IMG/VR virus record: IMGVR_UViG_2703718817_000011
Origin: a virus
Taxonomy: Duplodnaviria > Heunggongvirae > Uroviricota > Caudoviricetes
Reading direction: 5' to 3' (one strand)
Length of the DNA stretch: 15,650 nt
Shown here piece by piece: positions 1-15,650 of the stretch. The notes under the pieces are model-generated. The model was given only the letters and a program-made list of their open reading frames with translations. It had not been told where the DNA came from and made no database searches. Numbering within the stretch: position 1 is the stretch's first letter; each line of letters starts with the position of its first letter. The position numbers were made by a program, and so were the translations under genes.

Positions 1-165
1 ATGGCAAAGCCGATCATCACGCTCAATGGCCTAAAAATCGTCATTATGTTGGGAATGCTGGTCATTATTCTCTGCGGTATCCGTTTTGCCGCCGAGATCA
101 TCGTGCCGTTTATTCTCGCATTATTTATTGCTGTTATATATAACTTATCCCGCATAGTGCATTGA
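1..165 (+). pseudogene. tqsA: Truncated 5' fragment of AI-2 exporter gene tqsA (ydgG), interrupted by the inserted element
   Basis: ORF at nt 1 translates [46 protein letters not shown], which matches the TqsA N-terminus from memory; it then diverges (YNLSRIVH) and stops at 163-165 instead of continuing about 340 codons. Confidence 0.55.
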
Positions 166-210
166 TTTAATTAAGCAATTTTCACTGAGAAAGTGCCAAA
201 ATTCGCAAAA

Positions 211-234
211 TGACTACACCAGTGACTACACCGT
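211..234. repeat. Tandem direct repeat, 2 x TGACTACACC on a 12-bp period, about 70 bp inside the left junction
   Basis: tgactacaccag / tgactacaccgt at 211-222 and 223-234, read directly. Confidence 0.5.
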
Positions 235-620
235 TCGGTGCACTGTATGAAACAACGTGGAACAAATAGGCACAAGAAATATAAAGGCGGGTAATTTTAA
301 GGAGGCGTTGCTGTCGATATGGGGATCCCCATAACGGGGCTACCGGATTTTTTTTCCGGTTAACCTTTAATCAGCCAGGTGGGTTTTACATACCCTTGAT
401 CACCGTAATGATGATCCAGATGTGCACCTTTTCCACCAATGGCGGAAAAGCTCCAACCGTAACGATGATCGCTATGGTTGCCTCGATGGTCTGCGTGGTC
501 ATTATGACCATTCAGCCAGTGACCTTAATCAGAATTTTTCGCTAAAAAATGACGTTGGCCACGTCATCCGGAAAGCACAAAATCACGTCGATTTTTAATG
601 AACGGTTAAACCGTCTTTTT

Positions 621-660
621 GTCACGGTGTGTCACTGGTTGTCACTCTCCGTCACGATTG
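621..660. repeat. Four helically phased decamers each beginning GTCAC
   Basis: gtcacggtgt gtcactggtt gtcactctcc gtcacgattg with an exact 10-bp period, read directly. Confidence 0.55.
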
Positions 661-769
661 AGGTGGTGCTCATTCTGCCCGACCGCGCATTTTTGCGCTA
701 TCGGGAATATAAAACAGTTACCGCCGTCAGCTACCCAGCTCAGAATTGAGCCGCCTTTTAATCAACAAG

Positions 770-1051
770 TTACCGCCGTAACCGCTCCGGCTTCTTCCAG
801 TGATACGTGATTTTCTCCTTCTCCCGATACAGTTCAACGCGGCGATTGTAGGCCAGCATTTCCAGAACGCGGATCCGTATGTCGCGCATATCCGCATCAT
901 TAAGCTGGATACCATCACGGCGCATCACCTCAGCAACAACACGCGCATAATTTTCGGCTGTCACGCTGTCCGGCTGCGTGGTCTGTTCGTCAGCCTGCTG
1001 GCTGATTCCAGAGACGCGGCGGATTAATCGCAGTATTTCGGCTTCTGTCAT
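770..1051 (-). CDS. Hypothetical protein (93 aa), last gene of the packaging operon
   Basis: ATG at 1051 preceded by a GAGGT SD; starts 14 nt after the terL stop; no recognisable family. Confidence 0.5.
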   Translation of the reverse strand: MTEAEILRLIRRVSGISQQADEQTTQPDSVTAENYARVVAEVMRRDGIQLNDADMRDIRIRVLEMLAYNRRVELYREKEKITYHWKKPERLRR

Positions 1052-1064
1052 GCTGCTGACCTCA

Positions 1065-2726
1065 TTACACCCCGCTAAATTCTTCCAGTTTCTGGCGGTG
1101 GCTGTCGCTTATATCAAAAGCAAAATCCTCATGCTCTGCCTGGAATGTACCAAACGCCATCAGCGCCGCTACGCTCGGGTCTATCTTGTTCGGTGATTTT
1201 TTCTTGTTCGGCTTGATATTGGCGTTCGCGTCACTCTGCATCACGACGTTACTCATCGACCAGGACAACACCGGATCGCCACGATGCACAATCACCCTGC
1301 GGTTAACAAAAACTTCGAACGATTTCGCCGCCGGACTGAATCTGAGGTAGGTTTGCGGGAACGGCTCCACCTCAAAACCAGCCCCCTGTAATTGCGTCCT
1401 GAGATGCGTGGCGTTCCACGTATCAAAGCCCACCAGCCTGATATTAAATTTCTCCGCATCCTGCATGATGTCATCTCTGATCCGGTCGTAATCAATGCAG
1501 TCACCTGGCGTTGTGCGTATCCAGCCCGCTTTAGCCCACTGGCGATAGACAGCGCGGTTTTTATTGGCGGGGTTCTGTAGCTGGAACTCCGGCAGATAAT
1601 GACGGGAAACCAGCATGATATTTTTACCGACCGGAAAGGCATAGCACACGCTGGAAATATCGCTGGTTGATGATAAGTCCAGCCCCGCGTAACACTCCTG
1701 CCCGTGTAAATCTTCCTCCGTGAACGTTCCGGCACACTCAGCCCATGCGCCGTTACCCATCCACGGGGTAGCCCCCTGGCACCAGATATTAAATCGCTTT
1801 GTCATCATCTCCACCCATTGCGACGGAATACCCCGCGCTTTCTGGATGGTTGAGGCCAGTTTTTCACGATCCACGGAAACATCGATGTTAGGGTTAGCCT
1901 TTATCCACATCGCCGGATCATCAACCTCGTTTTCGTCGTCCAGCTCGTAAATCAGCACAAAAATTGAATCGTTGACCTCTTCGCCGTCCAGGATCTGGCA
2001 GCAATAATCATAGTGCTGTTTACAGGTTGAAACGACGTTACTGCCCGATGTGGTAATGGCAAATAACAGCCCTTCGGGACGTGCGCCCATCCCCAGCTCA
2101 AGCGCGGAATAAACGCCGTTATCGGGGTGTAGGTGGTATTCGTCCACGATGGAAAGGCTGGGGTTTGTTCCCTCGATGGTTGCCGCTTTTGCTGCCAGCG
2201 GCTTTAACAGGCTGTTGCTTTTCGGGTGCATCACCTTGTGGGCCTGAATATTCACCCGCCTGCGTAACGGTCGGGATAAAAGGCACATCTGACGCGCATC
2301 ATCAAAAACGATCCGCGCCTGGTCACGGCTCACCGCTGCGGTGTAAATATCCTGCTGCCCGTTCTCCATAATCAGAAACCAGTTAGCCAGAATCGCGGCG
2401 GTCGTGGATTTCGCATTTTTGCGCGGCACTTCGATAAAGGCGCTCGTGTATTTGCGCCGTCCGGTGGCCTTAACCTTAAAGCCGAGGATGCACGCAAAGG
2501 CGAACTGCTGCCACGGCTCCAGCTCAATGGGTCTGCCACGCATCGGCCCTTTTACGTGCGGGCACACCCTGGAAAAGGCAATAAACCGCTCCACAACCTC
2601 ACGATCGAACGTGTAAAGGGGGCTTTCAAGGTCCGAAAAGTACCGTTTAACGGCCTGTTTCAGCCGTTTACAGGCCGGAATTTTGCCCGTTTTTACGTCT
2701 TCTGCGTACTTATTCCAGGCGGTCAA
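1065..2726 (-). CDS. terL: Terminase large subunit (HK97-type)
   Basis: 553-aa ORF with an N-terminal ATPase Walker A-like segment (VPRKNAKSTTAA) and a C-terminal nuclease-like region; apparent TTG start at 2726 with an AGAGGA SD, overlapping the terS 3' end. Confidence 0.88.
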   Translation of the reverse strand: MTAWNKYAEDVKTGKIPACKRLKQAVKRYFSDLESPLYTFDREVVERFIAFSRVCPHVKGPMRGRPIELEPWQQFAFACILGFKVKATGRRKYTSAFIEVPRKNAKSTTAAILANWFLIMENGQQDIYTAAVSRDQARIVFDDARQMCLLSRPLRRRVNIQAHKVMHPKSNSLLKPLAAKAATIEGTNPSLSIVDEYHLHPDNGVYSALELGMGARPEGLLFAITTSGSNVVSTCKQHYDYCCQILDGEEVNDSIFVLIYELDDENEVDDPAMWIKANPNIDVSVDREKLASTIQKARGIPSQWVEMMTKRFNIWCQGATPWMGNGAWAECAGTFTEEDLHGQECYAGLDLSSTSDISSVCYAFPVGKNIMLVSRHYLPEFQLQNPANKNRAVYRQWAKAGWIRTTPGDCIDYDRIRDDIMQDAEKFNIRLVGFDTWNATHLRTQLQGAGFEVEPFPQTYLRFSPAAKSFEVFVNRRVIVHRGDPVLSWSMSNVVMQSDANANIKPNKKKSPNKIDPSVAALMAFGTFQAEHEDFAFDISDSHRQKLEEFSGV

Positions 2727-3066
2727 GCTCGTCCTCTTCTTCTGTTTCCGGTGGATTTTTACGGCGGCTTATCGGGTCAAAACCGAGCAAAGAGGCCATT
2801 TTTATCATCACTCTTTCAGCGTCGGATTTTGCGCTTAATGCGGGGTTTCTGCTCTCGCCGCCCTGACTGTTAACAATGCTGAACCCGCGCGCCGCAAGGT
2901 CTGCAACGGCTTTCCGGTAAATGGAGTAGTTGACACAATACAGTTCCAGATTGCTCCAGTCGGCGGGGGTCAGGTCTCCCCGTTCCGCAAGCTGCCTAGA
3001 TTTTTCCCGCCACTGCTTCACGGCGATATCATCCAGGTAGGCGGGGGCTTTCGGTGGTCTTGCCAT
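2710..3066 (-). CDS. terS: Terminase small subunit (P27 family-like)
   Basis: 118-aa ORF directly upstream of and overlapping terL; sequence resembles P27-family small terminase subunits (recollection). Confidence 0.75.
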   Translation of the reverse strand: MARPPKAPAYLDDIAVKQWREKSRQLAERGDLTPADWSNLELYCVNYSIYRKAVADLAARGFSIVNSQGGESRNPALSAKSDAERVMIKMASLLGFDPISRRKNPPETEEEDELDRLE

Positions 3067-3188
3067 GCTTATTTTTCGCCAGATTATTTTTCAAAAAATT
3101 CCCGTGCATAAAAATTTGAGGAGGCGTTCGGTGCCCGGCGGGGTCGGGTTGGTCCTGAAAACGCCCCCCACCCCGTCATACAGCCTCA

Positions 3189-3371
3189 TCAGCGATTGCG
3201 GAAACATTCCATAACCTCGCGGTCACGGTCGGTTAATCGCTTCGCTGTGATGCGTTCTGCGCGTCCTGACGCTTTATCTTTATGCCCTGTTTCCTGTGTC
3301 TTCCATGCGTCACGCTGCCTTATAAGTCCACGGATAAGGCGGTTTTGCTCCCGCTCATTCATCAGCGTCAT
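3189..3371 (-). CDS. Hypothetical small basic protein (about 60 aa) between HNH and terS
   Basis: Internal ATG at 3371 (or 3362) of track ORF 3189..3593, overlapping the HNH stop; highly charged sequence; weak SD. Confidence 0.3.
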   Translation of the reverse strand: MTLMNEREQNRLIRGLIRQRDAWKTQETGHKDKASGRAERITAKRLTDRDREVMECFRNR

Positions 3372-3795
3372 ACATCCAGTTATTGCGGTTAGCGGCCCGT
3401 TCTTCCTCTTCACGAAATCCACCTGCGGCACGCTTGCTTTTTGTTGCCGGATCAAGCCATTTCGTTTTCTGGTTATGACACGCCTGGCACAATGGTTGAT
3501 GGTTCCATTCGGGCCAGAAGAGAACATCATCACCGCCATTAATCGGGATAATGTGATCCACCACCACGGCGGGCGTATATATCCCCTTCTCAAGGCATCG
3601 CACGCATAACGGGTTTTTACTCAGATACATGGCGCGGTATTTGTCCCACTGTCTGGAATATCCACGCGCGCGGCGGTGTCCTCGTCTGGCATCCTCTGCA
3701 CGCCATGCCGCCCGCCTGTGCTCCTCACACTTGCCGGATTTAACGCGCCTGTTACAGCCTGGTTCTGTGCATCGTCTTAATGGTTGCCACGGCAT
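3355..3795 (-). CDS. HNH endonuclease (packaging-associated)
   Basis: 146 aa with paired Cys motifs and an HNH core (CxxC ... DHIIP ... N ... H ... CxxCH); located next to terS as in HK97-like cos phages; start overlaps the upstream stop. Confidence 0.85.
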   Translation of the reverse strand: MPWQPLRRCTEPGCNRRVKSGKCEEHRRAAWRAEDARRGHRRARGYSRQWDKYRAMYLSKNPLCVRCLEKGIYTPAVVVDHIIPINGGDDVLFWPEWNHQPLCQACHNQKTKWLDPATKSKRAAGGFREEEERAANRNNWMYDADE

Positions 3796-4091
3796 CAGTA
3801 CACCCCCACATCACGGTAAGCCGTCCAGAGTGCGCCTATCGTCATGGGTACGCGTGTTTTTGCGTTATCCGCGACAATCTGGCGATTTTCATACAGGTGA
3901 GCGATAAACATCATGCAGCCAATCTTTATGGCTGGCGTGAACTCCAGCCCGTCATCAAAGCGCCTGCCTATGTGTATCTGGCACGCCTCAAGCGATGCGG
4001 CAATGTATCCGCTGATTAACTGGTCTTCATCGTCGCCATCGATGCGGCAATGGAGTTTCACTTCTTCCAGGGTGATAAGTTCTTCTGTCAT
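3795..4091 (-). CDS. Head-tail connector protein (gp6-like DNA packaging protein)
   Basis: 98-aa ORF; N-terminal ITLEEVKLHCRIDGDDEDQLI pattern typical of gp6-like connectors (recollection); ATGA overlap with the upstream gene. Confidence 0.65.
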   Translation of the reverse strand: MTEELITLEEVKLHCRIDGDDEDQLISGYIAASLEACQIHIGRRFDDGLEFTPAIKIGCMMFIAHLYENRQIVADNAKTRVPMTIGALWTAYRDVGVY

Positions 4092-4426
4092 TTTTCCGCG
4101 CCCTCACGACAAAGAATTTCAAGGCGTGTCCTGGCGGCATCCGGCAGCGGCTGCCCGATGATATTCAGTACACGCCCCGCCAGCGGCCCCGTACTGACCT
4201 TTATCCGACTGGTGGCGTTGATGTCCTTCCGGTACCGTATCCAGATCCTTACGGTACCAATCGCCAGCTCTGCGCCCGATGAAATGGCCTCCTTGCTGCT
4301 GATCATGTTCACGCTTGCCCAGAGTGTGTGACCGTCCTCCCACGTTTCGAGTATTTCGCCCGTCATGGCTCTGGTCTGTTTCAGGGTCTGAATCGTTATC
4401 CTGTCACGCAGTCGCCCTATGTTCAT
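4088..4426 (-). CDS. Head closure / head-tail joining protein
   Basis: Start taken at the internal ATG 4426, which forms an ATGA overlap with the portal stop; begins MNIGRLRDRITIQ, a hallmark of the phage head-tail joining family. Confidence 0.65.
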   Translation of the reverse strand: MNIGRLRDRITIQTLKQTRAMTGEILETWEDGHTLWASVNMISSKEAISSGAELAIGTVRIWIRYRKDINATSRIKVSTGPLAGRVLNIIGQPLPDAARTRLEILCREGAEK

Positions 4427-5634
4427 TCCGGTTTTTCTCCCTCGCTGATTTTTACTTCCTGTTTCCATGCCTGGCTGAACTCATCACCACCATCACGCGG
4501 TGACAGTCCTTCACGTTCGCGGGCTTCGTTCGGACACATAACGCCGGATTTGATGCCGCGCTCATAGGTGGCAAAGCGTTCGCCAGGTGTGGCCCGTAAC
4601 AGGTCCGCGCTGTCAAACTCCACCTGATACCGGATACCAGGTACAGGCGAGGCCACCAGCAGGGCGTTTTTTATCTGCTGCTCAAAGTTCGCCAGCCACG
4701 GGCGCATCGTCATGGTGAGAAATGCGCGGCTTGCCTCGCTGAAATTGCTGTAGGTGCTGTTGCTGTATTCCTGCAAAAAAATCGGCGAGACGTTGAACAT
4801 TCGGGCGATGTCTTCAATGGTGAAGCGACGGGAGGCCAGCCATTCAGCATCCTGATTACTCATGCCCAGCTGCTGATAGCTCATACCCCCTTCAAGGATG
4901 GGCGTTTTTCCGGCGTTTCTGGCCCCTTTGTAGCGTTCCAGTGCGGCTAATGCCTGTTTGCCCTTCACGCCGTCCAGCCATTCGCCTGACGTGATAACCC
5001 CTGCCGCCATCATGCCATCACGCATCACGCTCGCGCCGTGGCGTTGTTGGGCCAGCCCAAGCCCCAGCGATTCGCGGCAGATGGTTACAGGTGAGCGCCC
5101 CATAAAGCCGTCATCCGTGGAGTAACGAAGGTGAAGTACTTCCCACGGTAAATAGTTGCGGGTGTTTCCGGTGTAGGCGTCAGTGATGCAGTAGCGCCAG
5201 TTGTGTTCGCCTGTCTGCTCCACGTTCACCGACTGCGGCGGGTAAGGATGTAAAGCCGCCGGAAAACCATCACGCCCCCACTGAATCACCGCATAAGCAT
5301 TACCGTTTAACAGGCAGTGGCGGATCATCATTCGCTTAAACTGGTAGGGGGTTTGCCATGCGTTCGGGCGCTCGTTGAGGATGTGATCGACCGGATGAGA
5401 ATCAAGCCACTCGCGGGCCTCCTTCCCCTTCTCATTGCGTACCAGGTACAGGTAACACGGCATGGTAGCCACCGCCTCAGAGATGACCGTGACGGCGTTC
5501 ATGACGGCGGGCAGTGATTCCGCTGTCCCCGATGATACGTACTCACCCGCCCCCGTGTTCGATGTGCCAGCCAGCGCCATAAATTCATCAAGCGTCATGC
5601 TGCGCTGCTCTTTTTTTCTTCTGAAAGGCCACAT
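4423..5634 (-). CDS. Portal protein (HK97 family)
   Basis: 403-aa ORF with portal-family features; GGGGGTG SD upstream of ATG 5634; starts immediately after the protease stop. Confidence 0.88.
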   Translation of the reverse strand: MWPFRRKKEQRSMTLDEFMALAGTSNTGAGEYVSSGTAESLPAVMNAVTVISEAVATMPCYLYLVRNEKGKEAREWLDSHPVDHILNERPNAWQTPYQFKRMMIRHCLLNGNAYAVIQWGRDGFPAALHPYPPQSVNVEQTGEHNWRYCITDAYTGNTRNYLPWEVLHLRYSTDDGFMGRSPVTICRESLGLGLAQQRHGASVMRDGMMAAGVITSGEWLDGVKGKQALAALERYKGARNAGKTPILEGGMSYQQLGMSNQDAEWLASRRFTIEDIARMFNVSPIFLQEYSNSTYSNFSEASRAFLTMTMRPWLANFEQQIKNALLVASPVPGIRYQVEFDSADLLRATPGERFATYERGIKSGVMCPNEAREREGLSPRDGGDEFSQAWKQEVKISEGEKPE

Positions 5635-5635
5635 A

Positions 5636-6208
5636 TCACACCCCCGCTAAATCCACCCACCAGCGGCGATTATCCGCACGCGGCATTTTTTCGGGGTGCT
5701 GCTCATACAGGGAACGGCGGGCCAGCTCCACGCCGGAATCAGGGTAAGCCGGAACGGATGTAACGGTAATTTCGTACAGTTCCGCCACCAGCACGGTGCG
5801 CACGCATGGATCTGTTGTGGTATCCCATACATCCTTACGGGAACGAAAGCCAAAGCTCATGCCGGATATATCACCACGTTTAACCAGTTCGATAACGTCG
5901 CGCCCTGTGCTGGTATCCGGTGGGGTCAGTTCAAAGCGTAACCCTGTTTCGTCCTCTTCCAGTTTCAGCGTGCCGGAACGGGTACGCCCCAGTAACATGC
6001 TGTGGTCATGCTCATACAGGCCGCGAACGTCATTACCCGCTGCAAGCCATTCAGTAAACGCTCCCCGCTGGAATTTTTCGTAAAACTCACCCCATAACAG
6101 TTCTGAAAGCTTATCCCAGCGAACAACGTAGCCCGTCAGCGTACCGGCTCCGCTGGTGGTGATTTCCGATGACCGGATTTCCATACTCTTCATAATTTTT
6201 TCACCCAT
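5636..6208 (-). CDS. Prohead maturation protease (HK97 family, S78)
   Basis: 190 aa with YEHDHSMLLGRT and ISGMSFGF motifs typical of HK97 prohead proteases; alternative starts at 6193 or 6184. Confidence 0.82.
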   Translation of the reverse strand: MGEKIMKSMEIRSSEITTSGAGTLTGYVVRWDKLSELLWGEFYEKFQRGAFTEWLAAGNDVRGLYEHDHSMLLGRTRSGTLKLEEDETGLRFELTPPDTSTGRDVIELVKRGDISGMSFGFRSRKDVWDTTTDPCVRTVLVAELYEITVTSVPAYPDSGVELARRSLYEQHPEKMPRADNRRWWVDLAGV

Positions 6209-6237
6209 AAAACACTAAAGGGGCTTTTAAGCCCCTT
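6204..6237 (-). terminator. Intrinsic terminator-like hairpin after the capsid gene (minus strand)
   Basis: AAGGGGC / GCCCCTT stem at 6218-6237 followed on the minus strand by a U-rich run (UAGUGUUUUAUG). Confidence 0.4.
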
Positions 6238-6247
6238 CTGTATGCTG

Positions 6248-7405
6248 TTAATCGTCGTCCTGTGGCAGTTCCAGAATCTTGATCGCGTTCGAATCCACCA
6301 CGCCACCGCCTAAATATTTCTGCGTGAAAATTTTGATGAAGCCCGGCTCTGTGAGGTTGTCCGGTCTGGTGCGAACACCTGTTTCGTGATCAACAATGTA
6401 GTAACCGCGTTTGAAGTCACCCAGGGCAATAACGTTATCAGGCATAAACTCCAGATATTCGACCGGAAGGCCCAGCAACGTATCAGGATCACCCGCCTGT
6501 AAACGGTCGCGCCAGATGTAATCACCGTTCGCGTTCTTCACCTTCTGAAGTTTTGCCGCCGTCGTGGAGTTAACCACCCAGACCGCGTTTTTGCGGTATT
6601 TTTTACGTAATGCAAATTTCAGGTCGATCAACGGGTCCGCAGATGTCCACGCCAGAGATTCGGAAGGTTTAATTACCTGCAACGTACCAAAATCACGCTC
6701 TTTGTCGTTCTTCTCTGCACGGGGTACGGATAAAAAACCTTTTGCTTTTTTGTCACCGTCGCCCACAACCAGATCGCTTTCTTCGGTTTCCGTGAAGGTG
6801 TCGCCAATCTCACCCGTCAGCCATGAAAGGATGTCCACATCGGAAAAATCCACGATTTCCTGTGTGGTGCGCGGGTACGCATAGACCGGATACAGCTTAA
6901 TGCTCACCTCGTTAATCTGCGGGGTGCTGGTCTGTTCGCGTGTCTTACCCTCTTCACCGTGGTTAACGGTCGCACCGCCAGCGGAAACAAGCTGCTTAAA
7001 CTCGTTGCTGCTGATTTTCTTCACGGTACAGATGCGGCGCATGGTGGACTCATCCGCCAGCATTCGCATGATTTCGGTGTTCAGCTCGGGGATAACGGTA
7101 TAACCACCATCAGCGGGAACGCCTGTACTTAATGCGCGGGTTTCACCCGTCAGAATGTAGTTTCGTAGTTCTGCGGGGTCAGTGGTCTGACTGCTTTTAC
7201 CTGGCTTGCTGCGCTCTTCGTCTGCAATGGCTTCAAGGCGGGAAATGTCTTTATCGAGGGATTCAGCTTTAGCGCGTAATTCGTCAAATTTTGCGCCCTC
7301 AGCATCGTTAAGACTGCGGTTTTCTTTTTCCGCGTTCTCCAGCATGTCACGCATCTGATTTTTAATGGCGGTTTTCTGCTGGCGTAATTCGATTATTCTC
7401 TGCAT
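6248..7405 (-). CDS. Major capsid protein (HK97 fold) with N-terminal coiled-coil delta/scaffold domain
   Basis: ATG at 7405 (the track ORF extends to a TTG at 7450); N-terminal coiled coil about 70 aa long followed by a capsid-family body (GGYTVIPELNTEI...). Confidence 0.88.
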   Translation of the reverse strand: MQRIIELRQQKTAIKNQMRDMLENAEKENRSLNDAEGAKFDELRAKAESLDKDISRLEAIADEERSKPGKSSQTTDPAELRNYILTGETRALSTGVPADGGYTVIPELNTEIMRMLADESTMRRICTVKKISSNEFKQLVSAGGATVNHGEEGKTREQTSTPQINEVSIKLYPVYAYPRTTQEIVDFSDVDILSWLTGEIGDTFTETEESDLVVGDGDKKAKGFLSVPRAEKNDKERDFGTLQVIKPSESLAWTSADPLIDLKFALRKKYRKNAVWVVNSTTAAKLQKVKNANGDYIWRDRLQAGDPDTLLGLPVEYLEFMPDNVIALGDFKRGYYIVDHETGVRTRPDNLTEPGFIKIFTQKYLGGGVVDSNAIKILELPQDDD

Positions 7406-7443
7406 AAAAAAAAGTCCTGGGGTTAAGTAAGGAACTCCAGGAC
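7406..7443 (-). promoter_or_regulatory. Leader hairpin plus U8 tract abutting the capsid start codon (attenuator or SD-sequestering structure)
   Basis: Minus strand reads GUCCUGGAG-loop-CCCCAGGAC then UUUUUUUU then AUG; the only SD-like AGGA lies inside the 3' arm of the stem. Confidence 0.45.
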
Positions 7444-7620
7444 GCGGCAAACACTCAACCGTTTTTCATAAGGAAATCAGCAATCGCACCGATCGTTTTC
7501 CCGCCTGGTAATGAATATTGGCGGGCACATTAACAGGCGGGAAAGTGGCCCCAGCGTCCTGGCACCACGGGCGAGAATAATCATGATTCAGTTCGGGTAA
7601 AATATGCCGATCCGCTCAGT

Positions 7621-7650
7621 GAACAACGTGGAACAACCACGAACAAATAA
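7621..7650 (-). repeat. Three helically phased TTGTTC repeats upstream of the packaging operon
   Basis: Plus strand gaacaacgtg gaacaaccac gaacaaataa; minus strand reads TTGTTC at a 10-bp period; related to the repeats at 251-270 and 14341-14390. Confidence 0.5.
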
Positions 7651-7653
7651 TTT

Positions 7654-7686
7654 ACAAAAAATAACAAAAAGCCGGATTGCTCCGGC
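7654..7686 (-). terminator. Intrinsic terminator after the perC-like gene
   Basis: GCCGGA-ttgc-TCCGGC stem at 7671-7686 followed on the minus strand by UUUUUGUUAUUUUUUG. Confidence 0.55.
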
Positions 7687-7692
7687 TGTTGA

Positions 7693-7965
7693 TTAGCTGT
7701 CTGTGTAATTACGCCATATTTCATCGCTTACACCATCCATACCCATTTCAGCATAAGTGCGATCGACTGCCTTTCTCAGGTCTCCGAAGTTATCCGGCGG
7801 CTCCGGTGGCCTCTGTGCCTTCCTGGAACATTCCAGCCGTCGCATCGTAACCTGATGCCGTTCCTTGTCTGTCTCCACCAGTTGCATGACTTCACCCCAT
7901 CGCGCCGCCGCCCTCCGGTAAAAGCCTTTTGCCTCGAGTTCCTCCGCTATGCGGTCATGTGCCAT
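7693..7965 (-). CDS. PerC-family transcriptional regulator homologue
   Basis: Start at ATG 7965 with a GAGGGGG SD; contains the YRRAAARW motif characteristic of PerC/Pch proteins (recollection). Confidence 0.65.
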   Translation of the reverse strand: MAHDRIAEELEAKGFYRRAAARWGEVMQLVETDKERHQVTMRRLECSRKAQRPPEPPDNFGDLRKAVDRTYAEMGMDGVSDEIWRNYTDS

Positions 7966-7975
7966 CGTCACCCCC

Positions 7976-8386
7976 TCAGAACGGAATATCATCACCGTAA
8001 GGGTCATCGCCTCCCGCTGGTGGCTGATTACCCTGTGTGCCTGTGGCTTTGCGTCTGTTCCCGCCAGGACGTGCCGCGCGGGCACTGATTACGCTGTCCG
8101 CAATAACCTGATACCCCTGCCGTGTTTCCCCGTTCTGTCCGGTCCACTGGCTTACCTGCATCGTGCCGGATACGCTGGCAACATCGCCTTTTTGATGTTT
8201 AGCCAGGAAATCGGCCTGTTTGCCAAATGCGATAACCGATAACCATAACGTCGCCTGTCCGTCATGTGCCTGGCTGCATGGCAACGATACCGCCATACGC
8301 GCCAGAGTCATCGGTGTGCCCTTGCTGCTCTGTTTTACCAGCGGGTCGTCCACCAGCCGCCCGTAAGCTGCAATTTGTGCTGTCAT
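7976..8386 (-). CDS. ssb: Single-stranded DNA-binding protein
   Basis: 136 aa with an OB-fold-like N-terminal region, a Gly/Pro-rich linker and the C-terminal acidic tail DDIPF; GAGGTGG SD. Confidence 0.85.
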   Translation of the reverse strand: MTAQIAAYGRLVDDPLVKQSSKGTPMTLARMAVSLPCSQAHDGQATLWLSVIAFGKQADFLAKHQKGDVASVSGTMQVSQWTGQNGETRQGYQVIADSVISARAARPGGNRRKATGTQGNQPPAGGDDPYGDDIPF

Positions 8387-8395
8387 ATTGCCACC

Positions 8396-8701
8396 TCAGT
8401 GAAGCGATCCGGCGTTGTTCTTTTTCATCTCTTCCATCATTTTTTCAGTGAGCATTACGCACTGAAAACCCATGCTTTTGATGTCTACGGGTTTCATGCC
8501 TTTGTCTGTGGATATCACAGGCAGAATATCCTGATACACATCGCGGTCAGGGTAACTAAGCACACAAAGCGCCCATGATGCCACGGGTGAGGATCCTTCG
8601 TCTGTTTCAACCCACCAGCCTGGTGTAGCTGCGCTTATTTGCAGAATCGTGATCCGTCCGTTGTGCTTGTAAAATTTTTCACCAAATTTTGGTTCGCTCA
8701 T
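8396..8701 (-). CDS. Hypothetical protein (101 aa)
   Basis: ORF with an ATGA overlap to the upstream gene; 10-nt gap to ssb; no recognisable family. Confidence 0.5.
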   Translation of the reverse strand: MSEPKFGEKFYKHNGRITILQISAATPGWWVETDEGSSPVASWALCVLSYPDRDVYQDILPVISTDKGMKPVDIKSMGFQCVMLTEKMMEEMKKNNAGSLH

Positions 8702-8949
8702 GATTCCACCTCTCCGGTTTTAACGTTGATTGTTGTTACCTGTTCCGCTTCGGCAATCTCCCGTTCTGTCAGCGTGGCAAAGTTTGCCGCCGCTGTGGTC
8801 ATGAATGCGCTTATCAGTTCGGGATGCTCCTTCGCGTATCCTTCCCCCGCGTGGCGGTCTATCGTTCTGATTGCCACCTTTAAAGCGTGCTCTGTCATGT
8901 CTAACGCTTTATATTTTGGCTGTGTTCTGTCTCTGCGTTTTTGTGTCAT
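8698..8949 (-). CDS. Hypothetical protein (83 aa)
   Basis: Start taken at the internal ATG 8949 (GGTGGGGAG SD); the upstream part of track ORF 8698..9144 overlaps the iteron region and is probably non-coding. Confidence 0.4.
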   Translation of the reverse strand: MTQKRRDRTQPKYKALDMTEHALKVAIRTIDRHAGEGYAKEHPELISAFMTTAAANFATLTEREIAEAEQVTTINVKTGEVES

Positions 8950-8950
8950 C

Positions 8951-9155
8951 TCCCCACCTATACCCACTTTTACTCCCCACTTTTCACAATTCCCCATCTC
9001 GTTAAAGGCGTGGGATTTGTAATTTTTATCATGCTGTTTCATAAGGATTTTTTTGCTCCCCACTTTTTGGGATGTATACAGGTCAAAAAGTGGGGGATTG
9101 TGTTTAAATTTTGTTAAATTCCCCATACCCACCACTTTTGCCACCCACTTTTTAC
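8951..9155. repeat. Putative replication origin: CCCCACTTTT-type iterons flanking an AT-rich segment
   Basis: At least six copies of CCACTTTT in both orientations (about 8965, 8977, 9060, 9084 inverted, 9133, 9146) around an AT-rich stretch at 9011-9056, immediately 3' of the replication gene. Confidence 0.5.
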
Positions 9156-10561
9156 AGTGGCCCTACATCATCGCCGTCAACATAGATAACGCCGTCTTTT
9201 TCCAGCTTGCCCAGCCAGCGCCGGAAGTGCTTTATTTCGTACCCCAGTTTTTTCATGTCATCACGTAACAGCGGGATCGTGCACTTGTCGCCGTTCTGTG
9301 TGCGTGAACGGATACACCCCCATAGCGCGGTATGGTTTTCCGTCTTGTTGCCTGCCTCTTCGATGCGCTCCAGTTCAACGGGAGGGCGCGGCTTATCCAC
9401 CACCACCAGCGACGTGATTAACTCCCCGTCAGCGTCGGTAAAAAGCTCCACCACCCGCAAATCATAGGCAGCCTCTTTGAGTTCCTCCGCGTCCTTCATT
9501 TTGGTGCATGAGATAACCAGCGCTTCGCTTCCTGCGTCCTCCCTGCGTATCCGGTATTCAGCATCCAGTGATGCACGAAATGCACTGGAACCGCGCGCGC
9601 CTTTCGTCTCATCCTTGCCGGAATGGTGAACCACCAGCACCGTGGCCCCTGTGCGTCGTTTCAGTTCGTCACACCCACGGATAAACGCCCCCATGTCGCG
9701 GGAGTCATTTTCATCATTGCCGCCAAAGCAGCGCGCCAGCGTGTCCAGAATAATCATGCGAACAGGTTTACCCGTTTCCCTCTCCACCTGACTGGCAGCA
9801 ATAACCAGTTCATCAACATCAAGCGGGACAGCCGGAAAGATGGGACGGTTTACCAGATACAGATTTTTCACCTGCTCACCGTGCACAACCTCCCAGGCTT
9901 TTACACGACGCGGAACGCCGATACCGCCTTCACCAACCACATAGAGAACAGCGCCATGCGCCACCCTGCGGCCTCCCCACTGGCGGCCCGTGGAAACGTG
10001 ACACGCCCACGATCCGGCAAGGAATGATTTATAGGAACCGCTCGCCCCGTATATGCTGCAAAGCGACGATGCCGGAATAATCCCCTTTACCACGTAATCA
10101 AGTTGTGTGTCGTATCCGGTAGATCCAACGCTCATCGGTAGCGTGGTTTTTCGCTGGGGGATTTTTTTCATGACCAGGCTTTCCCCGCGTTCCCATGCCT
10201 CCCTAAGCCGTGGAAGCTGGTCGCTCCATTCCTCCAGCAATTCGAAATTTTCAGAAAGTAGCCGCGCCTCCTGGACTCCGGCGATCGCCAGTTTCGTGGC
10301 GATGGTTAACAGCTGCGGCTCTTCAATATTTCCGGCGCGTATCACCGTCGCCCTGTATCGCCCATCATCAACAATCTGGAGGTTATCCAGTTCGCTTAAC
10401 TGATAACGCCCCAGATAAACGGGAGGGACTGGATCGCCTGCTTTTTTGGCCTGTGCAATGATGTAATGCTCTGCGAATGAGTGAGCATCAATACCCGCAA
10501 AAATAATCGCATCGGTGTATTTGTCTTTCGGTAATAGTTTTACGTTCGGTGCCAGTTTCAT
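9152..10561 (-). CDS. Replication initiator/helicase-type ATPase (AAA_25/RepA-like), candidate PICI Pri-Rep
   Basis: 469 aa with Walker A GASGSYKS, Walker B-like MIILDTL and an HHSGK motif typical of AAA_25 RecA-like replication proteins; N-terminal domain about 150 aa of unknown type. Confidence 0.7.
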   Translation of the reverse strand: MKLAPNVKLLPKDKYTDAIIFAGIDAHSFAEHYIIAQAKKAGDPVPPVYLGRYQLSELDNLQIVDDGRYRATVIRAGNIEEPQLLTIATKLAIAGVQEARLLSENFELLEEWSDQLPRLREAWERGESLVMKKIPQRKTTLPMSVGSTGYDTQLDYVVKGIIPASSLCSIYGASGSYKSFLAGSWACHVSTGRQWGGRRVAHGAVLYVVGEGGIGVPRRVKAWEVVHGEQVKNLYLVNRPIFPAVPLDVDELVIAASQVERETGKPVRMIILDTLARCFGGNDENDSRDMGAFIRGCDELKRRTGATVLVVHHSGKDETKGARGSSAFRASLDAEYRIRREDAGSEALVISCTKMKDAEELKEAAYDLRVVELFTDADGELITSLVVVDKPRPPVELERIEEAGNKTENHTALWGCIRSRTQNGDKCTIPLLRDDMKKLGYEIKHFRRWLGKLEKDGVIYVDGDDVGPL

Positions 10562-10857
10562 TTTTTACCCCTGAATCCGTTAATCATGGTTTTCAGCTTC
10601 TGGATGTTTGCCCGTGCCCTGACGTTGCTGGTGGGCACGTTATGCGGCGCGGTCTGTACCAGAGAAAAATCACGCCGGAACTGATAAACAGGCATCACGC
10701 AATCATATTCGTAACCTTCACGGCGGTAAGTTACGCACCGTCCCGCCACGCCCTTAATCATTACCGTGCCGCCGTACTGGTCGCGGTAAATATCACCGCG
10801 CGTAAATTTAGGGTGAGTGTTGCCACTGGCAGTTAAGCCAGAATATTTAAGTTTCAT
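10558..10857 (-). CDS. Hypothetical protein (99 aa)
   Basis: ATG 10857 with a GGAGAA SD; ATGA overlap with the rep start. Confidence 0.5.
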   Translation of the reverse strand: MKLKYSGLTASGNTHPKFTRGDIYRDQYGGTVMIKGVAGRCVTYRREGYEYDCVMPVYQFRRDFSLVQTAPHNVPTSNVRARANIQKLKTMINGFRGKK

Positions 10858-10862
10858 TATTT

Positions 10863-11096
10863 TTATTCTCCGGTGTGCTGTTCGTTATATCTGTCGTGCA
10901 ATGTCTCTATTTCCTGCAACTCATTTATTACAGGCTCAAGAAGCGTTATTAATGCCGTGACAATTCTTGATTTTTGTTTGTCGCGTTCATTGTCGCCAAG
11001 TGTTTCAAGCCATATGCGCAATATTTCCAGCATGTTTTCACTGTGAGAAAGTGCAAGAAATACGCGTTCTGTTGTTTCGTGGTAAATATCACGCAT
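10863..11096 (-). CDS. Hypothetical protein (77 aa)
   Basis: ORF overlapping the upstream gene by 8 nt. Confidence 0.45.
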   Translation of the reverse strand: MRDIYHETTERVFLALSHSENMLEILRIWLETLGDNERDKQKSRIVTALITLLEPVINELQEIETLHDRYNEQHTGE

Positions 11097-11322
11097 GGCT
11101 TACATCCTCAGGAAATTTTCTTCTGTAACGCGCCTCTGCCACATATTCCGCATAATCGGCGGCGATATTCAGTACATCAAGTCCCGTTGATTTATATTCT
11201 TTCGTGGAAAGTAAGAAAAAAGCCGCTCTAATAAGTTCTGGCATTGACGAAAGCGCATCAGCCGCATCATCAGATACGCCGGAAAATTCTTGTTTCAGGG
11301 AATAAAAACGATCATCACGCAT
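11089..11322 (-). CDS. Hypothetical protein (77 aa), possibly the C-terminal part of a gene split at a G9 tract
   Basis: ATG 11322 lies 2 nt after a 9-G homopolymer (minus strand); no properly spaced SD. Confidence 0.4.
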   Translation of the reverse strand: MRDDRFYSLKQEFSGVSDDAADALSSMPELIRAAFFLLSTKEYKSTGLDVLNIAADYAEYVAEARYRRKFPEDVSHA

Positions 11323-11555
11323 AACCCCCCCCCATTTTCACAATCAGCAATCAGGATAGCTTTGGCCTCATTCAGCGCCATATCAGCACTAAGTTGCATA
11401 ACCGCCAGCGAATGAGGAACGAAAGCCCCGGCATATTCTGTTTCGCTGGTGGCGTGCTTATGTGCCCTGTCCGCGATAACAGAAATATCAATCAGCGCGT
11501 GCATCAGCGTTTTGATGGCTTCGGCGGCTGCGTCCGGTGTGGTTTTATTGTGCAT
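11295..11555 (-). CDS. Hypothetical protein (86 aa), possibly the N-terminal part of a gene split at a G9 tract
   Basis: ORF ends in a hydrophobic tail (LCVMIVFIP) right after the homopolymer; a +1 G would fuse it in frame to 11089..11322. Confidence 0.4.
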   Translation of the reverse strand: MHNKTTPDAAAEAIKTLMHALIDISVIADRAHKHATSETEYAGAFVPHSLAVMQLSADMALNEAKAILIADCENGGGLCVMIVFIP

Positions 11556-11757
11556 AAAGCATCCCCTGAATATTCGTGTTAATCATTCCGGCACGTTTTG
11601 TGATTTCCTGTAATGATTCCCTTGTGGCGACAATTGCTTCATCTGGTAAGTGGTAATTACACACCACGCGACCTTTATCCACATTGACCAGTAGCTGCCC
11701 TGTGAATTTCTCACGAAACTGAATGCGGTTAAGGTCAGTAAGTGACAGATTAATCAT
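11545..11757 (-). CDS. Hypothetical protein (70 aa)
   Basis: ATG 11757 preceded by a strong AGGAGGTG SD and overlapping the upstream stop. Confidence 0.5.
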   Translation of the reverse strand: MINLSLTDLNRIQFREKFTGQLLVNVDKGRVVCNYHLPDEAIVATRESLQEITKRAGMINTNIQGMLYAQ

Positions 11758-12307
11758 GGCGCACCTCCTGACGAATACGGGCGGCAAATACAGCAACACA
11801 ACCGGACGGGCAACGGTTACGCGCTTCGCGTTCCGTCCAGGCGGTTACGTGGATGATTTGATGGTCTGACGCGCCAAAGGCAATAAAGCGCCAGATAAAG
11901 GCTGTTTGAGAATGTACGAGGGCAGGGGTAGTAGCCATGTTGGCAGCCTCCTCAGTGTGGTTAAGATAACCGCCACGCAAAAGGCTAATTTCGCTGGTGG
12001 CGGACTGTACAGGGTTAGCCTTACCGGACACTGAAGAAACCGGCGCGGATTGCTCCGCCCCCGTACAGCCCACCATTGATAAGGTGTGACTATGCGGCAC
12101 AAAAAAACACGCGGGACGCGTGCTGTGCGCTTCAGTTGTTTTCAGGAGGCTAATCCCGACACCCGTTTTATGAGGTGCGCGGGAATCATAGCTATTTTCG
12201 ACACTGGCGATCAACTGGTTTTTTTCTCCGATATTCAGGGCCAGAAAACGCCACACAAAGGCAGTTTGTGTGTGTACAAGGTGTGGTATATGATTTACAG
12301 CAACCAT
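11750..12307 (-). CDS. Icd-like (P4 host cell division inhibitor-like) protein with tandem duplicated domain and internal start
   Basis: ATG 12307 with an AGGAG SD; two copies of an LVH(T/S)QTAF(V/I)WRF segment; second in-frame ATG at 11938 has its own GAGGAGG SD; Icd-like call from recollection of P4-like island proteins. Confidence 0.5.
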   Translation of the reverse strand: MVAVNHIPHLVHTQTAFVWRFLALNIGEKNQLIASVENSYDSRAPHKTGVGISLLKTTEAHSTRPACFFVPHSHTLSMVGCTGAEQSAPVSSVSGKANPVQSATSEISLLRGGYLNHTEEAANMATTPALVHSQTAFIWRFIAFGASDHQIIHVTAWTEREARNRCPSGCVAVFAARIRQEVRHD

Positions 12308-12398
12308 AACGGCTCCTAGTTTACGTTGTTGGTTAGAAGCCCTGCGAGTGGTAACGACACTTGCGGGGCTTTGTCTTTTCATCGATTACCTTGATAAA

Positions 12399-12487
12399 GG
12401 TGTCAGCCACTATATTAGTAACGGGTGTCAGCCACGTCAATAGTGTTTTTCCGTTTTCTTGTGTGTATACTGTCAGCCACCTAATAA
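12399..12487. promoter_or_regulatory. Divergent promoter/operator region with three direct repeats of GGTGTCAGCCAC
   Basis: Repeats at 12399-12410, 12424-12435 and 12470-12480; minus-strand TTGACG-17nt-TAATAT (12435-12440 and 12412-12417) with a repeat in the spacer; plus-strand TATACT (12466-12471) or TTGTGT-17nt-TAATAA. Confidence 0.45.
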
Positions 12488-12501
12488 CGAGGAAATCAGA
12501 T

Positions 12502-12681
12502 ATGGCAACAAAAGCAGTTAATGCAAAATCCAAAAAGCTTGAGGCTCGAGTACCACACGCAATAGCTGATGCTGTAGAAAATTTAAAGGAAGATGGCGAA
12601 AGTACAGGGCAATTTATCGTTTCGGCACTTGAAGGCGAGATCAAACGCCGCCAGCGCCGCAAGGCCAAAGAATCAGAATAA
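12502..12681 (+). CDS. Ribbon-helix-helix (CopG/Arc-like) DNA-binding protein, 59 aa
   Basis: ATG 12502 with a GGAA SD; predicted beta-strand/helix/helix layout (KLEARVPHAIADAVENLKEDGESTGQFIVSALEGEIKRR); divergent from the replication operon. Confidence 0.55.
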   Translation: MATKAVNAKSKKLEARVPHAIADAVENLKEDGESTGQFIVSALEGEIKRRQRRKAKESE

Positions 12682-12738
12682 TCACTATCAGCGCCGTGGT
12701 GTGAGGTACTACGGCGCATTGCTTTACAGGGCAGTATC

Positions 12739-12966
12739 ATGACCAACAACACACTATCACCAATACAAGACACGCAAACGCAAGATGATGAATTCATCCG
12801 GCAAAGGCAGTCAGAAGCCTGCGCCAGACTTGAGGAAGAACTAACCAGAACAAAAATACCACCACCAGCGCCGCGCTTAGTGCCACCAGAAAAATTTGCC
12901 CTTGAAGATTTTGTCGATAAATACCCACGGCGGCTTAAATCCGGCAAAAACCGACCGCCAGGATGA
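12739..12966 (+). CDS. Small protein of unknown function (75 aa), partner of the upstream RHH gene
   Basis: ATG 12739 follows the conserved 44-nt hairpin element; paralogous to 13423..13626. Confidence 0.45.
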   Translation: MTNNTLSPIQDTQTQDDEFIRQRQSEACARLEEELTRTKIPPPAPRLVPPEKFALEDFVDKYPRRLKSGKNRPPG

Positions 12967-13084
12967 GTGCACAAAACCGAACTATGAAACGGATTATTCC
13001 GTTTCCGGGGCGTTTGTGTGTGTATAAAGAGTAAGCTATGCTCTTTTATAGCCATAATCGTTCCTCAATTAATGGTTTGGTTAG

Positions 13085-13128
13085 ACGCCCCGTATGTGTT
13101 CCCATCACTGCGGGGCGTTGTTTTTTGT
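13085..13128 (+). terminator. Intrinsic terminator after the first RHH module
   Basis: 8-bp GC-rich stem ACGCCCCG / CGGGGCGT followed by TGTTTTTTG. Confidence 0.5.
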
Positions 13129-13185
13129 GCTAGTTGTGTGTAATGTGTATATACACATAAACACATTATATGGGGTGTAATTGAC

Positions 13186-13365
13186 GTGTCAACACACAAA
13201 AATGAAAGGCGTGGTAATCCTCCTTTCCAGTTCCGTTTAGATCCTGACTTACGGGAAAAGATGGAAAAAGCACAACAACAAGACGGTGATGACTCTTTAG
13301 CTGCTTGGATAAAACGAATAATCCGAAAAGAATTACAGCAACGCGGTATTGAACCCAAAGAATAA
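13186..13365 (+). CDS. Arc-like ribbon-helix-helix protein, about 59 aa (start uncertain, GTG proposed)
   Basis: Not in the ORF track (below 60 aa with a non-ATG start); hand translation gives VSTHKNERRGNPPFQFRLDPDLREKMEKAQQQDGDDSLAAWIKRIIRKELQQRGIEPKE, resembling P22 Arc; GGGGTG SD-like 8 nt upstream. Confidence 0.5.
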   Translation: MSTHKNERRGNPPFQFRLDPDLREKMEKAQQQDGDDSLAAWIKRIIRKELQQRGIEPKE

Positions 13366-13422
13366 AAAACATCAGCGCCGTGGCGTGAGGAACTCCGGCG
13401 CATTGCTTTACAGGTACACACA

Positions 13423-13626
13423 ATGACCAATAAAGAATCAACCAATACACCATCGCAAAAAACGAACAGAGAGCACGAAAATATGGCGCTCGAGCATGAA
13501 TCAGAAAGATTCGCTCCATGCGCTTTTGTCCTTGATGAGTTTCTAAAAAAATATTCACGTTCTGAACGGATGAAAATGGCAGCACAATACGGCCCCAACA
13601 AGCAAGGTAATTGCCCACCAGCCTGA
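13423..13626 (+). CDS. Small protein of unknown function (67 aa), paralogue of 12739..12966
   Basis: ATG 13423 follows the second copy of the 44-nt element; both proteins start MTN and share a C-terminal F(A/V)L(E/D)(D/E)F..KY.R motif. Confidence 0.45.
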   Translation: MTNKESTNTPSQKTNREHENMALEHESERFAPCAFVLDEFLKKYSRSERMKMAAQYGPNKQGNCPPA

Positions 13627-13699
13627 TAGCGGCTATCATTCCCGTGCTTATGTTTGGGATCACATACACATAAGGCGCAGCAGGTTAATTGTTCAGAAA

Positions 13700-13728
13700 G
13701 GCGGCTCCATATCGGGGCCGCTTTTTTT
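13700..13728 (+). terminator. Intrinsic terminator after the second RHH module
   Basis: GCGGC / GCCGC stem followed by seven T. Confidence 0.5.
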
Positions 13729-13869
13729 ATGCCTGAAAAACCCCAATTTTGTTGTTTTTCAGTTTCACCAGGGCGAACGAATCCCCGCCCACGTTCGGGC
13801 GCATATTCAATCTTCATAGTTATATCTCTGTATTAGTGGATGTGTGGCGACTGTGTGCCGCCAGTCTTT

Positions 13870-14058
13870 TTAGTGAACTGCCTTGCAGCTATCCTTCCAG
13901 GCCAAAACCTCAGATAAAGACCAGCCAACAGAACGCCCACCAAGTTTACGACGTGATGGGAATTGTCCGGCCTTTTCCAGGCGGTAGCGGCATGAGCGGC
14001 TAAGGCCTGTTAGCTTTTCGCATTCTTTTTCACGTATAAACCGATCAGTGCTTAACAC
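13870..14058 (-). CDS. alpA: AlpA-family phage regulatory protein (excisionase/transcriptional regulator-like)
   Basis: 62 aa, apparent GTG start with an AAGGGGG SD; winged-helix excisionase-like sequence (LTGLSRSCRYRLEKAGQFP ... GWSLSEVLAW); downstream of and co-directional with int. Confidence 0.78.
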   Translation of the reverse strand: MLSTDRFIREKECEKLTGLSRSCRYRLEKAGQFPSRRKLGGRSVGWSLSEVLAWKDSCKAVH

Positions 14059-14219
14059 TATTGCCCCCTTTCGTTTCTTAAAGAGTTATTTCGTGTTCTA
14101 TTGCGTTGGGATGTGTCTGATTGTGTCAGGATGATTCAGAGTTGGCAAATGTTGGTGTCGCATGGTTTACAGAAAGAGGAATAATCAGGATAAAATCATT
14201 TAAATTCATGTTAATACAA

Positions 14220-14249
14220 AGGCATAAAATCTTGTTTTATGCCTTTTTT
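14220..14249 (+). terminator. Strong stem-loop plus T-tract in the int-alpA intergenic region
   Basis: 10-bp stem AGGCATAAAA / TTTTATGCCT, 5-nt loop, then TTTTT; could act bidirectionally to end int transcription. Confidence 0.45.
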
Positions 14250-14340
14250 CGCACACTTTAACGCGTAATTCACTAATGTATAAAAAACCAGCTGAGCATT
14301 AAAAATCAGCAACTTACAAATCTGTATTCTTTTTGGCCTC

Positions 14341-14390
14341 TTGTTCGTGATTGTGTCACGTTGTTGCACATTGTTTCTCGTTGTATCTGT
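14341..14390. repeat. Five helically phased decamers each beginning TTGT
   Basis: ttgttcgtga ttgtgtcacg ttgttgcaca ttgtttctcg ttgtatctgt with an exact 10-bp period, between int and alpA. Confidence 0.55.
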
Positions 14391-14432
14391 GCACTTATCC
14401 AGTATGCGCATACTGAAAAAACACGAAAAAAA

Positions 14433-15650
14433 TTATTTTATTCTGGTTACTGGTAGCGTGGTTACGTTTTCATGTGTTCCCGCCAGTATCTCCAACCGCT
14501 CCACCCACATATCAAGCGCATTGCGTTTCGCATCAATATAGCGGGAATGGTTGTACACGCGTTGCATTCCTGGCATCTGGTGGCCTGTAAGCTGCTCCAC
14601 GACGTGAGGATCAACGCCTAAATCGTTCAGCATGGTTGTAAAGGTGCGCCGGATGTCATGCAATGACCATTGAGGGTGTTTTAGCCTCCTGTGCGCTAAT
14701 CTGCCGTACTGCGATACGCTAGCCTCCTGTTTCACTTCCCCCAGTAATAAGCCCGTGTGCCTGTTCTGGTCCACCAGCCGCGTGACGAACGGCAGGATCG
14801 CTTCCGGTATGGGCCGGAATATTGCAACCTTCGTTTTGCTGTGCTCCTTCGGAACGGTCCATAGCATTTCGGTAAAATCCCACTCGCTGATCTCCGATAA
14901 CCTCAGTTCTACCGTCCTGGCTCCGAAGACAATCAGGAGGCGGATTAACGCGACGTAGTAAGGAGAAAATATTTTTTTATCCAGCGCCTGCAATAACTCG
15001 CCCAGTTCTTTGGTGCTTAAGACACGTTCGCTTATATCCGGTTTTTTCCCAACGTCCGCCACGTTCAGATCATCGAGAACGTTGCTGATTGCAAAGCGCC
15101 GCCTCCGGCAGAACTTAAGCGCCTGCTTGCATGTCTGTAGCACGAATCCGGCAGTAACAGGTGTTCGCTTTGCCACCTGGTCAAAACAGGCCAGCCAGTG
15201 CCGTAGCTCGCATTTATCCAGCGGCATAGCGCCAATGTACTGTATTACGTGATTATTAAGTCGCCTTTTCAGGGCGATATAATCCACGCGGTTTTCCTTT
15301 ACGTACGACTCAAGCCAGTAGGTGAGCGCATCGCCAACCGTTACCGGCTTTAACGCTTCCTGTACGGCGTAATTCATCTCATGGCGTGGATTTTTCCCCT
15401 CCGCCAGCCATGCGCGACACTGGGCGGCTTTTTCCCTGGCTGCTTTCAGGCTCAGATCAGGATAATTTCCCAGCTTAATACGTTCCGGTCGTGTCTCTCT
15501 TCCCGTTCCTGCCCTGTAAGTGAAATACCAGGTTAATTTCCCTGATGTTAAATATTTCACGCTCAGATTTCCGCCATCGCTATAAAACGTGTTTTTCTCC
15601 GCTGGCTTACCATGAAGTTTCCTTAGCAAGGTATCGCTCAGTTTGTTCAT
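14433..15650 (-). CDS. int: Tyrosine-type site-specific integrase (phage/P4-like family)
   Basis: 405-aa ORF whose start codon is the last three bases of the window; C-terminal catalytic signature HDIRRT ... H ... Y and an N-terminal arm-binding-like domain. Confidence 0.9.
   Translation of the reverse strand: MNKLSDTLLRKLHGKPAEKNTFYSDGGNLSVKYLTSGKLTWYFTYRAGTGRETRPERIKLGNYPDLSLKAAREKAAQCRAWLAEGKNPRHEMNYAVQEALKPVTVGDALTYWLESYVKENRVDYIALKRRLNNHVIQYIGAMPLDKCELRHWLACFDQVAKRTPVTAGFVLQTCKQALKFCRRRRFAISNVLDDLNVADVGKKPDISERVLSTKELGELLQALDKKIFSPYYVALIRLLIVFGARTVELRLSEISEWDFTEMLWTVPKEHSKTKVAIFRPIPEAILPFVTRLVDQNRHTGLLLGEVKQEASVSQYGRLAHRRLKHPQWSLHDIRRTFTTMLNDLGVDPHVVEQLTGHQMPGMQRVYNHSRYIDAKRNALDMWVERLEILAGTHENVTTLPVTRIK

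Follow-up and report, generated by a model that had tools for sequence, protein, structure and literature searches.

An RNA immunity cassette of probable P4 eta/kil/CI type inside a long Icd-like reading frame of a PICI-like satellite

The first gene of the leftward operon in the viral DNA stretch IMGVR_UViG_2703718817_000011 (15,650 nt, referred to here as the window) probably belongs to the immunity and early-control region of a P4-like or PICI-type satellite that is built like the eta/kil/CI region of P4. This gene, the counterpart of P4 eta, is an ORF of 185 aa (11750..12307, minus strand) whose translation is open without any stop. It spans an internal promoter, two RNA genes and the target site of one of them, and its 3' end encodes an Icd/Kil-like protein.

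The long ORF begins at ATG 12307, and a Shine-Dalgarno (SD) sequence AGGAG (12313..12317, minus strand) lies 5 nt before this start codon. Both the SD and the ATG are retained in relatives with differing leader sequences. A longer alternative ORF would begin at ATG 12382, and that ATG is not kept in relatives. A preliminary description of this DNA had noted two copies of an LVH(T/S)QTAF(V/I)WRF segment in the gene, and its reading of the sequence was accurate. The copies are LVHTQTAFVWRF at aa 10-21 and LVHSQTAFIWRF at aa 131-142, spaced exactly 360 nt (120 codons) apart. At the DNA level they form a 43-nt repeat (12281-12239 vs 11921-11879) with an identity of 32/43, and the changes between them are mainly synonymous or conservative. 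The local alignment score of the repeat (36) lies far above those of 300 shuffles (16.4 ± 1.9, maximum 24). The in-frame internal ATG proposed in the same description (11938-11936) was verified by translation; it is preceded by GAGGAGG (11953-11947) with a spacer of 8 nt and would yield a product of 62 aa.

We used Rfam models to examine the DNA between the two repeats. The isrK model (RF01394) matched 12102..12178 (minus strand) with 61.6 bits against a gathering score of 50. The corresponding isrK/seqA-like RNA forms two hairpins, contains the target sites b1 AUUAGCC (12154-12148) and a1 AACUGAAG (12137-12130), and ends in an intrinsic terminator detected by a terminator scan (stem 12124-12106 plus a U run, to 12102). 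Further downstream, the model RF01695 matched over its full length at 11993..12080 (minus strand; 75.4 bits, gathering score 45), identifying an antisense (immunity) RNA of the C4/CI type whose minimum-free-energy fold is the consensus structure, with a loop a' UUUCUUCAGUGU (12039-12028) and a single-stranded b' UAAGGCUAAC (12023-12014). Two other matches over the isrK region were sub-threshold and were discarded: Trp_leader (18.7 bits, E=0.87) was taken as a chance match, and c4-a1b1 (16.1 bits) reflects only the relationship between isrK and a1b1. A consensus scan also found a promoter-like site, TTGATC-18-TATGAT (12185..12214, minus strand), inside the long ORF. It agrees with the consensus at 9/12 positions, and the end of its -10 box lies 7 nt before the isrK 5' end. 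The TTGATC...TATGAT pair is retained in most related loci, and the PLE region of P4 is at the same place; the site is the positional analogue of PLE, and by analogy with work on P4, P1 and Gifsy-1 it may be an active promoter. The preliminary description had overlooked the promoter, the isrK/seqA-like RNA with its terminator and the C4/CI antisense RNA between the repeats.

A downstream target equivalent to seqC (a2b2) was recognized from duplex energies and covariation at 11947..11989 (minus strand). It consists of b2 AUUAGCC (11989-11983) and a2 ACACUGAGGAGG (11958-11947), and a2 includes the GAGGAGG SD of the short ORF. Within a 700-nt region, the duplex of the C4 hairpin-2 loop a' with a2 has an energy of −20.1 kcal/mol, and the next best site reaches −11.4. 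The duplex between the isrK-like RNA and C4 b' was calculated at −14.5 kcal/mol, and the single-stranded GGCUAA of C4 complements two copies of UUAGCC, one at 11988-11983 and the other in the hairpin 2 loop of isrK. The ribosome binding site (RBS) of the long ORF was considered as a third C4 target and rejected, its duplex with a' (−10.0 kcal/mol) being at background level.

Across related loci, the a1b1 element of isrK, a'b' of C4 and a2b2 at the RBS co-vary three ways and define 10 specificity types, including that of P4. In the 10 loci compared, cognate duplexes averaged −31.9 kcal/mol for a2b2 and −33.5 kcal/mol for a1b1, whereas non-cognate duplexes reached only −23.1 ± 4.0 and −21.7 ± 4.5 kcal/mol, respectively. 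In one locus (L003), b has changed at all three sites and a is unchanged. This three-way covariation is strong comparative evidence that the C4-like RNA acts on the internal start.

Upstream of the long ORF, in the divergent intergenic region, a consensus scan identified a second promoter-like site, TTGACG-17-TAATAT (12412..12440, minus strand). A transcript from there would include the start of the long ORF, which makes the site a positional analogue of P4 PLL; its match to the consensus suggests promoter function. Three exact direct repeats of GTGGCTGACA (12401-12410, 12426-12435 and 12471-12480, minus strand) fall within 80 bp and overlap this promoter. With one mismatch allowed, 0.85 occurrences would be expected across the whole window, and we regard the repeats as candidate operator sites. 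Between this promoter and the long ORF lies a leader hairpin (12336..12372, plus strand) whose structure is kept in relatives; in 6 loci with differing sequences, its stem is more stable in the antisense (−23 to −27 kcal/mol) than in the sense orientation (−13 to −20 kcal/mol). Since the best fold is on the plus strand and a U tract follows it, the hairpin reads as an intrinsic terminator antisense to the operon. The divergent gene of the YlcI/YnfO family (59 aa; 12502-12681, plus strand) is a supported gene call, and the overlapping ORF 12361..12681 (plus strand, TTG start) was set aside in its favour. The ORF 12333..13055 (minus strand) was likewise rejected, no matching CDS being annotated in L001 or L003.

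The short nested ORF (11750..11938, minus strand) belongs to the Icd/Kil family. Its 62-aa product matches the NCBIfam model NF033153 (phage_ICD_like) with 64.2 bits (cut-off 25; E=8.3e-18), so that the relation to Icd suggested in the preliminary description holds for this product. In the 185-aa ORF the match is confined to aa 137-180, and the N-terminal 62 aa, with copy 1, gave no match to NF033153. The same model recognizes P4 Kil (1.6e-21) and the Icd of a P1-like phage (2.6e-13). PGAP annotates exactly the 62-aa CDS in E. coli, and the codon-position pattern of the short ORF is that of coding sequence. A BLASTP comparison of the 62-aa product with P4 Kil gave no hit, and the 185-aa product matched P4 Eta with E=5e-7; the relation between the 62-aa product and Kil is therefore visible only through the NCBIfam profile and the long alignment. 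AlphaFold models the 62-aa product as a beta-beta-alpha-beta unit (mean pLDDT 71), in which copy 2 (11921-11879) forms the first beta strand. No PDB entry matched this model with E < 0.37 in a Foldseek search, and the structure thus offers no mechanistic clue for Icd/Kil. On expression, P1 Icd and P4 Kil inhibit cell division or kill. The next gene of the operon encodes 70 aa (11545..11757, minus strand) and its product has no Pfam or NCBIfam match. Because its ATG at 11757 overlaps the end of the Icd-like ORF by 8 nt (ATGATTAA), translational coupling of the two is likely.

Is the long frame itself meaningful? Retrieval by DNA similarity showed the full 185-aa frame to be open in L001-L003, where PGAP annotates the 62-aa Icd-like CDS plus 'ash family' pseudogene pieces. 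A protein search returned 233 long homologues, down to ~50% identity, although the homologues used for the frame argument came mostly from protein searches and are biased towards open frames. In eleven loci, 240, 243, 246 or 327 nt, always a multiple of 3, separate the isrK 5' end from the short ATG, and the long frame has 0 in-frame stops versus 2-9 and 0-5 in the other two frames. Such openness cannot be taken for granted: of six more distant cassettes that lie in other prophage contexts and were retrieved by DNA similarity, three have stops in this frame, and the other three are open and run in frame into a different downstream gene.

Whatever the middle of the long ORF encodes, it does not look like a protein under selection. 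Pairs of cassette sequences differ by 0.297/0.258/0.310 at codon positions 1/2/3, and pairs of short-ORF sequences by 0.108/0.100/0.204. In the AlphaFold model of the 185-aa product (64-sequence alignment), residues 1-132 have pLDDT < 50 and are without secondary structure, and residues 133-180 are modelled as a beta-beta-alpha-beta unit. The missing coding signature and fold, the pseudogene annotation and the closed frames in half of the distant cassettes would all fit an explanation in which only the 62-aa Icd/Kil-like protein is made and the long frame is an untranslated leader, open by a chance lack of stops. We nevertheless consider this explanation unlikely. The spacing varies among loci and yet always stays a multiple of 3 without in-frame stops, whereas stops interrupt the other two frames in most loci; a good SD and ATG are retained upstream in variants with unrelated leaders; and independent in-frame fusions of differing length to an icd remnant are found (see below). 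In addition, read-through in P4 requires translation of eta, as reported in PMC10111431. Maintenance of the frame without a coding signature or a fold suggests that it is kept open for the passage of ribosomes over the RNA elements, and in the middle of the long ORF it is probably the act of translation that matters, not the protein.

The Pfam family Phage_ASH (PF10554) can be understood in the same way. It matches aa 40-133 of the long ORF with 44.4 bits (gathering score 26), and the matched stretch is the translated DNA of the promoter, isrK, C4 and the target. The 'invariant' Ash residues APHKTG.GI, MVGC.G and NPVQS are translations of conserved RNA stems. In P4, the model matches Eta, not epsilon, and it does so over the same middle segment as here. 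What Phage_ASH describes thus appears to be translated RNA genes, and the relation to Ash that had been considered together with that to Icd does not stand as one to a folded domain.

The first repeat has a separate history. Copy 1 (PLVHTQTAFVWRFLA; 12239..12281, minus strand) is present in ~19/120 long homologues and absent from ~100/120; other long homologues carry shorter relics (YIWRFLAL...) or unrelated N-termini. Three loci (L009, L016 and L018) have a longer stub, ...HTQTAFVWRFIALS.AQPRVIHI.ATSEQEARQ followed by KN..., which amounts to ~2/3 of an Icd-like protein, and their stubs join the cassette at a common KNQLIA point that encodes the -35 box. At one locus in Shigella flexneri (L005), the same leader, SD, ATG and copy 1 are followed by the remainder of the Icd-like protein, and the cassette is absent; the uninterrupted product has 66 aa and matches NF033153 with E=6e-18. 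A search of genome contigs with the long protein returned L005 as its only locus. Several E. coli genomes contain contiguous matches to this cassette-less allele, and both kinds of allele, with the cassette and without it, exist in E. coli and Shigella. In several islands, the first icd is directly followed by a second complete module. The ORF of this module has 155 aa and starts M(L/R)KN.L, and the module again comprises a promoter, an a1b1 element, a terminator, C4, a target, an SD and a nested Icd-like gene.

The varied stub lengths, the uninterrupted gene of L005 and the tandem second modules together identify copy 1 as the 5' remnant of an icd paralogue. Deletions of varying extent joined the remnant in frame to the next module, and the first 28 residues of the long ORF, copy 1 included, are the leftover 5' end (with RBS and ATG) of the older icd gene. 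The long ORF now takes its RBS and start codon from this remnant. The suggestion in the preliminary description that the locus is a fusion of two genes therefore has an evolutionary basis, since the 5' end of the long ORF derives from a separate icd-like gene. The tandem duplication was not borne out as a duplication of a protein domain: copy 1 is a 14-aa stub with neither an Icd profile match nor a predicted structure.

Alternatively, the long form could act as an Icd protein with two working motifs, or could serve to modulate or counteract the short one as an antidote, the duplicated LVHxQTAFxWRF strand having a role of its own. The mostly synonymous or conservative differences between the copies and the invariance of the copy 1 core in all carriers examined are what such a protein would lead one to expect. 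However, copy 1 covers no more than the first beta strand of the small fold and is modelled as disordered, and its absence from most long ORFs, with stubs of variable length, is the pattern of a decaying remnant. Moreover, the 30-nt core of copy 1 is invariant at the nucleotide level among otherwise diverged 5' ends of the carriers examined, bar one loop base, which points to constraint on DNA or RNA, or to recent recombination, rather than to selection on protein. We regard a functional two-motif product as very improbable.

Copy 1 also holds a perfect palindrome, CACACAAA-CTGCC-TTTGTGTG (12272-12252). The invariant core with this palindrome (8-bp arms) and the antisense terminator could together form a further, undescribed layer of control, as a regulator-binding site and/or through an antisense transcript across C4 and isrK, or the in-register icd repeats could serve as recombination handles; we give these ideas, taken together, a rather low probability. 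If the repeats were such handles, they would switch the island between an RNA-immune allele with the cassette and an immunity-less allele without it.

Among the closest known systems is phage P4, whose immunity region contains the nested genes eta and kil. In the P4 genome, the C4 model matches the CI RNA gene (8507-8420) and the isrK model matches the seqA region (8692-8615), both within a single ORF (8812..8168). The last 65 codons of this ORF are Kil, starting MATT after AGGAGG, and the long form is Eta. P4 eta (197-199 aa) and kil (65 aa) overlap PLE, seqA, the CI RNA gene and seqC. The two loci share the order of their parts, namely the start of the long ORF, the internal promoter (a candidate here), the isrK/seqA element with its terminator, C4/CI, the SD target and an in-frame ORF that begins ATG GCT AC..., and their short products fall into one NCBIfam family. 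According to PMC10111431, which draws on Forti et al. (1999, J Bacteriol 181:5225) and Sabbattini et al. (1995) for the P4 immunity region, CI is encoded inside eta, Kil is a truncated Eta, and eta is translated solely from the upstream promoter, with termination being prevented when it is translated. By analogy, the long and short isoforms suggested in the preliminary description would correspond to this documented in-frame pair.

The two loci also differ. Their pairing specificities are not the same, and the isrK 5' end and the short ATG lie 327 nt apart in P4 and 240 nt apart here. The N-terminus of P4 Eta was examined for an Icd-like repeat, which is absent. In P4, the upstream promoter follows an alpA-like gene with translational coupling and PLL is activated by delta/Ogr; here there is instead a divergent region with GTGGCTGACA repeats and the YlcI/YnfO-family gene. 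The host element is a capsid-encoding PICI-like island, unlike P4 with sid/psu/delta. A C4/CI RNA in the leader of the early operon, a seqA-type element, a seqC-type RBS target and a nested Kil/Icd ORF, which characterize a P4-type cassette, were all found.

Another such system is the immI operon of P1/P7, which reportedly comprises the c4 antisense RNA, icd and ant (Citron and Schuster 1990; Riedel et al. 1993). As here, the a2/b2 target of a C4 RNA encoded further upstream is the RBS of an Icd-family gene, and in a P1-like phage we found C4 directly 5' of a 73-aa Icd. This P1-like locus gave no isrK match at the gathering score. In immI, icd is followed by the coupled ant, whereas the next gene here encodes the 70-aa protein without a family match, and ANT, Bro and KilA domains were not found in the ORFs of the window that were tested.

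Gifsy-1 offers a different comparison. Its IsrK is a structural homologue of P4 SeqA, a processed C4-like RNA (STnc1160) lies downstream of isrK, and IsrK acts as a trans-activator of translation (Hershko-Shalev et al. 2016, PMC4825925). In Gifsy-1, as is predicted for the locus studied here, an isrK-type RNA that has a promoter of its own and a leaky terminator precedes a C4-like RNA and an RNA-controlled ORF. The isrK-like RNA of the window might thus work in this mode, opening in trans the RBS on a read-through transcript and activating a downstream ORF, and not mainly as a C4 decoy or termination site. That it exceeds the isrK gathering score, and that both the mechanism and STnc1160 are described, is in keeping with this idea. 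The Gifsy-1 ORF, however, is orf45-anrP, which controls antQ, and no nested long/short Icd pair is described there. Of the set isrK-orf45-anrP-antQ, only the isrK RNA model matches here; the downstream genes are the Icd-like gene, small unknown proteins, DUF4222 and a RepA-like helicase, and the gene order and nested Icd/Kil ORF match P4, not Gifsy-1. We regard a Gifsy-1 mode as unlikely, although it and the main P4-type model are mutually compatible, and because the Gifsy-1 homologue is an activator, the isrK-like RNA here may either activate or repress.

For the P4-type model that we favour, a mechanism can be outlined from P4, P1 and Gifsy-1. In the resting state, the internal promoter (12214-12185) would produce the short isrK/seqA-like RNA, mostly ending at its own terminator, and read-through transcripts would be processed into the C4/CI-type antisense RNA, RNase P being the enzyme that processes C4/CI. 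The a'/b' elements of the C4-like RNA would pair with a2/b2 over the GAGGAGG SD and block Icd/Kil translation from ATG 11938; the untranslated RNA would be exposed to Rho, and transcription would terminate before the downstream replication genes. The C4-like RNA could additionally pair with a1/b1 in the isrK-like leader. Upon induction, the upstream promoter covered by the putative operators (12440-12412) would become active, and ribosomes starting at ATG 12307 would traverse the terminator, C4 and the target, preventing the structures and pairings and allowing expression of the whole operon. On this model, the long product would therefore matter mainly as something that is translated; its middle merely reads out RNA genes, and its 5' part is an icd leftover.

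The window as a whole is a capsid-forming PICI-like satellite that encodes an integrase, the YlcI/YnfO-family gene, the cassette, DUF4222, a RepA-like AAA_25 helicase (the RepA-like gene lies at 9152-10561) and an SSB, and further a major capsid protein, a prohead protease, a portal, an HNH protein and TerL. Near-identical copies of the island are present in E. coli. The RNA cassette itself occurs in 2667/5426 complete E. coli genomes (~half), at 4435 places in all, fused to Icd-like, Rha-family, ORF6N and other genes. The locus is an ordinary member of a very common family with the P4 eta/kil/CI architecture, which has previously been noted for PICIs. Mageeney et al. (2023; PMC10111431) treat the Bro-zone immunity RNAs of Gram-negative PICIs and helper-embedded PICIs, and the window is such an island; in their paper, the C4 and isrK Rfam models detect CI/seqA relatives inside PICI Phage_ASH genes, which are read by the eta/kil model, and its passages on these RNAs do not mention the Icd-like stub, cassette-less alleles or tandem second modules. 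The additions made here are modest: the origin of the 5' end of the long ORF in an icd stub, alleles with and without the cassette, tandem modules, and Phage_ASH as translated RNA genes. The known P4 mechanism is unchanged by these findings.

What changes is how such loci are read. What had looked like a 185-aa 'Icd-like protein with a duplication' turns out to be a regulatory RNA cassette crossed by translation, together with a toxin-like protein of 62 aa. Annotation pipelines treat the cassette inconsistently, as an "ash family protein", a pseudogene or a long Icd-like protein, and Phage_ASH has served as a marker for the unrelated epsilon protein of P4. The co-varying a/b sites define immunity types, from which it could be predicted which satellites and prophages are cross-immune.

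The window as a whole (1-15650) is a capsid-forming PICI-like satellite that encodes an integrase (14433-15650), a RepA-like AAA_25 helicase (9152-10561), an SSB (7976-8386), a major capsid protein (6248-7450), a prohead protease (5636-6208), a portal protein (4423-5634), an HNH protein (3355-3795) and TerL (1065-2726). Two long minus-strand ORFs of 250 and 240 aa (13065-13817 and 12333-13055) are located in the interval from the integrase gene to the regulatory region, and neither matched a family in Pfam or NCBIfam. The second is probably spurious, because it overlaps both the promoter region and a 59-aa YlcI/YnfO-family gene on the + strand (12502-12681; NF041551, E=1e-16) and no equivalent CDS is annotated in the relatives L001 and L003. 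The YlcI/YnfO-family gene is divergent from the operon, and GTGGCTGACA occurs as three exact direct repeats within 12401-12480, overlapping the upstream promoter. This protein and these repeats are a candidate repressor/operator pair for the early operon of the island.

Putative signals directed against the operon lie at two positions. The leader hairpin of the long ORF (12336-12372) is preserved through differing sequences in six loci. Its folding is much more stable on the antisense (+) strand, at -23 to -27 kcal/mol compared with -13 to -20 kcal/mol on the sense strand, and a U tract comes after it on the + strand. Given the stronger + strand folding and the U tract, the hairpin reads as a conserved intrinsic terminator, predicted from sequence and facing opposite to the operon. 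A promoter-like site on the + strand (TTGGCA-16-TAAGAT, 11940-11967) lies antisense to the ribosome-binding site of the short ORF. The reverse complement of its -35 box is GCTGCCAAC, the SD-to-ATG spacer, which is strikingly conserved in every cassette examined (the P4 version being GCTGCCATC). This site might give rise to an antisense RNA ending at the 12336-12372 terminator.

The core of copy 1, the first repeat in the long ORF (12243-12272), has the form CACACACAAAC(T/G)GCCTTTGTGTGGCGTTTT and is nucleotide-identical across all carriers (the window and loci L001-L003, L005, L006 and L016-L018), whereas the codons flanking it have diverged strongly among them. Within the core lies a perfect 8-bp palindrome; the T and V codons in which copy 1 differs from copy 2 are precisely those that create it. 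The corresponding RNA hairpin has an energy of -9.9 kcal/mol in copy 1 compared with -5.4 kcal/mol in copy 2. An operator, an RNA hairpin and a recombination junction are all possible readings of the core.

In Shigella flexneri (CP182556.1; L005, 1501-1701), the leader, the SD and the copy 1 N-terminus are as in the window but run straight into an Icd-like gene that is complete (66 aa), and both isrK and C4 are absent. Contiguous matches to this allele in several complete E. coli genomes (H111-H117) indicate that cassette-bearing and cassette-free alleles exist side by side. Of 5426 complete E. coli genomes, 2667 carry the isrK+C4 cassette itself, at up to 10 places per genome. Its downstream fusion partners in the E. 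coli collection (e.g. loci L020-L025) vary, including Icd-like, Rha-family, ORF6N and other proteins, and the junction is often the same, ...EAA(N/I)MAT(T/I/V). These varied partners and the recurring junction suggest that the cassette is a portable regulatory module.

Several related islands have a second complete cassette immediately 3' of the first icd gene (L001 1027-1494, minus strand; L006 1754-2221; L013 623-1087; L014 1697-2206; L018 1802-2269). Each comprises an ORF of 155-170 aa with its own promoter, a1b1 element, terminator, C4 RNA, target, SD and nested Icd-like gene, and its C4 RNA differs in specificity from the first. These islands thus carry tandem RNA-immunity modules.

PF10554 ('Phage_ASH') has served as a marker of epsilon ('Ash') in the detection of P4-like satellites (PMC8628076). 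In the window this Pfam model matches 11909-12190 (aa 40-133 of the long ORF), a stretch that is translated promoter, isrK/seqA, C4/CI and target DNA, and the matched region shows neither a coding signature nor a predicted fold. In P4 the model matches Eta (8330-8704, aa 21-145) and not epsilon, which matches PF25738 instead. As a satellite marker, PF10554 therefore picks up the RNA immunity cassette rather than epsilon.

Follow-up and report, generated by a model that had tools for sequence, protein, structure and literature searches.

In the immI region of phage P22, the two ribbon-helix-helix (RHH) repressors Mnt and Arc act on the overlapping divergent promoters Pant and Pmnt, and an antisense RNA, sar, belongs to the same region. 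The base-contacting residues of Arc are Gln9, Asn11 and Arg13. Omega of pSM19035 and CopG are further RHH repressors, which act on short repeated units. In the satellite P4, the isrK/seqA RNA, the C4/CI RNA and the end of a kil-like ORF follow one another in this order, and the promoter upstream of them is under the control of Delta and of the helix-turn-helix protein Vis, whose gene lies downstream of the promoter. This regulated upstream promoter, P_LL, reportedly escapes immunity because the long ORF eta is translated across the region. The CI RNA pairs with seqA and seqC, which leads to premature termination (PMC4825925). In SaPIs, the Stl/Rpr repressors are encoded in a divergent gene pair between int and the replication-packaging genes and are thus placed to silence the island (PMC6092414); they are large helix-turn-helix proteins, and proteins of the helper phage inactivate them. 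For Gram-negative PICIs, the published view is that they have no identified resident repressor and that control is exerted via the activator AlpA (PMC6092414), which is required for the induction of PICIs and of capsid-forming PICIs (cf-PICIs) (PMC6092414; 10.1101/2022.09.08.507074).

The DNA that was analysed here, a stretch of 15,650 nucleotides that is called the window in the following, is a cf-PICI as judged from its genes, i.e., it has its own capsid and packaging set together with int, alpA and a replicase, while tail and lysis genes are missing. This gene set has been described for cf-PICIs (10.1101/2022.09.08.507074). Pfam matches were found for TerL, TerS, HNH, a head-tail connector, a head completion protein, a portal, a prohead protease, the major capsid protein, PerC, SSB, a RepA-type helicase (AAA_25), DUF4222, AlpA (Phage_AlpA; gene at 13870-14058 on the minus strand) and a tyrosine integrase, and all of these genes are oriented leftward. 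Annotated relatives of the island are L001 and L082, the latter being an O157:H7 island. The stretch 12330-12690 (361 bp) recurs with 100% identity in many E. coli genomes, among others in the island inserted in tqsA of O157:H7 strains, which we take to be EcCIEDL933 on the basis of the genes it carries and of its host. When these 361 bp were used as a query, 511 of the 5,426 complete E. coli genomes were matched, and in 196 of these the match covered 80% or more of the query.

The locus of interest shares features with each of the systems mentioned above. As with P22 Mnt and Arc, a small RHH gene diverges from the promoter that it would control, the candidate operators overlap the cores of back-to-back promoters, and self-regulation is to be expected. 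As with Arc, DNA specificity would reside in the N-terminal strand, and the protein of a second, neighbouring module ("module B") matches the PHROG "Arc-like repressor". In analogy to sar, a short antisense RNA could cover the start of the first regulated gene. In contrast to P22, there is no significant sequence similarity to its repressors (hhalign probability 24%), three separate 11-bp dimer-sized sites are present instead of one tetramer operator of 21 bp or 17 bp, the genes under control would be an icd/kil-like gene and replication genes and not an antirepressor gene, and the carrier is a satellite and not a phage. With P4 the island shares the sequence of an upstream promoter, a constitutive-type promoter, isrK/seqA and C4/CI, after which a longer ORF ends as a kil-like gene nested in it. 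Unlike in P4, however, vis is missing between the leftward promoters and a divergent RHH gene with candidate sites over the promoter is found instead, and a RepA-type helicase is encoded instead of the alpha primase. Because of these differences and of its own capsid set, the island was not filed as P4-like, a group that is marked by the alpha primase, sid/delta/psu and Vis at P_LL. The position of the putative repressor gene, in a divergent pair between int and the replication and packaging genes, is that of the SaPI repressors, but here the protein has only 59 aa and an RHH fold is predicted. Lastly, Omega heptads form contiguous arrays, whereas in the present locus 21-45 bp separate the sites, each of which lies on a specific promoter element.

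Repeats and promoter elements in the divergent gap

The gap between the divergent genes extends from the ATG at 12307 (minus strand) to the ATG at 12502 (plus strand) and is 194 bp long, one base pair less than had been stated in the original prediction. It contains two exact copies of GGTGTCAGCCAC, at 12399-12410 and 12424-12435, and a third copy, ACTGTCAGCCAC at 12469-12480, which is identical to the former at 10 of 12 positions. The earlier description of three copies of a 12-bp direct repeat can be refined in that the functional unit is not a simple direct repeat, but an 11-bp pseudo-palindrome. It has the form GTG-N5-CAC at 12400-12410 and 12425-12435 and the form CTG-N5-CAC at 12470-12480, and its size is consistent with the binding of an RHH dimer.

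The three copies have the exact core TGTCAGCCAC in common, which is present exactly three times, always on the plus strand (12401-12410, 12426-12435 and 12471-12480), at distances of 25 bp and 45 bp. A search for the 12-mer with up to two mismatches yielded three sites versus 1.17 expected, and 23 of 200 shuffled sequences also reached three, so that this test was not significant alone. In contrast, an exact 10-mer in three copies within 100 bp did not occur in any of 300 first-order Markov simulations of the window, and the predicted clustering of three repeats near both promoters is thus real. An additional copy with up to two mismatches was not found in the whole 15.65-kb window.

A consensus scan revealed a leftward promoter, P_L(A), at 12412..12440 on the minus strand (TTGACG-17-TAATAT), with the -35 element at 12440-12435 and the -10 element at 12417-12412. 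The candidate operator O1 (GTGTCAGCCAC, 12400..12410) is located one base past this -10 element and covers the predicted transcription start site, while the candidate operator O2 (also GTGTCAGCCAC, 12425..12435) overlaps the last base of the -35 element and extends over the adjoining 10 bp of the spacer. On the other side, the conservation profile contains the motif TATACT at 12466..12471 on the plus strand, 31 bp upstream of the ATG of the RHH gene, which would serve as the -10 element of a rightward promoter. The candidate operator O3 (CTGTCAGCCAC, 12470..12480) is fused to its last two bases and lies over the predicted start site of the RHH gene transcript. All three candidate operators were read on the plus strand. 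The promoter scan and the coordinates hence agreed with the placement that had been predicted, namely the leftward spacer, the leftward +1 and the rightward -10. The rightward promoter has a good -10 element, and a recognisable -35 element was not found in it. Upstream of TATACT a T-rich tract is present, which on the opposite strand could be an UP-like element for P_L.

The 59-aa protein and its covariation with the cores of the candidate operators

The rightward gene (12502..12681, plus strand) encodes a 59-aa protein of the YlcI/YnfO family. In the predicted model about 45 residues adopt a strand-helix-helix fold, as is typical for RHH proteins, and residues 11-17 (KKLEARV) form the predicted strand. 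NCBIfam NF041551 (YlcI/YnfO) was matched over residues 9-50 with 60.6 bits versus a cut-off of 30, and phrog_949 was matched with an E value of 3e-23. The Pfam RHH models gave no match at E <= 0.01. A PDB profile search retrieved Arc at an E value of 0.8, and in a single hhalign comparison residues 11-36 were aligned with Arc 8-34 with a probability of only 24% (E 8e-4). In this alignment of 24% probability K12, E14 and R16 correspond to the Arc residues Gln9, Asn11 and Arg13, and K12, E14 and R16 are predicted to read the DNA. One database homologue has been labelled "CopG-like ribbon-helix-helix" by its source. When 50,697 phage records, among them that of P4, were searched with the protein by tblastn, no match was obtained. 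In the literature searched, functional work on YlcI, YnfO, DUF3950 or an RHH regulator in PICIs was not found; the family and its putative role in satellites thus seem to be undescribed there, while a small RHH repressor acting on divergent promoters is a well-known kind of regulator.

For a comparison with other loci, one genome per species was scanned, which revealed 80 loci encoding relatives of the protein. Fifty-nine of them were usable, and they stem from about 30 genera of the Enterobacterales. The architecture turned out to be conserved: In 52 of the 59 usable loci the position relative to the ATG is -77 for site 2 and -32 for site 3. The -77 site is always followed by (G/T/C)TCAA, which represents the leftward -35 element, and the -32 site is fused to TATACT. 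The equivalents of O1 are more variable; they lie at -98 to -112 and occur in either orientation, being inverted in some of the loci. An information profile was calculated with one representative for each of 20 classes. The GTG/CAC arms, TCAA and GTATACTG had 1.4-2.0 bits across the 20 classes, with TCAA, i.e., the TTGA of the leftward -35 element, reaching 2.0 bits, and GTATACTG was near-invariant at the O3 position in all 20 specificity classes. The five core positions, in contrast, had only 0.1-0.6 bits. The three cores are nearly always identical within a locus, and they have therefore changed in concert between lineages. An operator site almost never recurs elsewhere in its own locus.

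The variation of the cores was mirrored by the predicted strand of the RHH protein. The loci comprised 24 variants of the strand and 20 cores, with only one core for almost every variant. The strand KKLEARV of the window protein goes with the site GTGTCAGCCAC, KRFDVRV with GTGTC(G/C)GACAC, QT(I/L/V)AARV with GTGTTGAACAC, Q(S/A)LK(S/A)RV with GTGTGGCCCAC, QMTTVRI with GTGA(A/C)ATACAC, QQLNARF with GTGAATCGCAC, QS(V/I)T(A/V)R(I/V) with GTGTCTTACAC, and LQVSVRL with GTGAACACCAC; further classes of strands and sites showed the same pattern. Residue 14 was the most informative column, with an entropy of 2.77 bits and a mutual information with the core of likewise 2.77 bits, and it was followed by residue 12 (2.39 bits and 2.35 bits, respectively). 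No other positions vary as much as these two, and the operator core determines them almost completely. Arg16 is invariant, as are the GTG/CAC arms opposite to it. Proteins with a background identity of 60-80% shared the core in 48 of 49 pairs when residues 12 and 14 were the same, but in only 13 of 377 pairs when they were different. Q12 and N14 were found in two backgrounds that are only 54-59% identical, and these are associated with the cores AATAG and AATCG. This covariation indicates, although indirectly, that the alternate residues of the N-terminal strand read the DNA, as they do in RHH proteins.

The original prediction, that the repeats are an operator set for the RHH protein, is thus largely supported by the comparison of loci, i.e., by the conserved placement and by the covariation of core and strand, and the putative switch would occur in at least 20 natural specificity variants. 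Since the RHH gene lies next to the sites, shared descent accounts for part of the covariation; this objection is lessened, but not removed, by the convergent case of Q12/N14 and by the cases of dissociation described below. Islands within the same genome did not significantly avoid the same class, since one of 20 pairs shared a class versus 2.4 expected (P = 0.29).

The mosaic cassette and competing explanations

A sliding identity analysis of three E. coli islands, namely the window, L001 and L083, revealed a mosaic cassette at 12324..12642, which contains a hairpin, the operators, both promoters and codons 1-47 of the RHH gene. The identity drops to 50-70% over this stretch, while it is 95-100% in the flanks, and the boundaries are sharp. 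Codons 1-47, which encode the half of the RHH protein that is predicted to read DNA, are the sole protein-coding sequence within the swapped stretch. This suggests that the cassette has been exchanged by recombination in the conserved 5' end of the icd-like gene and in the C-terminal tail of the RHH gene. The three islands encode an identical AlpA of 62 aa, yet they have the three different cores TCAGC, TCTTA and TTGAA, and the RHH strand variant found with each of these cores is the one that goes with it in other genera, too. RepA is 97.7% identical in the window and in L001, and still the operators differ. Conversely, L082 encodes an unrelated replicase with DUF927, but has an identical module. 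The operators thus follow neither AlpA nor the replicase, which argues against AlpA sites and against replication iterons.

These observations bear on two alternatives. If the repeats were AlpA sites, AlpA would switch on the leftward operon there, either as an activator or by antiterminator loading. AlpA, which is needed for induction (PMC6092414; 10.1101/2022.09.08.507074), must have a site of action somewhere on the leftward genes, and AlpA of P. aeruginosa recognises a DNA element within a promoter (PMC9371919). However, one and the same AlpA coexists with three classes of operators, each matched by its own RHH strand variant, and the repeat motif is absent near alpA or int in the window. 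AlpA was thus rejected as the reader of the sites, and this explanation is regarded as very improbable. Slightly less probable still is that the repeats are iterons of an origin that is bound by the replicase of the island, as in P4, which has its ori repeats in the divergent region between P_LL and P_sid. Short direct repeats are typical of iterons, and in the P4 record ori type 1 and type 2 repeats are found at 9086-9809, between vis and sid. But the repeat sequence does not track the initiator, and the repA helicase gene is directly followed by a separate iteron-like cluster (8950-9155). This cluster contains three copies of TTTTRCTCCCCACTTTT with a spacing of about 84 bp, further copies of CCCCAC/GTGGGG and AT-rich stretches, and it is a probable replication origin; such a rep-ori order has been reported for PICIs (PMC6092414).

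It is a more serious alternative, albeit an unlikely one, that the RHH protein binds to the sites without repressing the main operon, either as an accessory autoregulator of the antitoxin or centromere-binding type or because it acts on the helper phage. In this case the neighbourhood does not fit, because a ParA-type or toxin-like gene is not adjacent to the RHH gene, the ORF that follows it (orf75) has no family match and is missing from the O157:H7 island of the EcCIEDL933 type, and the RHH protein is devoid of a C-terminal toxin-binding extension. Moreover, two of the three sites bracket the leftward -10 element, and this placement, which pure autoregulation would not need, is conserved in 20 classes. 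The assumption that repeats and hexamers are chance or relic sequences would agree with the non-significant result for the 12-mer with two mismatches, but it can practically be dismissed in view of the lack of an exact triple 10-mer in the simulations, the recurrence of the architecture in about 60 loci of about 30 genera, and the concerted change of the cores.

A putative repressor switch upstream of immunity RNAs and replication genes

The reading that fits these data best, and that we consider to be likely, is that the three sites are operators of the adjacent RHH protein, which would form a repressor switch over the leftward promoter, regulate its own gene, and guard a P4-like bypass of immunity. 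Computation has shown where the sites lie, which fold the protein is predicted to have, and how strand and cores covary, whereas we infer binding, repression, autoregulation and the bypass. One RHH dimer would bind to each 11-bp site and insert a two-stranded beta-ribbon into the major groove. Arg16 would read the GTG/CAC arms, and residues 12 and 14 (Lys and Glu) would read the central TCAGC. If this recognition code holds, the exchanges K12R/E14D would shift the preference from GTGTCAGCCAC to GTGTCGGACAC, and K12T/E14A would shift it to GTGTTGAACAC. O1 over the start site and O2 against the -35 element would together exclude RNA polymerase from the leftward promoter, which would drive the icd/kil-like gene, the replication genes and probably also the packaging genes. 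The spacing of O1 and O2, which is 25 bp in the window and 21-35 bp in relatives, does not correspond to whole helical turns, and thus cooperative binding is uncertain. O3 has a weaker CTG arm and lies over the -10 element and the start site of the RHH promoter, and its occupation would result in negative autoregulation.

In the window, the region downstream of P_L(A) resembles the immunity region of P4. An isrK/P4 seqA-like RNA is encoded at 12102..12178 on the minus strand (Rfam RF01394, 61.6 bits versus a gathering score of 50). It has an intrinsic terminator of its own at 12124-12106 and is followed by a C4/P4 CI-like antisense immunity RNA at 11993..12080 on the same strand (RF01695, 75.4 bits versus 45). 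Matches to C4 and isrK have also been reported for PICIs (PMC10111431). A second promoter-like site for leftward transcription, TTGATC-18-TATGAT at 12185..12214 on the minus strand, would have its start site where isrK begins, and thus it corresponds in position to P4 P_LE. An ORF of 185 codons (ORF185; 11750..12307, minus strand), which has been annotated as "Ash family", starts upstream of the isrK promoter and is open through isrK and C4. It matches phrog_29966 over its full length, and it is 31% identical to the P4 "cI ORF" (E 2e-7). Its end is formed, in the same frame, by the icd/kil-like gene of 62 aa (11750..11938, minus strand; NCBIfam NF033153, phrog_1743), the first translated gene of the operon that runs into the replication genes, and this resembles the nested eta/kil arrangement of P4. 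The features of a P4-type RNA immunity are hence present, i.e., both RNAs are ordered in the leftward leader, and the kil-like gene is nested in a longer predicted ORF.

By its position, P_L(A) would be the analogue of P4 P_LL. It is located about 225 bp upstream of the isrK/C4 promoter, and its transcripts would include the start of ORF185. By analogy with P4 P_LL and eta/kil, translation of ORF185 across the immunity RNAs would allow an escape from RNA-mediated termination, and the RHH protein would thereby guard the immunity-bypass route, although transcripts from P_L(A) still meet the isrK terminator in the window. The RHH module is not generally accompanied by this RNA immunity layer, since isrK or C4 within 3 kb was found in none of 20 related loci. 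Most relatives, including the O157:H7 island, lack both RNAs and have the icd-like gene directly downstream, and the general target of the putative switch would therefore be the operon of icd-like, replication and packaging genes. The Pfam family Phage_ASH matches residues 65-158 of a 210-aa ORF (11909-12190), which covers exactly the isrK and C4 RNA genes, and thus this protein family may largely reflect conserved RNA sequence. Because of this coincidence the "Ash" ORF had been suspected to be a spurious translation of isrK and C4. The suspicion was dropped in view of the start upstream of the isrK promoter, the full-length match to phrog_29966 and the parallel with the ORF that overlaps cI in P4.

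Induction probably overrides the putative switch and does not remove it. A strain that overexpresses alpA drives the reproduction of EcCIEDL933 (10.1101/2025.02.11.637232), and as this island presumably bears the module, repression by the RHH protein would be overridden or bypassed there. In P. aeruginosa, AlpA acts as a processive antiterminator (PMC7969949, PMC9371919). The major genes from alpA leftward are all on one strand, and it may thus be speculated that transcripts reading through from the alpA promoter could bypass the switch. A more far-reaching reading can be put forward only tentatively and is less likely than its alternatives taken together: The YlcI-like RHH protein could be the resident repressor of Gram-negative PICIs and cf-PICIs and thus the counterpart of SaPI Stl, encoded on an exchangeable cassette of about 320 bp with at least 20 orthogonal specificities that represent satellite immunity types, overridden by AlpA-dependent read-through or by an anti-repressor of the helper, and with an antisense RNA as a second lock on the first gene. 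If this is true, the specificities of the cassette would define immunity types of satellites, as do the repressor-operator cassettes among lambdoid phages. The module is a concrete and easily tested candidate for the missing negative control of Gram-negative PICIs. Whatever its role, the roughly 20 matched pairs of residues 12/14 and 5-bp cores on a constant scaffold are a data set for the RHH recognition code, and the family could be a source of orthogonal small repressors for synthetic circuits.

The candidate antisense RNA is connected with the hairpin of the swapped cassette, a conserved structure at 12336..12372 on the plus strand that is followed by a T-run. Compensatory changes were found in 11 of 14 pairs among 28 sequences, and many G-U pairs are possible only on the plus strand. 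In 26 of 27 loci the plus strand folded more stably than the minus strand, which together with the T-run on the plus strand indicates that the hairpin is a rightward intrinsic terminator. A search for an Rfam family matching the hairpin was negative. In 20 of 27 loci the hairpin is preceded, at a distance of 36-39 nt, by the end of a weak promoter-like site (7-8 of 12 matches). This suggests a candidate antisense RNA of about 80 nt, which would cover the ribosome-binding site and the start of the first leftward ORF and have its 3' end at the hairpin. The stretch is also coding on the other strand, and its conservation therefore proves little. A conserved CTCC in the candidate RNA would pair with the Shine-Dalgarno sequence.

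Module B (13055..13626) is a diverged paralogue of the module described above (module A). It contains the start of a truncated leftward ORF (ATG at 13055) and, at about 13081-13117, a paralogue of the hairpin of module A. The consensus scan yielded a perfect leftward promoter, TTGACA-16-TATAAT, at 13192-13165 on the minus strand, and the direct repeats of module A are replaced by an inverted repeat, TAATGTGT-N13-ACACATTA, at 13141-13148 and 13162-13169. The 59-aa RHH gene of module B (13186-13365, plus strand) has a GTG start that overlaps the -35 element, and its product is Arc-like (phrog_228, Arc-like repressor; E 1.5e-6). Downstream of this gene come another hairpin (13376-13402) and orf67 (13423-13626, plus strand), and in relatives PGAP annotates both plus-strand ORFs. 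The tandem of modules A and B recurs in the E. coli islands L001 and L083, while the O157:H7 island has only module A. Leftward transcripts from the module B promoter would run antisense through module A.

Two minus-strand ORFs of 240 aa (12333-13055) and 250 aa (13065-13817), which run antisense to the two RHH modules and cover the control regions, were rejected as probably not being genes, as they had no family matches, PGAP annotates the opposite strand in relatives, and the plus-strand proteins belong to conserved families. A similar antisense ORF of 336 aa is present in L028.

Several minor observations concern other parts of the islands. In the whole window, 10-mers that occur twice within 100 bp are frequent, with 19 found versus 1.8 expected, e.g., at 709-792 and 3984-4052. 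The int-alpA RNA motif (RF02996) was present in seven of 20 related loci (L020, L022, L023, L028, L045, L051 and L071), typically about 2.5-3 kb to the right of the RHH gene, with the match in L051 about 2 kb away on the other side. In the int-alpA spacer of the window (14059-14432) RF02996 was not detected, and a weak BSnc120-like match was found at 14204-14282 (27.9 bits, far below the gathering score). Each of the two RHH genes is followed by a plus-strand ORF, orf75 (75 aa, 12739-12966) and orf67 (67 aa), respectively. Their products share the motif F-x-L-(D/E)-(D/E)-F-x-x-K-Y-x-R, and both are missing from the O157:H7 island. In the window they are preceded by near-identical hairpins, at 12691-12717 in the case of orf75 and at 13376-13402 in the case of orf67.

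What the first reader, a model, noticed from the sequence alone, without database searches (positions are those of the whole stretch)
12687..12730. 44-nt hairpin element conserved at 41 of 44 positions inside otherwise diverged paralogous modules
The same sequence (ATCAGCGCCGTGG.GTGAGG.ACT.CGGCGCATTGCTTTACAGG) sits between each RHH gene and its partner, at 12687-12730 and 13371-13414, while the flanking coding sequences have diverged almost beyond nucleotide recognition. It contains a GCGCCG(T)/(A)CGGCGC stem with a 13-nt loop, ending about 9 nt before the downstream ATG. Such selective conservation implies function as an RNA structure (processing site or translational coupler) or protein-binding site, or recent gene conversion.
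Basis: seen in the sequence. Interest (0 to 1): 0.7.

Follow-up and report, generated by a model that had tools for sequence, protein, structure and literature searches.

The report
Conserved linker hairpin between shuffling satellite genes
A 44-base sequence with a hairpin, sitting in the gap between a small repressor gene and the next small gene in Escherichia phage satellites, stays almost unchanged while both neighbouring genes are swapped freely, so it is a real, selected, undescribed junction element whose exact job (most likely in the messenger RNA) is still unproven.

Summary
12687-12730 and 13371-13414 match at 41 of 44 bases (0 expected by chance), while the flanking repressor proteins show no detectable similarity.

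The window is an E. coli phage satellite (cf-PICI/P4-like): int, alpA, then two tandem plus-strand modules, each an Arc-like RHH gene, a 57-nt gap and a small "partner" gene. The isrK/C4/Icd immunity region and replication genes lie to the left.

What the comparisons show:
- The element occurs in 1577 of 5426 complete E. coli genomes, always at this junction.
- It precedes every partner-family gene examined, a family found only in Escherichia and Shigella.
- It is absent after homologous RHH genes in Salmonella, Pectobacterium, Proteus and Xenorhabdus.
- About 13 RHH types and 14 partner types assort freely across it.
- Its unbiased positions vary about six times less than neighbouring synonymous sites.
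- The only consensus structure is one plus-strand hairpin, with weak covariation.
- It is not a canonical terminator, a C4/isrK target or any Rfam family.

Best reading (confidence about 0.45): a cis-acting intercistronic mRNA stem-loop plus ribosome-binding leader of the partner gene. It also serves as a phase-preserving recombination joint.

In passing: the whole module lies antisense inside a long minus-strand frame that is kept free of stop codons.

The parts
12687..12730 (+). Element copy A (44 nt): lower stem GCGCCGT/ACGGCGC, purine-rich GAGG loop, tail ATTGCTTTACAGG containing the weak AGG Shine-Dalgarno of the partner gene
13371..13414 (+). Element copy B (41/44 identical to copy A)
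12691..12717 (+). Hairpin of copy A (11 bp, 5-nt loop)
13375..13401 (+). Hairpin of copy B (6-bp GC core, weakened upper stem)
12682..12738 (+). Full 57-nt (19-codon) intercistronic linker A, from the RHH-A stop codon to the partner-A ATG
   Evidence: The gap is 57 nt in 95 of 97 modules, and 54 or 39 nt in the other two.
13366..13422 (+). Full 57-nt intercistronic linker B
12502..12681 (+). RHH-A, YlcI/YnfO-family ribbon-helix-helix protein (59 aa)
   Evidence: NCBIfam NF041551, E = 1e-16; phrog_949; PGAP annotation
12739..12966 (+). Partner-A, small protein (75 aa) of the FALExFL-motif family
13186..13365 (+). RHH-B, Arc-like repressor (59 aa), unrelated in sequence to RHH-A
   Evidence: phrog_228 Arc-like repressor, E = 1.5e-6; weak NF041551 match
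13423..13626 (+). Partner-B, small protein (67 aa) of the same family
   Evidence: phrog_21027
13065..13817 (-). Stop-free antisense frame (250 codons) running through module B and containing copy B (reads CKAMRRSSSRHGAD)
12333..13055 (-). Continuation of the same antisense frame (240 codons) through module A, containing copy A. It restarts 7 nt after the single stop.
13870..14058 (-). alpA (P4 vis-like regulator), upstream of the antisense frame on the same strand
   Evidence: Pfam PF05930, E = 5e-18
11993..12178 (-). isrK-like (12102-12178) and C4/CI-like (11993-12080) immunity RNAs downstream on the minus strand
   Evidence: Rfam RF01394 at 61.6 bits and RF01695 at 75.4 bits

Best explanation
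The 44-mer is the core of a fixed-length (57 nt, 19 codons) intercistronic linker in a plus-strand operon of Escherichia phage satellites (cf-PICI, PICI and P4-like). The operon encodes an Arc-like RHH repressor followed by one or more small FALExFL-motif proteins.

Most likely it acts in cis in the plus-strand mRNA. A GC-rich stem-loop starts 8-10 nt after the upstream stop codon. It is followed by an unstructured tail that carries the weak ribosome-binding site of the next gene. This arrangement would end and protect the upstream (repressor) message and set how much of the downstream gene is translated (inferred).

Shown here:
- The element is a real, selected sequence.
- It belongs to the leader of partner-family genes.
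- It is the shared homology at which RHH cassettes and partner cassettes recombine in all combinations.
- Its length is always a multiple of three. That keeps both genes in the register that leaves a long antisense (minus-strand) reading frame open.

Inferred, not shown: the hairpin forms in vivo, and it controls mRNA stability, processing or translation.
For: 1. Real and widespread. 2 matches against 0 expected. Found in 1577 of 5426 complete E. coli genomes at 2074 places, always under or beside YlcI/YnfO genes, and in more than 120 IMG/VR contigs.

2. Peak of conservation. Mean pairwise identity is 0.80-0.95 over positions 1-40, against about 0.3-0.4 in the flanks, among 46 diverse modules. 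Positions 1-10 and 26-36 are inflated because the retrieval pattern fixed them.

3. Purifying selection. In 130 close pairs, diversity at the element's unbiased positions is 0.0064. RHH third codon positions give 0.039 and partner third positions 0.025.

4. Tied to the partner gene's leader. Every locus retrieved through partner proteins alone carries a version of it 8-9 nt before the ATG. Locus L267 has three copies, one before each of three consecutive partner paralogues.

5. Structure. RNAalifold finds one hairpin and an open ribosome-binding region. Among 13 stem haplotypes there is one compensatory C-G to U-A change and several C-to-U or A-to-G changes that keep pairing only on the plus-strand RNA.

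6. Recombination joint. 13 RHH clusters and 14 partner clusters occur in many combinations. All four allele combinations occur for sites 14, 21 and 25.

7. Phase. The gap is 57 nt in 95 of 97 modules, otherwise 54 or 39 nt.
Against: - Covariation is weak: 87.7% of cells are paired against 86.1% in shuffles, and the covariation score is reached by 121 of 500 shuffles.
- In the six-pair GC core, about as many haplotype changes break a pair as keep it.
- Copy B's own three differences weaken the upper stem, and its fold is no better than shuffles (z = -0.65).
- Loop and tail are conserved as primary sequence. A simple stability hairpin does not require that.
- Homologous RHH modules in Salmonella, Pectobacterium, Proteus and Xenorhabdus work without the element.
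- No expression data were available.
- Most instances were retrieved with a pattern that fixed the stem, so the unbiased sample is small (19 distinct sequences).
Confidence: 0.45

Rival explanations
1. Backbone or linker remnant only. The 57-nt gap is simply the one piece of shared backbone between two cassettes that each exist as many old alleles. It is kept similar because recombination needs it and keeps spreading it. The only further constraints are a ribosome-binding site and the need to keep the antisense frame open and in phase. There is no specific RNA or protein-binding function.
For: - Cassettes assort freely.
- All four allele combinations occur within 11 nt.
- The element and the partner family are confined to Escherichia and Shigella, so the time depth is shallow.
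- Covariation is weak.
- The gap is always a multiple of three.
- Other short conserved islands exist at cassette ends: the RRQRRKAKESE tail and the PPG-stop end of the partner.
Against: - The unbiased positions of the element are about 6-fold less diverse than adjacent synonymous sites in closely related modules.
- Those synonymous sites are themselves constrained by the antisense frame, which makes the comparison conservative.
- A need for about 20-30 nt of homology does not explain conservation of the loop and tail bases in particular.
Confidence: 0.25
2. Recognition site for a shared trans-acting factor. A protein common to these satellites (most plausibly the partner-family protein itself, autoregulating) or a host factor (including the ribosome, through the GAGG loop used as a standby site) binds the hairpin as RNA, or binds the 7-bp inverted repeat as DNA.
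For: - Loop and tail are conserved as primary sequence: RAGG is present in the loop in 15 of 19 unbiased variants.
- The element and the partner family share the same narrow taxonomic range and co-occur.
- Many partner variants carry an arginine-rich N-terminal stretch, SPARKRRRRK.
- The symmetric change in L266 (GCGCTGT/ACAGCGC) fits a palindromic DNA site as well as it fits an RNA stem.
Against: - The two partner proteins in this window lack the arginine-rich stretch.
- The partner evolves fast (position 1 and 2 diversity is about 0.5-0.8 of position 3), yet the site does not co-vary with it.
- 12 of the 119 distinct module segments keep the hairpin without a partner gene.
- The partner model is low confidence (pLDDT 65), two short helices with no recognisable nucleic-acid-binding fold.
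Confidence: 0.15
3. Minus-strand function. The hairpin acts in the leftward late transcript (alpA to the eta-like frame to icd and replication genes). It would be a translation-sensitive pause or terminator, or the terminator of a P22 sar-like antisense RNA that covers the partner ribosome-binding site.
For: - The element lies inside a minus-strand frame that is kept open from alpA to icd.
- In P4, translation of eta, coupled to the alpA homologue, prevents termination of the late transcript (PMC10111431, section 20).
- On the minus strand the stem is followed by a U-rich run made by the RHH C-terminal codons (UGAUGUUUUUUAUUC in copy B).
- P22 arc-ant is a precedent for an antisense RNA in the gap after an Arc-type gene (from my own knowledge, not checked here).
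Against: - The terminator score is negative on both strands (d = -27 to -48, against +6 and +27 for two canonical terminators in the window; the leader hairpin at 12336-12372 also scores negative, d = -18.5).
- The one-sided stem changes are mostly C-to-T or A-to-G on the plus strand, which would be C-A mismatches in minus-strand RNA.
- No promoter-like site was found on the minus strand inside the 5' end of either partner gene, and that region is not conserved.
Confidence: 0.1
4. Target of the satellite's own immunity RNAs (C4/CI-like or isrK-like), or a product of recent gene conversion between the two copies in this one genome.
For: C4 and isrK lie 500-700 nt away. The two copies are 684 nt apart in direct orientation.
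Against: - Duplex scans rank the two copies inconsistently (rank 25 against about 450 for C4) and no better than many unrelated sites.
- Loop and tail have no shared complementary partner anywhere in the window.
- The same linker is found in single-module satellites in hundreds of genomes, so local conversion is not required.
Confidence: 0.03

Closest known systems
Short conserved boundary ('linker') sequences between exchangeable modules in mosaic temperate-phage genomes (modular theory of Susskind and Botstein; lambdoid phages). From my own knowledge, not checked here.
   Same: A short conserved non-coding stretch sits between two cassettes that each exist as many unrelated alleles. The cassettes are found in nearly all combinations, and crossovers fall inside the linker.
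   Different: Here the linker is a fixed 57 nt and carries a hairpin. It is more constrained than neighbouring synonymous sites. It must also keep an antisense reading frame in phase.
Intercistronic mRNA stem-loops that set differential stability or expression within operons (papBA, puf, malEFG-REP type). From my own knowledge, not checked here.
   Same: A GC-rich stem-loop lies between two cistrons, just after the upstream stop and before the downstream ribosome-binding site. It is not a terminator.
   Different: No transcript data exist for this one. Its loop and tail are conserved as sequence. It is a single-locus element, not a genome-wide repeat (median one copy per genome that has any).
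Phage P22 immI (arc, sar antisense RNA, ant) and P1/P7 immI (c4 RNA, icd, ant)
   Same: An Arc-type RHH repressor gene is followed by a short regulatory gap and a second gene. A C4-family RNA and Icd-like genes are in the same immunity region.
   Different: No sar-like promoter or convincing minus-strand terminator was found. There is no complementarity to C4. The downstream gene is a small protein of unknown function, not Ant.
Phage P4 late leftward transcription: PLL, vis, eta/kil, CI RNA
   Same: An alpA/vis homologue is followed on the same strand by a long frame that runs into the C4/isrK (CI/seqA-like) region. In P4, translation of that frame prevents termination (PMC10111431).
   Different: In these satellites one or more plus-strand genes and the linker are embedded antisense inside that frame. 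The papers I read do not describe this, and I did not see it for P4.

Membership tests
Rho-independent (intrinsic) terminator | GC-rich stem-loop | tested here: met
   A 6-11 bp GC-rich stem on either strand.
Rho-independent (intrinsic) terminator | U-tract immediately 3' of the stem, giving a positive d'Aubenton-Carafa-type score | tested here: not met
   d = -26.8 and -46.7 on the plus strand; -47.6 and -36.5 on the minus strand. Two canonical terminators in the window score +27.1 and +5.9; the leader hairpin at 12336-12372 scores -18.5. Only copy A passes the looser pattern scan.
Target site of C4/CI-type immunity RNA (P1 a2/b2, P4 seqA/seqC) | Extended complementarity to the loops of the resident C4-family RNA | tested here: not met
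   The duplex scan ranks the two copies at 25 and about 450 of 6189 windows, with no shared pairing register.
Any curated RNA family (Rfam 15) | Covariance-model match at or near the gathering score | tested here: not met
   No match covers the element, even at E up to 10.
Lambda-type nut site (boxA plus boxB bound by an arginine-rich N protein) | boxB: a short stem of about 5 bp with a purine-rich pentaloop, with boxA (CGCTCTTA-like) alongside. Features recalled from my own knowledge. | tested here: not met
   The stem is 7-11 bp with a 5-13 nt loop. The tail TGCTTTACA resembles rrn boxA only with gaps, and it changes to TGCTATGCA or GGGTTACA in other variants.
Lambda-type nut site (boxA plus boxB bound by an arginine-rich N protein) | A cognate arginine-rich RNA-binding protein and terminators to be read through | tested here: inconclusive
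   Some partner variants carry RKRRRRK, but the two in this window do not. Nothing on the plus strand beyond the module's terminator needs expressing.
Genome-wide extragenic palindromes (REP/BIME, BoxC) | Tens to hundreds of copies per genome in unrelated intergenic regions | tested here: not met
   Median 1 and maximum 6 places per genome that has any. In the listed hits, 54 of 60 places lie under or beside a YlcI/YnfO gene or its neighbour; the other 6 have no annotated feature under the match.
Module-boundary recombination linker | Conserved short sequence between cassettes that assort independently, with evidence of crossovers inside it | tested here: met
   13 by 14 cassette clusters occur in many combinations. 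All four allele combinations occur for sites 14/21/25. The conservation profile peaks at the element.
Structured cis-regulatory mRNA element | Base pairs maintained by compensatory change beyond what sequence conservation gives | tested here: inconclusive
   4 of 11 pairs show a change on both sides, but the overall score is not above shuffles. There is one clean compensatory pair plus wobble-preserving changes, against a similar number of breaks.
Structured cis-regulatory mRNA element | Effect on transcript ends, stability or translation | not testable with these tools
   No transcriptome or reporter data were available. No paper holding the sequence was found.

The most novel reading that the evidence does not exclude
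The linker is a two-strand switch inside a doubly read region. The RHH-partner operon is embedded antisense in an 'eta-like' frame whose translation (coupled to alpA), rather than its product, lets late transcription reach the replication genes. The conserved hairpin would be the point where rightward (lysogenic) and leftward (induced) expression are coordinated. For example, a factor bound there, or the folded RNA, could stall or release ribosomes or polymerase on one strand while setting partner translation on the other. A weaker variant of this idea rests on one observation: RHH, linker and partner are in one frame with no other in-frame stop, so the hairpin 8-10 nt after the stop codon could promote read-through and give an RHH-partner fusion.
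Probability: 0.1. Interest if true: 0.75.

Novelty: new member of a known kind. Interest (0 to 1): 0.45.

Why it matters
These satellites (relatives of EcCIEDL933 and EcCICFT073) are found in roughly three in ten complete E. coli genomes (1577 of 5426), and the control of their repressor module has not been studied.

- The linker gives a defined, mutable handle on how the Arc-like repressor and the fast-evolving small gene next to it are expressed.
- It shows where immunity cassettes are exchanged between satellites.
- The context found along the way may matter more. A repressor operon sits antisense inside a frame that seems selected only to stay open. This would extend the P4 'translate to avoid termination' mechanism to a large satellite family.
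- That idea can be tested with synonymous stop-codon insertions.

Tried and rejected
1. The single genome-contig scan used CAGCGCCN{14,20}GGCGCATTGC. Taxonomic range therefore rests on the protein searches and on loci from four other genera.

2. C4 or isrK pairing with the element: no consistent or outstanding duplex.

3. Any complementary partner for the loop or tail elsewhere in the window, on either strand: none shared by both copies.

4. Rfam at gathering and at permissive thresholds: nothing on the element.

5. Intrinsic terminator on either strand: negative scores.

6. Coding in the antisense frame as the reason for conservation. The polymorphisms are mostly non-synonymous there (worked out by hand: H/R, T/S, S/N, S/L, one synonymous R). 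The antisense peptide is conserved nowhere else.

7. RHH operator. The copy A loop resembles the TGTCAGCCAC repeats at 10 of 13 positions, but the element is the same next to RHH proteins of unrelated specificity.

8. A short leader ORF (UUG to UGA overlapping the ATG). The UUG is missing in the L266 and L274 types.

9. Partner structure prediction: pLDDT 65, two helices, uninformative. No fold search was run.

10. The search for related loci with the partner alignment returned only close relatives of partner-A.

11. Literature. No paper holds the sequence. Nothing in the cf-PICI or PICI papers I read describes the RHH module or its linker.

12. INPHARED phages: no match.

Full report
**1. The observation**

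The 44-mer occurs twice in the window, at 12687-12730 and 13371-13414, with 3 mismatches. No match at up to 3 mismatches was seen in 200 dinucleotide-preserving shuffles. The repeat finder extends the similarity to 75 nt at 80% identity, spaced 684 nt apart.

Outside this block the two modules align at near-random level. The two RHH proteins give no BLASTP alignment. The two downstream proteins are 25% identical, E = 0.02.

Each copy lies in an exactly 57-nt gap between the stop codon of a 59-aa RHH gene and the ATG of a 75-aa or 67-aa gene.

Copy A folds into an 11-bp stem with a 5-nt loop (z = -2.6 for the 66-nt context). In copy B only the 6-bp GC core and part of the upper stem pair (z = -0.65).

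**2. Context**

The window is an E. coli phage satellite. A tyrosine integrase (14433-15650, minus strand) and alpA (13870-14058, minus strand; Pfam PF05930) lie on the right. The two plus-strand modules are in the middle.

On the minus strand to the left lie an Icd-like/Ash frame, an isrK-like RNA (12102-12178) and a C4-family RNA (11993-12080). Further left come replication and capsid genes.

The segment 12300-13750 is 100% identical to a satellite integrated in tqsA of E. coli RM10466. That satellite carries DUF927 primase, capsid and small-terminase genes, which is the cf-PICI layout. EcCIEDL933, the published cf-PICI prototype, is in EDL933. The EDL933 locus I fetched (L002) has the element.

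RHH-A is a YlcI/YnfO-family protein (NCBIfam NF041551, E = 1e-16). RHH-B matches an Arc-like repressor family.

**3. Distribution**

A 66-nt query around copy A finds 2074 places in 1577 of 5426 complete E. coli genomes. In the listed hits these lie under or beside a YlcI/YnfO gene and the next small gene; 6 of the 60 listed places have no annotated feature. There is no match in 50,697 phage records. More than 120 IMG/VR contigs match.

The partner-protein family (conserved core P..FALExFL.KY.R) was found only in Escherichia, E. albertii and Shigella, in a 5.8-billion-protein search.

Loci retrieved purely through four divergent partner proteins all carry a version of the element ending 8-9 nt before the ATG. 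This includes diverged versions.

The RHH family is broader, spanning Enterobacterales. In equivalent satellites of other genera the homologous RHH gene is not followed by the element:
- Xenorhabdus has a plain terminator.
- Salmonella has a partner-like ORF 3 nt after the stop.
- Pectobacterium and Proteus also lack it.

So the element is specific to the Escherichia lineage. It goes with the partner family at least as much as with RHH. Locus L267 has no RHH but has four tandem partner paralogues, three of them each preceded by a copy. Conversely, 12 of the 119 distinct module segments keep the hairpin while the partner is replaced by AT-rich cargo or a lipoprotein-like ORF.

**4. Selection and recombination**

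Anchored on the element, mean pairwise identity among 46 diverse modules is:

| Positions (element start = 1) | Mean identity |
|---|---|
| 1-40 | 0.80-0.95 |
| -40 to 0 and 41-70 (shoulders) | 0.6-0.77 |
| Beyond the shoulders | 0.3-0.4 |

Positions 1-10 and 26-36 were fixed by my retrieval pattern, but positions 11-25 were free.

Among 130 pairs of closely related modules, diversity at the element's unbiased positions is 0.0064. RHH third codon positions give 0.039 and partner third positions 0.025. RHH first positions give 0.0053, about the same as the element. This argues for purifying selection on the element.

RHH C-terminal halves fall into 13 clusters and partners into 14. They occur in many combinations; for example, one RHH type occurs with eight partner types. 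All four allele pairings occur for polymorphic sites 14, 21 and 25, which lie within 11 nt. This indicates crossovers, or recurrent mutation, inside the element.

The RHH and its 'partner' are therefore not a co-adapted pair. The linker is the junction at which they are exchanged.

**5. Structure**

RNAalifold on 15 unbiased variants predicts one hairpin (10 pairs) and leaves the tail, Shine-Dalgarno region and ATG unpaired.

On 23 distinct sequences, 87.7% of cells pair against 86.1% in shuffles. Four pairs have a change on both sides. The covariation score is not exceptional, being reached by 121 of 500 shuffles.

The 13 stem haplotypes include:
- one clean compensatory change (C-G to U-A, L266);
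- several C-to-U or A-to-G changes that keep G-U pairs only in plus-strand RNA;
- a similar number of breaks.

This favours a plus-strand RNA stem modestly. It does not exclude a DNA inverted repeat.

**6. What it is not**

- It is not a canonical terminator on either strand (d = -27 to -48, against +27 and +6 for two canonical terminators in the window).
- It matches no Rfam family.
- It is not a convincing C4 or isrK target.
- It has no complementary partner elsewhere in the window.
- It is not a genome-wide palindromic repeat.

**7. The antisense frame (found in passing, bears on the element)**

One minus-strand frame is almost free of stop codons through the whole module. In the window it runs 13817 to 13065, restarts 7 nt later, and runs 13055 to 12333. 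It then overlaps the frame 12382 to 11750, which holds the Icd-like, isrK and C4 sequences.

| Test | Result |
|---|---|
| 119 distinct 730-nt segments, this frame | mean 1.4 stops; 59% have none |
| Same segments, other two minus frames | 11.7 and 18.2 stops |
| Same segments, shuffled | about 12 stops |
| Synonymous-codon shuffles, 25 RHH genes | 1 stop observed, 17.8 expected |
| Synonymous-codon shuffles, 20 partner genes | 0 stops observed, 7.5 expected |

In L267 a single 596-codon frame runs from 8 nt after alpA to the Icd-like C-terminus, across four plus-strand genes. One open antisense frame also covers the RHH gene in Proteus, Xenorhabdus and Salmonella.

The consequence for the element is that both plus-strand genes must sit in the same register. 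The linker must therefore be a multiple of three, and it is: 57 nt in 95 of 97 modules, otherwise 54 or 39 nt. This explains the fixed length. It does not explain the conserved bases, because the antisense peptide is conserved only where the element is, and the element's polymorphisms are mostly non-synonymous in that frame (worked out by hand).

**8. Verdict**

The finding is real and the element is very probably functional. It is best described as the conserved leader and linker of partner-family genes in Escherichia satellites:
- a plus-strand stem-loop plus ribosome-binding tail, acting in cis (inferred, confidence about 0.45);
- demonstrably the in-phase recombination joint between two freely assorting cassettes.

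The rivals cannot be excluded without experiments. They are a pure recombination linker (0.25), a shared protein- or ribosome-binding site (0.15) and a minus-strand role (0.10).

It is an undescribed member of a known kind of element, and moderately interesting in itself. The antisense open frame around it is the more unusual feature.

Noticed in passing
window 11750-13817, minus strand; L267 1564-3354: One minus-strand frame is kept almost free of stop codons from just after alpA, antisense through the RHH and partner genes, into the Icd-like/isrK/C4 region. It has 1.4 stops per 730 nt, against about 12 expected. After synonymous-codon shuffling, 1 stop is observed against 25 expected. L267 has a 596-codon example. 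The frame is also open across the RHH gene in Proteus, Xenorhabdus and Salmonella. This fits the P4 eta 'translation prevents termination' model, but with a repressor operon embedded antisense.
   Followed up: partly
window 13165-13192 (minus strand) and 13010-13060: A perfect sigma-70 consensus promoter (TTGACA, 16 nt, TATAAT) points leftward and overlaps the start of RHH-B. Just downstream of it, on the minus strand, is a remnant of an Icd-like 5' end (MAIKEHSLLFIHTQT, compare LVHTQTAF). The two modules therefore look like two immunity regions joined in tandem, and this promoter would transcribe antisense through module A.
   Followed up: no
window 12399-12410, 12424-12435, 12471-12482: Three copies of (G)GTGTCAGCCAC lie between the leftward promoter-like site (12440-12412) and the RHH-A start. 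They are probably RHH-A operators. Module B has different inverted repeats instead (AATGTGTATATACACAT).
   Followed up: no
window 11750-12382, minus strand: A single 210-codon frame contains two Icd-like repeats (VHTQTAFVWRF and VHSQTAFIWRF) with the isrK-like and C4 RNAs between them. The non-coding RNAs are therefore read through without a stop.
   Followed up: no
L044, L049, L290 (AT-rich insert) and L072 (lipoprotein-like ORF MLKLKKHVPMMVALIITIFLLISC): The position immediately 3' of the hairpin is an insertion or replacement point. The partner gene is displaced by foreign AT-rich DNA or another small ORF, and these are the loci where the antisense frame is broken (7-10 stops).
   Followed up: partly
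partner genes: window 12739-12966 and 13423-13626; L267 2258-3247: The partner family evolves fast (diversity at codon positions 1 and 2 is 0.5-0.8 of that at position 3, against about 0.1 for RHH). It is mosaic within the gene, can occur as four tandem paralogues, and has no known function (phrog_21027). This looks like an arms-race gene.
   Followed up: partly
window 12679-12741 and 13363-13425: RHH, the 57-nt linker and the partner are in one reading frame with no in-frame stop other than the RHH stop codon. Read-through of that one codon would give a fusion protein. With 19 codons this is not unlikely by chance, and most stops are TAA.
   Followed up: no
L283-L285 (Salmonella enterica) 2501-2875: In the Salmonella counterpart, a partner-like ORF (with HFGLENLI) starts 3 nt after the RHH stop with no linker. 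The 57-nt linker is therefore an Escherichia-specific addition to an otherwise translationally coupled pair.
   Followed up: partly

Follow-up and report, generated by a model that had tools for sequence, protein, structure and literature searches.

Gene content and layout of the element

The window analysed here, a stretch of 15,650 nucleotides, is, judged by its gene content, an E. coli capsid-forming PICI (cf-PICI) satellite. The element measures about 15.6 kb and is bounded by a tqsA fragment on one side and by the integrase gene, int, on the other. Pfam matches identified a RepA-type AAA_25 protein, HNH, TerS, TerL, portal, prohead protease and major capsid; the attributes of a cf-PICI are present together, namely int, alpA, a replication gene, its own TerS, TerL, portal, protease and capsid genes, and a length of about 15 kb. 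This gene set agrees with that of EcCIEDL933 as described (bioRxiv 10.1101/2022.09.08.507074). Positions 12300-13900 of the window matched chromosomal DNA from bovine E. coli strains at 100% identity; sequences related to this part were found in 1319 of 5426 complete E. coli genomes.

Two plus-strand cassettes of identical layout, called modules 1 and 2 below, lie between alpA and the leftward replication operon. The features of this region are as follows.

14433-15650, minus strand: int, tyrosine integrase (Pfam match)
13870-14058, minus strand: alpA (Phage_AlpA, E = 5e-18)
13065-13817, minus strand: 250-codon ORF that begins 53 nt beyond the alpA stop codon and lies antisense to both RHH2 and orf67
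Module 2, plus strand: hairpin (13084-13126), palindrome, RHH2 and orf67
13186-13365, plus strand: RHH2, 59 aa, GTG start, candidate Arc-like or distant YlcI/YnfO-like repressor
13423-13626, plus strand: orf67, small partner ORF of module 2 (phrog_21027, no assigned function)
Module 1, plus strand: hairpin (12336-12372), three GTGTCAGCCAC boxes (12399-12480), RHH1 and orf75
12502-12681, plus strand: RHH1, YlcI/YnfO family (60.6 bits against a cut-off of 30; RefSeq annotation)
12399-12410 and 12424-12435: module 1 boxes GGTGTCAGCCAC
12470-12480: module 1 box CTGTCAGCCAC
12440-12412, minus strand: P_L1, predicted promoter TTGACG-17-TAATAT, flanked by module 1 boxes
12333-13055, minus strand: 240-codon ORF antisense through module 1 (SD GAGGAA at 13066-13061, ATG at 13055)
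12102-12178, minus strand: isrK RNA (Rfam, 61.6 bits, above gathering score)
11993-12080, minus strand: C4 RNA (Rfam, 75.4 bits, above gathering score)
11750-12382, minus strand: eta/kil-like leftward ORF containing isrK and C4 and ending as an Icd-like peptide

The isrK and C4 models are reported to detect the PICI relatives of the P4 seqA target and CI immunity RNA (PMC10111431; background on CI and seqA in PMC4825925 and PMC10111431). The components of P4-type RNA immunity are thus found here, with a CI-like RNA and a seqA-like target downstream of leftward promoters and an ORF that reads through them. When a phage collection was queried with 11700-13400, matches were confined to the isrK/C4 stretch (Stx and P1-like phages); the RHH region had no match there, and neither did P4 match the query. 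Searches of orf67 and orf75 with PADLOC, Pfam, NCBIfam and PHROG returned no credible toxin or defence family.

The distribution of variation across 47 distinct homologous coding sequences identified RHH2 as a real gene coded on the plus strand, its summed column entropy by codon position being 24.9/13.7/67.2. The protein weakly matched the Arc-like repressor family phrog_228 (E = 1.5e-6) and scored 20.0 bits against YlcI_YnfO_N (NF041551), below the family cut-off of 30. It had no Pfam family match, and a PDB sequence search with a 17-sequence profile gave chance-level matches only (E > 0.5). A single-sequence AlphaFold monomer placed helices at residues 20-31 and 35-52, preceded by an extended N-terminus, with a mean pLDDT of 69; the strand of an RHH protein forms in the dimer only. 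Foldseek found no match to this small model of modest confidence, a result that is uninformative either way. From the profile matches and this model, an RHH fold is likely for RHH2. Comparison of RHH2-type with YlcI-type profiles was collinear but weak (probability 11%), and we claim no homology by it; the class-A RHH2 homologue in one relative, L003, is annotated as YlcI/YnfO by RefSeq.

The palindrome, a second box and the leftward promoter

The control region of RHH2 contains the following elements, with promoters predicted from sequence.

13084-13126, plus strand: intrinsic terminator, stem-loop and T-run, separating modules 1 and 2
13118-13146, plus strand: P_R2, weak candidate promoter for RHH2, TTGTTT-17-TAATGT, read by eye
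13136-13169: half-site-like TGTGT(A)/(T)ACACA repeat cluster around O1
13143-13158: O1, perfect palindrome ATGTGTATATACACAT, ATGTGT-ATAT-ACACAT, proposed primary RHH2 operator
13165-13192, minus strand: P_L2, sigma-70, TTGACA (13192-13187), 16 nt, TATAAT (13170-13165)
13184-13199: O2, imperfect ACGTGT-CAAC-ACACAA, on the P_L2 -35, the GTG start and RHH2 codons 1-5

An earlier sequence-only reading had singled out a perfect 16-bp palindrome at 13143-13158, and ATGTGTATATACACAT does equal its own reverse complement. Perfect palindromes of at least 16 bp also appeared in 133 of 500 (27%) dinucleotide-preserving shuffles of the window, which itself holds three, at 318-333, 13143-13158 and 14400-14415. 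A second inverted repeat named in that reading, TTGAC-GT-GTCAA, is likewise present at 13181-13192 as TTGACGTGTCAA; by simple arithmetic (15650/4^5), about 15 repeats with 5+5 arms and a 2-nt gap are expected by chance in 15.6 kb. As neither repeat exceeds chance on its own, the case for them must rest on position and on comparison with relatives.

We therefore compared 80 IMG/VR loci with RHH2 homologues (73-98% identity), which yielded 55 distinct upstream sequences. Columns 13137-13200 were at least 90% conserved among these 55, and columns 13127-13135 were variable. The O1 arms, ATGTGT and ACACAT, were complementary at all six positions in 41 relatives, at five in 12 and at four in 2. The central 4 bp took eight forms, of which CATT was commonest; the ATAT of the window was confined to its own lineage, and another form, AATT, also yields a perfect 16-mer. 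Conserved arms around a variable centre suggest that the functional unit is an inverted repeat with an unconstrained centre, and by this comparison the perfect 16-mer is a local, lineage-specific variant of it. The centre of O1 lies at -36.5 from a conserved TGTCAA, matching the position of the palindromes in other repressor classes. Conservation and position together raise O1 above chance, and a chance origin of the palindrome was excluded by its conservation.

O1 is embedded in further repeats. The half-site cluster includes GTAATGTGT at 13140-13148 and an inverted copy of it at 13161-13169, which reads ACACATTAT in the window and ACACATTAC in most relatives. Most class-A relatives have a stronger repeat with 9-bp arms, TGTGTAATG-TGT-CATTACACA, that overlaps O1 with its centre at -40, 3.5 bp to the left, and relatives bear extra GTGTAAT/ATTACA(C/T) copies besides. 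Because such repeats overlap in most relatives, the exact unit recognised cannot be fixed from the sequence alone.

The second repeat of the sequence-only reading fared differently: it exists, but it does not behave as an operator palindrome, as its right arm alone is conserved. Its left arm varies between G and A at 13183: TTGAC, the commonest form, reaches only some 50%, and the principal alternative is TTAAC, which argues against selection on TTGAC-GT-GTCAA as a palindrome. The right arm, GTCAA, belongs to the P_L2 -35 hexamer, which reads TTGACA on the minus strand and lies within RHH2 codons 1-3. The repeat was thus mis-parsed, and ACGTGT-CAAC-ACACAA, or O2, is the better candidate for a second operator. 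O2 differs from the O1 pattern at two positions in the window and at one in the two most divergent relatives, L072 and L085. A further relative, L071, alters both O2 arms together, the start changing from GTG to ATG and codon 4 from CAC to CAT, so that symmetry is kept. Wobble positions of RHH2 codons 2-4 carried 0.15-0.26 bit, as against about 1-1.8 bit at most other degenerate positions. O1 and O2 are 41 bp apart, centre to centre. Coding, the -35 hexamer and selection on the translation-initiation region are other possible causes of O2 conservation. A second class-A box was also sought where class B has one, at -6.5 relative to TGTCAA; the TGTAATTGAC found in that place is only half-palindromic, and O2, centred on the -35, was preferred.

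P_L2 was the sole 12/12 consensus match in the scanned region, 12000-14500, and about 0.006 such matches are expected by chance in the window (by arithmetic). Its start is predicted near 13158, which is the right edge of O1. The -35 (TGTCAA) was conserved in all repressor classes, and the -10 in most relatives is TGTAAT, without the key A at position 2. The palindrome had been described as overlapping the promoter and start region of the RHH2 gene. The overlap with a promoter holds, but the dominant promoter, matching 12/12, is on the opposite strand. With O1 at the predicted P_L2 start and O2 on the P_L2 -35, the site is very probably an operator that acts mainly as a switch for leftward transcription.

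For rightward transcription of RHH2, P_R2 is the candidate. It was not reported by the promoter scan of 12000-14500; a class-B element, TTGATT-16-TACAAT, occupies the equivalent position. The terminator just upstream contains 14 pairs, 7 of them with compensatory double changes in 24 relatives, and many of its U.G pairs would be A.C on the minus strand, indicating that the plus-strand RNA is the functional one. A plus-strand terminator at this place means that RHH2 needs a promoter of its own within 13118-13185. A P22 immI-type arrangement, in which opposed promoters share an operator, would here consist of a predicted leftward promoter with a 12/12 match and a weak rightward candidate read by eye.

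The genes served by P_L2 are most readily seen in single-module relatives (L002, L003 and L005), where the RHH gene is directly divergent from an Icd-like gene followed by DUF4222 and a primase or helicase gene, and the P_L2 homologue therefore fronts the replication operon. The window and one relative, L004, have a second cassette upstream of the first, and P_L2 in the window faces just the first 15 codons of an Icd-like gene. This truncated start, recognisable by MAIKEHSLLFIHTQT, which matches the Icd-like N-terminus of relatives, is fused to the 240-codon frame, whose stop lies 26 nt before the next Icd-like ATG at 12307. The 240-codon ORF is the first on the predicted P_L2 transcript. We also considered a leaderless ORF, with the A of its AUG at the predicted leftward start; it runs for 17 codons, lies outside the long open frame in class A, and was rejected.

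Repressor classes and their boxes

Relatives share the C-terminal half of the repressor (DGD.SLA.WIKR..RKELQ.RG) and differ in residues 4-20, the N-terminal arm and predicted beta-strand. Those with a different N-terminus have different palindromes at equivalent positions, and TGTCAA in codons 1-3 is always kept. The pairs of N-terminus and box are as follows.

N-terminus MSTPLEKRSPPYQMRLPE: boxes ATGGTAATTACCAT, AGTAATTAAG and GGGTAATTACC
N-terminus MSTPKEKRSPQYQMRLTE: box GGTCGTTACCAT twice and GGTAAGTACC
N-terminus MSMQELKKSPQYQMRLSE: box GTAATTAC three times
N-terminus MSIPEKRSPQFPMRLNE: GTATATAC-type boxes
N-termini MSRDKTKTDQYQMRLPH and MSSEKAKTDQYQLRLAH: box TGTAATTACA

Measured from TGTCAA, the upstream palindrome had its centre at -36.5 exactly for class A and for most of class B, and between -33.5 and -40.5 for the others. 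Because the boxes adjoin the 5' end of the repressor gene, co-variation alone could reflect linkage. Each class-specific motif is, however, repeated two or three times per control region at conserved positions, and linkage alone cannot explain this repetition. On the other side, the beta-strand positions predicted by alignment to Arc to contact bases look alike in classes A and B, and so do not mark out the specificity determinants. Operators of RHH repressors consist of at least two inverted or tandem subsites on a promoter beside the repressor gene, and both O1 and O2 lie on the predicted P_L2. Arm conservation, position and class co-variation support the earlier proposal of the palindrome as an operator candidate for the Arc-like RHH gene, and we conclude from these comparisons that it is very probably the binding site of the neighbouring RHH2.

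YlcI-type control regions are organised similarly. Each has three boxes built on the pattern GTG-N6-CAC, of which about ten types occur, changing with repressor class; a leftward TTGACG -35 lies between two of the boxes, and the third comes after a conserved TATACT. The palindrome of module 2 does differ, as had been noted, from the direct repeats upstream of the first RHH gene, GTGTCAGCCAC, and in the window neither module's box type occurs in the other module. The further suggestion of distinct DNA specificities for the two modules is well supported at the sequence level, since each repeat set co-varies with its own repressor class.

Proposed regulation and comparison with known systems

We consider it probable that RHH2 binds O1 and O2 and represses both the leftward P_L2 and its own weak promoter. 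O1 and the weaker O2 would be operators of the protein encoded immediately to their right. RHH2 dimers on O1 would cover about +1 to +16 of P_L2, and O1 would also span the -10 and start region of P_R2; occupation of O2 would cover the P_L2 -35 and the RHH2 start codon. Bound RHH2 would then shut P_L2 and limit its own synthesis. A transcript from P_L2 would run through the truncated Icd-like start and the stop-free 240-codon frame antisense to module 1, towards the same replication operon.

The conserved block could instead consist of promoter and leader elements only, that is, opposed overlapping promoters, a ribosome-binding site and first codons, the palindrome being a by-product of back-to-back -10-like TGTAAT/ATTACA hexamers. 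Hexamers of this kind occur four times in the class-A consensus, one of them as the P_L2 -10, and O2 falls on both the -35 hexamer and the start codon. We nevertheless regard this explanation as unlikely: the boxes switch with repressor class while TGTCAA stays, which promoter elements should not do; the O1 arms fall beyond the predicted start, in a stretch to which promoter consensus does not apply; and YlcI-type regions show this three-box organisation with boxes that bear no relation to promoter hexamers. Class tracking also bears on whether a protein other than RHH2 binds the palindrome, be it AlpA, the small partner ORF, or a helper-phage or host factor. AlpA is a known activator of Gram-negative PICIs with several alleles (PMC6092414), but the boxes persist in L002 and L003, where the RHH gene is the sole gene between the Icd-like gene and alpA. 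Moreover, box type varies in step with the first third of the RHH protein, and RHH is the only class-linked gene in single-gene modules, leaving another binder quite improbable.

Module 2 might also be a toxin-antitoxin-like or accessory cassette, in which RHH2 as antitoxin would autoregulate a two-gene operon and have no role in the leftward operon. The gene order, RHH followed by a small ORF, would suit such a cassette, as would a faint match of RHH2 to a VapB-type antitoxin model (E = 0.012), and RHH antitoxins typically have palindromic autoregulatory operators. We think this very unlikely, given that neither orf67 nor orf75 resembles a toxin or defence family, that the RHH gene stands alone in many relatives (L002 and L003, for example), and that the strongest promoter points away from the cassette and, in relatives, fronts the Icd-like gene and replication operon. 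Least credible is a role for the palindrome as RNA, in a hairpin that begins the leftward transcript or lies in the RHH2 5' UTR and affects stability or translation. A start at 13158 would put the palindrome first in the leftward RNA, and a variable centre suits a loop; yet the hairpin has little stability (-5 kcal/mol, z about -1.2) and is absent from the best fold of a longer leader, the arms are conserved in sequence without compensating pair changes, and in class B a copy of the box also stands ahead of the predicted start, outside the expected leftward transcript. Repression by RHH2 at O1 and O2 is accordingly the reading that we carry forward; should RHH2 not bind the site, the finding would shrink to a conserved strong promoter.

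The P22 immI region, where the RHH repressors Arc and Mnt act at operators on the overlapping opposed promoters Pant and Pmnt, is a known system to which the module can be compared. Common to both, with the promoters and operator here as predicted, are a small RHH-type repressor, a palindromic operator on opposed overlapping promoters of which one is strong and one weak, probable autoregulation, and a repressor gene (RHH2 here, mnt in P22) encoded opposite to the strong promoter. The two differ in that there is no detectable sequence relationship beyond the weak Arc-like PHROG match, that at least two boxes 41 bp apart replace the single 17-21 bp operator of P22, that the strong-promoter -35 is written into the first codons of the repressor gene, and that the operon under control would be one for satellite replication rather than an antirepressor gene. 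An RHH repressor on overlapping opposed promoters is therefore a known kind of switch; this family and its role in a PICI have not been described before. Our literature search returned nothing relevant on RHH proteins in PICIs, no paper describing these cassettes and no functional study of YlcI/YnfO. The YlcI/YnfO proteins themselves (NF041551; E. coli prophages and PICIs) resemble RHH2 in size, in strand-helix-loop-helix layout and in a D-G-D/E loop, and have a three-box control region of the same logic. They are unlike it in the placing of the start codon, which overlaps the leftward -35 in RHH2-type regions and lies about 60 nt away in YlcI-type regions.

For the cf-PICI/PICI satellite family no repressor has been described so far, and AlpA, found to be an activator, provides the sole induction route described for Gram-negative PICIs (PMC6092414). 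In Gram-positive PICIs the Stl/Rpr repressor gene is, as here, divergent from the replication operon and beside int (PMC6092414), but Stl/Rpr is unrelated in fold and size; RHH2 and RHH1 would be its functional counterparts if they hold the leftward operon off. Concrete operator and repressor candidates can now be named for this cf-PICI, for an EcCIEDL933-like element of O157:H7 and for the prototype Gram-negative PICI, EcCICFT073. The last has alpA followed 53 nt later by a 428-aa ORF that ends as an Icd-like protein, and nested in that ORF on the opposite strand is a YlcI-type gene accompanied by a small ORF, by two GGTGTGGCCCAC boxes and by CTGTCCCCCAC. In the one O157:H7 record examined, the class-B repressor gene is unannotated in RefSeq and its antisense strand is called as an Icd-like pseudogene. 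Studies of RHH specificity, or the design of orthogonal repressors, could also draw on this natural set of N-termini and boxes that vary together.

More tentatively, RHH-plus-box cassettes of both the RHH2 and YlcI types may be the missing repressors of Gram-negative PICIs and cf-PICIs, with AlpA-driven read-through bypassing the lock, a model that we hold to be possible without thinking it probable. Under this model the replication operon would be held off at a strong internal leftward promoter by a repressor/operator pair specific to its class, and the cassette would sit antisense inside a long stop-free, eta-like ORF following alpA. AlpA-driven read-through, sustained by translation of that ORF, would bypass the lock and collide head-on with the repressor gene, and bypass and collision together would flip the element into replication. 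Two tandem cassettes, as in the window, would make a double lock.

The left operon of satellite P4 is reported by Forti et al. 1999 to comprise PLL, vis, eta/kil, PLE, seqA and CI RNA. Its eta gene is said to be a long ORF over the immunity region whose translation protects transcripts begun at the upstream promoter from Rho-dependent termination. The window resembles P4 in having an AlpA/Vis-type gene, then a long ORF over immunity RNA genes that ends as a Kil/Icd-like protein, then replication genes; isrK is seqA-like and C4 is CI-like, and ahead of the immunity region there are several predicted leftward promoters in succession. It is unlike P4 in that, reading from its cf-PICI gene set, it makes its own capsid, and P4 is not known to have an antisense RHH cassette inside eta.

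Antisense frames in this region are unusually free of stops. The minus-strand frame from 13817 to 12333 contains 2 stop codons in 495 codons, against 14.4 expected when synonymous codons of the four plus-strand genes were resampled and the spacers shuffled, and none of 5000 resamplings reached 2 or fewer. Across the RHH gene the antisense frame was stop-free in 58 of 66 distinct relatives, with open stretches of up to 607 codons. These stop-free frames match the pattern reported for P4 eta.

A long open frame antisense to the RHH cassettes

Opposite both RHH cassettes, a minus-strand frame at 12333-13817 contains only 2 stop codons in 495 codons, as against 14.4 expected, and so few stops arose in none of 5000 resamplings. 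The frame opposite the RHH gene is open in 58 of the 66 distinct relatives, and a near stop-free antisense frame was located at these relative loci:

L004, 440-2263: near stop-free antisense frame
L005, 1282-2283: near stop-free antisense frame
L247, 7767-9053: near stop-free antisense frame

The antisense frame of EcCICFT073 is a single ORF of 428 aa, which starts 53 nt past alpA and has the Icd-like protein as its end. The frame is similar to the long ORF of P4 eta/kil, where translation of that ORF prevents termination. The L005 locus (E. coli O157:H7 strain 1130, EcCIEDL933-like element) carries a class-B RHH gene at 1610-1783 that lacks annotation in the RefSeq record; on the antisense strand, PGAP assigns 1633-2226 to an Icd-like pseudogene.

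The predicted first base of the transcript from P_L2, the leftward sigma-70 promoter, is the A of an AUG (minus strand, 13158-13105) that opens a 17-codon ORF (MCIYTLHTTSTKNNAPQ) ending inside the terminator hairpin. For class B, the corresponding AUG shares one reading frame with both the long ORF and the Icd-like gene. Translation could conceivably begin leaderless, at the predicted first base of this transcript.

Plus-strand terminators and hairpins

Two pairs of predicted RNA structures lie on the plus strand, and the terminators show compensatory changes and strand-specific U.G pairs:

13084-13126, plus: intrinsic terminator upstream of one control region
12336-12372, plus: intrinsic terminator upstream of the other control region
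12691-12717, plus: conserved GC-rich hairpin GCGCCGTGG...CCGGCGC between RHH gene and small partner ORF
13375-13401, plus: the same hairpin in the other module

Because single-module relatives have no plus-strand gene upstream of the terminator, it might be the end of a short antisense RNA over the Icd-like gene's ribosome-binding site and start, for which the antisense role of P22 sar RNA would be a model by analogy. No promoter for this putative RNA was identified. The GC-rich hairpin, with a possible role in attenuation or RNA processing, falls within a 75-nt stretch of 80% identity between modules (12675-12749 versus 13359-13433).

The immunity RNA cassette

The Icd-like motif occurs twice in the window, within 11750-12307 (HTQTAFVWRF and HSQTAFIWRF), and the RNA genes isrK and C4 sit between the two copies. 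Strain RM10466, identical to the window from 12300 rightward, has only one Icd-like gene, of 64 aa, within the compared stretch (L001, 2814-3008); presence of the cassette therefore apparently differs among close relatives. Inside the first Icd-like ORF lies a further candidate signal:

12185-12214, minus: promoter-like site TTGATC-18-TATGAT, 9/12

Transcription from it would start at ~12178, where the isrK match begins. By analogy, this site would be the window's counterpart of P4 PLE, a constitutive, immunity-sensitive promoter.

Other palindromes and accessory cargo

Perfect 16-mer palindromes number three in the window, against ~0.25 expected. Besides O1, the proposed RHH2 operator, the symmetric elements are:

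318-333: perfect 16-bp palindrome TATGGGGATCCCCATA, near the tqsA end
14400-14415: perfect 16-bp palindrome CAGTATGCGCATACTG, directly downstream of the int stop
14218-14246: 12+12 inverted repeat AAAGGCATAAAA-N5-TTTTATGCCTTT, between int and alpA

In one single-module relative, a TIR-domain gene (L003, 1892-2698) lies in the stretch from the RHH gene to alpA; that stretch therefore also houses accessory cargo, possibly with a defence role.

Follow-up and report, generated by a model that had tools for sequence, protein, structure and literature searches.

Five consecutive TTGT-headed decamers, set in exact 10-bp phase between the integrase gene int and alpA, probably form an operator array for AlpA, which would be a dual recombination directionality factor (RDF; excisionase) and transcription regulator. 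The window, by which the whole analysed stretch of 15,650 nucleotides (15.65 kb) is meant, is nearly a whole cf-PICI (capsid-forming phage-inducible chromosomal island) integrated in E. coli tqsA; a tqsA 5' fragment occupies positions 1-144, and in a twin locus (L002), 99.9% identical to the window, the tqsA 3' fragment lies directly past the integrase gene. AlpA is the master switch of Gram-negative PICIs, movers of virulence and defence genes, and a literature search found no paper mapping AlpA sites in any PICI. The reading is built on how the array is laid out and conserved, on its motif recurring at other sites of the island, on an AlpA model folded like an excisionase, and on unit subtypes that change along with the type of AlpA. 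Most likely, the array is a previously unmapped case of a well-known type of regulatory DNA, that of 186, P2, P4, and KplE1, and is useful rather than surprising.

The island genes relevant to the array all lie on the minus strand and comprise int, alpA, an Ash-like/C4-RNA immunity region, a RepA-type helicase, SSB, and PerC, and a packaging/capsid module of HK97-type capsid, protease, portal, connector, HNH, TerS, and TerL. The int-alpA spacer is 374 bp long, is AT-rich (29-41% GC), and is present in 878 of the 5,426 complete E. coli genomes. Read along the minus strand, the int stop is followed by a palindrome, five ACAA-oriented units, a 24-bp spacer, and an IHF-like site, after which come a conserved block, a terminator-like hairpin, the predicted promoter with degenerate units, and alpA. 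The TTGT units, which read (G/A)AACAA as reverse complement, are called class B here; class A is a tandem doublet of (G/T)TGACTACACC or TTAACTACACC. Coordinates are collected in Table 1.

Table 1. Position and strand, within the window, of the genes and sequence features discussed.
Feature	Position	Strand	Remarks
Putative att core TGCTGTTAT	129..137	.	common to both tqsA junctions; window 100-160 vs L002 18150-18175
attL-arm class A doublet ATGACTACACC AGTGACTACACC	210..232	+	putative integrase arm-type sites
attL-arm class B array, three phased units	246..277	-	attR arm, outside the window, has four
Late-operon class B array, TTGTTC x3	7599..7648	-	units 7648-7621; plus 2 weak units
alpA	13870..14058	-	62 aa; Phage_AlpA family winged helix, excisionase fold; Pfam PF05930 E=5e-18
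alpA promoter-proximal region, degenerate phased decamers	14091..14148	+	TCGT/TTGC/ATGT/TTGT/ATGA at 14091-14131
Bidirectional terminator-like hairpin GGCATAAAA/TTTTATGCC	14221..14249	.	flanked by A run and T run
IHF-like site AATCAGCAACTTA	14304..14316	+	12/13 positions match WATCAANNNNTTR
Distal class B array: five decamers headed by TTGT, phased at exactly 10 bp	14341..14390	+	inverted vs int/alpA direction
Perfect 16-bp palindrome CAGTATGCGCATACTG	14400..14415	.	clade-specific
int	14433..15650	-	tyrosine integrase; N-terminal Arm-DNA-bind_3 and Phage_integrase domains; RefSeq annotation of twin locus

An earlier note on this DNA had described five consecutive 10-bp-phased TTGT decamers just 3' of the int stop and upstream of alpA. 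The run itself is borne out by direct reading and by simulation, and its placement by the distances, which are 43 bp from the int stop codon and 283-332 bp to the alpA start. The units read TTGTTCGTGA TTGTGTCACG TTGTTGCACA TTGTTTCTCG TTGTATCTGT, with TTGT starting at 14341, 14351, 14361, 14371, and 14381. At periods of 8-12, no other run of a 4-mer in the window reaches five copies, and when the window was simulated 300 times with a first-order Markov model, a run of at least five copies never arose and one of at least four copies arose twice. Tandem Repeats Finder gave a period of 10 with the consensus TTGTTTCACG. A position weight matrix built from 45 distinct TTGT units has the consensus CG-TTGT-TCCACG, the decamer consensus being TTGTTYCACG, and the scores of genuine class B units range from 8.7 to 14.8 bits. 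When IMG/VR was scanned for TTGT-N6 x5 as such, the hits were mostly simple tandem repeats in unrelated viruses and were uninformative.

Conservation in related elements bears directly on any regulatory role claimed for the repeats. The islands compared were variants at four integration sites (tqsA, phoQ/roxA, smrA/abgR, and yifB) and about 120 IMG/VR contigs, and no related island examined lacks the array, which persists as 5 or 6 units at all four sites. Islands of clade 1, the type of the window, always have five units and the palindrome, and those of clade 2, including EcCICFT073, have six units and no palindrome. In nine clade-1 sequences, none of the 20 positions of the TTGT cores is variable, against 12 of 30 in the spacers (Fisher p=0.0014), and one variant has gained exactly one 10-bp unit. 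Invariant cores, drifting spacers, and exact 10-bp steps together point to selection on both the core and the helical phase.

The same comparison helps to decide whether the array binds protein at all. Slippage does happen, as the changes in unit number show, but a neutral repeat would not give invariant cores beside drifting spacers. The location inside the probable int 3'UTR, upstream of the terminator hairpin, might suit an RNA element, but no Rfam family matches in the int-alpA spacer, and the units are reused in opposite orientation at the untranscribed att arms. Two 66-codon ORFs overlap the array, but RefSeq annotates neither, and a coding role of the array is excluded since 10-bp indels would frameshift any ORF. 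Iterons of a replication origin were likewise rejected, as the TTGT units sit at att arms and promoters and candidate iterons lie elsewhere. Overall, it is very unlikely that the array is a slippage repeat, an int 3'UTR RNA element, a set of iterons, or a small ORF with no protein-binding role. As for the candidate iterons, three copies of TTTTRCTCCCCACTTTT at 83-85-bp spacing occur at 8968-9152, directly downstream of the RepA-family helicase gene, and these repeats are likely the replication origin of the island.

The palindrome, which the earlier note had described next to the array, exists as a perfect 16-bp sequence, but its part was overrated, since one whole clade keeps the array without it. 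It is invariant in clade 1 and absent in clade 2, where the sixth decamer aligns to its position, and is therefore not part of the conserved element. A single 16-bp palindrome is not significant alone, because 0.27 perfect ones are expected per window and at least one occurs in 23.5% of simulations; the window has three. Exact matches to CAGTATGCGCATACTG in IMG/VR belong to the same island family in 40 of 42 cases, with the other two inside unrelated coding regions, so that an intergenic setting is seen in this island family only and an operator common to the helper phage was rejected. An intrinsic terminator was rejected as well, for A6 follows on the plus strand and GGATAAG on the minus strand, with no T run on either, and the terminator scan made no call at 14400-14415. 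Of the other perfect palindromes, TATGGGGATCCCCATA lies just inside the attL arm at 318-333, followed by CCGGATTTTTTTTCCGG at 345-362; this region is kept in several related islands and is overlapped by an SD-like TAAGGAGG and a 14-codon ORF. The third, ATGTGTATATACACAT, is at 13143-13158.

The motif of the array recurs at the ends of the island and at its late operon. Each att arm consists of a class A doublet, a 14-17 bp spacer, and then 3-4 phased class B decamers; the att core shared by the tqsA junctions is putative, being deduced from the comparison of the two junctions. A 14-mer, ACAACGTGnAACAA, is common to the attL arm, the attR arm, 7621-7650, and, as reverse complement, the array at 14341-14390. 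Class B arrays of at least three units are found in both arms and in the int-alpA spacer, and in this island type also upstream of the capsid operon, while about 130 kb of flanking host DNA from seven loci has one class B run of at least three units. The class A doublet (ACTACACC x2) is found in the att arms only, at exactly 2+2 per island.

The late-operon array, with TTGTTC units at about -35, -45, and -55, has a terminator (7687-7670) on one side and the capsid gene (start 7406) on the other. Its last unit forms the -35 hexamer, and a -10-like TATTTT (7604-7599) comes after a 16-nt spacer. In about 30 cf-PICI contigs with this arrangement, the hexamers are fixed and the spacer is variable, and such a layout would be expected of a promoter that depends on an activator sitting over its -35.

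The earlier note had also named related phased repeats at 251-270, 621-660, and 7621-7650 and proposed one regulator for all of them. The repeats at 252-281 and 7623-7652 do carry the same motif, on the other strand and in three units each, so that the motif is shared at three of the four named sites. The stretch at 619-660 has a different motif, TGTCAC x4. The motif search that the note suggested, with a position weight matrix built from the decamers, recovers the att-arm and late arrays and does not score the TGTCAC repeats. The latter are four phased decamers, TTGTCACGGT GTGTCACTGG TTGTCACTCT CCGTCACGAT, found only in islands with this HK97/P27-TerS/HNH packaging module; in the twin locus, an extra 143 bp lies just right of them (around window 685-724), and they may be a TerS-binding or cos/pac region.

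The presence of the motif on both att arms raises the question of whether the integrase itself, through its Arm-DNA-bind_3 domain, binds the TTGT decamers as arm-type sites, with the int-distal copy as an extra Int platform, e.g., to let int regulate itself or to keep Int close to its gene, and the ACTACACC doublets as AlpA sites. Units on both arms are indeed the pattern of arm-type sites, whereas RDF sites of the classical kind (lambda, KplE1) occupy a single arm, and phased direct repeats are also seen in lambda P'1-3. However, sites of the integrase arm domain should be confined to att and covary with Int. This is the case for the ACTACACC doublets, whose four half-sites per attP correspond to an Int tetramer, but not for the TTGT units, which also occur at the capsid promoter (7617-7648) and near alpA (14341-14390), where an integrase has no known role. 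Int proteins with ...SVKYLTSGK... pair with GTGACTACACC (GTGAC...) and those with ...SVRHSTSGL... with TTAACTACACC (TTAAC...) in 16 of 16 distinct contexts, KYLTSGK/RHSTSGL being the predicted DNA-contacting strands of the arm domain, with the caveat that gene and sites are physically linked. The TTGT subtype does not follow this Int arm motif. Since they are att-confined and track the arm domain, the doublets are the better candidates for integrase arm sites, which leaves the TTGT units for another protein. In helper-embedded PICIs (HE-PICIs), the attP has a doubled tgTGTATTGCa motif once per arm, and its four half-sites could serve an integrase tetramer (Tommasini et al., 2023; PMC10111431). 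The ACTACACC doublets resemble it in being tandem, with a 12-bp period, co-oriented, once per arm, and at a comparable distance from the core; the counterpart is thus class A and not the TTGT array, and no phased-decamer array is described there (PMC10111431). Tommasini et al. left the binder of their doubled motif open, which gives the integrase some room as binder of the TTGT decamers, but we regard this as improbable.

AlpA is the preferred candidate for that other protein. The element would be expected to encode a small winged-helix protein, and AlpA is one. Its AF2 model (pLDDT 87) shows a strand-helix-helix-wing-helix domain whose best PDB matches are excisionases, 8c3t (GIsul2 excisionase, TM 0.83/0.90), 8dgl, 4j2n, and 1z4h, a set with RdfS, Pukovnik Xis, and TorI in it, and PHROGs places AlpA in the class 'excisionase and transcriptional regulator'. 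RDF operators are direct repeats one helical turn apart that are weak per site and are bound cooperatively with DNA bending (PMC7498355, PMC2951348, PMC11963761). Where such an operator would have at least three head-to-tail repeats at this spacing, the array has five and its relatives 5-6, and class B units occur in the attL arm (3 units) and the attR arm (4 units), each time beside a ACTACACC doublet. A Vis/Cox-type operator bound by AlpA, as the earlier note had suggested, therefore finds support in the anatomy, the sharing with the att arms, the winged-helix AlpA, and the covariation described below, and loses only the repeats at 621-660 and the palindrome.

A second island lineage (group 2), with an Int 75% identical and an AlpA 60-66% identical to those of group 1, keeps the arm architecture, with units of TTGTTCG instead of TTGTnnC. 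The 58 units of group 1 carry C at position 7 in 38 cases and G in 12; among the 19 units of group 2, the counts are 3 for C and 13 for G (p=7e-5). EcCICFT073 combines the RHSTSGL arm motif of the group 2 lineage with a group-1 AlpA and group-1 units, which indicates that the unit subtype follows AlpA and not the Int arm motif. This apparent covariation of motif and AlpA is confounded by the linkage of int, alpA, and the sites. At the position homologous to the array, group 2 has a different decamer, AATATC x3-4, and its TTGTTCG units are nearer to alpA. In this lineage, a phased decamer GAATAAATCG TAGAATATCG GAAAATATCT GCAAATATCT follows a hairpin in L257 (about 1655-1700) and also in L229-L251, and the same loci have three CGAAC units 110-150 bp upstream of alpA.

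No TTGT array was found with AlpA homologues of other genera (60-65% identity). These loci (L009-L015) were rejected as a source of co-varying arrays because their layout differs, with an extra ORF and a hairpin abutting alpA. The alpA start codon in Kosakonia, Enterobacter, Phytobacter, Buttiauxella, Erwinia, and Hafnia is abutted by a conserved hairpin of terminator-like form (GCCCTCG...CGAGGGC and a T run), 20-60 bp upstream of the gene; in L009, L010, L012, and L013, four of the seven loci, CGAAC occurs twice in the loop, at a distance of 10 bp. An extra ORF of 260-320 aa lies between int and alpA in L010-L013 and L015, and L014 is cut off upstream.

A binder other than AlpA or Int, such as a helper-phage product (the alpA inducer), a host nucleoid protein, PerC, or the Arc-like repressor, is unlikely but deserves consideration. 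Helper phages turn on alpA transcription, and excisionase cross-talk between PICI and helper is on record; however, lambda Xis was rejected as a reader of the units, since its X1 and X2 sites score at most 2.2 bits against 8.7-14.8 for real units. The AT-rich spacer might attract a nucleoid protein, as H-NS binds the alpA promoter in Shewanella, but a host or helper factor leaves the change of subtype with AlpA type unexplained, and the location at the att arms calls for an element-encoded recombination factor. Among the proteins of the island, PerC (absent from L001 and L006) and the Arc-like repressor (absent from L005 and L007) were discarded because both genes are missing from some islands that keep all arrays, and AlpA is the only helix-turn-helix protein in all array-carrying islands.

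Published experiments with the relative EcCICFT073 bear on AlpA as the binder. Its AlpA switches on the promoter of its own gene, and overexpression triggers excision and replication (Fillol-Salom et al.; PMC6092414), while a Pint-lacZ fusion was unchanged by AlpA (PMC6092414). Mapping of the published primers places the AlpA-responsive PalpA-lacZ fragment at L004 16939-17394, the whole int-alpA spacer, so that it contains the six-unit array; this result fits the AlpA-operator hypothesis. The unresponsive Pint fragment corresponds to L004 18053-18899, the attR arm with four class B units, and is either mild evidence against an AlpA operator or a case of arm occupancy without effect on Pint. 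In Vibrio PICMI, AlpA behaves as an excision factor.

The region between the array and alpA contains several further elements. The IHF-like site matches its consensus at 12 of 13 positions in the window and in clade 1, and its clade 2 homologue, at the corresponding place, matches exactly; across both strands of the window, the IHF consensus has a single exact match. The hairpin is the strongest in the RNA fold, is conserved in the alignment, and separates the array from the alpA promoter region. A minus-strand sigma-70 alpA promoter is predicted, with -35 TTGCCA at 14148-14143 and extended -10 CACAAT at 14125-14120, and the degenerate units at 14091-14131 overlap its -10 and 5'UTR. Between the predicted -35 and the first distal unit lie about 200 bp: of 47 distinct spacers, 38 have 198 bp here, and most others 199-202 bp. 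The promoter-proximal spacer (14091-14140) shows exact 10-bp indels, being 10 bp shorter in L003, a further 10 bp shorter in L141, and 10 bp longer, as (GGGTT)n, in L005, a pattern consistent with a second, degenerate decamer array near the alpA promoter.

Promoter functions of the array itself were also considered. A lambda CII-type site is formed by two TTGC repeats flanking a weak -35, with the -10 at a fixed distance. Such a site (TTGC-N6-TTGC straddling the -35) was rejected here, as the motif is TTGT in 5-6 copies, the sole plus-strand hexamer at the right distance is TATGCG, without the -7 T, and clade 2 has no counterpart. A plus-strand AlpA-dependent promoter running antisense into int (TTGTAT, 16 nt, TATGCG) was rejected for the same flawed -10; its geometry parallels the late promoter, and clade 2 again lacks a counterpart. 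A minus-strand promoter between the array and the hairpin was not found, with no conserved hexamers by eye and none in the promoter scan. Antitermination of the Pseudomonas AlpA type was set aside too, because that AlpA is far larger, carries an RNAP-binding part at its N-terminus, and reads GGGACG, and is no counterpart of the 62-residue protein.

We infer from the repeat geometry that one AlpA monomer would bind each TTGTTYCACG-like unit, head to tail and one helical turn apart, and that the monomers would form a cooperative, DNA-bending filament. At the att arms, such a filament beside the ACTACACC integrase arm sites may shape the excisive intasome. At the capsid operon, AlpA would activate transcription from a weak promoter whose -35 is at the same time the last unit, and at the alpA promoter it would meet the degenerate units overlying the promoter. 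The int-distal array and the adjacent IHF-like site may constitute a high-cooperativity element of alpA autoregulation, which would fill as AlpA rises after helper-phage induction and help to lock the island into the excision/replication programme. As counterpoints, the array runs opposite to those of the arms and the late promoter, and the terminator hairpin stands between it and alpA. The sign of its effect on alpA may be either: the EcCICFT073 data indicate activation, yet the overlap of the proximal units with the predicted -10 predicts repression (at high AlpA, as with Apl and Vis). Possible ways for the array to act are looping via an IHF bend, relief of H-NS silencing, or a titration/threshold role.

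One of the closest parallels is coliphage 186, whose Apl operators number 7 at pR-pL and 5 at attP (PMC7498355). Like AlpA as proposed here, Apl is a small RDF doubling as a transcription regulator, with operators of 5-7 direct repeats 10-11 bp apart, one motif serving att and a regulatory region beside the gene of the RDF itself, and low specificity per unit with conserved phase (PMC7498355). In contrast, Apl stands apart from other RDFs in sequence and acts as a repressor of convergent promoters, whereas the EcCICFT073 AlpA is a reported activator; moreover, the array described here lies at a distance from the predicted promoter, behind a hairpin and inverted, and its units are on both att arms. 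P4 Vis is said, in work by Cali et al. in 2004 and Polo et al. in 1996, to regulate late promoters, to be needed for excision, and to bind in the stretch from int to the att core. Vis belongs to a satellite and is a homologue of the AlpA family, the homology being noted in PMC6092414, but P4 differs in gene order and regulatory circuit, and the Vis boxes are two and on one arm. The proposed AlpA filament may resemble those of P2 Cox and lambda Xis (the X1-X1.5-X2 micro-filament) in head-to-tail cooperative binding one turn apart and in DNA bending, although their motifs differ and these proteins are encoded by helper phages and not by the satellite. P2 Cox activates the satellite promoter P4 PLL from an upstream box array. 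To our knowledge, P4 has no 5-6-unit array downstream of int. In KplE1, TorI has five sites on attL, of which three 8-bp sites 2 bp apart give a 10-bp period with the core GTTCG (PMC2951348). TorI shares the excisionase winged-helix fold and is a structural match to AlpA, and its core resembles TTGTTCG; sequence similarity between TorI and the window AlpA is undetectable, and, unlike the class B arrays, TorI sites are on one arm only and repress intS.

The analysis yields a testable candidate operator code, TTGTTYCACG at 10-bp phase, a full attP architecture with a candidate doubled integrase arm site and a putative AlpA array per arm, and a candidate AlpA-dependent late promoter in capsid-forming PICIs. 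Possible uses are the dissection of induction, the engineering of PICI-based delivery vehicles, and the recognition of islands by their regulatory DNA. A bolder proposal, which we hold to be conceivable though doubtful, is that a single 62-residue AlpA runs the whole switch with one decamer code, through excision at the arms, direct late-gene activation via the -35 unit, and bistable alpA autoactivation via the array and its IHF site as a cooperative threshold or loop. That an excisionase-like protein of the helper phage also reads the arrays, and would then be the inducer of Gram-negative PICIs, has only a slight chance of being right.

Beyond alpA, the region 12333-13817 has two long minus-strand ORFs (240 and 250 aa) without Pfam or PHROG match, and small plus-strand genes annotated by RefSeq with matches (12502-12678, phrog_949; 13186-13362, Arc-like repressor; 13423-13623, phrog_21027), so that the region is better read as a plus-strand operon converging on alpA. 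A direct repeat, GGTGTCAGCCAC x2, 25 bp apart at 12399-12444, lies in the divergent region between the Ash/C4 module and this small-gene operon and is a possible operator. At 11993-12178 on the minus strand, Rfam matches above the gathering score were obtained for C4 antisense RNA (75 bits) and isrK (62 bits). They fall in a 362-bp stretch (11862-12223) that is absent from the otherwise 99.9% identical twin L002 and that looks like a P4/P1-type RNA immunity module overlapping the Ash-like ORF.
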